NCBI GenBank assembly: GCA_965219455.1
Contig: OZ244744.1
Coordinates: 3,680,001-3,744,000 of the forward strand
Source: Candidatus Latescibacterota bacterium
GTDB lineage: Bacteria > Latescibacterota > UBA2968 > GCA-2709665
Direction of reading: 5' to 3'
DNA: 64,000 nt
The position numbers and the translations under genes are program-made. The notes below the pieces were generated by a model. That model was given only the letters and a program-made list of their open reading frames with translations, did not search any database and had not been told where the DNA came from. Shown piece by piece: positions 1 through 64,000 of this stretch; the stretch's first letter is position 1; each line of letters starts with the position of its first letter.

Positions 1-6
1 AAAAGG

Positions 7-253
7 CAGCTATCAGCCGTCAGCCGTCAGCTAAAAGCAATAACGAACCTGGTTACGTCAACGCCATTATGTGGGCGACCGAGAAGGGCGCAGACCTCTC
101 CCCCCGGCCCCCTCTGACGGAGCCATCAGCTATCAGCCGTCAGCTGTCAGCTAAAAGAAAAAAGCCGAATCAGTTGACGTCTGCGTTCTTATGCGGACGA
201 CCGCGAAGGGCGCAGACCTCTCCCCCCGGCCCCCTCTCCTAAAGGAAAGGGGG
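7..253. repeat. Two tandem ~120-bp copies of a composite intergenic repeat (heptamer tract plus REP-like hairpin)
   Basis: cagctatcagccgtcagc(c/t)gtcagctaaaag at 7-37 and 127-157; gaagggcgcagacctctccccccggccccctct in both copies; second copy ends in the hairpin ccccctctcc-taaa-ggaaaggggg (to 253); a third copy lies at 16371-16469. Confidence 0.85.
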
Positions 254-276
254 TGCAAAACCAGGAAAACCGGCCT

Positions 277-312
277 CACACGGAGACACAAAGACACGAA
301 AGGACACAAAGG
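277..312. repeat. Short degenerate ACAC(G/A)(A/G)AG oligomer tract
   Basis: cacacggagacacaaagacacgaaaggacacaaagg: four imperfect 8-10 nt units. Confidence 0.6.
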
Positions 313-642
313 GAAAGGCAAAAGGCGGGAAGACGTGAAACGGTAGACGGTAGAAGAAATCCTTGCCCGATCTGATCTTCCTCAATTCCTCCGGTCTGAA
401 CTGGAACCTCACAGGGCAGGCAATCTCTCCCGTCTTGCGTCTTCCGTCTCCCGGCCTTTCGAAAAAGGGCAAGGGAATAGGGGACGTTAAGGGTGGGGAA
501 GATGAAAAGGAAAGGTGATTGATGCGGTAAGGCCTGTCTTCTGCAGGAGAGCAGTTCTTGTGTGGGTTGTCCGCTTTTCGGGACTGCAATTTGGCCCCCT
601 GTGTCGTCTGTTGTGAGATGATTAAAGGAGAGGAGCGGTATT

Positions 643-1578
643 ATGCCTGAGTCCGTTTTGAAATCCCTTGAAGATGGGTTCGTGCTGGGAGACGGTGGAA
701 ACGTGGAGGAAATGAGGCTGCGGGGATATCCAGCGCCGTGGGTGCTGGAAGACTTCCCCGACGCGGTGCGGCTGGTCCACCAGGATTTTTTCCGGGCAGG
801 CGCCGGCGTGATCAGAGCCCTGACGGGTTTGTGTACCCGAACCGGGCTTGGCGAGCGGGGGAAAGCGGGTGGGGTCGATCAGGTCGACGCGTTGAACCGG
901 AGGGCCGTGGCGCTGGCGAAGGGTGCGGCGCGCGGGGAGGCGCAGGTGGCGGGCACGCTGGCTCCCACGGGGGCCTTTCAGGCCGATGACGCGGGATCTG
1001 CGGACCGTGCCCGGGCGGAGTGGGAGGAACAGGTCGGGATATTGGCCGACGCGGGTGTGGACGTGCTTGTCTGTGAGTCGTTCGGGCGGCTTGACGAGGC
1101 GCGCCTGGCGCTGGCGTGCTGCAAGCGGAGCGCGCTGCCGGTCGTCGTATCGGTGGACGTCGCATTGCCGGAGGGTCGGTTGAACAATCACCTGCTTCAA
1201 GAGGATGACGTCACCGCCGATGGTGTCGCGCCTGCCGAGTGCGCACGTGTCCTGGCCGGCGACGGCGCCGACGTCGTGGGCGGGGGCGGCACGCGGGAGC
1301 CGGAAGACCTGTGGCCCGTTGTGCTGGAAATGCGGAACGCGGTGGACACCCCGATTGCCTTTTTGCCGAATGGGTATCGGACGTGCCGGCCACACTGGAA
1401 GGGGATGCGGGAGGCCATGCACGTCTACGGGATGGAACTGGGACAGTACGCGTTGAAGGCGATTGCGCACGATATTCGCTTTCTGGGCGGGTCGGACGGG
1501 GTTGTGGTACGACTCCTTCGCTCGATGGCCCAGGCATTGGACTGCGAGCGGACGCACATCGAACTCCGGCCGCGATAA
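643..1578 (+). CDS. Homocysteine S-methyltransferase family protein (BHMT-like), lacking Zn-ligand cysteines
   Basis: LGDGG...RGY...PDAVRLVHQDFFRAGA and GVDVLVCESF motifs; SD aaggagagg upstream; GxNC replaced by VGGGG and GGCCG replaced by GGSDG. Confidence 0.85.
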   Translation: MPESVLKSLEDGFVLGDGGNVEEMRLRGYPAPWVLEDFPDAVRLVHQDFFRAGAGVIRALTGLCTRTGLGERGKAGGVDQVDALNRRAVALAKGAARGEAQVAGTLAPTGAFQADDAGSADRARAEWEEQVGILADAGVDVLVCESFGRLDEARLALACCKRSALPVVVSVDVALPEGRLNNHLLQEDDVTADGVAPAECARVLAGDGADVVGGGGTREPEDLWPVVLEMRNAVDTPIAFLPNGYRTCRPHWKGMREAMHVYGMELGQYALKAIAHDIRFLGGSDGVVVRLLRSMAQALDCERTHIELRPR

Positions 1579-1702
1579 CGAATAACGAGGAATGTCGGCG
1601 GGTGGCGCGTTAAGGGCAACAGGAGGAAGAAGACGAGAACACATCGTTAGCGCCGGGCGATAGATCGGAACTCCCGGGTGATTCTTGCACAGGAGGATCA
1701 GG

Positions 1703-2620
1703 ATGGGCAGGGACATATTGAAAATGCTGGAGGAGGGCGTTGTTCTCAGCGACGGGGGGATGATTATCGAAGCGAGGTGGCGGGGGTACGATACGCCCGC
1801 TATGATTCTGGAAGATCCGGATGCGCTGCGTCAGATCCATCAGGATTTCTTCAGGGCCGGATCCCACGTGCTCCAGGCGCAGACCTGGTGGACCAGCCGG
1901 TCGCAACTCGAACGCCGTTATAAACCGGGCGACGGGCCCAGCGGGCAGGCGGCCCGCCTGGAGGAGATTTCCCGCACGGCAATCCGGCTGGCGCTGGAGG
2001 CTTCGGGTGGCGAAGCCCTGGTCGCCGGGTGCCTGAACCAGACGGCTGCGGGCTCGTGGACGGGGCCATACATTTTCAGGCCCGACAACGCACGGGCGCG
2101 CGAGCGGGCATGCGCGGAGTGGGATGAGCACATTTCCTGGATGGTGGACGCGGGCGCCGGGCTTCTCGTGCCGGAAACGTTCGCGCGGCTGGACGAAGCC
2201 CGGCTGTGCCTGTCGCGATGCAAGAAGACGGACGTCCCCGCGATGGTACTGATGGGTTCGAGCAGCCGGACGCACGACGGCGCCACGCCGGCGGAGTGTG
2301 CGAAGGTCCTGGCGGACGAGGGCGCGGATATCGTGGGTTTGGTCTGCGCTGGCGATTCAATGACCATGTGGCCGGGCGTTCTGGCGATGCGGCAGGCCGT
2401 GGATATCCCCATCGCGTATCAGCCACAGGGTTATCGCAATGCCGGCCCCAACAATTCGGTGATCCGTGAGTCAATGATCGTGTCCGGCAGCGAGATGGCG
2501 GGATATGCCCTGAAGGCGAAGGCGGAGGGAATCAACTTTATCGGCGCGTGCTGCGGCGCGGGCCCGTCGCACATCCGGGCAATGGCGCAAGCGCTGGGCT
2601 GCGAGCGCTTTCCGGTGTGA
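1703..2620 (+). CDS. Homocysteine S-methyltransferase family protein (BHMT-like)
   Basis: LSDGG...PDALRQIHQDFFRAGS, VPETF, VGLVC and IGACCG Zn-binding motifs; SD aggagg at 1691-1696 supports ATG 1703. Confidence 0.9.
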   Translation: MGRDILKMLEEGVVLSDGGMIIEARWRGYDTPAMILEDPDALRQIHQDFFRAGSHVLQAQTWWTSRSQLERRYKPGDGPSGQAARLEEISRTAIRLALEASGGEALVAGCLNQTAAGSWTGPYIFRPDNARARERACAEWDEHISWMVDAGAGLLVPETFARLDEARLCLSRCKKTDVPAMVLMGSSSRTHDGATPAECAKVLADEGADIVGLVCAGDSMTMWPGVLAMRQAVDIPIAYQPQGYRNAGPNNSVIRESMIVSGSEMAGYALKAKAEGINFIGACCGAGPSHIRAMAQALGCERFPV

Positions 2621-2788
2621 TAGAGAAGCCGGCGATGGCCATTGCGTCCAGAGGGCCAACTGGACGGAGGCTGGAGACGAATTCGCCTTGCTCCCGCGAT
2701 ATCTGATGATGGAAGCGGCGCGTGTCCGTAGTCTTTCGAAATTTGCACACTTGAACGGGCGGTAACCTCAAAACAATTGGAGGAATCC

Positions 2789-4009
2789 ATGGATGAGATC
2801 AGAATTGGCGTTGCCGGACTGGGCCACCGCGGGCTGCACTGGATACGGTTGCTGCAGAAAGTACCGGGCTACCGGATTACGGCGATCTACGACTGGATCG
2901 AGCCGCTGCAGGAGCGGGCCCTGGCCGAGATCGCCTATCGGGAAGACGTCAGGGTATTCGGCAACTATTACGATTTTCTGGCGTACGAGGGCATGGACGC
3001 GGTGGGGCTGGTGGTGAGGCAACTGGAGCAGGGAACCATGGCCGCCGAGGCGCTGGAGGCAGGTAAGCACGTCAACAGCGAGGTGCCGGCGGCCTATACG
3101 ATGGAGGAATGCTGGCGCATCGTCACAAACGTGGAGCGGACCGGGCTGGTCTACAGCCTGGCGGAGCAGACGCGGTTCTGGGGGTTCGTGGACGGTTGGA
3201 AGACACTGGTGGACGACGGGATGCTGGGAAGGATCACCTACGCCGAGGGTCAGTATCTGGGTTACTACGGCACCCATCAGTGGTTTCAGGATTTCAACAC
3301 GGGCAAACAGTATCCGGTTGAGGCGCTTTCCGACCACCCGGAGGCCGAACCCGCAAGCCCGAATTATCTGCCCTACATTATCTCGGCTTCGTACGACCTG
3401 AGCATCCTGTTGAAAATCCTCGACGACCGCGTGATTGAGGTGACGGCAATGAGCACCACGCCGCCGAGCTATACGACCCCGGAAATGCTCAACGCCGATA
3501 TCCAGGTGGCGCTGATGAAGACGGAGAAAGATACGCTGATCCGGATGCTGAACGGGTTCAACCAGCCCAGGCCGAGCGGAGACCACCACTGGTGGCAGAT
3601 GATCGGGACGAAGGGAAGCGTGGAGTGGCGGCGGTCCGGAAAAGAGAAGCCGAAATTGTGGCTGGCGGACACACAGATGAACGACTGGATGGAAGTCGAC
3701 TGGCAGTACCGTCGGACGGACGCGCCCCCGGAGGCGCGGGACAGCGGCCACGGCGATGCCGACTACTATGTGCACATGCATTTTCGGGACGCGATCCTGG
3801 GAGGCAAGACACTCGCGTTCGACGTTTACAGAGTGATGAATTCGATGGCTCCGGCGGTGCTGGCCGTGGATTCGATCGAGGAATGCGGCAGGGTCGTGAC
3901 GGTTCCTGACTTCCGACCGGGCGCGGATCGGCCCTCCGGACAGATGCCGGCAGATTTGGGCGGGATCGGCGGGCGCATCCACAATACCAAGATGCCCGGG
4001 AGGCGGTGA
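2789..4009 (+). CDS. Gfo/Idh/MocA family NAD-dependent oxidoreductase (GH109-like)
   Basis: IGVAGLGHRG Rossmann motif, GKHVNSEVPAAYTMEECW, GHGDADY; SD ggagg upstream of ATG 2789. Confidence 0.88.
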   Translation: MDEIRIGVAGLGHRGLHWIRLLQKVPGYRITAIYDWIEPLQERALAEIAYREDVRVFGNYYDFLAYEGMDAVGLVVRQLEQGTMAAEALEAGKHVNSEVPAAYTMEECWRIVTNVERTGLVYSLAEQTRFWGFVDGWKTLVDDGMLGRITYAEGQYLGYYGTHQWFQDFNTGKQYPVEALSDHPEAEPASPNYLPYIISASYDLSILLKILDDRVIEVTAMSTTPPSYTTPEMLNADIQVALMKTEKDTLIRMLNGFNQPRPSGDHHWWQMIGTKGSVEWRRSGKEKPKLWLADTQMNDWMEVDWQYRRTDAPPEARDSGHGDADYYVHMHFRDAILGGKTLAFDVYRVMNSMAPAVLAVDSIEECGRVVTVPDFRPGADRPSGQMPADLGGIGGRIHNTKMPGRR

Positions 4010-5343
4010 TGTCGTACTTCGACTTCCGGGCCTTTTGCGTGGGAATGGTCGCGGCCCTTGCCTTCGCCGCCGCCAAACCCGCCGCCGCCCAGGTTCCTGC
4101 AGAAATATTGGCCCTCAGTCCCAACATCCGGGGATTGGGCGCCGATGCGGCCGCGAGGTGGCGGGTTATCGACCTCCGGGAGGCCGAAAGCGGAACGCTT
4201 TCCGGGACCAATTCCTACGGCATCCACGCGGCCGACTTCGACGCGGATGCCGACCTGGACCTCGTGGTCGCCTTTCAGTCGGGCGGGGACAAGATACCGG
4301 GTGAGGATCGTGAATACGGCATGGTCTACTGGCTGGAGAACGTGACTGCCCCACCGGCCGCAGAATTGGTCTTTCGTATCCACCTGCTGGACGACCGGCA
4401 GGTCACGCCGAAGGACGCCGTTGTGGTACGTCGCACCGCCAGTGGCAGAACGGGCGTTGTGATCCCCGGCTATCTGTCGGGCGAGACGGTCATATACGAG
4501 ACTTCGGACGGCGGCAATTGGAGAAAGCTCAGCCTCCGGTCCAAAGCGCTCGAGCTTCCGGTTAGGGCCGTGGTTGCGGACATCGACGGAGACGATCTCG
4601 ACGACATCGTGGTCACCTCGATATCGGAATCAGGCGACAAAGTGGGGTGGTTTCGTCAAAATGCCCACGGATCGGCCTCCTGGGAGGAAGTGCCGATGCG
4701 CGTCGACCTGCCTCCCCTGATCGGCGTCGACGCAGGGGACGTGGACAAGGACGGAGACATGGACCTTGTCTGCGCCTCCGAACATGCGTCCAGGCCGTTT
4801 CTGCTGATCAACGCCGACGGCAAGGGGATCGAATGGAAGCGTGATTCCATTCGCGTGGAATCACCCGATTCGGTGCGTCAATGGGTCGCCCGCTTTTCCG
4901 ACAAACCCGTTTCCCAGGTCCACGCGCGATTCGCGGACGTGGACGCGGATGGCGACCTCGATTGCGTTGAAACCAGTCTCAGAAACGGATATTTGGCCTG
5001 GCGAGAGCAGATCGGGCCGCGGAAGGGATGGAAATTTCATGAGATCGCGGGCGGTCTGGGTCACGCCTATTCCTTCGACACGGGCGACGTGGACCGGGAC
5101 GGGCGGCTGGATATCGTGGTACCTTCCGACGGCGGGGAGGGGGTCTACGTGTTCCGGAACGCGAGGGGAGACGGAACGTTGTGGGAGGCCACCCGTCTTG
5201 GCGACGGCGCGGGCCTCAACTGGCCGAATATCGTCCGTCTCGCGGATTTCGACGGTGACGGTTACGACGATGTCATGTCCACAGACTGGGGGACACGGGC
5301 GGTCGTCTGGATCAATCCGTTCGTGCCCGTGTCCGGCGACTGA
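4009..5343 (+). CDS. Secreted FG-GAP/VCBS repeat beta-propeller protein
   Basis: Signal peptide ending PAAA-Q; repeated D(F/I/V)DxDGDxD motifs; TGATG overlap with the upstream stop. Confidence 0.88.
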   Translation: MSYFDFRAFCVGMVAALAFAAAKPAAAQVPAEILALSPNIRGLGADAAARWRVIDLREAESGTLSGTNSYGIHAADFDADADLDLVVAFQSGGDKIPGEDREYGMVYWLENVTAPPAAELVFRIHLLDDRQVTPKDAVVVRRTASGRTGVVIPGYLSGETVIYETSDGGNWRKLSLRSKALELPVRAVVADIDGDDLDDIVVTSISESGDKVGWFRQNAHGSASWEEVPMRVDLPPLIGVDAGDVDKDGDMDLVCASEHASRPFLLINADGKGIEWKRDSIRVESPDSVRQWVARFSDKPVSQVHARFADVDADGDLDCVETSLRNGYLAWREQIGPRKGWKFHEIAGGLGHAYSFDTGDVDRDGRLDIVVPSDGGEGVYVFRNARGDGTLWEATRLGDGAGLNWPNIVRLADFDGDGYDDVMSTDWGTRAVVWINPFVPVSGD

Positions 5344-7367
5344 TGGGACCCGGGCAGCCCGCGAAGGACGTTAAAGAGCGGCGAATCGTGAACGACGGGA
5401 CACAGCCGGAAGGGCGGGTGACGCTTCGGTCGATCGTGATCGGATTGTGTATCGCGATGGCCATGAGCCTGCTGGCGTGTACGGCCCGCTACATTCAGAA
5501 AGGGTCGTACATGATGGTCGCCCAGATTCCCATGGGCGTGCTGCTGCTTAGCCTGGTATCGATTCTGGCCTGCGCCGTCCTTGCCCGGAGGTTCGGGGCT
5601 GCCTTCGTATTGGCGCCATCGGAATGGATCACGGTTTTCAGCATGGGGGTCATCAGCGCCATCGGGCCCAATTACGGGGTCAGCGGGTACCTGGTGGGTA
5701 TGATGGCTTCCCCGTATTATTTCGCGACGCCGGAGAATCGTTGGGCGGAGTATCTCCATCCGCACCTGCCAGGGTGGCTGATCCCCACGAACGATAACAG
5801 GGCGATGTCCTGGTTCTATGAGGGGCTGCCGGGTCGGACATCCGTCCCATGGGATGTCTGGGGCCTGCCGCTGATCTGGTGGCTCTCTTTTGTTTTTGTT
5901 CTGGGCTTCGCCTGTATCTGTCTTTCGGTTCTCCTGCACCGCCAGTGGGCGGACCATGAAAAACTGGTGTATCCGGCGCTGGCTCCGGTACTGGAAATGA
6001 CGTCGCGGGCGGGGACCGGGAGGAGGTGGCTGCCGGAGTTTATGGAGGGCAAGGTGTTCTGGGCGGGATTCGCGCTGACGTCAATCGTCTTCTGGTGGAA
6101 TATGATCGCCTGGTTCTACCCGATGGTCCCCAGCTTTCCCACGGCAACCGGACGCTTTATCTGGGATCTCCTTCCCAAAGAATATCCGCCCTTTTTCGTC
6201 TTTCTGAGCACGCCCGTCATCTGCTTTTCCTATTTTGCCAGCCTCGATGTGCTCTTCAGCATCTGGTTCTTCGATTTCGTGTATATGATCGAAGCGGGCG
6301 CGTTGAATCGCATCGGGATCTCCGCCACGTCCCCCCACTACGGCGCCGGCCCCTATACCACAACGACCTACAAGTGGCAGACGGCCGGAGCCTTTGTATC
6401 TCTTGTCCTCTGGTGGCTCTGGATCTCCCGGCGGCACCTTCAACAGGTCCTGCAAAAGGCGCTTCACCCCAACCGGTCCTCCGTGGACGACGGGCGGGAG
6501 TTGCTCTCCTACCGCGCCGCGCTGATCGGCCTCCTGGCCAGTTGCGTATACGTCGCGGCATTTCTCGGGCGGGTTGGGGTGGAGGCCCGGATGGTCGCGC
6601 TGCTGATTCCCACGATGTTCATTGCCTATCTCTTCGTGGCCAAGGTTGTGGCCGATTCGGGAATCATCTATATCCAGCCGCCCGCTTCCGCCTGGGAGCT
6701 TTCGGGTGCGCTGGTGGGTGGCGCAAAGGCCCTGAATGCCTCCACGCGCGCAACCTACGGCCTGCTGTCATTCACAATCAGCCACCCGAGGAGCTTTACC
6801 ATGCCGCTGGTCGCGCAGATCAATCGCCTGGGCGATTTTGTCGGAAGGGACAAGCGCCGACTTTTCTGGGGGGTGTTCGCGGCATTTGTCGTCGGGGTGG
6901 TCGGTTCCACGTTGTACACGATCTGGCTGGGATACCATATGGGCGCGTACAATTTTCAACCCAACTGGCTGATCATCTACGAAGGCGAGTGGCAGTACGG
7001 GATGACCGTAAACGAGATACTGAACCCGGCGAGGATGGAGGCGATTGACTACTGGTTTCTGCTGATCGGCGCCGGAACGATGGTGATCGTGAATCTGATG
7101 CGCTACCGGTTCGCCAGGTGGCCGGTTCACCCGATCGGGTTTGCGCTGTCCGGCCTCCCGGCGGCACGGCGCATGGGATCCACGCTTCTGGTGGCGTGGC
7201 TGACGAAGCTGATCATGCTAAGGGCGGGCGGGGTGGCGTTCTACCGGCGGTCGATGCCCTTTTTCCTGGGCATGCTGGTCGGGTACATCATCGCCGTGAT
7301 GGCGGGGATGCTGGTGGACGCGATCTGGTTTCCGAATCGGGGGCACGTCGTCCACAAGTGGTATTGA
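5343..7367 (+). CDS. Polytopic membrane protein, DUF6785/DUF6784-like (putative transporter)
   Basis: Many hydrophobic segments; YFATPENRW, RQWADHEKLVYP, WPVHPIGF and PFFLGMLVG motifs; true start may be GTG 5388. Confidence 0.8.
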   Translation: MGPGQPAKDVKERRIVNDGTQPEGRVTLRSIVIGLCIAMAMSLLACTARYIQKGSYMMVAQIPMGVLLLSLVSILACAVLARRFGAAFVLAPSEWITVFSMGVISAIGPNYGVSGYLVGMMASPYYFATPENRWAEYLHPHLPGWLIPTNDNRAMSWFYEGLPGRTSVPWDVWGLPLIWWLSFVFVLGFACICLSVLLHRQWADHEKLVYPALAPVLEMTSRAGTGRRWLPEFMEGKVFWAGFALTSIVFWWNMIAWFYPMVPSFPTATGRFIWDLLPKEYPPFFVFLSTPVICFSYFASLDVLFSIWFFDFVYMIEAGALNRIGISATSPHYGAGPYTTTTYKWQTAGAFVSLVLWWLWISRRHLQQVLQKALHPNRSSVDDGRELLSYRAALIGLLASCVYVAAFLGRVGVEARMVALLIPTMFIAYLFVAKVVADSGIIYIQPPASAWELSGALVGGAKALNASTRATYGLLSFTISHPRSFTMPLVAQINRLGDFVGRDKRRLFWGVFAAFVVGVVGSTLYTIWLGYHMGAYNFQPNWLIIYEGEWQYGMTVNEILNPARMEAIDYWFLLIGAGTMVIVNLMRYRFARWPVHPIGFALSGLPAARRMGSTLLVAWLTKLIMLRAGGVAFYRRSMPFFLGMLVGYIIAVMAGMLVDAIWFPNRGHVVHKWY

Positions 7368-7556
7368 TTGCCGGGCCGGTTGGGTTGCTTTAATCGCGGA
7401 AAGCGGATAACGAATCGCCGCGGTAGTTGTTGGCCGTTAAGAAGCTGCCGCTTGGGAAATAACGTTTCGGCAAATATCTGGGTGCAGCTGATCTCCATCT
7501 GGTCTTTGACCGGCGAGCCACAGATGCTTTCGGCCACTCCCGTCGAGAAGAGTCGT

Positions 7557-10460
7557 ATGGCAAAATCGCACGTGAAGAGGAATTCGAGCAAATCCATCGC
7601 CGGATGTTCGGCGCTTTGTTCGCTGTTCGCTCTCTTGATCTTTATGCCTGCACACCGTTTCTTGATGGCTGACTCCAGTGGGCAACAGGACCCACAAGTG
7701 TCCACCTCGATATTGTCCGACGCCCAGGCTCGGCTTCTCGGCGAGGACCACGGCCTGACGGGTCGTGGTGTCACGATTGCAATTCTCGATCGAGGCATCG
7801 ACTGGTCCCATCCAGACTTTATCAGACCTGATGGCACGACTCGGATTCGCTGGCTACTGGATATGACAGGGCAGAATGGGTGCGACCCGAACAATCCGTT
7901 GCCAGTCGAGTACTCCGCGAGTCAAATCAACGATGCGCTTACAGTTGGTGCGGAGATCGATTCTCGAGATGCTGTCGGCCACGGTACGGTCACTGCTGGA
8001 ATTGCCGCAGGCAATGGGAGCGCTTTTGCAGAGGGTAAGTACGCCGGTCTCGCACCTGAAGCCGATCTGATCGTCGTGAAGATAACGTCGGAAGGGGCCC
8101 CGGCCCATGACGGCGAACCGGCGGAAGCACCTTTCAACGGATGCATCAACATCGCCCTGGACTGGCTGGGAACAAAGATGAACCTGCTTGGACAGCCAGC
8201 CGTAGCGTTGATCAACAGTGGAACCCAATTCGGCCCGATCGACGGGACGTCAGCGGTCAGCCGCAAGATCGATGAAATCTTCGGCTCGAATAGGCCCGGA
8301 CGGGTATATGTATCGCCCGCGGGGGATGAGGGTGGTTTGCCAAATCATTCCAGAGCCGACTACGACAACACTGGCGACACAGTCGTATCACTGACCAAGA
8401 AGAGCGGATCTGAGCCGTCGTATCTGTACATTTGGTACACGGGAACTTTGGGCGCGGAGGTTACGGTTGAATTCGCTGAAGGTACCAGAGTCGGGCCGGT
8501 TGGTTCCGGCGAATTTCTGGATGAGTCGGGAATCACGATCATTCAGTACGAGCCGGGGCAGGAGTTCTATCCATGGCAATCCACCGGGGGGGACCGAGCG
8601 GTTTGGATTCGCGTTCAAGGTCATGAGGGTCCAGGATCTGTTCGAGTCCGCGGTGTCGAGCCAGGTTCGGGGCACTTTGATCTCTATGGCGACCAAGGTG
8701 GCGCGAATCTCACTTCGACCTTGACGTTTCACGATCACATCGTTTCCGGACGATTGAACGACTACTCGTCAACGACTTCGGCGATCGTCGTGGGTGCCCA
8801 CGTAGTGCGCCACCAGTACACGGACATTGATGGGATTCCACGAAATCTTTCCTCGGAGGGACTAACGGGGGATCTATATTTCCAGTCTTCCGGTGGACCG
8901 ACCAGGGATGGGCGGCTACCCGGGGTTGACATCACGGCAGCCGGTCACAATACGTTCGCAGCTTTAGCACAAAACTCCTACTGGGCGACCCTGCGCGGCA
9001 ACATGGTTCAGGACGGTGGTGGCTGGTATGTCCGCGGCGGTGCTACCAGTGGCGCAGCACCCATTGTCGTGGGTGCGGTCGCGTTGATGCTCGAACTGAA
9101 GCCGAACCTGACTGCGGAACAGGTCAGGGCCATTTTAAGAGATACGGCCGTGTCGGATACGGCAACCGGTACGACACCGAATCCGGCTTGGGGATTTGGA
9201 AAGCTGAACCTGCCGGCCGCAATAGGCGCAGTTCAAAGGTTGTTAGACATATCTGACGAAGGCGGCTTTGCTCATGCCGCAGACCCCCCGTATAACGGCA
9301 CGGTCTGGATTGACCCGAACATCATCACTTCGTCCGATCCGACCGCGTTCCAGCATATAACGCCAGGAGGAAGGGGAGAGCGGACGATGTACGACAGGCG
9401 AGTTAATGGCAGGATCACGGTCAATGCATTTCTGTTCAACGTACAGTTTGATGATGGGCTGTCCACCGAGATTCAGGTCAATCCAGAGTTCGGCAGTGTA
9501 TCCGCCGCGATGGCGGAGGCGGACAAGTACGGGCGAATAATCGGCCGATTACCGGCCGTTCTTCGAAGCGATGCCGCAACTGTCTGGATTCATATGGGAA
9601 AAAATCCTCTTGGAGGTGGAAATAACAATATTCTCATCCACGTAGATCGCGCCGAAAACTCAAACGAGAGGGGATTTTTGGAAGAGGAATTGGTTCACGA
9701 GGGAGCGCATACGTCACTGGATTCAAGACATTCGAACGCTCCCGGCTGGCTCGCTGCCCAAAAGGATGATGGCAACTATGTTTCCAATTACGCCCGCGAC
9801 CATCCTCAAAGAGAAGACATAGCTGAGTCGTTTCTGTCGTACCTGGCTGTCCGATATCGATCAGCTCGCATCTCGCCATCTTATGAGCAGGCGATATTGG
9901 AGACGATTCCGAATCGGATAGCTTACTTTGACGCTCAATCATTCGACGATGCCATGTATCCGGTCATTGCGGATCTTCGACTTCCCCAGACCTTGAAAAA
10001 GGTCTCCGGCGATAATCAGCAGGGTGCGCCCGGTACCGCGTTGGCCGATCACCTGGTCGTTGAAGTGCGGAATCAGAATGGTACTGTACTTGAAGGTATT
10101 CAGGTCAGGTTTGCCGTCGCGTCTGGTGGCGGGCAACTCTCTGTTGCAACGACGATGACGGATTCGAGCGGTAGAGCAGCGAGCACGCTGACGCTTGGGA
10201 GTAGCCCAGGCACGAACACTGTAGCGGTAACAGTCTCAGGGTCCGATCGGTCTGAGACCTTTTTGGCGGAAGCTCTGGCTACACCCGACTTCGATGGCGA
10301 CGGTACCGTTGGCTTTGCCGACTTTTTGCAGTTTGCAGCACAGTTCGGATTAAGTCAAGGGGATGCGGGGTATGAAGCGCGGTACGATCTGGATGGGGAT
10401 GGGACCATTGGGTTTGGTGATTTTCTGATCTTTGCTGGCAAATTCGGCCTGCCTGTCTGA
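7557..10460 (+). CDS. Secreted multidomain protease: S8 subtilase + HEXXH zincin domain + Ig-like (Big_1) + C-terminal dockerin-like EF-hand pair
   Basis: S8 triad AILDRGID / VGHGTVTAG / GATSGAAP; LVHEGAHTSLD...EDIAESF; KVSGDNQQG...VEVRNQNG; PDFDGDGTVGFADF...YDLDGDGTIGFGDFLIFA; start codon uncertain. Confidence 0.85.
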   Translation: MAKSHVKRNSSKSIAGCSALCSLFALLIFMPAHRFLMADSSGQQDPQVSTSILSDAQARLLGEDHGLTGRGVTIAILDRGIDWSHPDFIRPDGTTRIRWLLDMTGQNGCDPNNPLPVEYSASQINDALTVGAEIDSRDAVGHGTVTAGIAAGNGSAFAEGKYAGLAPEADLIVVKITSEGAPAHDGEPAEAPFNGCINIALDWLGTKMNLLGQPAVALINSGTQFGPIDGTSAVSRKIDEIFGSNRPGRVYVSPAGDEGGLPNHSRADYDNTGDTVVSLTKKSGSEPSYLYIWYTGTLGAEVTVEFAEGTRVGPVGSGEFLDESGITIIQYEPGQEFYPWQSTGGDRAVWIRVQGHEGPGSVRVRGVEPGSGHFDLYGDQGGANLTSTLTFHDHIVSGRLNDYSSTTSAIVVGAHVVRHQYTDIDGIPRNLSSEGLTGDLYFQSSGGPTRDGRLPGVDITAAGHNTFAALAQNSYWATLRGNMVQDGGGWYVRGGATSGAAPIVVGAVALMLELKPNLTAEQVRAILRDTAVSDTATGTTPNPAWGFGKLNLPAAIGAVQRLLDISDEGGFAHAADPPYNGTVWIDPNIITSSDPTAFQHITPGGRGERTMYDRRVNGRITVNAFLFNVQFDDGLSTEIQVNPEFGSVSAAMAEADKYGRIIGRLPAVLRSDAATVWIHMGKNPLGGGNNNILIHVDRAENSNERGFLEEELVHEGAHTSLDSRHSNAPGWLAAQKDDGNYVSNYARDHPQREDIAESFLSYLAVRYRSARISPSYEQAILETIPNRIAYFDAQSFDDAMYPVIADLRLPQTLKKVSGDNQQGAPGTALADHLVVEVRNQNGTVLEGIQVRFAVASGGGQLSVATTMTDSSGRAASTLTLGSSPGTNTVAVTVSGSDRSETFLAEALATPDFDGDGTVGFADFLQFAAQFGLSQGDAGYEARYDLDGDGTIGFGDFLIFAGKFGLPV

Positions 10461-10515
10461 CGGCGAAGCAGGCCGACCGGCCGAGTTCTCTGCCTGGCCT
10501 GGTTCGGCAGGCAGG
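10448..10515. repeat. CCTGCC...GGCAGG palindromic REP-like elements
   Basis: cctgcctgtctgacggcgaagcagg and ctgcctggcctggttcggcaggcagg; the first contains the protease stop codon; related to 16722-16763. Confidence 0.55.
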
Positions 10516-10761
10516 TTCTTGGCGGGCAGGAGTGAGGCCTTCCGCGGTAAATTCCAACTCCGAATTGTCGCCGACTCGAACCTATGAATTCGCCTCAAGT
10601 TGGTCTTGACGATGGGGTCCACTTCCGGGGCCTTGTTCATGCACGTGCGACGCCGTCCTCCTTTCTCCTCTCCAAAGGACGATTGTACAACTGCAAGACG
10701 CCCCTCAAATCTGCCATTGGTGCCCAGTGAAAAGTTATCAGTACTGCCATAATATTAAAAG

Positions 10762-10827
10762 TTTCATAGAGTTATGAAATATATCCTGTTCCGTTGCGCT
10801 TGACATAGGTTTACCGGATCCTATATT
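10762..10827 (+). promoter_or_regulatory. Sigma70-type promoter with an upstream palindromic operator
   Basis: TTTCATA-gagt-TATGAAA perfect inverted repeat at 10762-10779; TTGACA at 10800-10805, 16-nt spacer, TATATT at 10822-10827; AT-rich patch upstream of the DegT gene. Confidence 0.7.
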
Positions 10828-10940
10828 GAAAAAGGCGCCTGAATGCGGTGGGACACCGTTGCAGCGCGGAAATTCGACAGTTCAGAAAGGAGGCAGGGCG
10901 CATTTTTCTTCCGCCGGAAGGGGGGCCTGCGCCCGATTCT

Positions 10941-12092
10941 ATGGAAATTCGAGACGTGCCCTTCGGGTCGATGGGAGGGGTTTACGAGCAGGACGACGTC
11001 GAGGCGGTCAGCCGGCTGCTCGCGGATATCGCTGAGGAGAACGGGACGTTTTTCCCGCTTCCCGAAGAGAACGATTTTCAGAATGCGTTCGCCGCGCACG
11101 AGGGCGCCCGAAAAGCGATTGCCGTCAATTCCTGCGGTACGGGCCTGGACTGCTGCATGATGGCGCTGGGCATCGGTGAGGGAGACGAGGTGATCACGAC
11201 CCCTCTCACCTTTGTCTGCACGGCCGGGACCGCAATTGCCAGGGGCGCCAGGGTCGTCCTTGCCGATATCGATCCTGTGAGTCTGAATCTGGACCCACAG
11301 AAGGCAAGAGAAAAAATTACGGAGCGCACCCGTGCGATCATTCCGGTGCACTTCGCCGGACTCGCCTGCGACGCCGACGCATTTGACCGGATTTCGGTGG
11401 AAACGGGCGTGCCGGTAATTTACGATGCGGCGCATGCGGTGGGCACCAGGTTCCGGGGCAGCCCGGTTGGCGGCCGGGGAAGGGCCTCGTGTTACAGTTT
11501 TCAAAGCAACAAGAACATGACGTGTCTCGGCGAGGGCGGCGCCGTGACAACGGATGACGAGGAATTCGCGGAGCAGGTCCGGCAGTTGAAGACATTCGGA
11601 TACGTATATGGAGGAAACGGGACACGGGTGGTGCGGGTCGGGTTCAACTACCGGATGACCAAACCCCAATATGCGGTCGGACTCACCCAGTTGGCCAAAA
11701 TAGACCGTGTGATTCAGGATCGACGGCAACGGATGCTCCGTCTCAACGCGCTGCTGGCCGACGTGGAGGAGGTTATCCTTCCCGCCGGTCACGGCCCCGA
11801 TCACGGAAGCCATCTGCACGTGATTCGGCTGGACGCCGATGCGGCGGGGTTCGCCACGGAAGCGTTCGTCGTCCACCTGAAAGATCGATACCGGGTGGCC
11901 ACGGCAAAGCACTATCCGCCGCTGTGGTCCTGGGATGCCCTTCAGGAACTGGGGTACAACGGAGACGGATGTCCGATCGCGGCCAGGGCATGCGAACAGG
12001 TTGTGAGTACGCCGGTGTTCCCGGGGACGACCGGGGAAGAACTGGTTTATATTGCGTGGGCGATCAAGCAGACGATATCGGAACTGCGCTAG
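10941..12092 (+). CDS. DegT/DnrJ/EryC1/StrS family PLP-dependent aminotransferase
   Basis: AVNSCGTGL, GDEVITTPLTF, IIPVHFAG, IYDAAHAVG, YSFQSNKNMTCLGEGG (PLP lysine), GFNYRM; start ATG 10941 inferred. Confidence 0.93.
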   Translation: MEIRDVPFGSMGGVYEQDDVEAVSRLLADIAEENGTFFPLPEENDFQNAFAAHEGARKAIAVNSCGTGLDCCMMALGIGEGDEVITTPLTFVCTAGTAIARGARVVLADIDPVSLNLDPQKAREKITERTRAIIPVHFAGLACDADAFDRISVETGVPVIYDAAHAVGTRFRGSPVGGRGRASCYSFQSNKNMTCLGEGGAVTTDDEEFAEQVRQLKTFGYVYGGNGTRVVRVGFNYRMTKPQYAVGLTQLAKIDRVIQDRRQRMLRLNALLADVEEVILPAGHGPDHGSHLHVIRLDADAAGFATEAFVVHLKDRYRVATAKHYPPLWSWDALQELGYNGDGCPIAARACEQVVSTPVFPGTTGEELVYIAWAIKQTISELR

Positions 12093-12180
12093 CGGGAAGA
12101 TCCAAACAGAACGCAACGGGGGGCCCGCGTGGCGGTAAGGGGATTTCCGGGGCGCCTTGAAATGACGCTCAGGAGGGAAG

Positions 12181-13176
12181 ATGGCTAACGTGAAATGGCT
12201 CCTGGTCGGCGCCGGGGATATCGCCCGAAAGCGGGTGGCCTCGGCCCTGGCAGGCGCCACGGATTCGGAATTGGTGGCGGTCTGCGACATGGTCGAGGAG
12301 AATGCCCGGGCGTTGGCGACCGAATACCACCTGACCGAGGTTTTCTCCGATCTGGACGAGGCGCTGGAGAAGACATCGGCGGACGCGGTCTACGTGGCGA
12401 CGCCCGTGTGGCTGCACGTGCAACATGCGGTTCAGGCCATGGATGCGGATAAGCACGTGCTGGTGGAAAAGCCCCTGGGCGTGACCGGCCAGGAATGTGT
12501 ACGAGCTATTGCAGCGGCCGAGAGAAGTACAAGGGTGGCCGGATGTTCCTATTTTCGGCGGCTTTTCCCCGCCTACCGCCAGGCGCAGGAGATGATTCGG
12601 AACGGCGAATTCGGCCAGGTCGTTCTTGTGCGTATCGTCTACTTTTCCTGGTTCAGCCCGGCCGCGGACGATCCCAAACGCTGGCGTGTCTTCCGCGAGA
12701 GGTCAGGAGGCGGCCCCATCAGTGATATGGGCACGCATATGTTCGACGTGATGATCGGGCTTTTGGGGATGCCGGTGTCCGTGTACGCCAAATGTGAAAA
12801 CCTCGTGCAGAAGTGGGACGTGGAGGACTGCGCGGGTATCGTGATGAAGCTGGGCAGCGGGGCGTTGGCCACGGCGTCGTTCAGCTGGAGTTCAAAAACC
12901 TGGCGGCATGAGTTTGAGATCGTGGGGACCGAGGCCAAGGTATTCTGGCATCCTTACGATTCCGGCGAGGTGGTCAAGACCGTCGGCCGGCAGGTCGATA
13001 CGCTGGACCTGACGCCCGCCGGCAACGTCCACGGTCCGGTCGTCCAGGATTTCGTTGCGGCCGTGCGGGAGGGACGCCAGCCCGTCTGTCCGCTTGAGGA
13101 AGCTGCAAAGACCAATGCGCTGCTGGATGCGATCTATCAGTCCGCCGCGGAGAATCGGGAGGTTGTGTTGGCTTGA
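12181..13176 (+). CDS. Gfo/Idh/MocA family oxidoreductase
   Basis: VGAGDIA, VYVATP..LH, KHVLVEKP, SGGGPISDMGTH; SD aggagg. Confidence 0.93.
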   Translation: MANVKWLLVGAGDIARKRVASALAGATDSELVAVCDMVEENARALATEYHLTEVFSDLDEALEKTSADAVYVATPVWLHVQHAVQAMDADKHVLVEKPLGVTGQECVRAIAAAERSTRVAGCSYFRRLFPAYRQAQEMIRNGEFGQVVLVRIVYFSWFSPAADDPKRWRVFRERSGGGPISDMGTHMFDVMIGLLGMPVSVYAKCENLVQKWDVEDCAGIVMKLGSGALATASFSWSSKTWRHEFEIVGTEAKVFWHPYDSGEVVKTVGRQVDTLDLTPAGNVHGPVVQDFVAAVREGRQPVCPLEEAAKTNALLDAIYQSAAENREVVLA

Positions 13177-13362
13177 GGACGTTTTAATTTATTCCCTCCC
13201 CTCTCCGTGCCGGGGTCGGCGGGACCGCGGGGAGGGGTCGCGCCCTACCCTTGACACTATATCATTAGTACGAATCCCTGAACAAATGGCATGATTGAAC
13301 TTGAATCCGTTTCGCGCAGAAACAGTACTGTAAGACTCTGAACCCATATCCTCTTCACCGCC

Positions 13363-15195
13363 ATGTCCTTGAAAGAGCACATGAAATCGATCCTTGTCGT
13401 CAAGCCGGATGACAACCTCGAGCACGATTTCGCGCCGGAGATCCTCAAGGCTGAAGGTCTGTTTCATTTCGAGGTCCTCACACAGAACGAGGTGGCGCCG
13501 TCTCGCCTGAAGAATGCGGCCGTGGTGTTGACGCTTCGGGGGGCGTTTGGAAAGCGCGCGGCCGGAATCCTTATCGACTACCTGCGAGAAGGCGGGCGGC
13601 TGCTTGCGGTGATGCCGGGCGGAGACCTGGCGGCCAGGCTGGGTGTGGAGCGCCGGGTTGTGGTGTCGACCCAGAAAGTGGATCCCAACAAAGCGGCCGC
13701 CGCGGGGTCCCTGGTAGATGAGCCGGAGGTCGTAACGGATGGACGCGTGGTAGTCCATGCGGCTGCCGGACTCACGGAACCGCCAGAGCCGTTGTACTGC
13801 CCGCAAGACACGGCGCGCGGTATCAGTTGCCGGGGCGAAGAACTGGCCGCGCTGATCGATGACCTGGGCAAGCGCAGCGGCCCGGCCATTGTCCGAAAGC
13901 GCGTCGCACTGGGCCGGGCGTGTGTGTTGGCCTACGACGTCGTGGGCGCGGTCCTGCGGCTGAGGCACGGCACATGGGCGTTGGAGCAGCAGGCGCAGAT
14001 GCTGCCATTGCGAGGCCCGAGGCATATCTTCGGGCTGATCGGGATCGCCGAGCGGCACTCGCGGCAGCACCCGCTGGCCGATATTCACCAGGACCTTTTT
14101 CGGGAGTTGTTGCTGGACCTGCACGACGGCGGCATTGTGCCACGCGTCTGGCACATGCCCGACGCGCGGCGAGTGGCGGTGTTTTTCAAGTCGGACGGGT
14201 GCGGGGAGGAGGGCGCTCCGGTGGGGATGGAACTGGCGGAGCACTACGGGCACAAGCACAATTTCTTCCGGGCGCCCGTGAGCCGGTACGAAGGGAAGCT
14301 GATACGGGAGTGGCAGGATCGGGGCCACTTCATGTCGATCGAGGTGGATATCTTTCCGCTCACGTACAACCGCCTCCTGAAAGAACTGGACGAAGGGGTG
14401 CACGAACGCATGCGCCAGGAGATGGAGGCGCAGGCGAGGCGGTTTACCGATGAAACGGGACTCGCGGTGACCGATATCGTGATCCACGGTTGCCAGTGGA
14501 CGGGGGCCCGGACCGCTTCGATTCTGGTGGACCACGGCTGGCGGATGCCGTTTCATTTCTGCGGGCACGATCCGCGGATGAACCGGTACGACTTCGGTCC
14601 GTTCTCGCTGGCATCGGCCATGCCAATGCGTTATTTCGACCCGGAGGCGGGGCTGCTGGACCTGTTTCTGCAGCCCTGCACGTTCGACGATTCGCAGAGC
14701 ATTACCGAGCCTGGCGTCGGCACGCTGGGGCTCAGCCAGGTAGAGTACGCGGAAGCGGCTGTCCGTTGGGTCGTGGAGTCCCGCGACCGCTGGCACGTGC
14801 CTCAACTCGGAACGTTCCACCCATGTTATCTGATCCGGCCCAAAGGGGATCCGCGCCGCACGTTCGAGGCGGCCAATATTGTATACGCATCGCTGGCGGC
14901 GATGGGCATCGAAACCGGCAGCCTGCAGGAGTGGTCCCGCTTCGTACAGGCGCGAGACGCGTTGGAGGTTGAACTGCTGAGTTCCGGGCCGGAACGGACG
15001 GTTGCCAGGCTCAGGGCCGTTGAGCCGATCGAAGGGTTGACGATGATCGCCGAAGGACCCGGGGAGGTCACGCGCGTGCTTCTGGACGGCCGCGAACAGT
15101 CCCTCAAGACGCTTGAAGTGGAGGGGCGACGATGTTCCGCCGTCGTGTTGTCCCTGAACCGGAACCAGGAAGCGGAACTGGCGTTTCTGGCTTGA
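13363..15195 (+). CDS. Hypothetical protein with a GATase-like N-terminus and a degenerate polysaccharide-deacetylase-like barrel
   Basis: Long ORF with host-like codon usage; DYLREGGRLL, PRVWHMPD..RVAVFFKSDG, HGCQWTG, GTFHP; same layout as 38523-40271. Confidence 0.6.
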   Translation: MSLKEHMKSILVVKPDDNLEHDFAPEILKAEGLFHFEVLTQNEVAPSRLKNAAVVLTLRGAFGKRAAGILIDYLREGGRLLAVMPGGDLAARLGVERRVVVSTQKVDPNKAAAAGSLVDEPEVVTDGRVVVHAAAGLTEPPEPLYCPQDTARGISCRGEELAALIDDLGKRSGPAIVRKRVALGRACVLAYDVVGAVLRLRHGTWALEQQAQMLPLRGPRHIFGLIGIAERHSRQHPLADIHQDLFRELLLDLHDGGIVPRVWHMPDARRVAVFFKSDGCGEEGAPVGMELAEHYGHKHNFFRAPVSRYEGKLIREWQDRGHFMSIEVDIFPLTYNRLLKELDEGVHERMRQEMEAQARRFTDETGLAVTDIVIHGCQWTGARTASILVDHGWRMPFHFCGHDPRMNRYDFGPFSLASAMPMRYFDPEAGLLDLFLQPCTFDDSQSITEPGVGTLGLSQVEYAEAAVRWVVESRDRWHVPQLGTFHPCYLIRPKGDPRRTFEAANIVYASLAAMGIETGSLQEWSRFVQARDALEVELLSSGPERTVARLRAVEPIEGLTMIAEGPGEVTRVLLDGREQSLKTLEVEGRRCSAVVLSLNRNQEAELAFLA

Positions 15196-15251
15196 TAGGG
15201 GCGACCCGCGGGTTCGGCCCGAGCGTGGGAATTAACGTCTGAGAGAATCCA

Positions 15252-16334
15252 GTGGGATTTGCCGCATTCCAACATCATCGGTGGATCATGGCGGCGGCGG
15301 ATTTCCTCGTCGCGCATCAGACGGATCGGGGAGACTTCCGGCCCCCCGGTTCGCGGGCGGGTTACAACGAGATTTACGACGCAAAGGGGATGTTCACGGT
15401 TCTTCAGGCTGCGTTCATGGTCAGAAGGAACCAGACGCTACTTGCCAGATACCTTGCGTGCGTGGATCGTCGCCTCGCTCTGTTCGGGCGGTGCCAGTTG
15501 CCGGATGGGTCACTGCCGCTGCAATGTATGGGAGACAGGAGGTCTGTTTTCACGACCGGCGTCGTGGCCGCGGTGGTGAAGATTTTCGGCGAATTGGCGG
15601 ATCCGGGTCCGCATCGGGCGACGGCGGAGCGGTGCCTGGACTATATGGTTGGTGTGTTCACCCCCCAAAACGGCTTTCGGGACGAGTCAAACGCAACCAA
15701 ATTAAGCGGGCACGATGTGTATCCGCTCTATGCGCTTCACCTCTGGGCCGAGGAGCGGACCGACGCAAGCGCCCTTGTCGGCCCGGCGACGGAGTACGTG
15801 GTGGACGGGCAGGTCTGGAACGAGGACGAGCGATTCTGGAAGGCTGGCTTCGAGGTGAGCAAGGGGGTCGATCTGCAGACAGTACCGCATCCCACGCTGG
15901 ATCTGGATATGATGTGGGTGCTATTTGAGACTCGCGGAACCCGGTACGCGGATCGGATACGATCTTCCATCGAGGGCAACCGTAGGTATTTCAAGGTGAT
16001 CGAGGCCTACTATACCGAGAACGGAATCCGGTACGCCGATGTCCGTGCGCGAACCTCCATGGCGGGGATTATGGCGCTGTATGACCATCATACCGGTTCC
16101 AAAGCGTATACGAATACCGCTGAATTCAGGACCCATCTGGACTGGACGGCGGGGATGTTCGACGAGCGGAGCGGCGGGTTCAGAGAACGGGAGAACCTGA
16201 TTACCGGTGAAAAGGCGTATTTGGGCGTCCCCGCGCAGTATCTGAGTCAATATCTGTTTTCCTGCGGTGTGCTTAACCGGGACGTACCGGAATCAGTTCT
16301 GGATCACTATGCCAGTGTTCTGTCCCGGAAATAG
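15252..16334 (+). CDS. Hypothetical protein, possibly an (alpha/alpha) toroid fold
   Basis: 360-aa ORF in operon orientation; AAADFLVAHQTDRGDF, CQLPDGSL and FDERSGGF helical-barrel-type turns. Confidence 0.6.
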   Translation: MGFAAFQHHRWIMAAADFLVAHQTDRGDFRPPGSRAGYNEIYDAKGMFTVLQAAFMVRRNQTLLARYLACVDRRLALFGRCQLPDGSLPLQCMGDRRSVFTTGVVAAVVKIFGELADPGPHRATAERCLDYMVGVFTPQNGFRDESNATKLSGHDVYPLYALHLWAEERTDASALVGPATEYVVDGQVWNEDERFWKAGFEVSKGVDLQTVPHPTLDLDMMWVLFETRGTRYADRIRSSIEGNRRYFKVIEAYYTENGIRYADVRARTSMAGIMALYDHHTGSKAYTNTAEFRTHLDWTAGMFDERSGGFRERENLITGEKAYLGVPAQYLSQYLFSCGVLNRDVPESVLDHYASVLSRK

Positions 16335-16370
16335 GTTGCCTGAATTCGGCCGACCAGAAGCAGAAAAAAA

Positions 16371-16612
16371 AGCTATCAGCTTTCAGCCGTCAGCTTGAAT
16401 CAAAAACCAATCAGTTGACGTCAGCGCAGTAACCTCTCCGCCCGGCCCCCTCTCCTAAAGGAAAGGGGGAGAAAAAACGCGCGATGGCTCGTCAAGACAA
16501 TTCACTTGGACATTTTAACTCATCGAGATGTCTTCAACCAATGAGAGTTCCCCCTTCCTTCAGGAAGGGTGGTAGGTCTCGTCCCAACAAGCGCACGGTC
16601 GTAGGGATGGGG
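16371..16612. repeat. Third copy of the composite heptamer/REP repeat plus a facing partner hairpin
   Basis: agctatcagctttcagccgtcagct, aatcagttgacgtc and cctctccgcccggccccctctcctaaaggaaaggggg (16433-16469) match 127-253; ccccttcc-ttca-ggaaggg at about 16551. Confidence 0.8.
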
Positions 16613-16721
16613 GTTTTTCCGTGTTATCCCGTCCAGCATCATTCGTATTGGTACATCCAAAGGGCTCGTAGGGCAGCTAATTGCCATTGTGCCCGTGAGG
16701 TAATTCACGGAAAAACCGGCC

Positions 16722-16763
16722 CCGCCTGCCTGTGCGTGCTGTCTCACGCACGCAGACAGGCGG
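16722..16763. repeat. REP-like hairpin
   Basis: ccgcctgcctgtgcgtg-ctgtct-cacgcacgcagacaggcgg imperfect palindrome. Confidence 0.65.
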
Positions 16764-16810
16764 ATGAATGGTGACATATTTTCGGGACGGGACACCATGA
16801 AGGAGGAACG

Positions 16811-18055
16811 ATGAAGTTCGCACCCCGGCCGGAGAATGACTTTGCGGATTATATCCGGACGTACTACGAAGCGTGCCGTTACCACTGTGACAAGATCGAG
16901 GCGATCGCCGGCAAGTGGATGTTCCGTGACCTGCTGCCCGGCATGAGCGATTTCGACACGCGGTTCATCGTAAACGACAGTATGACGGTGGACGACTGGT
17001 GCCAATTGTCCACGGTGATGGGGCAGACGCACCTGAGGCTCTGTGAGCAATACCCATGCTGGGCGCGCAACTTCGAACACCTTCCGGGGGTAAATCTGAC
17101 CTGGTCGGAACTGACGTCGGAGCGGAACTACTATCCGGAATACCATCAGTGGACGTATTATCTCACCGAAGATCAGAATAGATTGGGCGCGGCCCTGGAC
17201 ACGCTTGCGCGGAGGCGGTGGGATGAAAAGGACGAGTACTTTCATCTGAAAAAGTTCTGCCTGTATTACGGGCGCTACAACCGCACGATCGATCCGGCGA
17301 TCAATTTGGGCGTTCACGAAAACAAGTACCCGCTGCACAGCCGGATTATGCATTATTTCAATCCGCCGGTCCATTCGGCCGTCTGCATTCTGGAGAAGCG
17401 GAATATCTGCGGAAAGCTGGATGCATACGAAATCGCCGAGCGGCATTTTCCGGAGCTGCGCTGCTGGGACCTGATCAGGGAGATTCTGCACGCGCAATAC
17501 GAGATTCCGAAGTGGTACGAGGAGCCCCACCTGACGCAACTGGAGGATGTGCTGGAAGAGGCGTTGGGTGCCATACTCGCCCGGTTGAGGGATGCGGTAA
17601 CCCTGATTTCCGGGGAGGCGGGCACGGATATGGGCGCATGGAAGGCGGCGCTTCAGGAGGTGCCGGTGGATCCGGCGCTGGTGATTTTCGACAATGCCAA
17701 GTTTTCACGCCTGATGAAGGGCCGCCTCCACTTTTACGGACACGCGCCGGCCCATTTCGATACCACGTGGCTGATTCAGAACGAACTGGGGCGGATCGGC
17801 AACAGTTTCTTCCGTATGCCCTTCCGCACGTTCTGGAAGATCAGGACCGGGGAGACGGTTGAGGATCCCGTGACGATCCTGGAGGAACTGAAGGGAGACC
17901 CGTTATCTCCGTCGGAGGTGGAGGGCACAAAGGCGTTTGCCCGATTGACGCCGGATGCATGGGAAGAGGGTAAGGAGCACGAGATCGCCGCAGCCATTGT
18001 GGAGGTATTTGACGAATTTTTCAGTGCGTTGAACAAGATCAGCGAGGCCGTATAA
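16811..18055 (+). CDS. Hypothetical protein with a Pol-beta-type nucleotidyltransferase motif
   Basis: IAGKWMFRDLLPGMSDFDTRFIV fits G-x(n)-SDxD; strong SD aaggagg; C-terminal region probably helical. Confidence 0.7.
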   Translation: MKFAPRPENDFADYIRTYYEACRYHCDKIEAIAGKWMFRDLLPGMSDFDTRFIVNDSMTVDDWCQLSTVMGQTHLRLCEQYPCWARNFEHLPGVNLTWSELTSERNYYPEYHQWTYYLTEDQNRLGAALDTLARRRWDEKDEYFHLKKFCLYYGRYNRTIDPAINLGVHENKYPLHSRIMHYFNPPVHSAVCILEKRNICGKLDAYEIAERHFPELRCWDLIREILHAQYEIPKWYEEPHLTQLEDVLEEALGAILARLRDAVTLISGEAGTDMGAWKAALQEVPVDPALVIFDNAKFSRLMKGRLHFYGHAPAHFDTTWLIQNELGRIGNSFFRMPFRTFWKIRTGETVEDPVTILEELKGDPLSPSEVEGTKAFARLTPDAWEEGKEHEIAAAIVEVFDEFFSALNKISEAV

Positions 18056-18117
18056 GCGCGATAAGTATGTGGCACGACGTCGTTGAAACGCTAACTTGAA
18101 CATGAAAGGAGAATCAG

Positions 18118-19260
18118 ATGCAGGTCAAGGCGCTCAGGTTACAGGACGTGGACTACGGCGGCCAATGGGACGAGGAGATCGAGGATCGCTGGGAATATAA
18201 CGATTTCCGGGCCGATTCGGCCTGGCGCGAGGGCTGGATCAGCATGGACAGTGTGTATCACAACGCGGATGACGACCGCGTTTACCTGGGAATTACTTCT
18301 TTCAATGCCGACATATTCCGCGCCTACGATCGCGCGACCGGCGAGTTCGTGGATCTGGGGTACGCAAAAGTCGCCAATCCGTTCGACGCCAAGTTTCACA
18401 GGTCGCTGGTCAGGTGGGAGAAAGACGGTTGTCTGTACGGCGCAATCGCGCTCCTGCACGATATCGATCGGTACTGGGAGGCGCCCGGCGGAGCGATAGT
18501 AAAATACGATCCTGCTACAGGCGAACTCCAGAAGATCGGGGTTCCCATGCCGCATATGTACATCCAGTCCATCTGCCTGGACCAGGAACGCGGCGCGATC
18601 TACGGAATGACGTTTACGCCCGAGCGGATGTTCCGTTTCAACCTCGTTGACGGGCGATCGGACGACCTGGGGCCGATCAGCAGCGGAATGGAAATGGCCC
18701 AGGGCGAGAACGTCGAACTGGACGACGAAGGATGCGTCTGGTGCGGCTGGAGCGTGACGCGGGCGTGGCAGAATTTCGCAGGCGTGGACCGCAACCGGCT
18801 TTGCAAGTTCAACCCTGAAACCGACAGAATCGAGTATTACGACGCGGGTCTCCCCAAACCGGACGGCGCCTACGGGTATGAGAGGGTGGAGGGCATCTTC
18901 AATCTGGGAGAAGGCCGTATGTTCGCCAGCGGCGCCAACGGGTCGATTTACCGGATCGATACGGAGACCGGGGCGGGCACGTATCTCGGCACGCCCGTTG
19001 CGGACCGGCGCAGCAGGCTCACAACGCTGCAGCCCGGCCCCGACGGGGCCGCCTACGGGGTGACCGGACGGGACGGAAAGTGCGAGGTGATCCGATTCGA
19101 CGCGGATGCGGAATCATGGGATCTGCTGGGACCGGTATCCGACGGAGACGCTCACTGCTGGCAGGTCCACGACGTGGCCGTCACACCCGACGGGACAATC
19201 TACGCCGGGGAGAACGACAGCCCCTACCGCAGCGGATATCTGTGGGAGATCAAGATCTGA
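18118..19260 (+). CDS. Cytoplasmic beta-propeller protein
   Basis: Blade-like repeats DGCLYG, KYDPATGE, RIDTETG, GPDGAAYG, TPDGTIYAGE; SD aaaggaga; no signal peptide. Confidence 0.8.
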   Translation: MQVKALRLQDVDYGGQWDEEIEDRWEYNDFRADSAWREGWISMDSVYHNADDDRVYLGITSFNADIFRAYDRATGEFVDLGYAKVANPFDAKFHRSLVRWEKDGCLYGAIALLHDIDRYWEAPGGAIVKYDPATGELQKIGVPMPHMYIQSICLDQERGAIYGMTFTPERMFRFNLVDGRSDDLGPISSGMEMAQGENVELDDEGCVWCGWSVTRAWQNFAGVDRNRLCKFNPETDRIEYYDAGLPKPDGAYGYERVEGIFNLGEGRMFASGANGSIYRIDTETGAGTYLGTPVADRRSRLTTLQPGPDGAAYGVTGRDGKCEVIRFDADAESWDLLGPVSDGDAHCWQVHDVAVTPDGTIYAGENDSPYRSGYLWEIKI

Positions 19261-19280
19261 CCCGAACAGCCGTCCAGAGA

Positions 19281-19421
19281 ATGTATATCGAAGACGGCGG
19301 GTGGACACAACGCCAGGCTGCAAGTTTTTTAGAGTTCCAGCCACGCATCGGTAAATCAACGAAACGAAAAATCGGTCGTTTTTGCGTGGAAAGACTGATC
19401 GATAAGTTGACGCGTACGGGG
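19281..19421 (+). pseudogene. XRE/HigA-like HTH antitoxin remnant (C-terminal part)
   Basis: YIEDGGWTQRQAASFL...QPRIG...KIGRFCVERLIDKLTRTG resembles the HTH_37 pattern; no N-terminus. Confidence 0.65.
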
Positions 19422-19481
19422 GATGCAGGTCTATATTTGCTTCGAGGCATGAGTAGCGAAAGCCTATGGGAGACGAAACTG

Positions 19482-19733
19482 ATGAACGAATCGACAATCC
19501 GGCTTCATATTGAGCCATTGGACGACGGTGGTTTTCTGGCCACGAGTCCCGATGTCCCGGGCCTGGTTTCGGAAGGACGCAGCGTCACCGAGGCCGCGGA
19601 GATTGCACAAGGTCTCGTGCGCAAAATCGCCGAGTCGTGCATAGAACACGGCGATCCGCTTCCCAGTGCATTGGCAACGCTTGCGGATGGCAACGCGTCC
19701 ACTGAATTACTGGTACCCGTAAGTGTGCCGTAA
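19482..19733 (+). CDS. hicB: HicB family antitoxin
   Basis: IEPLDDGGFLATSPDVPGLVSEGRSVTEAAEIA...IEHGDPLP; TAATG overlap with hicA. Confidence 0.88.
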   Translation: MNESTIRLHIEPLDDGGFLATSPDVPGLVSEGRSVTEAAEIAQGLVRKIAESCIEHGDPLPSALATLADGNASTELLVPVSVP

Positions 19734-19903
19734 TGGGACGGCTTTCCGGGTTCAAATACCGAGACGTTGTCAAACGCCTGCGTTATTTCGGCTTTGTGTT
19801 CGATCGCCCGGGTCCCGGCAGTCACGAAGTCTGGCGTCATACTCGGACTGGTCGCTCACGTGCGCAAGATGAGTATATTACTGACCCGCGTCCCTTTTCT
19901 TAG
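19733..19903 (+). pseudogene. hicA: HicA family toxin, C-terminally truncated
   Basis: Manual translation (below the ORF-track cutoff): MGRLSGFKYRDVVKRLRYFGFVFDRPGPGSHEVWRHTRTGR; GSH catalytic motif present, but the VPxH...GTLRAIL tail is replaced by unrelated sequence. Confidence 0.8.
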
Positions 19904-19917
19904 CTTGGGGGGAATCC

Positions 19918-21513
19918 ATGCGTTTTTTCAACACGGCCGGTCCCATCAAGCCTGATATTCACTATGATGTCCCGCCGTTGGAACGGGTTGACCTGGACGA
20001 GGTGCTGATGCTGATCGAGCAGCAGAGGTACTTCGTGATGCACGCGCCCCGGCAGACGGGCAAGACGTCTGTGCTGCTGGCCCTGATGGATGAACTGAAT
20101 GGAAGGGGGCGGTATCGCTGCATGTACGTGAACGTCGAGATCGGCCAGTCCGCACGCGAAGACGTGGGGGCGGCCATGCGGGCGATACTGAGTCAATTGG
20201 CTTTGAGAGCGGAGCGCATCCTGGGTGAGCGGATCGTGGAGGAGGTCTGGCGCAGGGCGCTTGAGGACTCGGGCCCCCACGGCGCGCTACAGGAGGTGCT
20301 CAGCCGCTGGGCCGCGGCAGACGTTAGGCCGCTGGTGCTGATGATCGACGAGATTGACGCGCTGATCGGCGACACGCTCCTGTCCGTGCTTCGGCAACTC
20401 CGCGCGGGCTATCCTGATCGGCCTCGCCAATTTCCGCAGACGGTGATCCTGTGCGGGGTGCGCGACGTGCGCGACTACCGCATCCAATCCACGGCGGAGA
20501 ACGCCATCATCGCAGGAGGCAGCGCGTTCAACGTTCGCGCTGAGTCCCTGCGGCTGGGCGATTTCTCACTGGACGAAGTGCGGATGCTCCTGGCGCAACA
20601 CACCGAGACCACCGGACAAATATTCGCAGAGGATGCCCAAAACGCGATCTGGGAACTGACGCAGGGACAACCGTGGCTCGTCAACGCCCTATCTTACGAA
20701 GCCTGCTTTAAGAACAAGGCCGGACGAGATCGCAGCCAACCCATCACTGTCAACGCGATATGCGATGCGAGGGAGCAACTCATCCTGCGCAGAGAAACGC
20801 ACCTCGACCAACTCACCGACAAATTACAGGAGGAGCGCGTGCGCCGCGTGGTCGAACCCCTGTTGAGCGGTGCTGCATCGGATGAGGCGATTCCTCAAGA
20901 CGATCTGGAATACGTGCGCGATTTGGGCCTTGTGAGCCGTCAACGCCCTGTTGCCATCGCCAATCCGATCTATCAGGAGGTCATCCCCCGCGACCTGACC
21001 TATACCACGCAGGAATACCTCGTTCAAGACACAGCCTGGTACGTAGATGCAGAGGGCAAGCTGCGTCTTGCCGACCTGCTGAGCGCGTTCCAGGGGTTTT
21101 TTCGCGAACATTCAGAACACTGGGTCGAGCGGTTCCAGTATAAAGAAGCCGGTCCCCAGTTGCTGTTGCAGGCGTTTCTCCAGCGCATCGTCAATACAGG
21201 TGGGCGGATCGAGCGGGAGTATGGCTTGGGGCGGATGCGTACCGATCTGCTGATCCTGTGGCCTGCGCCCGGCGGCGCCCTGCCCGGTCAAGCGGTTCGG
21301 AAGGCGGTGGTCGAATGCAAGTTGCTCTACAGGAGTCTGGAACAGACCGTGCACGAGGGCCTCGAACAGACGCGCGCCTACATGGATCGCTGTGACGCGA
21401 CCGAAGGGCATCTCATCGTCTTTGACCGCACGGTCGGCAAGTCGTGGGACGAAAAGCTATTCCGCCGCGAGGAGGACATAGGGGATACGAAAGTCACGGT
21501 GTGGGGGATGTGA
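19918..21513 (+). CDS. AAA+ ATPase with a C-terminal PD-(D/E)XK-like domain
   Basis: MRFFNTAGP start, Walker A HAPRQTGKTS, Walker B LMIDEID, C-terminal EREYGLGRMRTDL...VVECK. Confidence 0.9.
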   Translation: MRFFNTAGPIKPDIHYDVPPLERVDLDEVLMLIEQQRYFVMHAPRQTGKTSVLLALMDELNGRGRYRCMYVNVEIGQSAREDVGAAMRAILSQLALRAERILGERIVEEVWRRALEDSGPHGALQEVLSRWAAADVRPLVLMIDEIDALIGDTLLSVLRQLRAGYPDRPRQFPQTVILCGVRDVRDYRIQSTAENAIIAGGSAFNVRAESLRLGDFSLDEVRMLLAQHTETTGQIFAEDAQNAIWELTQGQPWLVNALSYEACFKNKAGRDRSQPITVNAICDAREQLILRRETHLDQLTDKLQEERVRRVVEPLLSGAASDEAIPQDDLEYVRDLGLVSRQRPVAIANPIYQEVIPRDLTYTTQEYLVQDTAWYVDAEGKLRLADLLSAFQGFFREHSEHWVERFQYKEAGPQLLLQAFLQRIVNTGGRIEREYGLGRMRTDLLILWPAPGGALPGQAVRKAVVECKLLYRSLEQTVHEGLEQTRAYMDRCDATEGHLIVFDRTVGKSWDEKLFRREEDIGDTKVTVWGM

Positions 21514-21545
21514 CGGGGGAAGAAAGAAGCAACGACAGCAGAGGA

Positions 21546-21627
21546 ATGGCCCTTCGGCTCATCGGTTTCAGGAACTGGGATGTTGTCCAGCGCCTGCGAC
21601 GATTCGGCGATGCGTTCGACCGTCCGG
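21546..21627 (+). pseudogene. Second, degenerate HicA N-terminal remnant
   Basis: MALRLIGFRNWDVVQRLRRFGDAFDRP aligns with MGRLSGFKYRDVVKRLRYFGFVFDRP at 19733. Confidence 0.7.
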
Positions 21628-21664
21628 TCTTTGAGGTCGCAGCCCGATTGCAATGGAGGTGCCG

Positions 21665-21973
21665 ATGATGGAGATGCTCGAAAGCAAGCTCGACGCGATC
21701 GCGAAAGCGTGCAAACGCCATGGCGCCACTCGGCTTGATGCCTTTGGATCGGCTCTGCGCGGAGACTTCCAGCACGTGCAGAGCGACGTGGATCTCCTGG
21801 TAGAACTTGGCCCCATGGAACCTTATGCTCGAGTCGATGCCTACTTCGGCCTGCTGGAAGCGCTGAGATCGATATTGGGGGAGCAAGTGGACCTGGTGGT
21901 TTCAGGAGCCGTGAAGAACTGCTATATCGCAAGTGAAATCGAGCAGACAAAAGAGTTACTGTATGTCCCGTGA
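21665..21973 (+). CDS. mntA: Minimal nucleotidyltransferase antitoxin (MntA, type VII TA)
   Basis: AFGSALRGDFQHVQSDVDLLV (GS-x-DxD); SD ggagg at 21655-21659; overlaps the HEPN gene. Confidence 0.9.
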   Translation: MMEMLESKLDAIAKACKRHGATRLDAFGSALRGDFQHVQSDVDLLVELGPMEPYARVDAYFGLLEALRSILGEQVDLVVSGAVKNCYIASEIEQTKELLYVP

Positions 21974-22322
21974 CGCGAGAGCATACCTGTCTGATGTAAT
22001 CGAGGCCTGCGACGCAATCACTAGCGCTGTCCGTGGGCTCGATTTGCGAAGCTACGAAGGCAACCGGCTCGTGCGTTCCTCCGTCGAACGTGAATTCATC
22101 ATCATCATCGGCGAAGCTCTCGCAGCTGTCAACAGGTTGTCGAAGGAGATCTTCGGCAGCATAACACGGGCTCGACGAATCGTGGACTTTCGCAATCAAC
22201 TGACACATCAGTATCCAAGCGTGGATGACGGTATCGTCTGGGCGATCATTGAACGGGATGTTCCCGTGCTGCGAAGAGAGTGCGCGGCATCGGTTCAACG
22301 CATGCGTCTATCCGATGAATAA
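21963..22322 (+). CDS. hepT: DUF86/HEPN ribonuclease toxin (HepT)
   Basis: MSRDARAYLSD..., SSVERE..IIGEAL, FRNQLTHQY (Rx4HxY), VWAII. Confidence 0.9.
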   Translation: MSRDARAYLSDVIEACDAITSAVRGLDLRSYEGNRLVRSSVEREFIIIIGEALAAVNRLSKEIFGSITRARRIVDFRNQLTHQYPSVDDGIVWAIIERDVPVLRRECAASVQRMRLSDE

Positions 22323-22362
22323 ACATCCCAAGAAGGACGGTGATGGGGCCTGAAGGCTTCCG

Positions 22363-22779
22363 GTGGCTGAGACTCCGGACCGGACGATCAACGCGGGCGA
22401 AAACGACAGCCCCCAGTGCACCGGATATCTGTGGGAGATCAGCCAAAAGGGGAGAAACGCGATGGAACTGATCCCGGGCAACGATAACGTATTCAAAGAT
22501 ATCGGTTTTGATCGCGCAGAAGCGGCGAACTTAAGTGTGCGGCCTGATCTGATGCTGGACCTGAGAAAGTACATCGAATCGAAAGGGTGGACCCAGCGCG
22601 AAGCGGCCGCGTTTTCCGCATCGGTCAGTCGTTACGAGACACGCGCACTGCGGCACCTGCGAAGCAGGGTCGTCGCAGATTGCGACGCATGGTACGATCT
22701 GGACGAGGACGGGACGATTGGTTTTGGTGATTTTCTGCTTTTTGCCAACGCTTTCGGTACGCATAATTCTTCAACCTGA
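22363..22779 (+). pseudogene. Chimeric relic: propeller-gene 3' end + HigA-like N-terminus + EF-hand tag
   Basis: 22363-22440 copies 19174-19251; ATG 22462 begins NDNVFKDIGF..EAANL...YIESKGWTQREAA; the end encodes YDLDEDGTIGFGDFLLFANAFG. Confidence 0.8.
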
Positions 22780-22909
22780 CCCGTCTGCCTCGTGCGAGAA
22801 TTATTGACTGTCGCCAACGGGTCCCCGGTTTTGAAGGCGTTGGAATGGGATGTTTTCGTACCTGTGATTGCAGGAGTCTGGCGTCTGGTCTTAAGCGGAG
22901 GATAGTCCA

Positions 22910-25324
22910 ATGAACACCGGGATCCGTGTGTTCGCAGGTCCAGCCACTCTGTTTGCCTGCGTTCTCACTTTGCTTTCCTCTATACATACGCGCGATGTCT
23001 GTGCTCAGCAGACCGGGTCGACAATCCCGCCAGTTATGGCTGGTGACTTCAGTACCTGGCACCTGCCGGATGGCGCCCTTGCCCGCCTGGGCAAGGGACA
23101 CGTCAGTGAAAGCGATCGTACGCTGGCCTTCGCGCCGAATGGCCGGTACTTCGCCCTCGTCGGGTCTGTCGGTGTGTGGTTGTACGAGGTGGAGCCCTCT
23201 CGCCTCATCGCGCTCCTTCCGTCAGAGGAGAATGCATATTCAGTGGCGTTTTCCCCGGATGGATCGACGCTCGCTTCCGGATTATACAGCGGCATGATTG
23301 AGTTATGGGAAGTCGAGACGGGTACGCGGATTGCCACCATTCAAGGACCGAGTTGGATCAAAGTCAATTCGTTGGCGTTTTCTCCCGACGGACGCACCCT
23401 GGCTGCCGGGACAGAGGGCAACGATATTTATCTGTGGGAAGTATCCACGCGAACAGGGTTTGGGACGCTGGATGGGCATAAGGATCCGGTACGCTCGTTG
23501 GCATTTTCGCCAGACGGTTCGATTCTGGCTTCCGGATCCGTGGACAAGCGCGTCAAGCTTTGGGATGTAGCGTCGCGGGAGGAGGTCTACACGTTTTTGG
23601 GCCACACGGACGGGATAAATTCGGTGGCGTTTTCGCGGGACGGATCCACACTCGCTTCAGGTTCCTGGGATAAGACGGTTGTCTTATGGGACGTCGCTGC
23701 CCGAAAGAGGATAACGCGGCTGTCGGGTCACAGTCGTTCTGTGAATTCAATCGCATTGTCCCCCGACGGCACTCTGGCATCCGGGTCTTTTGACGGCACA
23801 ATCGTGATTTGGGATCTGGCGACCCGCAAAAAGATCGCCAGGATGGCGGAGCCTGGCGTTTGGGTTGGGTCGGTGGCGTTTTCACCAGACGGGGGCACGC
23901 TTGTTTCCGTGGCAACCGACGGTGCGGTTTGGGTGCGGAACATTGAGACGGGAAACACAGAGACGATCGCCGGTCACAATAATGCCTTCTCAATGGCGAT
24001 TTCCCCGGATGGGCTTACGCTTGCTGCCGGTGAGGCGGGGGGCGAGATCCAGCTTTGGGACGTGGCAACCCATGATGAGATCGCCAGATTGCGCGGACAA
24101 CCTGGACTGGTACATTCGCTGGCTTTTTCGCCCGACGGGGCACGGTTGGCGGTTGGGGCCCATGACCTGACGATCCAGCTGTGGGACGTAGCGACCGGCA
24201 AAAGGATCACCACATTGAAGGGACATGAGTCATTTATCCTGTCGCTGGCTTTCTCGCCCGACGGAGCCCTGTTGGCTTCCGGTTCAATTGACAGAACGGT
24301 CAAGCTATGGGATCTGGCGAAGCGAATTGATATTGCGACCCTGGATGGACACGCTGACAGGGTTACGTCGGTCGTTTTTTCGCCGGAAGGGTACACCCTG
24401 GCTTCCGGCTCGTATGATGAGACGGTTCAGTTGTGGGACGTGGCGGCGAGAGAGCGAATCGCCATTCTGGACCGGCACACCGGCTTTGTCCGTTCCTTGG
24501 CAATTTCGCCTGACGGGTCTATCCTGGCTTCCGGTGCATCTGACAATAAAATCCTGCTGTGGGACGTCGAGGCCGGAGAAGAGATCTCCGCGCTTGAGGG
24601 GCATGGGCAAGAGATCCGTTCAGTGGCGTTTTCGTCTGACGGGTCTACGCTGGCTGCCAGCGAGGTTGGAGGGGCGATTCAGCTTTGGGACACGACTGTG
24701 GGAGAAAGGATTGCCAATCTGGGCGGTCGCAACGGTTCGGTCAACTCCGTTGTGTTCTTGAACGACGGAGCGACCCTGGCTTCTCTCTCCTGGGACGGTA
24801 CCGTGCTGCTCTGGGATATGCGGGTTTTCCTGCCCTGGCCACATGCATTGGAGATTGTCTCGGGCGATGATCAGGAAGCGTTGCTGGGTTTGCAGGTGGC
24901 GCAGCCGCTTGCTGTTCTGGTAAGGGATCAGTATGGTGCTCCCCTTGAGGGAGCTCGGGTCAGATTTGCTGTTGTCTCCGGGAGTGGAACACTTGCCGAA
25001 GAGAACGCGGTGACGAATTGGAGTGGCCGGTCTTCAAGCACGTTAAGGGTTGGACGGGAACTGGGTACGATCACTGTCGAGGTGACCGTCGTAGGGATGG
25101 AACAGTCCAAGACCTTCGTCATCAGAGCCGTACCTTCGCCCGACTTTAATCTCGACGGCGCCGTAGATTTTTCCGACTTTCTGGCGTTTGCTTCCGTATT
25201 CGGACTGAATCAGACCGACCAGGGCTTTGACCCGCTGTACGATTTGGACGAGGATGGGTCCATCGGCTTCGGGGATTTTTTGATGATTGTCAGGGCATTT
25301 GGTAAAGAACCGACGATTAATTGA
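22910..25324 (+). CDS. Secreted WD40-repeat protein 1 with Big_1 and dockerin-like EF-hand tail
   Basis: Signal peptide; WHLPDGALARLGKG; about 14 GH..V.S.AFSPDG..LASGS.D..V.LWD repeats; IVSGDDQE Ig-like domain; PDFNLDG...YDLDEDGSIGFGDF. Confidence 0.95.
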   Translation: MNTGIRVFAGPATLFACVLTLLSSIHTRDVCAQQTGSTIPPVMAGDFSTWHLPDGALARLGKGHVSESDRTLAFAPNGRYFALVGSVGVWLYEVEPSRLIALLPSEENAYSVAFSPDGSTLASGLYSGMIELWEVETGTRIATIQGPSWIKVNSLAFSPDGRTLAAGTEGNDIYLWEVSTRTGFGTLDGHKDPVRSLAFSPDGSILASGSVDKRVKLWDVASREEVYTFLGHTDGINSVAFSRDGSTLASGSWDKTVVLWDVAARKRITRLSGHSRSVNSIALSPDGTLASGSFDGTIVIWDLATRKKIARMAEPGVWVGSVAFSPDGGTLVSVATDGAVWVRNIETGNTETIAGHNNAFSMAISPDGLTLAAGEAGGEIQLWDVATHDEIARLRGQPGLVHSLAFSPDGARLAVGAHDLTIQLWDVATGKRITTLKGHESFILSLAFSPDGALLASGSIDRTVKLWDLAKRIDIATLDGHADRVTSVVFSPEGYTLASGSYDETVQLWDVAARERIAILDRHTGFVRSLAISPDGSILASGASDNKILLWDVEAGEEISALEGHGQEIRSVAFSSDGSTLAASEVGGAIQLWDTTVGERIANLGGRNGSVNSVVFLNDGATLASLSWDGTVLLWDMRVFLPWPHALEIVSGDDQEALLGLQVAQPLAVLVRDQYGAPLEGARVRFAVVSGSGTLAEENAVTNWSGRSSSTLRVGRELGTITVEVTVVGMEQSKTFVIRAVPSPDFNLDGAVDFSDFLAFASVFGLNQTDQGFDPLYDLDEDGSIGFGDFLMIVRAFGKEPTIN

Positions 25325-25457
25325 AACAAGGATCGGACACGCGGCGGGAAAGATGGCCGGAGCGAGGATCCGACCAACACTTGAATAAGCTCTGATAAGC
25401 CACCGGACGAGGCACCATTTAACCGCAAATGGCACGTCACACAATCCCGTATTTCAG

Positions 25458-27536
25458 ATGAAAAAGGTCAGCTTGTTTACCCACGCTATGGTTTTGGCCG
25501 GCGTTTTATTTGCGCAAGCCAGCGATTCGCGGGGATACACCCGATGGAATTTGCCCGAAGGCGCAATCGCTCGCCTGGGTAAGGGATATACTTTCTTCGG
25601 CGACCGTTCAGTAGCTTTCTCACCGGATGGGGCGCGTCTGGCGGTAGGCAGTACCATCGGTGTCTGGCTATACGAAACCCACACCGGTGCCGAAGTTGCC
25701 CTGTTTACGGAGGGTGGCTGGGTCACTTCGGTGTCATTTTCGCCGGATGGGAAGACCCTCGCTTCGGGATTAGCGGACGGTACGGTACGTTTGTGGGACG
25801 TCTCCGCACGTATAACAGCCGCCATCCTCGAGGGGCATGCGTCTTGGGTCTGGACTGTGTCGTTTTCGCCGAATGGGAGGACTCTCGCTTCAGGTTCGGT
25901 TGATGGAACGGTGCGATTGTGGGACGTCTCCACGGGAACGATCGCCGCCGTTCTTGTGGGCCATGCAGGTCCGGTGTGGTCGGTATCGTTTTCGCCGGAT
26001 GGGAAGACCCTCGTTTCCGGTTCTCGGGATAAAACGGTGCGGATGTGGGACATTTCCACGGGAAGGACGATTGCCATCTTTGAAGGACACGAGGAGACGG
26101 TCCATTCTGTATCGTTTTCACCGGACGGGAGGACTCTCGCTTCCGGATCCTATGACAAGACGGTGCGTTTGTGGGACGTATCGACGGGTGCAACCAACGT
26201 CATCATTGAAGGGCTAACGTCTTGGGTCAGGTCGGTATCGTTTTCGCCGGATGGTAAGAAGCTTGCTACCGGGTCCAGGGATGGCAAAGTGGTATTGTGG
26301 GACGCAGCGAGCGGCGGGGTCAGGGGCGTATTGTGGTATACGTATGAAGTCATTTCGGTTGTGTTTTCGCCGGACGGAACCACACTTGCCGCCGCGGCCA
26401 CTGGTGAAAGGGACGATACGGTGCGTTTGCTGGACGTGGCTACGGGAGCAACCAGGATTGTCCTTGAAGGTCATATGTATTGGGTCTGGTCGGTGTCGTT
26501 TTCACCGGATGGGACGACTCTAGCGTCCGGCCCAAGGGATGGCAAGGTGCGCTTGTGGGACGTAGCCACACGAGAAACAACCGCGATCGTCGACCGGCAT
26601 GTCTATTCGGTTTATTCAGTGTTGTTTTCACCGGATGGGAGAACTCTCGCTTTCGCGTCACGGGATGCGACGGTGCGGTTGTGGGACGTGGCGACCGAAT
26701 CGACGACCGCCATTCTTGTTGCCATGGGCAGACGCAGCACATTCAAATCTGTGTCGTTTTCTCCGGATGGTAAGATTCTTGCTTCCGGATCGGAAGGTGG
26801 CAACGTGCACCTGTGGGAGGTAGCAACCGGAGCGACAATTGACGTTCTTGAAGGGCATAGTTGGTATGTTGAGTCAGTTTCGTTTTCACCGGATGGGAAG
26901 ACTGTCGCATCCGGCTCATGGGATGAGACCGTGCGTTTGTGGGACGTCGCTACGGGAGAAGCCGATGCCATTCTTGAAGGACATAAGGGATATGTGTTTT
27001 CGGTGTCGTTTTCACCGGATGGAAGGACTGTCGCATCCGGCTCCTCGGACAAGACGGTGCGTTTGTGGGACGTGGAAACGGGAACAACCACCGCCATCCT
27101 TGGAGGCCATACGGAGCCTGTCATTTCGGTTTCATTCTCGCCGGACGGTACCACCCTTGCATCCGGTTCGAACGACAACGACGTGCGTTTGTGGGATGTA
27201 GCAACGGGAGCGACCACCGATATTCTTAAGGGCCATTCACATAGGGTTACCTCCGTGTCGTTTTCGCGGGACGGAACAACCCTCGCTTCCGGTTCCGGCG
27301 ACGGCACGATTCTGCTGTGGGATATGTCGCTCTACATCGCACCTCAAACCGCTGGCCCCGATTTTGATCGGGACGGCGCCGTTGGTTTTGGCGATTTTGT
27401 CGCGTTTGCGTCCGTGTTCGGGTTTGAAAAGGGCGACACCGGATTCGACGCACGGTTCGATTTAGATGGCGATGGGACCATCGGGTTTGGTGATTTTCTG
27501 ATCTTCGCCAACGCCTTCGGCAGAAAACGGTCGTAG
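25458..27536 (+). CDS. Secreted WD40-repeat protein 2 with dockerin-like EF-hand tail (no Big_1)
   Basis: MKK signal peptide; WNLPEGAIARLGKG; about 14 WD40 repeats; PDFDRDG...FDLDGDGTIGFGDFLIFANAFG. Confidence 0.95.
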   Translation: MKKVSLFTHAMVLAGVLFAQASDSRGYTRWNLPEGAIARLGKGYTFFGDRSVAFSPDGARLAVGSTIGVWLYETHTGAEVALFTEGGWVTSVSFSPDGKTLASGLADGTVRLWDVSARITAAILEGHASWVWTVSFSPNGRTLASGSVDGTVRLWDVSTGTIAAVLVGHAGPVWSVSFSPDGKTLVSGSRDKTVRMWDISTGRTIAIFEGHEETVHSVSFSPDGRTLASGSYDKTVRLWDVSTGATNVIIEGLTSWVRSVSFSPDGKKLATGSRDGKVVLWDAASGGVRGVLWYTYEVISVVFSPDGTTLAAAATGERDDTVRLLDVATGATRIVLEGHMYWVWSVSFSPDGTTLASGPRDGKVRLWDVATRETTAIVDRHVYSVYSVLFSPDGRTLAFASRDATVRLWDVATESTTAILVAMGRRSTFKSVSFSPDGKILASGSEGGNVHLWEVATGATIDVLEGHSWYVESVSFSPDGKTVASGSWDETVRLWDVATGEADAILEGHKGYVFSVSFSPDGRTVASGSSDKTVRLWDVETGTTTAILGGHTEPVISVSFSPDGTTLASGSNDNDVRLWDVATGATTDILKGHSHRVTSVSFSRDGTTLASGSGDGTILLWDMSLYIAPQTAGPDFDRDGAVGFGDFVAFASVFGFEKGDTGFDARFDLDGDGTIGFGDFLIFANAFGRKRS

Positions 27537-27680
27537 AGTCGGCGTTGTGTATAAAGCGAGTGAATCCTTCAACCGAGATTGGCCGGAATCTGAAAGGATG
27601 GGTCTACCAGTGATCCGGGCCTTGCGCCTGACCATTGGCAGGATGAGTGAAATCCGGTCTATATTACACAGGGCATCGTA

Positions 27681-30104
27681 ATGAACCGCCGAGCACTTTT
27701 TACCACCGCGCTGGAATGGTTCATCGCCTGCCAAATTGCGTTTCCATTCGCTTTGATTCCAGGCGACGCCTTCGGTCAGAAGACACAGGCGCGTGTCCAC
27801 GTAACTCCTGATGATGACTATCGAAATTGGCAATTGCCCGGCGGCGCAATGGTCCGCCTGGGAAAAGGTCACCTTGCTCAACGAAACACGCCATTTGCCT
27901 ACTCAGCGGATGGTCGAACTCTTGCCGTGGCGAGTAGTATAGGCATCTGGCTTTACGATGTAGCCACCACTCGTGCTCTTGCGCTGTTACCCACTGAACA
28001 TAGAGTCCAGGCCGTCTCGTTTTCGCCTGACGGGATGACCCTCGCGTCCGGGGAAAGCAGAACCGTCAAACTGTGGGACGTGACGGCAAGGAGCCACATC
28101 AGGTCCCTCGAGCATCTGAAAACGGTCTCTTCCATATCATTTTCGTCCGACGGCACGTTTCTGGCGTCCGCGGTGTACAGAGACGTCATAATTTGGGAGG
28201 TAGAGACGGGTAAACAGGTCGCCTCGCTTGCGCACCAAAAACGCGTCACAGCGGTTCTTTGTTCTCCCATCGGGACGATTCTCGCGACCAGTCAGGGTAG
28301 AGACGTGAACATGTGGGATTTGGCTACCAGAGAACAGATCGCCACATTTAAACATCCGAAATGGGTCACTGCGATTTCATTTTCGCCCGGTGGCTCGACC
28401 CTGGTTTCGGGTTCAGATGATTCGAAGATCAGGTTGTGGGACGTGGCCACAGAACAACAGATCGGTATTTTCAGGCATGAGAGTTCGGTCACTTCGGTAT
28501 CTTATTCTCCCGATGGTTCGACCCTCGCTGCGGGCGCATACAATAAGAAGGTTAAGCTCTGGGACGTGGCGACGAGGAACCATACCGCCACCCTGGAGCA
28601 CCTGGGAACGGTGTCTTCGTTGTTGTATACGGAAGTGCTGTTTTCTCCCGACGGCTCGACCCTGGCTACGGGATCTCTTGATGGCACATTAAGGCTCTGG
28701 GATGTCGAGGCGAGAAATGCGGCTACGATTGAGGGGCATGTAAAAGCGGGCCGGTCCGTTTCATTTTCTCCTGACGGTTCGACCCTCGTAATGGGGCTAA
28801 GAGACGGCAAGATCAAACTGTGGGACGTAGATAAAGGAACTGTTGTTACGATTCAAGGACATGCCCGGGGAGTACGTTCCGTGTCGTTTTCGCCCGATGG
28901 GGCTTCGCTTGTTTCCGGGTCAAGCGATAAGACCATCAAGCAATGGGATCTGGCCACAAGAGAACACGTCGCAACCTTTGTGGGGCATACAGGACCGGTT
29001 AATTCGGTTTCATATTCATCCGACGCAACTATGTTGGCGTCCGGTTCAGCTGATAAAACGGTCAGGCTGTGGGACGTTGAAACAAGAATGCAGATCGCCT
29101 CTTTTGAATGGCATACGAGAACGGTAAACTCTGTTTCTTTTTCTCCAGATGGGGCGTTCGTCGCTTCTGCATCCGGAGATGAAACGGTCAAGCTGTGGGA
29201 CGTGGCGACCAGAGAACAGGTCGCCACGTTCGATGCCCATTCTTCACTTGTCCTCTCCGTGGCATTTTCGCCCGACGGGGCGACTATCGCTTCCGCGTCG
29301 GCCGATAGGACGGTCAGGATATGGGATGTAGCGAAGAGAAGACACATCGCTACCCTTGCGCTTTCCGGACCGCTGGAGTCCGGGCCAATCGAGAGCCCGA
29401 CGGTAGTATTTTCCCCAAATGGTGCAACACTTGCTTCCGGGTCAAGTGGTGGAACAGTATCTCTGTGGAACACGTCGACAAGAAAAGAGATCGCCGCCTT
29501 CTCGGGGCACACGAGGCAAGTCACGTCTTTGTCATTTTCGCCCAACGGGAACATCCTCGCTTCAGGATCTTACGACGGCACCGTTCTGGTGTGGGATCTG
29601 CAGAGTTCCCCACGCAGGCCATATACATTCGTGAAGGTCTCAGGCAAGAAACAGGAAGGTGTGGTTGGTTCGCGGTTGACGAAGCCGTTTGTCGTGATCG
29701 TACGGGATCAATTCGGAGATCCGTTGCCGAACGCACAAGTCAGGTTCGTCGTTGTCTCGGGAACAGGGACTCTGGCCGTCGAGCGTACATTGACGGGCTC
29801 GGATGGACGGGCAGCCAGCAGGTTGACGTTAGGACGGGAACCGGGCGAAATCACGGTTGAGGTAACCGTCGCAGGATTCGAACATTTCCTCACCTATGTC
29901 GTAAAGGCATTGCCTTCGCCCGACTTCGATGGCGACGGCGTGGTCGGATTTGGCGATTTCGTGCAATTCGCACCGTTGTTTGGAATAGGTCAGGACGAAG
30001 CAGGATTCGACCCACGGTACGATCTGGATGAGGACGGGAGAATCGGATTTGGAGATTTCGTGATCTTTGCCAAAGCATTCGGTAAAGAAGCAACATCAAT
30101 CTGA
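27681..30104 (+). CDS. Secreted WD40-repeat protein 3 with Big_1 and EF-hand tail
   Basis: Signal peptide; WQLPGGAMVRLGKG; WD40 repeats; KVSGKKQEG Ig-like domain; EF-hand tail; close paralogue of protein 4. Confidence 0.95.
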   Translation: MNRRALFTTALEWFIACQIAFPFALIPGDAFGQKTQARVHVTPDDDYRNWQLPGGAMVRLGKGHLAQRNTPFAYSADGRTLAVASSIGIWLYDVATTRALALLPTEHRVQAVSFSPDGMTLASGESRTVKLWDVTARSHIRSLEHLKTVSSISFSSDGTFLASAVYRDVIIWEVETGKQVASLAHQKRVTAVLCSPIGTILATSQGRDVNMWDLATREQIATFKHPKWVTAISFSPGGSTLVSGSDDSKIRLWDVATEQQIGIFRHESSVTSVSYSPDGSTLAAGAYNKKVKLWDVATRNHTATLEHLGTVSSLLYTEVLFSPDGSTLATGSLDGTLRLWDVEARNAATIEGHVKAGRSVSFSPDGSTLVMGLRDGKIKLWDVDKGTVVTIQGHARGVRSVSFSPDGASLVSGSSDKTIKQWDLATREHVATFVGHTGPVNSVSYSSDATMLASGSADKTVRLWDVETRMQIASFEWHTRTVNSVSFSPDGAFVASASGDETVKLWDVATREQVATFDAHSSLVLSVAFSPDGATIASASADRTVRIWDVAKRRHIATLALSGPLESGPIESPTVVFSPNGATLASGSSGGTVSLWNTSTRKEIAAFSGHTRQVTSLSFSPNGNILASGSYDGTVLVWDLQSSPRRPYTFVKVSGKKQEGVVGSRLTKPFVVIVRDQFGDPLPNAQVRFVVVSGTGTLAVERTLTGSDGRAASRLTLGREPGEITVEVTVAGFEHFLTYVVKALPSPDFDGDGVVGFGDFVQFAPLFGIGQDEAGFDPRYDLDEDGRIGFGDFVIFAKAFGKEATSI

Positions 30105-30212
30105 CGTGTCTGACGAAAGGGCTGCGATTTGTCGGCAACATGGCCGACGATCGCACCGAGTCGGGGAAGTTCACGCACCAGCGGTTTTCTGAGTAAAATG
30201 TCCGTTGCTTAA

Positions 30213-32651
30213 ATGGAAGCTAACCTAATGAACCATAGATTCTCTTTAATGGCTGGTATTCCGGGGTTGATTGGCTGTATTGCCGCGTTTTTGTACGTCC
30301 CCTGTCCTGGCGACGCGTACGCGCAGCAAAACCAGACCCCATTCCCGCCGAACATGGGTCCTGATCTTCGAAAATGGCAACTGCCCGGCGGCGCAATGAT
30401 CCGCCTGGGAAAAGGACACCTTCCGTTACGCAAGAACCCGTTTGCCTTTTCAACGGACGGCCGGATCCTCGCAGTGGCAAGCAGCATCGGCATCTGGCTC
30501 TACGATGTAACGACCTTTCGTCCTCGTGCCCTGTTACCCACTGCGTTCAAAGCAGAATCTGTGTCTATCGCTCCGGACGGAACGGCCGTTGCTGCCGGGG
30601 AGGGCAGAACCGTCAAGATTTGGGACGTGGCGACAGGAGATCATTTCGCCTCCTACGTGCATCTGGTCCCGGTTGCTTCGGTGTCGTTTTCGCCCGATTG
30701 GTTGACCTTCGCGTCGGCGGTGGACGTAACCGCGAAAATATGGGACGTAGCGAGCGGGAAACAGATCGCTTCGTTTGAGCATCCGAGCCTGGTCAATTCG
30801 GTGTTGTATTCTCCCGTTGGGACAATTCTCGCGACAAGGGAGTACTTTACTGTGAGGCTGTGGGATGTGGCGACTGGAAAGCAGAAAGCCACTCTCGAGC
30901 ATCCGCGAGCTGTCACTTCGGTGTCGTTTTCTCCCGATGGCGCGATCGTGGCCACGGTTGGGTACGATTCGAAGATCAGGCTGTGGGACGTGGCGACAGG
31001 GCAACAGACCGGCACCCTTGGAAACTCGTCAGCGGTCGCCTATGCGTCGTTTTCTCCCGATGGATTGACACTTGCTGCAGGCACATATAGCAGCAACGTC
31101 GTTCTTTGGGACGTTGCGTCAGGGAGCGAAATCGACACGCTTGAGCATCTGACCACAGTACCGTCGTTCCTGTTCAACGCGGTTTTGTTTTCTCCCGACG
31201 GGTCCAGCCTTGCATCGGGAACTTCCGATGGCACGGTCAGGCTCTGGGACGTCGGGACGGGAGAATTCGAGACCATTGACGGGCACGTGCGGGTGGGTCA
31301 GTCCGTGTCGTTTTCTCCGGACGGGTCTACTCTCGCCATGGGATCGAGTGATGGCAAGGTCCGGCTGTGGAATGCAAAGACAGGGAGTACTGACACCATT
31401 GAGCCGCATCTGAGATCCGTCCAATCCGTGTCTTTTTCGCCAGATGGGACGACACTGGCTTCGGGGTCAGAGGAGCTGGCGGTCAAGCTCTGGGACGTGG
31501 CGACAAATGAACACGTTACCTCCTTTGTGGGACACAACGGATTCATTAATTCGGTGTCCTTTTCGCCCGACGGGGATGTCTTAGCTACCGGATCAGACGA
31601 CAAAACGGTCAAGCTGTGGGACGTGGAAACAGGAGGGCAGATCGCCAGCTTTGAATGGCATACAAGAACCGTCAATTCGGTGTCGTTCTCGCCTGATGGG
31701 GCGATCGTCGCTTCCGCGTCAGACGATGAGACGGTCAAGCTGTGGGACGTGGCGGAAAAAAAGCAGATCACCACGCTCGACGCGCATACTTCCCTGGTCC
31801 TTTCGGTGTCGTTCTCGCCCGATGGGAACATCCTCGCTTCCGCGTCACGCGATAGAACGGTCAGGCTATGGGATGTGGCAACGGGAGAACAGATTGCTAG
31901 ATTTGTGCATACTGGACCCCGCGAGTCCGGACCGATCCAGAGCCCGACCGTCGCGTTTTCGCCGAATGGCGCTGTTCTTGCTTCCGGTTCAGGTGGAGGT
32001 ACCGTCAGGCTGTGGAACACGACGACAAGAAAAGAGATAGCCACATTCTTCGGGCATACAAGGCAGGTCTCATCGGTTGCAGTTTCTCCTGACGGCACGA
32101 TCCTCGCTTCGGGGTCTCTGGATGGCACGGTTCTGCTGTGGGATCTGACAAAATCCCAGCGGAGGCCCTACGAGTTGGTCAAAATTTCGGGCGACAAACA
32201 GAAAGGACCGATGGGTTCGGAATTGGAGAATCCGTTTGTCGTTATAGTACGAGATCAATTTGGAGATCCGTTGTCTCGAGCACAGGTCAGGTTTACAGTT
32301 ATCTCAGGAAGTGGCACCCTTGCTGTTGAGCACACGTTGACAGGATCGGAAGGCCGTGCAACGAGCAGGCTGACGGTAGGACGAGAACTGGGCGCGACCA
32401 GCATTGAGGTAACCGTTGCAGGAACGCAACATTCCCTGACCTTTGTCGTAAGAGCGTTGCCTTCGCCCGACTTTGATGGTGACGGAAACGTCGGCTTTGC
32501 TGACTTTTTGAATTTTGTCAGCGTGTTCGGCCTGAATTGGGGCACCGTTGGGTACGATGTACTGTTCGATCTGGACGAGGATGGGACCATCGGGTTTGGC
32601 GATTTTCTGATCTTTGCCAACGCGTTTGGCAAAGAAGCTTCGTCCGGTTGA
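30213..32651 (+). CDS. Secreted WD40-repeat protein 4 with Big_1 and EF-hand tail
   Basis: Signal peptide ending DAYA-Q; WQLPGGAMIRLGKG; shares FEWHTRTVNSVSFSP and the ESGPI insertion with protein 3; start may be ATG 30228. Confidence 0.95.
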   Translation: MEANLMNHRFSLMAGIPGLIGCIAAFLYVPCPGDAYAQQNQTPFPPNMGPDLRKWQLPGGAMIRLGKGHLPLRKNPFAFSTDGRILAVASSIGIWLYDVTTFRPRALLPTAFKAESVSIAPDGTAVAAGEGRTVKIWDVATGDHFASYVHLVPVASVSFSPDWLTFASAVDVTAKIWDVASGKQIASFEHPSLVNSVLYSPVGTILATREYFTVRLWDVATGKQKATLEHPRAVTSVSFSPDGAIVATVGYDSKIRLWDVATGQQTGTLGNSSAVAYASFSPDGLTLAAGTYSSNVVLWDVASGSEIDTLEHLTTVPSFLFNAVLFSPDGSSLASGTSDGTVRLWDVGTGEFETIDGHVRVGQSVSFSPDGSTLAMGSSDGKVRLWNAKTGSTDTIEPHLRSVQSVSFSPDGTTLASGSEELAVKLWDVATNEHVTSFVGHNGFINSVSFSPDGDVLATGSDDKTVKLWDVETGGQIASFEWHTRTVNSVSFSPDGAIVASASDDETVKLWDVAEKKQITTLDAHTSLVLSVSFSPDGNILASASRDRTVRLWDVATGEQIARFVHTGPRESGPIQSPTVAFSPNGAVLASGSGGGTVRLWNTTTRKEIATFFGHTRQVSSVAVSPDGTILASGSLDGTVLLWDLTKSQRRPYELVKISGDKQKGPMGSELENPFVVIVRDQFGDPLSRAQVRFTVISGSGTLAVEHTLTGSEGRATSRLTVGRELGATSIEVTVAGTQHSLTFVVRALPSPDFDGDGNVGFADFLNFVSVFGLNWGTVGYDVLFDLDEDGTIGFGDFLIFANAFGKEASSG

Positions 32652-32786
32652 TCCGTGGATCGTACACCCAGCCGGAAAGATAAAGGGAACTGAAACTCGA
32701 TCGACACCTTCGGACGCATCAGTAACCGACCAGATCCGACAGCTGTTATAACAACGAATGGCACCCTACCAAATCTCGAATCTAAA

Positions 32787-34862
32787 ATGAAAAAGCTCAG
32801 CTTGTTTAACATCGCACTGTTATTTGCCTGTGTCGCGTTCGCGCAAGCCAGTTTTGCGCAGGACTATATTCGATGGAGTTTGCCCGATGGCGCAATCGCC
32901 CGCTTGGGAAAAGGAAGCGTTGGTGGCGGTGACAGAGCGGTGTCGTATTCACCCGATGGCACGCGCCTTGCCGTGGGTAGTAGCGCCGGAATCTGGCTTT
33001 ACGACGCTCGTACAGGAACCGAAGACACCCTTTTTTCGGACCATGGGCATTGGATCAGTTCTCTTTCATATTCGCCCGACGGAACCTCGGTTGCTACGGA
33101 TGGCGATTATTCCGTGCTTACCTGGGACGTGGTGACAGGAGAAATTACCGCTGTATATGAAGGTCATGAGTATTGGGTCACTTCGGTGTCATATTCGCCG
33201 GATGGAACCAATATCGCATCCGGATCGGCTGATAACACGGCGCGAGTCTGGGACGTAGACACTGGAGAAAACACCGCCATCTTTGGTGGACACGCAGGTC
33301 GGATCACTTCGGTGGCATATTCGCCAAATGGAACCGCCATCGCAACGGGTTCTTGGGATGGAGTGGTGCGGACCTGGGATATAGAGACTGGAGTGAATGC
33401 CGCCACACTTGAAGGGCATCTGAGTAGGATCACTTCGGTAGCGTATTCACCTGATGGTACAACCGTCGCTGCGGGATCCAGGGAAGGAGCGGTACGTGTG
33501 TGGGACCTGAACACAAAGTCTATTTCAGCGACCTTTGGTTGGTTATCTCCCGTTACGACTGTGACGTATTCGCCTGATGGTACGAAGATCGCTTACGGGG
33601 TGGGGTACAGAGTGGCGATCTGGGACTCCGCGATTCGCGGATTTCTCGCCAGCCGGACATTGGGGTATACAGATGGGCACGTCCGTTCTTTAGCCTATTC
33701 ACCAGATGGGACTACCGTCGCTGCCGGGTCCGGGGACGGTACGGTGAGGATCTGGCACATAGCGACAGGAGCAAGAATCAGCATTCGCGGAGGACATTTT
33801 CCGTGGGTCACTACTCTGGCGTATTCGCCGGATGGTACCGCGCTGGCATCCGGGTATATTGATGGAAGGGTGCGTATCTGGGACGTTGTGACAGGAACAG
33901 ATCCCAGGACGCTTGGAGCCTATGTACGATCCGTCACATCTCTGGCATATTCGCCGGATGGGAGAAACTTCGCATGCGGATTGGCGGAGAATGGTACGGT
34001 GCAGATCTGGGATGCAGGCACAGGAGAAAATATCGCCATTCTCAAAGGTCACAAGGCCAGGGTCAGGGCGGTAGCGTATTCGCCGGAGGGGACCGTGTTG
34101 GCTTCCGGATCCAATGATGGTACGGTGCGTGTGTGGGACGTATCCAACAATTCAAATATCGGCGTACTTGAGGGTCATACGGGTAATGTCCATGCGGTGG
34201 CGTTTTCGCCGGACGGAACCGTCCTGGCTTCCGGGTCTGAGGATAAGACGGTACGATTGTGGGACGCAGCCAACAGAGTAACTGCCGGAATCCTTGAAGG
34301 GCATATCGGCGGAGTGAATTCCGTGACGTTTTCGCCGGAAGGGAGCTTGCTTGCTGTTGGGTGTAACGATAAGACGGTGCGTCTGTGGGACGTAGCCGCT
34401 GGCAGTATGTTGGCAGAGTTCGAAGGGCATGCGGGTGGCGTCGCTTCGGTGTCGTTTTCGCCCGATGCTAAGACTCTTGCTTCCGGATCTGGTGATAACA
34501 CGGTGCGTTTGTGGAACATAACCAATGGTGAGCTCATCGCTATTCTTGGAGGGCATACTTGGCATGTTACTTCGGTGACGTTTTCGCCCGATGGGAAAAC
34601 TTTTGCTTCCGGTTCAGCGGATGGCACGATACTGCTTTGGGATATGTCGCAGTACATCTCGCCTCCACCACCCAACCCCGATTTCAATGGCGATGGCGTG
34701 GTCGGATTTGGCGATTTCGTGCAGTTTGCTGCAACGTTCGGATTCAGTCAGGGCGATGCAGGATACGACACTCGGTTCGACCTGGACGGAGACGGCACGA
34801 TCGGCTTTGGAGATTTTTTGTTATTTGCCGATGCTTTCGGAAGCGAACCGTCATCAAATTGA
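32787..34862 (+). CDS. Secreted WD40-repeat protein 5 with EF-hand tail (no Big_1)
   Basis: MKK signal peptide ending SFA-Q; WSLPDGAIARLGKG; YSPDG-type repeats followed by FSPDG-type repeats; EF-hand tail. Confidence 0.95.
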   Translation: MKKLSLFNIALLFACVAFAQASFAQDYIRWSLPDGAIARLGKGSVGGGDRAVSYSPDGTRLAVGSSAGIWLYDARTGTEDTLFSDHGHWISSLSYSPDGTSVATDGDYSVLTWDVVTGEITAVYEGHEYWVTSVSYSPDGTNIASGSADNTARVWDVDTGENTAIFGGHAGRITSVAYSPNGTAIATGSWDGVVRTWDIETGVNAATLEGHLSRITSVAYSPDGTTVAAGSREGAVRVWDLNTKSISATFGWLSPVTTVTYSPDGTKIAYGVGYRVAIWDSAIRGFLASRTLGYTDGHVRSLAYSPDGTTVAAGSGDGTVRIWHIATGARISIRGGHFPWVTTLAYSPDGTALASGYIDGRVRIWDVVTGTDPRTLGAYVRSVTSLAYSPDGRNFACGLAENGTVQIWDAGTGENIAILKGHKARVRAVAYSPEGTVLASGSNDGTVRVWDVSNNSNIGVLEGHTGNVHAVAFSPDGTVLASGSEDKTVRLWDAANRVTAGILEGHIGGVNSVTFSPEGSLLAVGCNDKTVRLWDVAAGSMLAEFEGHAGGVASVSFSPDAKTLASGSGDNTVRLWNITNGELIAILGGHTWHVTSVTFSPDGKTFASGSADGTILLWDMSQYISPPPPNPDFNGDGVVGFGDFVQFAATFGFSQGDAGYDTRFDLDGDGTIGFGDFLLFADAFGSEPSSN

Positions 34863-34941
34863 CTGCCTGTCATTACGGATATGTGTGCGCATGCTTGCGC
34901 TCGATTGCCCCAGGTTCCCTTTACCCAAACTCGATTCCCTC

Positions 34942-36888
34942 ATGAAAAAGCGCCGTTTTATAGATATGGGTTTGTGTGTGGCCTGCGTTTTATTCGTGCA
35001 GGACAGCGTTGCGCAGGACTATATTCGATGGAGTTTGCCCGATGGCGCAATCGCTCGCCTGGGAAAAGGAGCCAACGCTCCTGGCGAGCGGTCAGTCGTG
35101 TTTTCACCCGATGGAACACGTTTAGCTGTGGGCAGCAGTGCCGGTATCTGGCTTTATAATGCCCGCACAGGTACCGAAACTGCCCTGTTCCGCGGGGGTG
35201 GCTGGGTCATTTCGGTATCGTTTTCGCCGGATGGCGCCACCCTGGCTTCCAGTTACTCTGATGGGACGGTCCGTTTGTGGGATGTATCCGCTGAGACGAC
35301 CACCACCATTCTGCGCGGACATACGGGAACAGTTTATTCGGTGTCGTTTTCGCCTGACGGAACCACACTCGCCACCGGATCCCGGGATAAGACCGTGAGA
35401 CTGTGGGACGTGTCCACGGGTGCAAACATCGCCATCTTCCAGGGCCACGCGGACGAGGTCCTTTCGGTGTCATTCTCGCCGGATGGGTCCGCAATTGCTT
35501 CCGGTTCCATAGACAGGACGGTGCGTTTGTGGGATGTGTCCACGGGAGAAAACACCGCCATTCTCCTGGGGCACACGAGTCGGGTCCATTCGGTTTCGTT
35601 TTCCCCGGACGGGACCACGCTCGCCACCGGGTCTCGTGACAGGTCAGTGCGTTTGTGGGACGTAGCTGCGGGAACAAACACCGCCACACTTCGGGGGCAC
35701 AGGGGATATGTCCTTTCGGTGTCGTTTTCGCCGGACGGGGGCACTGTCGCTTCCGGCGCCCTGGATGGCAGCGTGGTTTTGTGGGACGTAGCCTTGGAAA
35801 CAGACACCGCACGTCTTTGGGGGCACAGGGGATATGTCCTTTCGGTGTCGTTTTCGCCGGATGGAGGGGTTGTCGCTTCCGGCGCCACGGATGGCACGGT
35901 GCGTCTGTGGGACGTCGACACGGGAACCGCAAATTCGATATTGCAAGGGCACAGCCGTGGAGTCCTTGCCGTGTCGCTTTCTCAAGACGGGAAGACTCTG
36001 GCTTCCGGAGCGTGGGACAGCAATGTACGCCTATGGGACGTAACCACGGGTGATGTGACCGCCATTCTTGAAGGGCATAAACACGAAGTATCTTGTGTGT
36101 TGTTTTCGCCGGACGGGAAGACCCTGGCTTCCGGCGCCTTCGACGGTACCGTAAGATTGTGGGACGTATCCACGGGCGCCACCACAGCCATACTGGAAGG
36201 ACATATCGCGTATATCAGATCGGCGTCGTTTTCGCCGGACGGGAAGACCCTGGCTTCCGGATCCTATGACAGTTCGGTGCGTTTGTGGGATGTCTCCACT
36301 GGCGAAACGACGGCCATCCTTGAAGTGCAGGGAGAGGTTGTCACCGCAGTATCGTTTTCGCCGGACGGGACTGCTATTGCGTCTGGCTCCGGGATTGGCA
36401 CGGTGCGTTCATGGGACGTGGCCACGGGAGCCAGGATCGCTACAATCGAAAGTCAACGCGGCTCAATCTCTTCCCTTGCTTTTGTCGGGGACGAAAACAT
36501 CCTCGCTGCCGGGTCAGGTGACGGGACGTTACGGCTGTTTGACCTCGCCAATGGAGCAATGATCGCCAACCTTGACGGGCACACGTCGGGGGTCACTTCG
36601 GTGTCATACTCGCCAGAGTTGTCGGTTCTCGCTTCCGGATCCGGAGATGGCACGATTCTGCTGTGGGATACGTTGCCCTATACCGCTCCTCAAACCGCTG
36701 GTCCCGATTTTGACGGAAATGGAACCGTTGATTTTGCCGATTTTGTGGCGTTTGCCGCCGCATTTGGGCTAAGTCATGGCGATTCGGGATTCGATCCGCT
36801 ATACGATCTGGACGAGGATGGGACCATCGGGTTTGGCGATTTTCTGATCTTTGCCAACGCGTTTGGCAAAGAAGCGACATCAACTTGA
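34942..36888 (+). CDS. Secreted WD40-repeat protein 6 with EF-hand tail (no Big_1)
   Basis: Start reassigned to MKKRRF (ATG 34942) by analogy with proteins 2 and 5; WSLPDGAIARLGKG; near-identical internal repeats; EF-hand tail. Confidence 0.93.
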   Translation: MKKRRFIDMGLCVACVLFVQDSVAQDYIRWSLPDGAIARLGKGANAPGERSVVFSPDGTRLAVGSSAGIWLYNARTGTETALFRGGGWVISVSFSPDGATLASSYSDGTVRLWDVSAETTTTILRGHTGTVYSVSFSPDGTTLATGSRDKTVRLWDVSTGANIAIFQGHADEVLSVSFSPDGSAIASGSIDRTVRLWDVSTGENTAILLGHTSRVHSVSFSPDGTTLATGSRDRSVRLWDVAAGTNTATLRGHRGYVLSVSFSPDGGTVASGALDGSVVLWDVALETDTARLWGHRGYVLSVSFSPDGGVVASGATDGTVRLWDVDTGTANSILQGHSRGVLAVSLSQDGKTLASGAWDSNVRLWDVTTGDVTAILEGHKHEVSCVLFSPDGKTLASGAFDGTVRLWDVSTGATTAILEGHIAYIRSASFSPDGKTLASGSYDSSVRLWDVSTGETTAILEVQGEVVTAVSFSPDGTAIASGSGIGTVRSWDVATGARIATIESQRGSISSLAFVGDENILAAGSGDGTLRLFDLANGAMIANLDGHTSGVTSVSYSPELSVLASGSGDGTILLWDTLPYTAPQTAGPDFDGNGTVDFADFVAFAAAFGLSHGDSGFDPLYDLDEDGTIGFGDFLIFANAFGKEATST

Positions 36889-36971
36889 CATGCCTCCTCG
36901 ATTCGGGTTTCCACAAACACGGCGCGTCCAGAATGGGGGCCGCGATCGATGACAGCGGCGACCCTGCCGGA

Positions 36972-38273
36972 TTAAGGACCGCCCTTGCGCGTTACCGTCA
37001 CTTCGTAGGTGCCCGTTGTGACCCCGTCCTCAGCCGTCACGCGGATTGCCAACCTGTTCCTGCCGGCCTGCAGCCCGTCGAATGTCACCGACCTGCGCGT
37101 CGTGCCATCCATCGTGAGGCTCATCCCGGTGTTTCCAACCAATAGTGGTGTCCCGTCCGGGGCAGTACCGCTTTGTTTGTGTGTCATGCTGGATGGATTG
37201 GAAATGGTGATTGTAACCGTTGCGGCAGTCGCTGCGACAGTTGCCTGGTACGAGCTCGTGTTTCGGTCAAAGGCCGGGCGCATTATGGACTTTTCCGCCG
37301 TCACCCCGAAAAAGCCGGCCTTACCCTCCGCCAGCGCCAGGCCCGTGAGTTTGGTGTCTCGGCTCGGCGCAATTCGGGTCAGTGTGACGTTGTATCGCTC
37401 CGTCGCCTTTCCATCTTCGGCAGTGGCCGCAATCTCCAGGGTATTCCGACCCACGGTAAGGCCGGAGACGTTCATCCTGTCCACCACCAGGGAGGATCCG
37501 TCCGCCGCAGTTCCCCGTAGCCGGACCATCGTCGCCGGTTCTTTCCTCCTGACGGTTACCTCGAAACCGGTTGTCGCGTACGGGACGGCTGCCTGGTAGG
37601 TCTTCGTATTCGGCTCAAACGTCGGTGTGAGGTCGCTCTTCGAGAGCGCCAGCGCAGTCAGCGCGGCGTCGCTTCCAGGCGTTGTTGCTCGTGTGACCGA
37701 AACGTCGTAGGTCACGGTAGTCTTCGCTTTCCTCCGTCCCTGCTCCACCTCAAACTGAATCGCGTTTCCGCCCGGTCCAAGTCCGCCGAAGGACAGGATG
37801 GTCCACCGCTTTGAACGCCTCATGCCGGACCAGGCATTGTGTTCAAGCTTCTTGCCGTCCGACGTCTTACGCCGTTTCACCTTGACTTTCGACCGACTCT
37901 GGTAATAAAGGACCAACGTGACGCCCGTGGCGCTGTATGGGGCGGAGACGGTATAGGACGTTGTCCCGTCAACGCGACCCGTGGGCAGTACCGGCAGGTC
38001 CAACGGCAGCGACTTCGGCTTCTCAGAGAGAAAACCGAGATGCGCCCCAACGGAATCCACAACCTCGGCCGCAACCGGCCGCGCCAGCCCGAAAAGCGAT
38101 GCGGCAGAAATCAGCAAAGGCACGAACAGGGAGCTAAGGAGCCGGTCCCATTTCAAGGCGCTTCCGCGTGACGTCGCGCTATCTGTTGATTCAGCGCCTT
38201 TGGTCGACTCGCCTTGCGCGTCCTTGGCTTGGAAAATGGACGAAGCCTGGTCTTCTCGTAATTGGAATGACAT
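36972..38273 (-). CDS. Exported protein with cadherin-like beta-sandwich domains
   Basis: Three units with L.P.F...T.SY.A.V, G.N...I.VTAEDG..T..Y.V.VTR; hydrophobic signal-like segment ending PVAA; start uncertain. Confidence 0.85.
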   Translation of the reverse strand: MSFQLREDQASSIFQAKDAQGESTKGAESTDSATSRGSALKWDRLLSSLFVPLLISAASLFGLARPVAAEVVDSVGAHLGFLSEKPKSLPLDLPVLPTGRVDGTTSYTVSAPYSATGVTLVLYYQSRSKVKVKRRKTSDGKKLEHNAWSGMRRSKRWTILSFGGLGPGGNAIQFEVEQGRRKAKTTVTYDVSVTRATTPGSDAALTALALSKSDLTPTFEPNTKTYQAAVPYATTGFEVTVRRKEPATMVRLRGTAADGSSLVVDRMNVSGLTVGRNTLEIAATAEDGKATERYNVTLTRIAPSRDTKLTGLALAEGKAGFFGVTAEKSIMRPAFDRNTSSYQATVAATAATVTITISNPSSMTHKQSGTAPDGTPLLVGNTGMSLTMDGTTRRSVTFDGLQAGRNRLAIRVTAEDGVTTGTYEVTVTRKGGP

Positions 38274-38522
38274 CGCTCTGCTCCTTTCGGAATGGGAATG
38301 CGCTCACGAATCTGCATATGCTGAGGCGCGGGATCGGTCAATCATGCGGGTTTTGTTATAGTGCCATACGTTCTCTGGTGAAATTACCCTGGAATAGTCT
38401 CTCCCGATTTTGTTTAATATATAAACTGGATGGAAAAAGGGAAATCGATATCGTCCTGATTCAGGATGAGCATCGTCTTTACGGAAACAAGACACTTTAT
38501 CGGCAATAATTGATACATCACG

Positions 38523-40271
38523 ATGGAGACAACAATGGTTACAGGCAACGGACGGGTGCAGCGGGAGCGGCGTACCACTTCCGGCAACGGGGCATTGCTG
38601 GTGGTTATCGACAGCGGCGGGCCGTACTGGGAGCGGATGATTGTGGACGAGACGGTTCTGTTGGCGCTGGCGCATTTCGGGATGCCCTATCGGTTGCTGG
38701 ATCTGGCCCAGGAACGGCCGACGCCGGAAGCCTTGAGCCAGTGCGCGGGCATCATCATTGCGCAGAACGGACTGGGCGCGTGTCTGAGCGAAGCGGAGAC
38801 AGCGTTGGTTGCCGACGCGGTTCGCAACGGCGCCGGGCTGGTCAATTTCGATTACGATCTGAGGGCATATAAGGGACCCCTGCTGGAGATTTTCGGGTTC
38901 GACCGGATCAACCCGCATCCGTACGCCACCGATACGGTGCGAATTGCAGATGGGGAGCACTATATCACGCAACTGCAATCCCCTGGTGAATTACACACGT
39001 TCGACCGGATGGTGACGGCAATTGCCGCCGAAAAGTGGGGCGATTCGGTTATGACGCTGGCCGACGGGATACTGGGAAAAGAGCAGTTGATCTATATCCG
39101 GCACCTGGCGCCGTGGAGCGCGTTCGAACCGCGCAACTATCCCCTGGTGTTTGCAACGGAATGGGGAGCGGGTCGGGCGGTACAGTTCACGTTGAATTCC
39201 CGGGTATGGCGGAACGCGTTTTTCGGCCACGCCCGCGGGATGGACGACCTGTTCTGGCGGTCTATCGTATGGACGGCCCGCAAGCCGTTCGCCGCCAATA
39301 TGATTCCGCCGTTTGTGACCATGTCCTGGGACGACTGCGAAGGGCGTCACGATTTCACGTACGCCGAAATCGCGAGTCGCTATGGGTACAAACCGATGCC
39401 CTCCCTGTTTATCAGGAACGTGCCGGAACGACTGTTTCCCAAAATCAGGGCCGGAATCCAGAGCGGAGAAATTCACTACAACAGCCACGCGCTGGACTAC
39501 TATCAACTGCTGATTTACAATTTCGGGAAGGGCGAGTGCTCGCAGGAGGAACTGGAGTCGAACTTCGCCTTTGTGGACGCATTCTGGAAGCGTGTAGGGG
39601 TCTATCCGGGTGCGACGCTGCGATTCCACTGGGGGGAGTACGGGGTGAGGGCGCTGCCCTATCTGAAGGCGCGAGGCCACCGGTTTTTCTGCCCGGCCCT
39701 GCAGACGGGGCTGCACAAGGCCGATATGTGCATGCAGGACGGTTTCTGGCCGTACGGATTGCAGACGTGCTACTACGATTATCTGCCGGACGATCACGAC
39801 TTTTTCGCGTTTGCGGCCATGCTGGCCCGTCACCAGGAGGATTTTCTGACGGGATGCACCCCCTATTTGCGCGAGAATGAAAGGACCGACGTCGAAAAGG
39901 CGGCGGGAAACGCCGCCCGGCAGATTCGCCACGGGTTGCGTGCCGGATTCTACGCGGAGATCGTGACGCACGAGCAGAAATTCGACGCCGTTACCATGGA
40001 CCAATGGGACCGGATTCTGAGTCGAACCGATGCGTTGACGGACGGGTTTGAGAAGGTCTATGCGAGCCACGACGAGATCGGCCATTATCTGCAGGGAAAA
40101 GACGGCGTATGGCTGGAGGAAGTCTCGGTGGGAGGGAGCGCGCTACGGAGAACGCTGGCAGGCAGGACGTCTGCGCAGCTGCGCCTTTCCGTATTTCGTA
40201 ACGTGGGCGATTCAGTCGAACGCGAATACCAGGAAGTTGACGCGTTCGAGGGACGAGCGGAGGTCGGGTGA
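38523..40271 (+). CDS. Hypothetical protein with a GATase-like N-terminus and a polysaccharide-deacetylase-like domain
   Basis: ALAHFGMPYRLLD, VRNGAGLV, GAGRAVQF, MSWDDCEG...HYNSHAL, FHWGE. Confidence 0.65.
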   Translation: METTMVTGNGRVQRERRTTSGNGALLVVIDSGGPYWERMIVDETVLLALAHFGMPYRLLDLAQERPTPEALSQCAGIIIAQNGLGACLSEAETALVADAVRNGAGLVNFDYDLRAYKGPLLEIFGFDRINPHPYATDTVRIADGEHYITQLQSPGELHTFDRMVTAIAAEKWGDSVMTLADGILGKEQLIYIRHLAPWSAFEPRNYPLVFATEWGAGRAVQFTLNSRVWRNAFFGHARGMDDLFWRSIVWTARKPFAANMIPPFVTMSWDDCEGRHDFTYAEIASRYGYKPMPSLFIRNVPERLFPKIRAGIQSGEIHYNSHALDYYQLLIYNFGKGECSQEELESNFAFVDAFWKRVGVYPGATLRFHWGEYGVRALPYLKARGHRFFCPALQTGLHKADMCMQDGFWPYGLQTCYYDYLPDDHDFFAFAAMLARHQEDFLTGCTPYLRENERTDVEKAAGNAARQIRHGLRAGFYAEIVTHEQKFDAVTMDQWDRILSRTDALTDGFEKVYASHDEIGHYLQGKDGVWLEEVSVGGSALRRTLAGRTSAQLRLSVFRNVGDSVEREYQEVDAFEGRAEVG

Positions 40272-40311
40272 TTTTCGCGTAAGCCATCCATAGACAAGGA
40301 GTCGGAGAGCC

Positions 40312-41232
40312 GTGACAGAGATTTTCTTCAACGTTCAGATCGATTGCGAATCCACGCAACGCACGATTAACGACCCCGCGCTGGGCGAGCGGTCGATTCG
40401 GGGACTGGGAGATATCTTTTCAGAGACTGGCGTGAGGGGGACGTTTGTGGTAATCCCCTCGGACATGAGGGTGCACGCCGTGGCGTACCGCGAACTCGAA
40501 GCTCAAGGCCACGAGGTGGGCTTGCATGTCCATCCGGCGGAACAGGGGTACGAAGAGTTCCTGGGCGTGTACGGATTCGAGGAACAGGTGGCAATTCTGA
40601 AGGAAGGCGTGGATCTGTTCGCCGATGCCATGGGACGGCCGCCGGCCGTATTCACGCCCGGTTATTTCTCTGCCAACGACCATACGTTTCCCGCGCTGGA
40701 GGCACTGGGTTTCACGCACGGCACCGTGTCGATGCCAACACGGAACCTGCCGCAATGCGCTTGCGTGTGGGGCGGTTCGCCGCTGGATATCCACTACCCG
40801 CACCGGTATAATCGGTCCCTGGCGGGAGACGTGGATTTCGTGGATATACCGCCCACGGTGGACGTCGAGTCGCGGATGTGGGGCGGGGCGCACCCTCAGG
40901 ACCTGCGCATTGAATTGGTGGACGCGAAGAATCACTGGTATACCATTCACAAAAATGTCAAACGGCAGGTTGAGGCGGGAAGTGAGGTTCCGGTGAAGTA
41001 TCTGAAAGCACTGACGCACAATATTTTCGATTACAGCGATACGCGAGATTTTCGGCGGGAGACAATGCTGGGGGTGGTTTCGTCCGTGCGGGAAATCTGT
41101 GAACGGCAGGGCTGCGCATTCGTTCCCGCAACGGCAGCGGAGATCGCCAGGACCTACCGGACCCGGGTGTCTTTGCCCGAACGCGGAAACCGGCTGCATC
41201 TGGACGTCAGCGGACGCGCGGCCTGGACGTGA
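40312..41232 (+). CDS. Polysaccharide deacetylase (NodB-like) family protein
   Basis: QIDCE, RGTFVV, GHEVGLHVHP, FTPGYFSAND; GTG start with SD ggag. Confidence 0.85.
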   Translation: MTEIFFNVQIDCESTQRTINDPALGERSIRGLGDIFSETGVRGTFVVIPSDMRVHAVAYRELEAQGHEVGLHVHPAEQGYEEFLGVYGFEEQVAILKEGVDLFADAMGRPPAVFTPGYFSANDHTFPALEALGFTHGTVSMPTRNLPQCACVWGGSPLDIHYPHRYNRSLAGDVDFVDIPPTVDVESRMWGGAHPQDLRIELVDAKNHWYTIHKNVKRQVEAGSEVPVKYLKALTHNIFDYSDTRDFRRETMLGVVSSVREICERQGCAFVPATAAEIARTYRTRVSLPERGNRLHLDVSGRAAWT

Positions 41233-41307
41233 GCGCGCGGCCCGGCAGGGCGCCGCCTGTACACCTTCACCTGGGGATACCCGGCGACAGGTACATTAGG
41301 ACACGGG

Positions 41308-41340
41308 AAAGGCCGCCCACAACCAACGGGCGGCCGTTTT
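41308..41340. terminator. Probable bidirectional intrinsic terminator
   Basis: aaa-ggccgccc-acaaccaac-gggcggcc-gtttt between convergent genes. Confidence 0.7.
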
Positions 41341-42235
41341 AATTGCGGAGGGAGTCGTTGGGCACCAGGGTTGCGGCGTTCTTGTAATAGATCTTTTCAA
41401 GGACGTCTTCCGGCAGGTCCAGAGCGGGCAGGAATTCCTGGAGGTCGTTGCCCTTGCCGTCGCGGCCGTAAAGCAAACGATCGGCCCGATGAATGAGGAA
41501 GTCGCGGGCGTGCTCCGGGTCGCGGCGAAGGGCGTTCAGGCCGGATCCGGAGGAAAGGTCCGCGTAGAGGTTGGGATAGTTGTCAAACAGAACATGGAGT
41601 TCGCCGCCGGGGGCTACCGGGCCCGGCGGATAGGATTCCGTCGAGGTCGCAGCGTCGCCGCTGATGTATCGCCAGAAGCCGGGGGCGTGGCCGATAAAGA
41701 CGGTGTCGTGACACGCCTCCAGCGCGCGTTCCAGGTTCCGGATGTCGCCTCCGTACCATCTTTCCTGATACGTTGGGACGCCCTTTTTGTCCGGCAGGTA
41801 AGGCACATCCATGTGGAGCACTACGGGAGCGCCGAGTTCACCGGCGCGACGGAACAGTTGGATGCTGCGAGGGTCGTCGAGCAGGAGGCGATAGCTCCAT
41901 TCGCCGCAGACCCTAACGCCATGCATCCGCCAGGCGGTTTCAAACAGATCGGCGGCCTGGCCCTCGTAGGGACAGGGGCAGTAACCGGCGAGGAAACGGC
42001 CGGGATACCTGTCGCGCGCCGCGAGAATATGATCGAGAGTCGCGCCGGCGTGGGTGCCGTCCGGTCTGTAGTTGAGCGGGCTGAATCCGCCGCCGAAACG
42101 CTGTGCTTCCGGTCCTGGCGGAAGGTACCAGGTGAGCAGCCACGTGACGTCGATGCCATAGGCGTCCATCTCGGCGACGAGACCCGCGGCATCCATCCAC
42201 GTGTAGTTGACGTGCATGTGAGCGTCGATGCGAAT
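41339..42235 (-). CDS. Amidohydrolase_2 family metallohydrolase, probable ATT start
   Basis: (I)RIDAHMH metal motif upstream of the first ATG; CGEW, PVVLHMD, FIGHAPGFW, LYADLS, LLYGRD. Confidence 0.85.
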   Translation of the reverse strand: MRIDAHMHVNYTWMDAAGLVAEMDAYGIDVTWLLTWYLPPGPEAQRFGGGFSPLNYRPDGTHAGATLDHILAARDRYPGRFLAGYCPCPYEGQAADLFETAWRMHGVRVCGEWSYRLLLDDPRSIQLFRRAGELGAPVVLHMDVPYLPDKKGVPTYQERWYGGDIRNLERALEACHDTVFIGHAPGFWRYISGDAATSTESYPPGPVAPGGELHVLFDNYPNLYADLSSGSGLNALRRDPEHARDFLIHRADRLLYGRDGKGNDLQEFLPALDLPEDVLEKIYYKNAATLVPNDSLRN

Positions 42236-42239
42236 TGGC

Positions 42240-43085
42240 TTACTCCAGGTTCAGGATTGAGAGGCTGTCCCGATAGATCACCGATTCGATTTCGTCCGCG
42301 TCCAGGCGTGGCAGTGCGGTGCCTTCAAGCATGGTGTTTAAATTTCGAAGGCCGGAAAGCGAGGCGTCAATGGTTGTAAAGGGATAGTCGGTGCCAAAGA
42401 GCAGTTTGTCCCAGACACCGTATTCCTGCACCAGCATCAGGCTGTGGTAAAGCTGGAAGGGACGATAGTGAAGGGCGCTGACGTCGGCGTAGACGTTGGG
42501 ATGTTTTCGAACTACGGCAACGCATTCGCCTTCGTAAGGATGCCCCAGATGCGCCAGGATGATCTTGACGTCGGGAAAACGAATGGCGACCGGATCCAGG
42601 TGGCGGGGAAGCGTACATTCCAGGGGCGCCTGAGCGACAAAGGTGGTGCCGGTGTGAAGAAGTACAGGCAGGTCGTGTTCCTGAGCGTAACGCCAGAGCG
42701 GATCCAGCGATGGGTCGTCCGGTCTGAAGCCGGCGTACATGGAGAGCAGCTTTATCCCTTTGAGGCCGAGGTCCCGGTGGCCTTCTCTCAGTTCGTCCTG
42801 CCAGGCCTCCTGGGTGGGGTCGACCGACAGGAAGCCGATAAGCGTATCCGGGTTTTCAGCCACGCGGTCCGCCACGTAGCGATCGTCTATCCACATTCCG
42901 CTCAGTTTGGCCTTGCCGCCGAATACGATCGTGCGTACCTGTTCGCCCGCCTGTTTCCGGTAGCTTTCATAGCTGGCTGAGAGGTCAATTTCCGCGTCGC
43001 CCCGGGCCCGCGTGGCCTGACGTTGGAACTGCTCGGTGAAGTGTTGGGGATACCGGAAAACGTGGGCGTGCACGTCGATAATCAT
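42240..43085 (-). CDS. Amidohydrolase_2 family metallohydrolase
   Basis: MIIDVHAH, LKGIKL, PVLLHTG, ILAHLGHP, NVYADVS, LLFGTDYP. Confidence 0.93.
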   Translation of the reverse strand: MIIDVHAHVFRYPQHFTEQFQRQATRARGDAEIDLSASYESYRKQAGEQVRTIVFGGKAKLSGMWIDDRYVADRVAENPDTLIGFLSVDPTQEAWQDELREGHRDLGLKGIKLLSMYAGFRPDDPSLDPLWRYAQEHDLPVLLHTGTTFVAQAPLECTLPRHLDPVAIRFPDVKIILAHLGHPYEGECVAVVRKHPNVYADVSALHYRPFQLYHSLMLVQEYGVWDKLLFGTDYPFTTIDASLSGLRNLNTMLEGTALPRLDADEIESVIYRDSLSILNLE

Positions 43086-43172
43086 AGGTACTGACCTTCG
43101 GATCGGGAGCCGCGTACGGATACCGTCCGTGATCCCGCGGTTGTCGTAAGTGTCACGCTCGACCGCCGTCGT

Positions 43173-44183
43173 TCAAATCGAATCGGCCCTGATCAGGGTT
43201 TCTTCGTCGCTCTCGATTCGTAGCGGGTTCTTCAACGGTCTGCCGAAGCCGTTCCAGGAGACCACCATCACGTCTCCGTCTTCCAGTTCGATGCCGGCCC
43301 CGAAACTGAAGGCGTCCGCGCCCAGAAAGTAGATGTGTGCATCGTCCGGGCGGCGGTGCTGCGGGTACTTGAAGTGGTGGTGCTCCAGGTTGGCCAGGCT
43401 GTGAGCCATATTGGCCTGGCCGGTTGCTACGGATCGGGACCAGATGGCGCTCCCGTTTCGTTCAACTGAGACCACTCCGTTGACATTCTCGAAATCGGGA
43501 TCGAGGATGAGTTCAGGGCCGAGCGAGCAGGTTCGCAGCTTTGAGGGCGCCAGATAGAGATAGTTTTTCTTTTCGGTGACGTGGTCGGAGAATTCGTTGC
43601 CGATGGCGAGGCCGATGCGCCTGGGGTTGCCTTCCGTATCGATAATATAGGCCCCCGCGATTTCGGGTTCTTCGCCACCGTCGCCCGCGAAGGCCGGCAC
43701 GTCCAGGGGTTCACCATGCGCACGAAGGATGGTGCCGGTTCCTTTATAGAACCACTCGGGCGGTACGCCGACGTTTCCGGACTCCGGTCTGCCACCTTGC
43801 AGACCCCATCGGTACATTCGCATGCTGTCGGTGATTTGTGTTTCGCCGGGCGCGTCCTGTTCGTGCATGGCCTGGCGGTTGTCAACGCTGGCCCGGTGCG
43901 TCAGCCCGGTGCCTGCCACCAGGCAGCGGGTGGGTTCACCCGGGTGATCGTACGCGGGCAGAAGCTTCCATTCGGACCGTCCGTGGTAGATGGCGTCGTA
44001 GTCCTGAAAGTCGCTTCCGAGCTTTGTTTCAATTTCCGTGTGCAGGGCGTTACCGGATTGCAGAACGAGGCTCGCCATGCCGTGAATTGACGTGTATCCG
44101 TCAATCAGCCGGCAATGGTCGCTGTCGACCGCGGCAATGCGCCGCCCTGCTTCGGGATGGATCAGCTGTACCAATCTGAACAT
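43173..44183 (-). CDS. araD1: AraD1/GguC family protein (fumarylacetoacetate hydrolase fold; sugar-acid catabolism)
   Basis: GTGLTH, TDSMRMY.WGLQGGRP, PEWFYKGTG, DGGEEPEI, GNEFSDH..EKKNYLYLAPSKLR, NLEHHHFKY. Confidence 0.88.
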   Translation of the reverse strand: MFRLVQLIHPEAGRRIAAVDSDHCRLIDGYTSIHGMASLVLQSGNALHTEIETKLGSDFQDYDAIYHGRSEWKLLPAYDHPGEPTRCLVAGTGLTHRASVDNRQAMHEQDAPGETQITDSMRMYRWGLQGGRPESGNVGVPPEWFYKGTGTILRAHGEPLDVPAFAGDGGEEPEIAGAYIIDTEGNPRRIGLAIGNEFSDHVTEKKNYLYLAPSKLRTCSLGPELILDPDFENVNGVVSVERNGSAIWSRSVATGQANMAHSLANLEHHHFKYPQHRRPDDAHIYFLGADAFSFGAGIELEDGDVMVVSWNGFGRPLKNPLRIESDEETLIRADSI

Positions 44184-44252
44184 GGGAGTCCCGGTGTCGT
44201 TTCACGTCCGTCGCCATCCGTTTCCGGATCGCACTTCGGTTCCGGATGGTGG

Positions 44253-46361
44253 TTACAATTCGCGCTCGGTGAGACCCGCAAGGTTCGTACCAATCAGAGG
44301 CAACCCGTTGTACGAGACGTTGCCGCCGTCAAGTACCGCGACATGGACCGGTCGTTTATCCTGAAAGGATAGAACGCAGACCCTTCCGCTGAAGGACAGG
44401 CCGTCGCACTCAACGGCCACGCCCTCCCTGCCGTAAACGACGAGATCGATTCGGTCGCCGCGACGGATTTGGACGCCTCGTGCAACTTCGGGGCGGCATA
44501 TTTCCCCGCCGAGATTGGTTGAGCGCCGCGTAACTTTGACGTTTTCCGGCTCGGTTTTGAAGGGGACGAGGGCAATATCAAACACAACGGCGTTGGCGTC
44601 TTCCCCCCTGATCCATTTCTGAAGACCTATCCAGTATCGATTGGGATGGCTGCCTGGCGCACCGTCTTTGGCTTCGTACGAGGTGCCTCGACGGAGGTGA
44701 TGAATCTCCGAGGGCTTTGCGGCCACAACCTGGAGTCCGGGGCGGCCGGAGGTGACCGCGCGGGCCCGGCTTCCTTTCCACCTGGTCGGTGCGTGGAGGT
44801 ACCAGGTGTAGGCGTGGTGTTGGGGACCTTCGAAGACAGCATCCGAAACCAGAAAGGTATCGGGTTTGAGAAACGTGACGCGGCGTTCGATACGGGTGCC
44901 GTATTGCTTCTCGTAGGCCCGGTGGGTCGCGGAAAAATAATCCAGAGTCCTTCCAGTCGCCCAGGCGACGTCCTCGGCCCGGTGATGAACGCGGTCCATC
45001 GGCGCGTCGTTGACGACAACCTGGTTGTGCGCCTGGGCAGAACGAAAATACTGGTCGAGCGGGTTGTCGTAGGGACCCCAGCGGTTGGCCTCTACGGCCA
45101 GCGGTTTTCCGAAGCCGTAGAGAGCGAAATCGAGCAGGTCGTTGTGGGTATGGCCGCCGCCCCAGGGCCCGTAGTTGACGATCAGGTAACGGGCATCCGC
45201 ACGCCAGTCGGAACGCATTACGGCAAAGCCCGAGGGGCGCGTGTCTATTGACGTGTATCCGGGTTTCTTCGGTCGGATGTGCGAATCGGCCTGGACGCGG
45301 TTGCGTACTGGCCATAAATACCTGCCATCTCCGGTAAATTCGGAGCCTCGTTTGAAAATACCGTCCTGTCGTCCGAAACCGCCGTCGTTGAAACCCTGCG
45401 ATTCCCCCAGTGGGGTGGTGGTGGACAAAAACCAGTCGTACATCCCAACGATGCGATCGCGCAGGTCGGTTTCGATACTGATCGAAGGAATCCGCTCCGA
45501 GAATGTCAGAAGATCCTCGCTCATGCGGGCGCACCAGGCGCCATAACCGGAGGCGCGTTCGTGGTGGCAGCCATCGGCGTAAAAGTCTCTCTCAACGTGT
45601 TCCAGAAGGCGTTGTACGCCCATTTTGACCCAGCTTCCGGCTTCTTTGAATTCCGGGAAGAGGCCCCCCGCGTAGACCAGGGCCCACGAGCCGCACATCT
45701 GCCAGTTCCCGCTGCGATAGCCATCGTCTTTTTCGAGAAGATAGAGCCAGCGACAGGCCCCCAGAATGGATTTTAACAGCCGCAGATGGGTGATCGGCCG
45801 CAGGATGCCGGTGGACCGATATGCAAAGTAGTGGTCGATAAACCGGGGTGTGCGCCCACCCAGCCCGAGTTCGTAAAAGATGACGTCGTGGTTGCCGGGA
45901 TTGTCTATACTGTTTCGTTGTGCGTACCACTGGTTGAACAAATCGTCAAAGCATTCCACGTATCGGGAATCCCCGGTTTGCCCAAATGCGACCCGCAGGC
46001 ATTCGGACCAGCCCCAGTAGTGGGTGCCGTAGATGCCCGAGCGTCCCCACTTTGCGTTGAAGTCGACCGTTTTTCCGAATTTGTACGTCAGGTCGTGCCA
46101 CCCCTTGATCTCGTGTGCGACGACGCGTTCGGCTTCCTGAATGCATTTCGGGTCGGGTCTGTCGCCGGTAGGTTCGACCATATTGAGGGGTTCTTTCCGC
46201 GCGGAAAAGTAATCCCCCCAGGCAGCGGCCGATTTTTTCCACTTTCCGGCTTTCACGGCCTTGAGGACGGGTTTCAGCTGTGTCTCCTTGAGGTCAATCG
46301 CCGCAAAGAGGTCTTTGTTGGAGATGGAACGCATTTTTGAGCGGCTGATTTTTGGTGGCAT
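44253..46361 (-). CDS. Heparinase II/III family polysaccharide lyase
   Basis: GNWQ, DFYADGCHHERASGY, SGFAVMRSDW, GGHTHNDLL, FRSAQAHNQVVVN; start ATG 46361 with SD gagg; no signal peptide. Confidence 0.88.
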   Translation of the reverse strand: MPPKISRSKMRSISNKDLFAAIDLKETQLKPVLKAVKAGKWKKSAAAWGDYFSARKEPLNMVEPTGDRPDPKCIQEAERVVAHEIKGWHDLTYKFGKTVDFNAKWGRSGIYGTHYWGWSECLRVAFGQTGDSRYVECFDDLFNQWYAQRNSIDNPGNHDVIFYELGLGGRTPRFIDHYFAYRSTGILRPITHLRLLKSILGACRWLYLLEKDDGYRSGNWQMCGSWALVYAGGLFPEFKEAGSWVKMGVQRLLEHVERDFYADGCHHERASGYGAWCARMSEDLLTFSERIPSISIETDLRDRIVGMYDWFLSTTTPLGESQGFNDGGFGRQDGIFKRGSEFTGDGRYLWPVRNRVQADSHIRPKKPGYTSIDTRPSGFAVMRSDWRADARYLIVNYGPWGGGHTHNDLLDFALYGFGKPLAVEANRWGPYDNPLDQYFRSAQAHNQVVVNDAPMDRVHHRAEDVAWATGRTLDYFSATHRAYEKQYGTRIERRVTFLKPDTFLVSDAVFEGPQHHAYTWYLHAPTRWKGSRARAVTSGRPGLQVVAAKPSEIHHLRRGTSYEAKDGAPGSHPNRYWIGLQKWIRGEDANAVVFDIALVPFKTEPENVKVTRRSTNLGGEICRPEVARGVQIRRGDRIDLVVYGREGVAVECDGLSFSGRVCVLSFQDKRPVHVAVLDGGNVSYNGLPLIGTNLAGLTEREL

Positions 46362-46503
46362 GGGTCGAAACCTCGGGATCTCCACGTTCTCGATGGAGAT
46401 GGAAGGGGTGAACTCAAGTTCTTGGCTTAATGCGCTTGCGGTAGGAATGTACGATCGGCGAGGCCAAGTCAAGGACAAAGCGCGGGCAATACCGGTGGCC
46501 GGC

Positions 46504-46542
46504 AAAAAGAAAACGGGCTTCCGATGCCTCGCGGAGGCCGTT
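46504..46542 (-). terminator. Probable intrinsic terminator
   Basis: aacgggcttccg...cggaggccgtt stem with an A-run on the + strand (U-tract on the - strand). Confidence 0.6.
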
Positions 46543-46613
46543 ATTGGAGTCTTTCCCGGTTCGGCTGAATCATTTCAAGGCAGAAGGAGGAGCGGGGGCA
46601 TCCGTTTGCGCTT

Positions 46614-47321
46614 TCAGGCATGGCCCAGAGCGCTTACGGAATGTTGGATGATGCGGGCGGCGGATTCGAGGCATGTTCGGCCGGTATTCACAACGATATG
46701 ATACAGTACCGGATCGTCCCAGTTGATGTGGTAGTTGTTTCTGAGGTAGGCGGCCCGGCGTCTGTCACTTTTCTGAATCAGTTCTATGGCCTCTTTACGG
46801 GTACGCAGGTTGTGCCGTTCCAGGACGACCTGGATGCGTTTCTCCATGGGAGCCACGGTGCGGACATGCAGCGTATCGGGGACATCCCGAAGGATGGCCT
46901 GGCCCCCTCGGCCTACGATGATTACCCTGTCCCGTTTCCGGAGTCGATCGATGGTGGCTTGAAGAAATCTGAGATAGTCCCGCTGGTCCAGAAGATGTTT
47001 TTCCTCGCTGATCGTCGCGTCGTTGGCCAGAAGCGCGGCCGATACTTCGTAGGGAAACTCCAGCCCCCACAGCATGGCGGGGGGCGTCGGAACCGACCGC
47101 GACGGCACGATCAGGCTGTGGATGAATCGTTTGACCGCGCTATGCGTTTGCTCGTCGAATTTTTCGACTTCCGATTCGGGCACATTGGCTTCTCTCGCGA
47201 CTTCCGTGATGAGGTCTTTGTCCACGAAGTCGCAGCTGAGAATTTCCGATGCCCGACGGGCGACCAGATCTCCAATACTGCCGAGCTGGCGTGAGACGGT
47301 TATAACGGCCACGCGAGTCAT
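46614..47321 (-). CDS. Cytidylate kinase-like family protein
   Basis: VITVSRQLGSIG, FVDKDLI, IIVGRGG, SDRRRAAY, YHIVVNT. Confidence 0.88.
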   Translation of the reverse strand: MTRVAVITVSRQLGSIGDLVARRASEILSCDFVDKDLITEVAREANVPESEVEKFDEQTHSAVKRFIHSLIVPSRSVPTPPAMLWGLEFPYEVSAALLANDATISEEKHLLDQRDYLRFLQATIDRLRKRDRVIIVGRGGQAILRDVPDTLHVRTVAPMEKRIQVVLERHNLRTRKEAIELIQKSDRRRAAYLRNNYHINWDDPVLYHIVVNTGRTCLESAARIIQHSVSALGHA

Positions 47322-47376
47322 CCTGTGCGGTCGGGCGACGGATCAGGAGCGCGCGGGCTCGCCCGGACACCGCTCA

Positions 47377-47508
47377 AGAAGCTGTTTTAAAATTCCTGGT
47401 GAGTTCCAGAGCGCGAGCGAAGATGCGGCGGTCAAGGTGGGTTTGACCAACGCCGACCGGCGCTTTTGCAGCCGCGCGAAGACCGCTGGGGATTTTAAAA
47501 CAGCTTCT
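47377..47508. mobile_element. 132-bp MITE-like element
   Basis: Perfect 17-bp terminal inverted repeats agaagctgttttaaaat / attttaaaacagcttct; internal ggtcaa...ttgacc hairpin; no coding capacity. Confidence 0.8.
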
Positions 47509-49327
47509 AAAAGTTCGGGTAGAAGAGATGCCGATTGTCGATGATTTCCGCTTGTTCTTTGAGATCGCTGAACCAGGCCGCCAGGACTTCGTTCTGTTTT
47601 TCCGCCCGCAGGCGCTGAACCAGCTTTGGCGCTTCCGACTTGAATTCGACTTCGTCAATCGGCTCTTTTTCCAACAACTGCAGTACGAATGCGCCCCGGT
47701 CCGTGGTGACCACGTCGCTGGTTGTTCCCTGTGTAAGGCGGAAGGCGGCGCCGGTAAATGCGTTTCTGCGGCCAACGCCCTGTACGAAGTCGTCTCGGTT
47801 GAATGGTTTGGACTCGGCGAAGCGAATATTGCGATTGCGTGCCGCGTCTTGAAGGCTTTTTCCCGACCGGACGTCTGTGAGCAAGGGGGCAACACGCGCA
47901 GATGCAATGTTGACTTTTTCCATTGTCTTGAGTTTGGTCGTAACGCGATCGTAGACCTCGTCCATTGGTTGTGGGCCGGCTTCGCGCTTGGCCAAAAGGG
48001 CAAAGACATAGATGCCCTTTTCGGTTTCGTAAGTTTGTGACACCTTACCAGGAGAAGCGTTGAGGAAGGCATTGACCAGCCCGGACGTCCGATTGCCCAA
48101 CACGGGGAAGAAGCCGCCGGCGGTGATAAAATCGGTGTCTTTAGCCTGCAGGGCCTGGTCGGCCACCGCCGTCAGGAAATCCGATTCTACCGCGCGCTCC
48201 TGGAAGCGTTCGGCTTCGAGACGGAGGCTGTCCAGCGTGTCCCTTCCCGGCCGGATATTCAGCAGGATGTGCCGGGCGCGGACCTGCAGCCCGTCTCCCT
48301 CGCCTTTGCGTTCTTCGACCTTGAGAATATGCCATCCGAACTGGGTCCGCACGGGCTCTGAGATCTCACCCGGGTCGAGAGAAAAGGCCGCGTCCTCAAA
48401 GGGCTTGACCATCCTTCCGCGCCCGAAGAACCCCAGATCTCCACCCCGCTTCGCACTGCCGGGATCATCCGAATTGTTTTCGGCCAGCACGGCGAAGTCC
48501 CTGCCGGCGCGGATCTCCGCGAGCAGGTCGCGGACTTCGGCTTCGGCACTGGCTTCATCGGCCACGGAAGGTTTCTTTTCGAAGGCGACAAAGGAAGCAT
48601 TGACGGCCGCGTCCCGGTGAAATTCGTCCGGGTGGCCGTCGTAATAGGCCCGAATCCGGTCGTCCGAAACGGAAACCATCGAGTCGCCGATCGAATACGC
48701 CTCGATCACGGCGTAGGCAACGCGGGCTTTCTCATTCTGCCGTACGTATGCTTCCCGGACCTCCGCCGACGTGACCCTCACCCCGCCGGCGACCATTTCC
48801 TGCAGCTTGCTGATAAGCACGGCCTGTCGGACGGCATATTCGGCGCTGAGTACGAACTGCTTTCTTTCGGGGCTTGCGTACGTGCCGGGATCGTCCAGAA
48901 ACCTGCCATATTTCTCGGGATCGAAATTGCCATCGGTCTGAAAGACTTCCTGGCTCCGCACCCATTCAACGGGCTGATTCCGGTTTATAAAGTTGACCTC
49001 CGTATCGGAGACCGCGATATCGTGTTCTTCAATCTGCTGGGCGTACAGGATCTGGGCGACCATCTGGTCCCAGATCTGGCGGATGAGCTGGCTCTCCTCC
49101 GGTTCGGCATTGTTTCGGGCTTTGGCCTGGCGTGAGGCGTCACGGAGGGCTTCGACGAATTGCTGGTGGCTGATCTCCTGACCGTTGATTACACCCACGG
49201 TGTCTCCTGGCCCGGCGCAGGTCATTCCGCCGGCGCCCCAGTCGAAAACCATCAGCGCCACAAAGGAAATAGCCACGATCCACATCATGGCTTTGATCAG
49301 GACCACATTGCGCAGGCTGTTGAGCAT
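47507..49327 (-). CDS. ppiD: PpiD/SurA-like membrane-anchored parvulin peptidyl-prolyl isomerase
   Basis: N-terminal TM segment, [10 protein letters not shown] SurA_N region, [30 protein letters not shown]...[13 protein letters not shown] rotamase motif. Confidence 0.9.
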
Positions 49328-49516
49328 GGGATGAGCACCCTCCGGTGGATGGAAAGTAGGCAGTCGTTACGGGCGCCGGCCGTCCTGGGCCATTGGCCGG
49401 ATGTGAAAATCCCGCCCTGGATTTTTTCAAATAACTACATAACGACACATTAAATTATAGGAAGGCGGGTTTGCAAGCAAGTATTTTTTGTCTGGTGGGA
49501 AAAAGCCGGTGCGTGC

Positions 49517-49545
49517 TTGACCCCGGGGGACAAAATACCTATACT
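49517..49545 (+). promoter_or_regulatory. Sigma70-type promoter for the M23 gene
   Basis: TTGACC-17 nt-TATACT; a divergent TATAAT on the - strand at 49454-49459 could serve ppiD. Confidence 0.7.
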
Positions 49546-49607
49546 GAATCGCATCTGATCCGGAAGAAAAAACTGTTCACATCGTCGGCCGGGGAGGTCT
49601 GACAATC

Positions 49608-51887
49608 ATGCGCGCGATCATGTTGATATGGTTTCTTTGCGTTATGGATTCCGGCATCGCGGTAGCCGGGGATTACCATTGGCCAATGGCGGCGCCTCCC
49701 GCGCTTAACTCTTCCTTTGGAGAATACCGGCCGCGGCGTTTCCACGCGGGGCTGGATCTCAAGACGTGGGGGAAGGAAGGTTACCCGGTGCTGGCGGTGG
49801 ACGACGGGTACGTCTGGCGCGTGCGGACCTCGCCCTGGGGATATGGGAAGGTGGTCTACATCAGGCTGCAAGACGGCCGAACGGCGGTCTATGCGCATCT
49901 CTCCGGGTTTGCGCCCGCGGTTCAGTCCGTTGTCGAGGCGGAACAGGCACGACGGGGATATTATAGCGTCAATCTTTTCTTTAAGCCAAACCAGATTCAG
50001 GTTGAACGCGGGCAGACAGTCGGATTTTCCGGCAGTACCGGCAGTGGCGTGCCGCATCTGCATTTTGAGATTCGCGACAGAAATCAGCGGCCGATCAACG
50101 GGCTGCTTCACGGATTCGAGGTGAAGGATACCGTTGCGCCCACCATACAGTCCCTGGCTCTGATCCCGATGAACGCGGAATCGCGGGTTTCGGATGGGGT
50201 GGATCCCGTGACGTTGGCCGTGCAATGGCGACCAAAGCAGAAGCGCTACGTTGCACGGAGCGTGCCGATGATCGCCGGGCGCATCGGCGTGAGTGTCAAA
50301 ACGTACGACCAGGCCGATGCCACCGTGCTCAGCAACCGGCTCGCTCCGTACCGTTTGAGGCTGTTCGTCAACGATCGGGAAGTTTTCGAGACCCAATATA
50401 CAATCTTCGGGTACGACCAGGTCAACCAGGTCGAACTGGATCGCAATTTCGTTCTGAAAAGACGAGGCGCCGGCATCTATCACAACTTATACCGGTCTGC
50501 CGGAAATCAGCTTCCAATGTACGGGAAGTATAAGGTGGGAGACGGTGTCCTGCACGCGGGGATTCCGCCCTCGGATCGTGGCGTGGGTCTGGACCCCGGC
50601 AGGAATCGCATCCGGGTGGTGGTTGAAGACGTGGCCGGCAACCGATCCCGCGCGGATTTCGAAGTCATCGTCAATGCCGTTCCTCGCGTACTGGACGCCC
50701 GCGCGGAATTGAATGGTCGGTCGGTACGGGTCCAGGCGAGGGTACGGGACGAGAATTTACAAAGTGTTGTTGTGGAACGGTCTCTGAACGGCGGCCGATC
50801 CTGGCGTGTCGTACGCGGCGTCGACGTCGATGCGTCCGGCCGGGTTGACGTGGAATTCACCGAAACACCCAATGCCGTCTACAGGGTGCGAGGCCGGGAC
50901 CGATTTGAGTCGGAGAGCTTTCAGATCTGTGCGCCTCTTCCGGCGTCGGAGAGCGAAACCCGGGGAGACCTGCTGGCATGCACCGTGCGTTACTATCCGG
51001 ACTTCGCCGTATTGAAGATGGTTTCCAAACGCCTGCTGTCGACGGCGCCGCGGGTGACCATGCGTTGGCCCACCAATAGCGAAACGACGCCGGAGGTTTT
51101 TCAGCGGAGCCTGTACCGATACGAGACCGTGGTACGCTTCGATCCGGCCGTGGACGGTGAGGTCGGGGCAGTCCTGTCCGCGGTCGATCTGAAGGGCAAG
51201 ACGGGACGCCGGGAGGTTCGCCTGGTGCAGACGCCGGTGCGCCGGTCGGGCGGGGTCGTGCGTTCGTCGGACGGCATGGCGGAGGCCCGCTTCGACGCCA
51301 ACGAAGTCTACCGGCCATTCTTCGCCCGAATCGCGCCCACGCCCGGCAAAGGGGCGAAACGTCTGGCGCTGGTTGGATCGCGTTACCGGTTTACGCCGGA
51401 GGATGTGCCGTTCCGTCGCAAGGCCGAAATCTTCCTCCGATACCCGGCGGACTTCAGCCGGCCGGAGCGATTGGGCATCTATCGGTTAACCAAGGCGGGA
51501 ACCTGGGTATTTGTGGGCAACCGCGCCGCTCCCGGGCGCCTCGCCGTGGCTGCGGATGTCCCGAGTTTTTCCACCTATGCGCTGTTGTTGGACGAGACCC
51601 CTCCCCGGGTGAGAATTCTGCGTCCGGAGTCCGGCGCGAAGGTTGCAGAGAGACGGCTGGTACTTGTCGCCAGGATTAGCGATTGGGGTTCTGGCATCCG
51701 TCGAGAGCAGGATATTCTCGTGCGGCTGGACGGAAAACGGTTGATCGCCGAATACGACCCCGACGCGGGCCAGGTGAACGCCCGGCCCAGGCAGCCGCTC
51801 CCGGCCGGAAGCCACACGTTGGAAGTAACGGTGACGGATGCCTGCGGCAACCGGGCCCGGGCGGCGCGTGCGTTCACGGTACGATAA
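49608..51887 (+). CDS. M23 family metallopeptidase with C-terminal beta-rich/Ig-like domains
   Basis: SSFGEYRPRRFHAGLD, VYAHLS, PHLHFEIRD; signal peptide. Confidence 0.9.
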   Translation: MRAIMLIWFLCVMDSGIAVAGDYHWPMAAPPALNSSFGEYRPRRFHAGLDLKTWGKEGYPVLAVDDGYVWRVRTSPWGYGKVVYIRLQDGRTAVYAHLSGFAPAVQSVVEAEQARRGYYSVNLFFKPNQIQVERGQTVGFSGSTGSGVPHLHFEIRDRNQRPINGLLHGFEVKDTVAPTIQSLALIPMNAESRVSDGVDPVTLAVQWRPKQKRYVARSVPMIAGRIGVSVKTYDQADATVLSNRLAPYRLRLFVNDREVFETQYTIFGYDQVNQVELDRNFVLKRRGAGIYHNLYRSAGNQLPMYGKYKVGDGVLHAGIPPSDRGVGLDPGRNRIRVVVEDVAGNRSRADFEVIVNAVPRVLDARAELNGRSVRVQARVRDENLQSVVVERSLNGGRSWRVVRGVDVDASGRVDVEFTETPNAVYRVRGRDRFESESFQICAPLPASESETRGDLLACTVRYYPDFAVLKMVSKRLLSTAPRVTMRWPTNSETTPEVFQRSLYRYETVVRFDPAVDGEVGAVLSAVDLKGKTGRREVRLVQTPVRRSGGVVRSSDGMAEARFDANEVYRPFFARIAPTPGKGAKRLALVGSRYRFTPEDVPFRRKAEIFLRYPADFSRPERLGIYRLTKAGTWVFVGNRAAPGRLAVAADVPSFSTYALLLDETPPRVRILRPESGAKVAERRLVLVARISDWGSGIRREQDILVRLDGKRLIAEYDPDAGQVNARPRQPLPAGSHTLEVTVTDACGNRARAARAFTVR

Positions 51888-51930
51888 GCGATCGTCGCCC
51901 ATCGGGAGCGTGTAGGGTCGACGGCCGGTC

Positions 51931-51982
51931 GGCAAGCTCCTTTGGGCAAGCTCGCTTAGACACGCCGTTTCGACAAGCTCAA
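51931..51982. repeat. Degenerate (TTCG)ACAAGCTC REP-like repeats
   Basis: ggcaagctc twice and ttcgacaagctcaa in the intergenic space. Confidence 0.45.
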
Positions 51983-52101
51983 CGCAAGCAGCGAAGGCAA
52001 CGCGGGGAACGAACGCAACGCAGCCAGACGGGCGGAGGAACGGTGACGAATTCAGGGGGCGGGACACTGGAAGTGAATTTCAAACACGAGTTGAAACAGG
52101 G

Positions 52102-52782
52102 ATGATTCTCCCAATTAAAGATGACAATCCGACACGCCGCGCCCCGGTGTTGACGGTGGGCATCCTGCTGCTGAACGTGGGCGTTTTTTTATATTCCATT
52201 GCCCTGGGATCCATCGGATTCGACGTATTTACGCTGCGGATGGGTCTGATTCCCTTTGAAGTCACCCATGGCGTGGATGCCATATCGCCAACGCCGATCC
52301 CGCTCTATCTCACGTTCTTGACGGCGATGTTCATGCACGGTGGGTGGATGCATCTGGGCGGAAACATGCTCTATCTCTGGATTTTCGGGAAAAACGTCGA
52401 AGATACGCTGGGGCGGTTGCGATTCCTGCTGTTCTACGTTTTCTGTGGCGTGGCGGCTGCGCTCGGCCATGTTCTCTCGGATCCTGACTCGACAATACCC
52501 ATGGTGGGCGCCAGTGGAGCGATTGCAGGCATCCTCGGGGCCTATATGGCCCGCTTTCCGGGCGCCCGGGTGCATGTTTTCGTTTTTCTGCTGTTCTTTA
52601 TCCAGATCGTGCGTGTGCCCGCGTTGCTGGTTCTGGGCGTCTGGTTTATCATCCAGCTGGTGAACGCGTCGGCCGATTCGGGCGGCGTGGGCGGTGGCGT
52701 GGCGTGGTATGCTCACATCGGCGGGTTTATTGCGGGTTACGTCGTGATGCGCCGGCACAGTCGTCGATTCAGTCGAGTCTAG
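52102..52782 (+). CDS. Rhomboid family intramembrane serine protease
   Basis: MFMHGGWMHLGGNML, VGASGAIAG (catalytic Ser), AHIGGF (catalytic His). Confidence 0.95.
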   Translation: MILPIKDDNPTRRAPVLTVGILLLNVGVFLYSIALGSIGFDVFTLRMGLIPFEVTHGVDAISPTPIPLYLTFLTAMFMHGGWMHLGGNMLYLWIFGKNVEDTLGRLRFLLFYVFCGVAAALGHVLSDPDSTIPMVGASGAIAGILGAYMARFPGARVHVFVFLLFFIQIVRVPALLVLGVWFIIQLVNASADSGGVGGGVAWYAHIGGFIAGYVVMRRHSRRFSRV

Positions 52783-52794
52783 CGTCCTGTCCGT

Positions 52795-55248
52795 CTATTT
52801 GCCCGGCGCGTCGGCCCCCGTTTCCGTTTCGGAAGGGGTCTTCAGGGACCGAATATCCGAACGAAGGCGCTTTCGTTCTTCCTCGTGGGGAGTGATGCGA
52901 ATCAGTTCTTCGAGGCAGAGGATGGCGCTGTCTCTTTTTCCTGCGCGGAGAAAGCTGACCGCAAGCTGCCGGTAACTGTCGTGCATCAGCGAGTACCATA
53001 CCTCCTGTCCGACGGATTCCGGAGAGATGGTACTCTCCGCAACCCGGATGATTCGAAGGGCTTCGGACGGACGTTCCTGGAGATGCAACGCACGCACCAG
53101 GCCTTCGAAGATAACCAGGTAATTGCTGATGAGGCGCTGGGCCACCGGGTCCTTGTAAATGGTACTGTCCGAGATTCCCGAATAGCGATAGTTTTCAAGC
53201 AGATGCCGGGAGGTCAATCCGGCGTCGAATTGTCCGGGTGCGTGCTGCCTGACGAGACGGTACACCATGCCTTCCATTGAGAGATAGGACCGAAGGCCGC
53301 CCATGTTGCGTTCGGGAACGGTAACCGCGAAATAAATGGGGCGCTGCCAGTTGATTTCCTGGACGAGGTACCAGATCATATAGGTGTGAGATTCCAGAAT
53401 GGTCACACGCCGGTTACCCACCGGTATATCGGTGACGGGGATGTCTTCGGCCTTGACGACAATGCTACCGCCGGCAAGGGGAATGTCGGTATCATTCGTC
53501 CAGCGTCGGGCGACAACGTCGGAGTCAATTCGTGCGTCCGTCATGGGAATGGGGAGTCTGGGATCCAGGTCGCGCAGTTGTTTGACGTACCATGGGGTCT
53601 TAAGCAGGCTGAGGTTGACCACCCGGACATCCCGGCGGAAGCCCTTGACGTATTGGAGAAACCACAACGGATAGGTGTCGTTGTCTCCGTTGGTAAAGAG
53701 GATGGCGTCGGGCTCGCAGGAACTTAGAATGTTCCACGCGTAGTCGTGCGCGATCAGGTCACCGCTGCGGTCTCGTTCGTGGTAGTTGTGATGCAGGAGA
53801 CCTAATGGCACGCATAGGCACAGGGCCGCGGCGAGGGCGGCCGCGGGAACCGCGGTTTGACCGCGGGCAACCGCGCTGATGAGCGCCGCCGCGCCGTTGC
53901 CGATCCATAGGCCGAATAACGTATAGGCGCCGAGAAAGATGTATTCCCGTTCGCGGGGTTCCGGATCCGGCATGTTCAGGTATAAGACCAGTCCCAGTCC
54001 CATCAGCAGAAACATGGCGAAGATGCTGGCAAAGCGCTTCCAGTCTCTGCGGAAGTGACTGACCGCTCCACCGATACCCAGGAGAATGGGAACAACTGAA
54101 TACGCGATGGTTTCCCGGCTGTCGCCCATTGTGGACACCGCCCTGCGGAACGTCCCGGACAGCATCGCGCCAACGGAAAAACGTTCCGTGAACGCAGGCA
54201 GTGTTTCCGAGAAGAAGCGGCCGACAAGCCCCTGATCGTAAAACGGGAATTGCTGTAGGAAATATTTGACGTGGATGTTGAACTGAAAGTCCCAGAAATC
54301 ACCCCGGCGGGGAAAAATGGAATGGACGCCGTATTGCTGGCGGGTCAGGAAGGCTTTGAAATTTTCGAGGGTCTCGGGATTGTTCATATCCACGAAGGGA
54401 TCCAGGCCCGAGCGGATGTAAAGCATGACGTACGTGGAATATCCGAGGACGATCATCCCCGCGGCGCAAAGCCAGAAAGCCGGATGACGCCAGGCCGGAC
54501 GCAGTATCAGGAGTCCTGCAAGTACGGCCAGTACCAGGACGACGGTGACCGATAAAGGAGAGATGATGCACAGAAAGGGAAATACCGTAAGCCCGATTAC
54601 GACGGTTGCCTGTACGGAAGTGGAGCGATCCCTGAGCAGGTCGGAGAAGACCAGGATGAGGATTCCGGGCACGGTGAGCAGGCACTGCAGATGCACGCCG
54701 GCGCCCAGAAAGAACAGGTAGACGATGAATATGAGCAGGCGGTCGCGATATCTGTCCTCGGGTGCGCCGTCCCAGCGCAGGGCAAGGTAGAACGCCAGGA
54801 CGGTGAATAGCATGGACAGCGCGTAGACTTCGGCCTCGGTGGCATTTGCCCAGAAGGAGGTGGAGAACGCCGCGGAAAGGGCGGCAACCGCGCCGCCGGT
54901 CAGGATGGCGATGCGGTCGGAAATACGGCCGGGCCTGAGCCAGCGGGTGAGCAGGCGAACGCTGCAGAGGTAGAGCAGGAGGGCCGTGGTGGCGCCCGCA
55001 ATAACCGAAATCAGGTTCACGCTGAAGGCGACGTTATCGGGAGTCGCGAAAAGCGTGAAAATACGGCCCAGCAGGGTATGAAAAGGCGCGCCGGGAGGAT
55101 GGGGAACGCCGAGGATGTACGAGGCGGCGATGAATTCGCCGGTGTCCCAGAAGGTGACCGTGGGCGCAACGGTTCGGATGTAGACGAAGCACGTGATCAG
55201 AAAAACCAGAGTGCCGATGAGCCGGTTCTGTTCCCGGAAGGTCCTCAT
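52795..55248 (-). CDS. DUF2723 (GT117/TMEM260-like) membrane glycosyltransferase
   Basis: APTVTFWDTGEFI, VPHPPGAP, FWANATEAEVY, PEPREREY, ILFTNGDNDTYPLW, VRVVNLSLL. Confidence 0.92.
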   Translation of the reverse strand: MRTFREQNRLIGTLVFLITCFVYIRTVAPTVTFWDTGEFIAASYILGVPHPPGAPFHTLLGRIFTLFATPDNVAFSVNLISVIAGATTALLLYLCSVRLLTRWLRPGRISDRIAILTGGAVAALSAAFSTSFWANATEAEVYALSMLFTVLAFYLALRWDGAPEDRYRDRLLIFIVYLFFLGAGVHLQCLLTVPGILILVFSDLLRDRSTSVQATVVIGLTVFPFLCIISPLSVTVVLVLAVLAGLLILRPAWRHPAFWLCAAGMIVLGYSTYVMLYIRSGLDPFVDMNNPETLENFKAFLTRQQYGVHSIFPRRGDFWDFQFNIHVKYFLQQFPFYDQGLVGRFFSETLPAFTERFSVGAMLSGTFRRAVSTMGDSRETIAYSVVPILLGIGGAVSHFRRDWKRFASIFAMFLLMGLGLVLYLNMPDPEPREREYIFLGAYTLFGLWIGNGAAALISAVARGQTAVPAAALAAALCLCVPLGLLHHNYHERDRSGDLIAHDYAWNILSSCEPDAILFTNGDNDTYPLWFLQYVKGFRRDVRVVNLSLLKTPWYVKQLRDLDPRLPIPMTDARIDSDVVARRWTNDTDIPLAGGSIVVKAEDIPVTDIPVGNRRVTILESHTYMIWYLVQEINWQRPIYFAVTVPERNMGGLRSYLSMEGMVYRLVRQHAPGQFDAGLTSRHLLENYRYSGISDSTIYKDPVAQRLISNYLVIFEGLVRALHLQERPSEALRIIRVAESTISPESVGQEVWYSLMHDSYRQLAVSFLRAGKRDSAILCLEELIRITPHEEERKRLRSDIRSLKTPSETETGADAPGK

Positions 55249-55336
55249 GGATGCCTCAGGCTATGTGGATCGGAGGAGATTCGGGGGCGACAATACCGGC
55301 TCTTCGGTGATACCGAATGACGACCCATGGCGGTGA

Positions 55337-55588
55337 TCACTCTTCCGGCAGTTCTTCGGGACCGTAAATGCGGATGGATTCGTACTGCTTTTCGTAGACT
55401 GCGTAGTAGAGGTAACTGTCCTTAACAATCCAGGCGCTGTTGCCCGCGCCGGTGATGGCGACAGGGGGGGCTGCACCCTCACTCTGGGCGTGGGCCGTGC
55501 CCGGGGACCAGAGCGGCCGGATCAGGTTGGCAATCAGCAGGAACGCGACAACAACCAGCAGCGACTTTATCGATTTACTGTTCGACAT
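55337..55588 (-). CDS. Small exported hypothetical protein
   Basis: MSNSKSIKSLLVVVAFLLIANL...TAHA-Q signal-like N-terminus; SD aaagga. Confidence 0.7.
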   Translation of the reverse strand: MSNSKSIKSLLVVVAFLLIANLIRPLWSPGTAHAQSEGAAPPVAITGAGNSAWIVKDSYLYYAVYEKQYESIRIYGPEELPEE

Positions 55589-55715
55589 GGGTCTGAATCC
55601 TTTCGGTGAATGAGGTTGTTGAACGGTTTGTAGAGCGTCACAGGGTTTCCAAATGTATATGTTTTGCGTGGTTCCGTCAAGCGCCGGCGGGCGGGACCGT
55701 CTCATCCGCCCGAAC

Positions 55716-55753
55716 AAAAAAGGCCACAGCCATCGGGGTACGCTGGCTGTGGC
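55716..55753 (-). terminator. Intrinsic terminator of the sigma factor gene
   Basis: 10-bp stem gccacagcca / tggctgtggc with an A6 run on the + strand, just downstream of the stop. Confidence 0.85.
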
Positions 55754-55771
55754 TCTGTCGGGATGGCGCTT

Positions 55772-56629
55772 TCAGTGAAGATATGCCTTGAGGGGGCGGC
55801 TTCTGGAGTTGTGACGTAGTCTGTGAATGGCTTTTTCCTTGATCTGGCGTACCCGCTCGCGGGTCAATCCGAAACGTTCGCCGATTTCCTCCAGGGTGAG
55901 CGGGTGCTCCCGGTTGATGCCAAAGTAAAGGCTGATCACTTCGGCTTCCCGGGGGGTGAGGGTTGCCAGCGCTTTTTCCACTTCACGGTGAAGCGAATCG
56001 TCAATGAGCGATTCATCGGGCGGCGGTTGCAACTGATCTTCGAGAATATCCAGCAAACTGTTGTCTTCGCTTTCGCTGAACGGGGCGTCAAGCGAAAGGT
56101 GCCGGCTGGAGATTTTGAGCGTATCCATCACCTCATAGTCGCTCATTTCAAGTTCGTCGGCAATTTCACTGGGGCTGGGCTCTCGTCCGTATTCCTGCTC
56201 CAGCCCGCTGGATGCTTTGCCGATTTTGTGCAGGGCGCCCACCCTGTTCAGGGGCAACCGTACAATTCTGGATTGCTCGGCAAGGGCCTGGAGAATGGCC
56301 TGCCTGATCCACCAGACGGCATAGGAAATAAACTTGAAGCCCTTTGTTTCGTCAAAGCGTTTGGCTGCTTTTATCAGGCCCAGATTTCCCTCGTTGATCA
56401 GGTCTCCCATTGAGAGACCCTGGTTCTGGTATTGCTTGGCCACGCTGACAACAAATCTCAGATTGGCTTTGGTCAATTTTTCGAGGGCATCCTGGTCGCC
56501 CTTCTTGATTCTTTTAGCGAGGGCGACTTCTTCGTCTGCCGTGAGAAGATCTACTTCGCCGATCTCTTGAAGGTACTGATCTAAGGATTCATCTTCGCGC
56601 GCGTAGGGCCTTTTGGCTAGCTTAGACAC
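55772..56629 (-). CDS. rpoD: Primary-type sigma70 factor, short FCB form lacking region 1.1
   Basis: [67 protein letters not shown]; GTG start. Confidence 0.95.
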
Positions 56630-56862
56630 TCGTCAGCCTTTCTTTGCACCGGGGAGGTCGGTTCAGTTGGCCGGGGTTTCGGAGCCGGACTGTGAGCCGA
56701 GAAATCAGTTCGGGAGAAGCGCCTGAGTTTCTCGAAGGGGATTAAGACTGTCGTAGTGAACCTTGCTGATCATGATGTGGATACCGAAGACAGGAGTGGG
56801 CTACATAAGATCGGCCTCCTTTCAGACGATCGGATGAACTTCAGCAGATGACTGAAGAGGAA

Positions 56863-58245
56863 TCAATGTCCCGGTCGGAGGGCAACGAATCGCGTGTTGC
56901 CATCGTCCTTTTTCAAGATCAGGAAGAGGCCGGGCCTGACGGCTCCCTTGAGCCTTTCAACCATCTTGCGATAGTCTCGGACGCTTGAGACGGCAACACC
57001 GTCGATTTCAAGGATCGCATCGCCGCGTTCGATTTCTTTTTTTTCCGCCGGACTTCCGGGCGCGACGTAATGTACCACAACGCCGGGTCCGGTTCTGGAC
57101 GCCTGAAGGCGGCCGCTTTCCCAATCTGAGCGATTCTTGACCTCAAGCCCGGGCCAATTTGTACTGTTGGATCGGAATCCGTCCGGAGGACGAGGCCGCG
57201 TCTGCCGCCGGCCGAGTGCGCAGGAGATCTTTAAAGGTTTCCCGGCACGAAGGATGGAAAACGCAACGGATTCCCCTGGACGGTATGTTGTAATCCTGTT
57301 CAGAAAATCTTCGGCATCGATGACGGCCTCGGCGTCGAGCGTCCAGATGATGTCCCCCCTCTCAAGGCCGCCCCTCTCCGCCGGGCTGTCTGCCTGAACT
57401 TCCCCGATCAGTATGCCCGAAGCTGAGTCCAGTTCAAGCGCGTCGGCAAGATCGGGCGTGAGATCCTGGGGATGGATTCCCAGATATCCACGGACAACCT
57501 CGCCGTGTTGGCGCAGTTGCGCCGCGACCCTTCCGGCTACGTCGATTGGAATGGCGAACCCGATGCCGGATCCTGCGGGATTGTACGCGGTGTTTACGCC
57601 CACAACCCGCCCGGCGCTATTCACCAGGGGACCGCCGCTGTTGCCGGGATTGATGGACGCGTCCGTCTGCAAAAAATCCTGAATCGGCGGCGCCGGAATA
57701 TCGCCCTGGATTCGTTTCAGTTGACGTCCCTTGGCGCTGATTACACCGACGCTGACGGTATGATGAAAGCCAAAAGGACTGCCGACGGCCATCACCCAGT
57801 CGCCGATATGTACTGAATCGGATGTGCCCAGACGGGCAATACGCGTACGATCGATCGGTGTTTCTGAAAGCAGCCGTATAAGCGCCAGGTCGGTGTCGGG
57901 ATCCTGTCCGACAATTTCGGCGGCATATTCCGTGCCGTCGGAAAAACCGACTTGAATACCTATGGCACCCTCTATGACGTGGTTGCTGGTCAGGATATGT
58001 CCGGTGGCGTCGAGGACAAAGCCGGATCCGTAACGCAACGCCGAAGGGCCCTGGCGCAGCCCTGTACGGGAGATCTCCCTGCCGTAAGCACTGTTGGCGG
58101 AGATGCTGACAACCACGGGCCGTACGAGTCTGGCAACATCGGCAAATGACCGATCGGGACTGGCAGTCCAGGCTGTCTGGACGCGCAACAGGAAAAGGAC
58201 TGCGCAGAAGACAGCCTGGCGAACCCGATTCGGTTGGGATGTCAT
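56863..58245 (-). CDS. degP: HtrA/DegP family serine protease with two PDZ domains
   Basis: GSGFV, LTSNHVI, DTDLAL, QTDASINPGNSGGPL, two SPAE..G PDZ motifs; signal peptide. Confidence 0.93.
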   Translation of the reverse strand: MTSQPNRVRQAVFCAVLFLLRVQTAWTASPDRSFADVARLVRPVVVSISANSAYGREISRTGLRQGPSALRYGSGFVLDATGHILTSNHVIEGAIGIQVGFSDGTEYAAEIVGQDPDTDLALIRLLSETPIDRTRIARLGTSDSVHIGDWVMAVGSPFGFHHTVSVGVISAKGRQLKRIQGDIPAPPIQDFLQTDASINPGNSGGPLVNSAGRVVGVNTAYNPAGSGIGFAIPIDVAGRVAAQLRQHGEVVRGYLGIHPQDLTPDLADALELDSASGILIGEVQADSPAERGGLERGDIIWTLDAEAVIDAEDFLNRITTYRPGESVAFSILRAGKPLKISCALGRRQTRPRPPDGFRSNSTNWPGLEVKNRSDWESGRLQASRTGPGVVVHYVAPGSPAEKKEIERGDAILEIDGVAVSSVRDYRKMVERLKGAVRPGLFLILKKDDGNTRFVALRPGH

Positions 58246-58264
58246 GCCGATAAGGCCGATGAGG

Positions 58265-58609
58265 TCAAGTTTCCGCCTCTGCGGCCTTCTCCTCTTCCTG
58301 GTTGTTGCCGGCTTTCAGATTCTTCAGATGGGCCTCCCGCTCCTGTAGCAGATTTTCCAGTTCGTTGATTCTACGCACCAGATCCTGTACGTCGTCTGTT
58401 TGGGCGACGCCACCTTCGTTACCTTCGGACACGTGGGCATAGACCGCGCCACCCAGTTCGGTAAACGCTTCGTGTATGGCATGGCGGGCTCCGGCGATAT
58501 CGAGCCTGGCGCGACCGATTCTCCCGAGGTATTCGGCCTTGTGGGCGGCCGTTGCGGCGCTGTCGATGATCCCTTTCTTAATGCGTTCCCAAAGCGTGTC
58601 GGTATTCAT
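58265..58609 (-). CDS. Small helical/coiled-coil hypothetical protein
   Basis: 114-aa ORF with SD aaggaga in operon orientation; ELGGAVY motif followed by a coiled coil. Confidence 0.75.
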   Translation of the reverse strand: MNTDTLWERIKKGIIDSAATAAHKAEYLGRIGRARLDIAGARHAIHEAFTELGGAVYAHVSEGNEGGVAQTDDVQDLVRRINELENLLQEREAHLKNLKAGNNQEEEKAAEAET

Positions 58610-58626
58610 CCCTGTCTCCTTCGACG

Positions 58627-59076
58627 CTACTCGTCGGCGTTGGCATCCGCACTGTGGATCGCCTGGATTAATTGTTCCCGTGTGGCTCGGGAAATCTCGC
58701 GACCCCTGATGGACAGGCCGGGTGTTTGTCTCGCCAGGCGTCGGAGCTGTACAACCGAGAGACCGCCGAGGTCCGGATTTTCAGGGGACTCGGGTTTCGA
58801 GCCGTTTAATTCGAACACGTCTACCAGATCGTCGTGAGGGTTTGGAATGACGTGTCTGGATACGAGCTGGCCGACCTGTTCTGCGGCCTGAGCGCCCGCC
58901 TGTACGGCGGCCTGAACGGCACCGACGTCGCCCAGGATTCGAATGGAAACCAGGCCGCCCTCTATCTTTTCGACACCCGCGAGTTCGACGGCGGCTGCCT
59001 TCACGGCTGCGTCCGCCGCTTCAACGACGCCCGTGAATCCGCGAGTTTCGATTAGACCTAACGCGTTTTTTGCCAT
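58627..59076 (-). CDS. BMC-H hexameric shell protein with a C-terminal Rho-N-like helical extension
   Basis: ALGLIETRG...EAADAAVKAA.V...GDVGAVQAAV...HVIPNPH; tail LSVVQLRRLAR...GREISRATREQLI. Confidence 0.92.
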   Translation of the reverse strand: MAKNALGLIETRGFTGVVEAADAAVKAAAVELAGVEKIEGGLVSIRILGDVGAVQAAVQAGAQAAEQVGQLVSRHVIPNPHDDLVDVFELNGSKPESPENPDLGGLSVVQLRRLARQTPGLSIRGREISRATREQLIQAIHSADANADE

Positions 59077-59335
59077 CGTGGGACCCGGAGTATGGAATGT
59101 GCAAACATTAAAACGGCCATTCCAGTTGCACTGATGCACTCGGAGTGGCCGCCTTCGATCAACTTAGCAGATGAAGTAGGGGGATGTTCATCAGGACCAT
59201 TCGGTATAGAAACGGGCAAGCGCCTTGGTTGCATTTTATACCAACAATAAAGATAAGGAAATTGTCCGTTTGTGTCACGTATTTTTTAAGCTACGACGAG
59301 GCTTTGTAGAAATTAAAGCAATAAATTACAGGGTG

Positions 59336-60760
59336 TTATCTAAAAAAGTCCTGCGACCAATTATACCGGCTCGCACCTTTTTCCGTGCCAAACCAGACGT
59401 AATCGTCCTGGAGGAGTACGGCCTGCGTGCGGTCGTCGATCAGACCGTTCGCTTGCGTGTAGCGATTCCAGAGTCCGGTGGAAATCTCGAAACGAAACGC
59501 GCCCAGGTCGGTACCCAGCCATACGCGGCTGGTATCGGCCGCAATCGCAACGTGCCGGTTTCCGTGTACCTCGGCAAGCGCGAATCGTTGCCATACCGTG
59601 TCGGGTGCGGCCAGATGAATGAGCGTCGACGGCGATTCAACGGTCGCCCAAACTTCATTTTCGCAGGTGGCCAGCCCGTTGATGGGACGGGACGTGAGTC
59701 CGCCGGGGCTTCGGACGGGCGTCCAGGTCACGTCGTCGATGTGACAGCGAAAGAGGCCCATATGGGTGCCTGCCCAGATATGGTCGGTGCCCGCGGCCAT
59801 GGCTTGAATGGAAAATCCCTCACTGCCGTCGACCCATCGAATGGTGTCGGCCATCGTATCGAACACGGCCAGTCCCGCCGGTGTGCCAATCCAGAGCCGG
59901 GTATCCGCTCTGACCATGGCGGTGACCTGACGTCGGTGGGGCAAGCGATACGTCATCCACTGACCTGTGTGACGTACATATCGGATAAGGCCGTTCCAGG
60001 CGCCGAACCAGACCGCCGTGCTGTCCGGCAGAATGGCGGTAACGCGGGCCTCGTCCAGACCCATTATGTCCTCCGGTTTGAAGTATTCCCACGTCTGGGT
60101 TGAAAGATGGTACCGCGTTATTCCCTGTTCCCGTATGCCATAGACGCCTCTGCCCCCAAACCAGATGCTATCTCCGTCTCTGGCCATGGCGGTTATATTT
60201 TCGTCGAGAGGACCGAATGCGTGGAATTCGAGTTGCCGGTCTGTCATATTCGCCTTGCCGACGCCCAGCCCGGCGATTCCGATCCACAGGGTCTGCCACG
60301 TGTCCATCAGCGTGTCCGTTATGGGATAGCTCCTTCGCGGACCCCGAATCCAGCCGTCAACCAGGAAGTGGCCAAACGGCAAATAGATGGGCGGAATTGG
60401 CGCTGGCGGACGACGCGGGGGTGGGTCGTCGCCGAAAAAAGTAACGGTTTCGAGCCGGGTGAGCCAGCGGGCGGCGCCGGACGGCGTGTCCAGCCAGAGT
60501 TCGCCGGTATTGGCATCGTAGGCCATGGCGCGAATGCGGTGGTCGGGCAGGCCGTCCAGGACGGTTAGCGGCCTGTGCCAGCGTTCGCCGTAAATATCGT
60601 AACGCCGGATGCCGTTCCGGGTGCCCACGTAGATATACTGGCTGCCTTCGGCCAGAGACGTAACCGAGTTCATGTTGGGAAAGGCGGTCCAGAGTTCCCG
60701 ATCGAAAGCGGGAAGGGGTTCGGAGAGCAGGAGCAGCAGCGTGCTGAAAAGGGATATCAT
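59336..60760 (-). CDS. Exported beta-propeller protein (two-component regulator propeller-like repeats)
   Basis: Repeated (I/V/L)W(F/I/L)GT..G motifs, DGLPD, NGLIDD; signal peptide. Confidence 0.8.
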   Translation of the reverse strand: MISLFSTLLLLLSEPLPAFDRELWTAFPNMNSVTSLAEGSQYIYVGTRNGIRRYDIYGERWHRPLTVLDGLPDHRIRAMAYDANTGELWLDTPSGAARWLTRLETVTFFGDDPPPRRPPAPIPPIYLPFGHFLVDGWIRGPRRSYPITDTLMDTWQTLWIGIAGLGVGKANMTDRQLEFHAFGPLDENITAMARDGDSIWFGGRGVYGIREQGITRYHLSTQTWEYFKPEDIMGLDEARVTAILPDSTAVWFGAWNGLIRYVRHTGQWMTYRLPHRRQVTAMVRADTRLWIGTPAGLAVFDTMADTIRWVDGSEGFSIQAMAAGTDHIWAGTHMGLFRCHIDDVTWTPVRSPGGLTSRPINGLATCENEVWATVESPSTLIHLAAPDTVWQRFALAEVHGNRHVAIAADTSRVWLGTDLGAFRFEISTGLWNRYTQANGLIDDRTQAVLLQDDYVWFGTEKGASRYNWSQDFFR

Positions 60761-60779
60761 GGGTTCGAGGATCTGTGCG

Positions 60780-61970
60780 CTACGACAGACTTCTGAGGAA
60801 GGCCGCGGTTTCCCGGGCGACGATGATTTCTTCGTTGGTGGTCACAATCAGGGTTTTTACGGCGCTTTCGGACGCGGAGATCAGCCGTTCCGGATGCCCT
60901 GAGCGGTTCTTTTCGGGGTCCAGTTGAATGCCCAGAAATTCCAGACCGTGGCAGATGCGCCGCCGAATGTGAACACCACGTTCGCCGATGCCTCCCGCAA
61001 AGGCAAGCGCGTCGACCCCGCCAAGCGCCGCAGCCATTGCGCCAATTGCTGTCTTCACACCGTAACAGAAAGTCTCGACGGCCAGTTTTGCCCGTCGATT
61101 GCCGGCGGTGGCGGCCGCTTCCAGGTCGCGTACGTCGCCGCTGACGCCGGATATGCCGAGCAGGCCGCTTTCCGTGGTGAGAATGCGCCGGATGTCGTCC
61201 GTTGAGAGGTTTTCGCGGTCCATGATAAATGGAATGATGAAAGGGTCTATGGCGCCGTTCCGGCTGCCGTTGATAATACCGTCCTGGGCGGAAAATCCCA
61301 TCGTCGTGTCGATGGACCGCCCGTCCTTTATGGCGCACAGAGATGCGCTGCCGCCAAGGTGGCAGGAGATCAGGTTTAACCCCTCGGCCGGCCGGTCGAG
61401 GAGCCGGGGCGCCCTTTCGGAGATGTAACGGTGGGAGGCGCCGTGGAAGCCGTATTTACGCACGCCGTAGGTTTCGTACCAGGCGAAGGGTACGCTGTAG
61501 GTATACGCATAATCGGGAATGGTGGTGTGGAAGGCAGGCTCGAACAGACCGACCAGCGGAAGACCCGGGTACAATGCATGGAAGATCCGGATGGCCTGGA
61601 TGTACGGCGGGTTGTGGGCAGGCGCGAGTTCGTTGTAGTCGGCCATGCGCTCGAGAATCCCGTCGTCCAGCATGTAGATCCCGGGTTCTCCACGGAGGTG
61701 TACGGTCTTGAACCCCACGGCATCCAGGTCGGAGGCCCCCCGGTGGCCGCCCGCCCCGTTGAGGGCATCCATTACGTTCCGGATCGCAGAGGGGTAATCG
61801 GGCAGCGCGCAGGTGGATCGGGTTTCCGACCGGCCGACGCGATGTTCAACCGGACACTGTGCGCCGCCGATACGCTCGAGGCGTCCCTCGGCGAGCACCG
61901 TCTCGTCCGTCATATCGAAGAGTTTGTACTTGAAGGACGTACTGCCTACGTTGGCGACGAGGATTTTCAT
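60780..61970 (-). CDS. ackA: Acetate/propionate kinase
   Basis: ANVGSTSFKY, LAPAHNPP, RKYGFHGASH, CHLGGSAS, SGLLGISG, FAGGIGE, TNEE. Confidence 0.95.
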   Translation of the reverse strand: MKILVANVGSTSFKYKLFDMTDETVLAEGRLERIGGAQCPVEHRVGRSETRSTCALPDYPSAIRNVMDALNGAGGHRGASDLDAVGFKTVHLRGEPGIYMLDDGILERMADYNELAPAHNPPYIQAIRIFHALYPGLPLVGLFEPAFHTTIPDYAYTYSVPFAWYETYGVRKYGFHGASHRYISERAPRLLDRPAEGLNLISCHLGGSASLCAIKDGRSIDTTMGFSAQDGIINGSRNGAIDPFIIPFIMDRENLSTDDIRRILTTESGLLGISGVSGDVRDLEAAATAGNRRAKLAVETFCYGVKTAIGAMAAALGGVDALAFAGGIGERGVHIRRRICHGLEFLGIQLDPEKNRSGHPERLISASESAVKTLIVTTNEEIIVARETAAFLRSLS

Positions 61971-62054
61971 AGGCGGCGGGAGTCGGGTGTCGCGGTCTGG
62001 CGTTCTGTCCCGGAAATAGATTGCCGAATGGTGACATAATTGTGGGACAGGAAA

Positions 62055-62882
62055 CTAATCGTTATTTTCTTTGTGGAGTTCGTGCATCACCTTGCGGGTG
62101 ATTTCGGTGACCAGATCGTCATCCGGCGGCGGGATGTCACCGGAAGGGGTCGAGGCGCTGCGCGTGCGAAGGGTGGGGATTTGCGAATTGGCAGCGACGG
62201 GCCTGGACGGCGCCTCTCCGACGACGCACGCGGGATCCGGGCCCCGGATGCCCAGGCGTTTGCGGATCTGGAGGAGTTTGTCAACCTGGTCCTGGTTCAG
62301 TACATTTGCGCCGCCCAACTGACGCGCGACAAACAGAATTCGCGCGAAATGTTCCAGGGTTTCCATTTTGAAATATGCATTCATCACGTCGGAACCCACG
62401 GTGGTAGCGCCGTGATTCTCAAGCAGATAGGCGTCGTAGTCCGTGACGTATTTTCGAATCGGTTCGGAAATTTCCGGCCCCCCTGGCGTGCCGTAGTCCG
62501 CGGTGGGGATCGATCCGAGTGTGATCACGACTTCGGGCAGTACGCAATCGGTGAGCGGCATTCCGGCAACGGAGAATCCAGTGGCCGTGGGCGGATGCGC
62601 ATGGACAACCGCCTTGACGTCGGGCCTCTCCCTGTAGAGAAACAGATGCATGCCAATTTCGGAGGAAGGGCTCAGGCGGCCGCTTATCTTCCTGCCTTCC
62701 ATATCGCAGACGCACAGATCCTCGACGGATAGGGTCCCTTTGCATAGGCCGCTGGGTGTTACAATCAGCCGGCCTTCATCGAAACGGGCGGAGATGTTGC
62801 CGTCGCTCGAGACGATATATCCTTTGTCGTAGAGCCTGCGTCCGGCTTCCACGATATCCAGTTTTGCCTGATGGAGTGTCAT
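62055..62882 (-). CDS. Class II aldolase (fuculose/rhamnulose-phosphate aldolase-like) with a C-terminal encapsulation peptide
   Basis: DGNIS, TPSG, SSEIGMH, VVHAHPP, LENHG; C-terminal DDLVTEITRKVMHEL after a Pro/Ser linker. Confidence 0.92.
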   Translation of the reverse strand: MTLHQAKLDIVEAGRRLYDKGYIVSSDGNISARFDEGRLIVTPSGLCKGTLSVEDLCVCDMEGRKISGRLSPSSEIGMHLFLYRERPDVKAVVHAHPPTATGFSVAGMPLTDCVLPEVVITLGSIPTADYGTPGGPEISEPIRKYVTDYDAYLLENHGATTVGSDVMNAYFKMETLEHFARILFVARQLGGANVLNQDQVDKLLQIRKRLGIRGPDPACVVGEAPSRPVAANSQIPTLRTRSASTPSGDIPPPDDDLVTEITRKVMHELHKENND

Positions 62883-62939
62883 GATGAGGTGACCTGGAAG
62901 TGATCCTCAAGGGGGACAGTGGTGGATGCCCGCCCAGTT

Positions 62940-63218
62940 TTACGTCTGCGGCTCACAGACGACCTGATCCACGATGCCTACGATAACGGAGCGGATGGGC
63001 GGCCGATCCACCCCCAGTACCTGCGCAGCCGCAACGCCCTGGCGGAGAACGAGGACGGTTTCGCCGGCGCCCGCGCCGGCGGTGTCGATGGCAAGCAAGG
63101 TGTCGCCGCCGGCGTTGCCGTCTGGCTGAACAGGTTGAACCACCATAAGTTTAGCGGCTTGGTAGGCCGGATGTTTCAGTGTGGAAACAACGCTGCCGAG
63201 CACGCGGGCTAGAATCAT
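62940..63218 (-). CDS. EutN/CcmL family BMC-P vertex protein
   Basis: MILARVLGSVVSTLKH..., AIDTAGAGAGETVL, IVGIVD. Confidence 0.93.
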   Translation of the reverse strand: MILARVLGSVVSTLKHPAYQAAKLMVVQPVQPDGNAGGDTLLAIDTAGAGAGETVLVLRQGVAAAQVLGVDRPPIRSVIVGIVDQVVCEPQT

Positions 63219-63268
63219 GAGAACCGGGAATTGGAGATGAACCGGAGAACTGCATCCGGTTTCGGGCT

Positions 63269-63541
63269 TTATTCGTTCCGGATATCGATCCGGTCGGCGA
63301 TGCCGACGATGGCGGCGTCTACAGGTCCGTATTTTTCCGGCAGGGCATTGGGCGCTTCCCTCGCGCAGACCCAATAGACGGTCTCACCCTGGCCTGCGCT
63401 GACGACGTCGGCGGCCACCAGCGTATCGCCGAGATCGTTCCGACGGTGGTCCATGGGCTGGAGAACGAGCAGCCGGATGCCGGTCAGCGACGGGTCTTTC
63501 GCTGTGGCTACGATTTTTCCGATGACGAGACCGAGTTGCAT
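63269..63541 (-). CDS. EutN/CcmL family BMC-P vertex protein
   Basis: MQLGLVIGKIVATAKD..., AADVVSAGQGETV, DAAIVGIAD. Confidence 0.93.
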   Translation of the reverse strand: MQLGLVIGKIVATAKDPSLTGIRLLVLQPMDHRRNDLGDTLVAADVVSAGQGETVYWVCAREAPNALPEKYGPVDAAIVGIADRIDIRNE

Positions 63542-63605
63542 GGGATCCGGGTCGTTGAAAGTGAATCGTAAGAAAGGGGCTTGCCAATCCGGCGGTCGCC
63601 GGCGT

Positions 63606-64000
63606 TCAGACGATCCTGAAATAGTCGACCAGCGTGCAGCGGCGCTGCCGCGTGAAAGTTCTGGCCGAGGTGCAACCTTCGCCGGTGGGTGTGGCGATGG
63701 AGAACGAGGTGTACCCTTCGCCGCCGGCGCCCACGCCTGCGGTGGACGGGCCGTTCTTGATAAAGAGACTGCAGCGGCAGGCCCGCGCCATGTTGGTCAT
63801 GTTTTCGACGTTCTTGGAGTGCATGACAGTTGTGTGGCGATAACCACGTTCGGCCTTCACGGCCCATTCGATCCCGGTGTTGACGTCGGGTACCCGGACG
63901 AACGGAATGAAGGGCATCATCTGTTCGTTCTGCGTGAAGGGGTGCTCGGCTTCCACCTCTCCGATCAGCAACTCGGTTTCCGGCGGTACGTTCAGGCCAA
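63606..64000 (-). CDS. CoA-acylating aldehyde dehydrogenase (EutE/PduP-like), 3' part; runs off the window
   Basis: EQMMPFIPFVRV, HTTVMHSKN, KNGPSTAGVGAGGEGYTSFSIATPTGEG, FTRQRRC; frame open to the window edge. Confidence 0.93.
   Translation of the reverse strand, partial: GLNVPPETELLIGEVEAEHPFTQNEQMMPFIPFVRVPDVNTGIEWAVKAERGYRHTTVMHSKNVENMTNMARACRCSLFIKNGPSTAGVGAGGEGYTSFSIATPTGEGCTSARTFTRQRRCTLVDYFRIV

Follow-up and report, generated by a model that had tools for sequence, protein, structure and literature searches.

An array of six co-oriented genes in a Candidatus Latescibacterota genome, each predicted to encode an exported WD40 protein, raises the question of how such proteins could reach the outside of the cell, what would hold them there and how their repertoire changes. 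An earlier note on this DNA had answered with a library of propeller binders, docked on a common scaffold and diversified in the manner of the fungal HET-E/HNWD receptors.

A tandem array with one architecture

All six open reading frames (ORFs) run in the same direction (+ strand) within positions 22910-36888 of the window, by which we mean the whole stretch of 64,000 nucleotides that was analysed. They are listed here with their dockerins, a remnant and the flanking genes.

18118..19260, + strand: left conserved flank gene, 91-96% identical in 14/14 congeneric genomes
22683..22784, + strand: remnant of a further dockerin end, following an HTH fragment and keeping the second Ca loop with its helix; 75-86% identity with the ends of genes 1-6
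22910..25324, + strand: gene 1, 804 aa; predicted signal peptide, cap motif, 14 WD40 blades, Big_1, dockerin
25136-25321, + strand: gene 1 dockerin, type II-like
25458..27536, + strand: gene 2, 692 aa; predicted signal peptide, 14 blades, dockerin
27354-27533, + strand: gene 2 dockerin, type II-like
27681..30104, + strand: gene 3, 807 aa; predicted signal peptide, 14 blades, Big_1, dockerin
29916-30101, + strand: gene 3 dockerin, type II-like
30213..32651, + strand: gene 4, 812 aa, or 807 aa with the start at 30228; built as gene 3
32463-32648, + strand: gene 4 dockerin, type II-like
32787..34862, + strand: gene 5, 691 aa; predicted signal peptide, 14 blades, dockerin
34674-34859, + strand: gene 5 dockerin, type II-like
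34942..36888, + strand: gene 6, 648 aa; predicted signal peptide, 13 blades, dockerin
36700..36885, + strand: gene 6 dockerin, type II-like
38523..40271, + strand: right conserved flank gene, 84-96% identical in 14/14 congeneric genomes

The common architecture described earlier was recovered throughout: the ORF coordinates, the WxLPxGAxxRLGKG cap motif (6/6 genes), the blades and the tail are all there, as are the six motifs quoted from gene 2 in its translation. The estimate of about 13-15 repeats per gene narrows to 14 blades in genes 1-5 and 13 in gene 6, and Big_1, proposed as a spacer in genes 1, 3, and 4, gives Pfam matches (E ~2e-8) in exactly those genes. The longest ORF of gene 6 opens at 34591, within gene 5, and its likely start is 34942 (MKKRRF). 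With WD40 (PF00400) scores of 347-458 bits, the six are WD40 repeat propellers. The model of gene 2 (pLDDT 82.5) is an all-beta propeller protein whose best Foldseek matches are double propellers, with PDB 2ymu on top (E 9e-55, 42% identity). A domain search of the six proteins returned no NACHT or effector domain and no catalytic domain. Basic residues and a hydrophobic stretch mark all six N-termini, and five of them have an A-x-A/G|Q site (a heuristic, not SignalP), consistent with the claim that the proteins are secreted.

The paralogs are old (branch lengths of 0.11-0.81 in a quick tree), and all six reading frames are intact in this genome. Gene 4 has its nearest paralog in gene 3 (64% identity). 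A recent tandem duplication of a single gene was rejected, as there are three old lineages among the six. Predicted promoters (7, with 8.4 expected by chance) and terminators (21, with 20.1 expected) stay near chance level, and no inverted repeats were found at the array.

The dockerin tail and its candidate carriers

The tail had been described as the same double EF-hand in every gene. It is indeed common to the six proteins (60-72% identity), but both its sequence and its fold resemble dockerins more than EF-hand proteins: it is a type II-like dockerin. Its profile finds type II dockerins on top of the PDB matches (2y3n, E 4e-11; 4u3s, 1e-10), with calmodulin-type chains from 6e-9. The structure model (pLDDT 94) has two helices, and its top ten Foldseek rows are all cohesin-dockerin entries (TM 0.64-0.86; calmodulin-like rows at most 0.30), with E-values that are weak for this short tail (1.6e-3 or more). 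The structure comparison by VIA gives dockerins in its top 15 rows (highest Z 7.5). A plain EF-hand pair is rejected by these three rankings. A Ca loop-helix segment occurs in duplicate in the 62-residue tail, and Asp1 and Asp12 are invariant in each of the two loops (95/95 rows); among the six, only gene 1 reaches the Pfam Dockerin_1 cut-off. This type of Big_1 occurs in 11 ORFs of the genome, with a dockerin in 11/11 and immediately N-terminal to it in 10/11. It occupies the place that the X module has in X-dockerins, and the proposed long and short stalks are better understood as the presence or absence of this X-module-like domain.

The genome encodes 111 dockerin ORFs and, by our own profile, 23 cohesin ORFs with 24 cohesin domains (at most two per ORF), a ratio of dockerin ORFs to cohesin domains of ~4.6 to 1. 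Fourteen of the 23 cohesin ORFs have a dockerin of their own. Against solved structures, the cohesins give weak matches (E 1e-4 to 0.08); cohesins were found in 15/15 genomes of the genus. Six intact small ORFs combine a signal, a cohesin, and a C-terminal domain (CTD) of the type TIGR04183/PF18962, the sorting tail of type IX secretion (T9SS). One small carrier of this kind lies at 5268556-5269401 of the genome (G000:C1), and other cohesin classes have an N-terminal or a double cohesin. Machinery of the T9SS is represented by a SprA translocon (631 bits), five PorV-like shuttle genes, and one C25/PorU-like sortase gene with a CTD, whose score of 232 lies below the equivalog cut-off of 420. 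A search for GldN gave no match in the genome and none in the controls either. Export by a T2SS was rejected, since no secretin was found in the genome by a search that matched controls in 6/14.

The array is not special in this setting: 41 WD40 ORFs are found in the genome (36 with a dockerin), including a second, larger array with several split members, and tandem arrays are normal in the genus. The T9SS CTD (TIGR04183/PF18962) is found on 0/41 of these ORFs, the six included, which sets them apart from type A substrates of the T9SS; the six would thus need to hitchhike via SprA or take another route. To our knowledge, T9SS hitchhiking is without precedent. At Poribacteria loci, 26/96 related propellers have a CTD and 67/96 have no recognised tail, the latter suggesting that the propeller can exist untagged.

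Our preferred reading, to which we give an even chance, is that the six are exported WD40 binders, plugged by their dockerins onto cohesin-CTD carriers at the cell surface, with a repertoire that changes by birth, loss, and exchange. The six genes would belong to a family of WD40 binding proteins that are exported by Sec and occur throughout the genus, and the C-terminal dockerin would serve as a Ca-dependent plug for cohesins on T9SS-tailed carriers (small signal-cohesin-CTD adaptors and larger scaffolds). Having crossed the outer membrane, these carriers would place the propellers on or outside it, where the top faces could bind partners outside the cell, host or matrix proteins of a presumed sponge habitat being the most plausible ones. 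The repertoire would change by gene duplication, loss, and an occasional one-blade gain or loss, and also by lateral exchange of blocks among species of the genus at a site prone to recombination, without homogenising or shuffling of near-identical repeats. The sequences themselves show the architecture, the dockerin fold, T9SS-type genes alongside cohesin-CTD carriers, a framework under purifying selection, the variable content, and near-identity across species. The idea of a common scaffold gains support from the genes of a single genome. The shortfall of cohesin domains, the cohesin ORFs with a dockerin of their own, the missing CTD, the low PorU-like score, the weak matches of tail and cohesins, the untagged Poribacteria homologs, and the many broken family members speak against our preferred reading. 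A wider version, which we regard as rather doubtful, makes plug-and-socket display general in Latescibacterota symbionts: about 100 Sec-exported proteins that lack a sorting tail would ride T9SS-exported cohesin carriers over the outer membrane, and the WD40 arrays would be a laterally traded library of host-recognition modules, swapped by congeneric species for host adaptation.

Alternatively, the proteins could be exported by Sec only and stay in the periplasm or be released in vesicles, the dockerin acting as a Ca stability or self-association tag or as an intra-envelope dock, with no surface display. We consider this unlikely. It agrees with the CTD-free WD40 ORFs, the missing secretin match, and the surplus of dockerins, but fits poorly with cohesins that are kept genus-wide and in some cases fused to T9SS CTDs, with Poribacteria attaching a CTD to the same propeller (26/96; available text of PMC3909097), and with the same tail on a subtilase, an extracellular-type enzyme, at 7368-10460 of the window.

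Turnover of genes and selection on repeats

Array content was expected to differ between relatives and strains, and it does. At this variable site between two conserved flank genes, 13/14 congeneric genomes have no WD40 gene; the 14th (G011) has two orthologs here, both frameshifted, that of gene 1 being 82% identical over the propellers. The family itself is present in 15/15 genus genomes. The remnant at 22683..22784 is the relic of a lost member. For the strain comparison, we used long contig pieces and ignored joints with sides shorter than 30 letters, taken as matches of other organisms. Gene 3 lacks 1,205 nt (27858-29062) in runs X9 and X10, an out-of-frame deletion, and allele replacement is patchy among metagenome runs. 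In one metagenome contig (gene 3 deleted), genes 1-2 at 99% identity sit next to a core gene at 88%, which points to cross-species exchange, and the array block appears to have been swapped between related species. Homologs of gene 4 are 36-52% identical among the best 120 listed, ordered by repeat number. The source of variation is gene birth, death, and exchange, with no sign of immune-style rapid diversification.

Such turnover could also mean that the family is largely dispensable, spreading by hot-spot recombination and decaying, with little benefit per member. The mostly empty site with its two frameshifted orthologs, the broken gene 3, the split members of the second array, and the relic tail would all suit that explanation. 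Nevertheless, we find it quite improbable: the framework of the WD40 repeats is under purifying selection (dN/dS 0.11, 0.085-0.139), near the core genes (0.07-0.12), the six frames are intact despite the age of the paralogs, and the family is genus-wide with repeated cross-species spread.

The 53 canonical repeats (1,378 repeat pairs) were compared. With a mean within-gene identity of 54% in protein and 62% in DNA, the framework had been overstated as nearly invariant. The variable residues do lie at the propeller top face, mapping to R1-2, R1, and D-1 as defined in PMC3419727; entropy is highest at R1-2 and D-1 (3.7 bits), where codon change between orthologs is 38% versus 10% in the framework. 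Their aromatic richness stands in part, as aromatics make up ~25% of residues at two top-face positions, and at three hotspot positions gene 2 is the strongest (36%) and the other genes reach 11-26%. Thirteen unrelated bacterial WD40 proteins, taken as a control, have equal entropy and aromatic content at the top face, and hotspot variability over a conserved framework has already been reported for repetitive WD40s (PMC5587647, passages available). The earlier note called for per-site dN/dS; pooled by class of site, the top face has a dN/dS of 0.52 and 0.56 (0.41-0.72) in two estimates, overlapping the other exposed sites at 0.46 (0.39-0.51); the pooled value is not above 1, and a few codons may be positively selected. 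A HET-E-like receptor library, with homogenised and shuffled repeats and diversifying selection on the top face in a host or phage arms race, would match the entropy and codon change at R1-2 and D-1, the patchy alleles, and the gain and loss of one 126-nt repeat at a time in gene 6 (genome G011 and metagenome run X10), but is very improbable, as 0/1,378 repeat pairs reach at least 85% DNA identity (highest 83%) versus NWD-family values that reach 100% (available part of PMC1805685), top-face dN/dS (~0.55) resembles that of other exposed sites, the control proteins are equally variable, and a NACHT or effector domain is absent.

Relation to known systems

In print, the export route of eukaryote-like repeat proteins of sponge symbionts is stated as open: as far as the available passages go, PMC3909097 describes sorting tails on Poribacteria WD40s with no secretion genes found, and PMC8163846 few secretion systems in sponge symbionts. 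One closed genome that combines SprA/PorV with a dockerin tag and carriers of the cohesin-CTD kind offers a testable candidate display route for such proteins. If the plug-and-socket reading is true, hitchhiking export via the T9SS would be a concrete delivery route for them. The strain data point to repertoire turnover through whole-gene exchange between species, not hypermutation.

The six belong to the same abundant propeller family (38-52% identity) as the eukaryote-like WD40 proteins of Poribacteria and Latescibacterota (accessible parts of PMC3909097, PMC8163846, and PMC12993501), of which the Poribacteria copies often end in a TIGR04183 sorting tail; here, a dockerin replaces the CTD. 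Dockerins have 0 mentions in the available text of PMC3909097 and PMC12993501, none in the passages of PMC8163846, and 0 in the main text of the WS3 paper (PMC4454575). We found no description of WD40-dockerin proteins of this lineage in the open-access literature, where supplements may list such domains. As in fungal NWD/HET-E receptors (PMC1805685, in part), residues vary in two loops of the top face, the same ones in both, and repeats are occasionally gained or lost, yet the six differ in having signal-like N-termini, no NACHT or effector domain, no near-identical repeats, and no positive selection detected in pooled estimates. The moderately to highly repetitive prokaryotic WD40s (PMC5587647, in part; PDB 2ymu) likewise combine a conserved framework with variable hotspots. 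Unlike these, the six are predicted to be exported and carry dockerins, and their internal identity (mean 0.54, per-gene means 0.48-0.61, by a measure not exactly that of the paper) lies below the highly repetitive class (at least 0.7).

Another close parallel is offered by the cellulosome-like systems of Ca. Stygibacter (Cloacimonadota), which are themselves genome-inferred only (PMC8542988, passages available). They, too, have a CTD on a cohesin scaffold, together with proteins, an S8 peptidase among them, that start with a signal peptide and end in a dockerin. Their single large scaffoldin bears CBMs and serves a few hydrolases; here, we find ~110 dockerin ORFs per genome, WD40 proteins making up a third, mobile tandem arrays, and small single-cohesin carriers. 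A cellulosome, defined as dockerin-bearing hydrolases of plant polysaccharides on a CBM-bearing multi-cohesin scaffoldin, is not what these genes describe, the six proteins being non-catalytic and each cohesin ORF having at most two cohesins by our profile. A further close parallel is the type II X-dockerin/cohesin attachment of cellulosomes to the cell surface (C. thermocellum CipA XDoc, A. cellulolyticus ScaA XDoc, and B. cellulosolvens enzyme dockerins; PDB 2y3n, 4u3s, and 5g5d). The putative system described here differs in its diderm host, its WD40 passengers instead of cellulases, and its carriers terminating in T9SS CTDs rather than SLH or sortase anchors. What both share is the duplicated Ca loop-helix fold, the best sequence and structure matches, cohesins in the genome and, in genes 1, 3, and 4, an Ig-like domain right before the dockerin.

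Architecture of the array proteins and the nature of their tail

ORF calling on the closed 5.84-Mb genome (G000) fills 22910-36888 with six ORFs, all on the + strand. The earlier note's picture of co-oriented genes with one architecture holds, as each encodes a signal-like N-terminus, a WxLPxGAxxRLGKG cap, WD40 repeats, and a common 60-residue tail. Its 13-15 repeats and its optional Big_1 spacers likewise agree with our annotation:

22910-25324 (+), gene 1, 14 blades, Big_1 before the tail
25458-27536 (+), gene 2, 14 blades
27681-30104 (+), gene 3, 14 blades, Big_1 before the tail
30213-32651 (+), gene 4, 14 blades, Big_1 before the tail
32787-34862 (+), gene 5, 14 blades
34942-36888 (+), gene 6, 13 blades

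For gene 6, 34942 is the most probable start, since the longer alternative shares 272 nt with gene 5 and since the signal peptide from 34942 resembles those of genes 2 and 5. By a simple signal-peptide heuristic, five of six N-termini carry an A-x-A/G↓Q site; Gln at +1 marks exported proteins in this group, and G000 encodes a glutaminyl cyclase. The gene 2 model (pLDDT 82.5, alignment of six rows) matched the repetitive propeller 2ymu and double seven-bladed propellers in a structure search.

The tail is indeed common to all six, but its reading as a plain double EF-hand gives way to another. The top PDB ranks for the tail profile (95 rows) are the type II dockerins 2y3n, 4u3s, and 4wi0 (E 4e-11 to 5e-10), with calmodulin-type chains below them filling most other rows. 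The ten best Foldseek rows for the tail model (pLDDT 94) are cohesin-dockerin entries (TM 0.64-0.86, though with E values of just 1.6e-3 to 0.07), and the 15 best VIA rows are dockerins (highest Z 7.5, with an rmsd of 1.6 across 52 residues). All four aspartates of the Ca loops are conserved in 95/95 rows of the alignment. Judged by profile and predicted structure, the tail is thus a dockerin. ORFs with this Big_1 type bear a dockerin in 11/11 cases, directly after Big_1 in ten. The Ig-like X module has a role in type II XDoc pairs, and in the array Big_1 occupies its place. The usual role of type II pairs is cell-surface attachment, according to passages of PMC12484212. A subtilase (Peptidase_S8; 7368-10460, +) shares the Big_1-dockerin end.

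Putative docking partners and export

The tail occurs in 111 ORFs of G000 and is C-terminal in 63, of which 35 are WD40 proteins. All 40 relatives of the order hold 25-124 copies, and 134/151 phylum genomes have it, mostly in low copy outside the order (in the phylum count, 42 copies means at least 42). An HExxH-type motif is present in 16 of the 111, and in some WD40-dockerin ORFs the N-terminal side is extended by long additional domains. Cohesins number 23 ORFs (Pfam gave 11 places, and a profile built from those added the remainder) and are found in 15/15 genus genomes. Six are intact small proteins combining signal, cohesin, and CTD (the T9SS sorting tail); the one carrier checked exceeds the TIGR04183 and Cohesin cut-offs. 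Two identical carrier genes lie within a dockerin gene cluster, with four further intact and two broken ones elsewhere:

G000:C1:703516-704343, signal-cohesin-CTD gene
G000:C1:708998-709825, identical copy

The common docking scaffold proposed earlier therefore has candidate parts in this genome, the binding itself being putative.

The proteins might instead reside in the periplasm or vesicles, which we consider unlikely. Dockerins outnumber cohesins, which counts against surface display, and 36/41 WD40 ORFs carry a dockerin and 0/41 a CTD. Display would also require a CTD-less protein to pass SprA, a further point against it. Against the periplasmic or vesicle location stand the six intact carriers. 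G000 also encodes SprA (631 bits), five PorV-like genes, one of them 9 kb before the window, and a C25 protein with CTD; no secretin was found in the genome.

Nearly all of the 79 loci retained for aligning the six proteins carry the name Latescibacterota, Poribacteria, or Gemmatimonadota. Among their WD40 ORFs, 51/63 from Latescibacterota end in a dockerin, and the 96 from Poribacteria divide into CTD (26), dockerin-like match (3), and no recognised tail (67), by a scan pattern that favoured dockerins. Since dockerins tag the former and CTDs some of the latter, the propeller is, on this sequence evidence, one module with exchangeable tags. In the Poribacteria loci L036, L044, L065, and L080, 4-9 propeller genes stand in an array; they share the cap motif and have no recognised C-terminal tag.

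A variable site, selection, and probable exchange between species

The flank genes (18118-19260 and 38523-40271) adjoin the same site in 14/14 congeners, with a gap of 19.3 kb in G000 versus 0.04-10.4 kb elsewhere. The 90% cluster of the flank gene has, as named members, MAG proteins of Latescibacterota or Gemmatimonadota. We assign G000 to Latescibacterota. Array content differs between related genomes, as the earlier note expected: only one congener, G011, has WD40 genes here (genes 1 and 6, both frameshifted, gene 6 differing by single repeats), and none has an identical array. In other congeners the gap contains an AAA ATPase, pieces of HepT or HTH genes, a gene of cadherin-like type, or a different dockerin protein.

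19918-22779, AAA ATPase, HepT-like RNase, and HTH_37 fragment
36972-38273 (-), cadherin-like beta-sandwich protein, shared here by just three of 14 congeners (G008, G011, and G013)
40312-46505, right of the site: polysaccharide deacetylase, two amidohydrolases, heparinase II/III-like gene
L094:12112-13074, IS1595-family transposase within the site as found in G011
L107:4042-6747, dockerin protein of 901 aa in G009's copy, weakly matching a metallopeptidase and differing from the array genes

The genes at 19918-22779 are patchy across congeners, a sign that gene turnover is concentrated here.

Metagenome runs differ as well. One 17.8-kb contig of run X9 (depth 12) spans the left core gene and part of the array; relative to G000, the core gene has 135 differences in 1,162 nt and 22997-27857 only 49 in 4,861 nt. 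Missing from the contig is 27858-29062; a stretch <88% alike takes the place of 29601-31377, and 31378-34751 is 95% alike. The same breakpoints recur on separate contigs of X10, from another study, whose gene 6 misses one 126-nt repeat and gains another; in X5 most of the array is nearly unchanged. Gene 1 matches in G011, X9, and X10 all start near 22997, a common breakpoint, and its signal peptide region (22910-22996) has no aligned counterpart there. X9 core alleles equal those of G007 at 21/21 sites (among alleles listed), and G007, with core dS to G000 of 0.56, has an empty site. We read the pattern as probable recent transfer between species, in either direction, plus presence/absence within one. 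Cross-genome WD40 pairs had dS below one core gene's in 9/10, by about half or more in six, a result biased by hand-picking close pairs. Passages of PMC8163846 report no lateral transfer of WD40 genes seen.

A second, larger WD40-dockerin array lies at G000:C1:4388574-4416300 (L108, L109; about 12 genes, several split) between flanks shared with the congeners checked, which hold 1-11 genes (about 11 in G002 and G013, nine in G010, six in G008, two in G006) or, in G003 and G009, fragments. As this site holds 1-12 genes across congeners, WD40 tandem arrays are normal for the genus. Such split genes, and the two frameshifted copies in G011, would fit an expansion that is mostly dispensable; we hold this rather improbable, since framework dN/dS (0.11-0.12) is near that of core genes (0.07-0.12, three genes, G000 vs G011).

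Per-class dN/dS gave the top face no special standing. The G011 orthologs of genes 1 and 6 (24 repeat pairs) yield 0.52 at the top-face positions R1-2/R1/D-1 and 0.12 in the framework; family-wide, the top face reaches 0.56 (0.41-0.72), overlapping other exposed sites at 0.46 (0.39-0.51), with the framework at 0.11. For the family-wide set, 24 of 61 candidate gene pairs, none overlapping, supplied 171 repeat pairs; counts are pooled, some broken genes are included, and a 72% identity filter removes the most diverged repeats. In the 53 canonical repeats kept of 88 pattern matches, entropy peaks at GH+3 and D-1 (3.7 bits, ~25% aromatic), corresponding to R1-2 and D-1 of PMC3419727. The variability noted earlier is thus real, but the repeats are not near-invariant, with a within-gene DNA identity of 62%. 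The top-face pattern is generic, because 13 unrelated WD40 proteins, assigned by name to cyanobacteria and Streptomyces, vary likewise (3.4-3.5 bits, 29-32% aromatic at R1-2 and R1), as do hotspot sites of repetitive WD40s in sections of PMC5587647. A quick tree provisionally places the six in three old lineages: gene 1; genes 3 and 4; genes 2, 5, and 6. A HET-E-like shuffled library, despite these entropy peaks and the single repeats gained or lost in gene 6, is very unlikely given 0/1,378 repeat pairs at 85% DNA identity (best 83%), pooled top-face dN/dS below 1, and generic variability.

Proposed mechanism and known systems

We give an even chance to the following account. The array proteins would be exported by Sec, their dockerins would dock in a Ca-dependent manner on cohesin-CTD carriers, propeller top faces would thereby be displayed, and the repertoire would change through gene birth, death, and exchange. 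Lineage literature (parts of PMC8163846 and PMC12993501) would suggest a sponge habitat; by default, WD40 biology would make host or matrix proteins the ligands.

The components are already known: these symbionts are rich in WD40 proteins, some WD40s bear a CTD, and dockerin/CTD-scaffold systems have been described. For dockerin-tagged WD40 arrays in Latescibacterota we found no account in the open-access literature searched. NWD repeats reach 100% identity, according to part of PMC1805685, whereas the array's do not approach it. Poribacteria WD40s are CTD-tagged in the sections consulted of PMC3909097, whereas a dockerin takes that place here. A further likeness is to Cloacimonadota, where portions of PMC8542988 describe dockerin proteins with a CTD scaffold: in both, dockerin proteins occur together with a CTD-bearing cohesin side.
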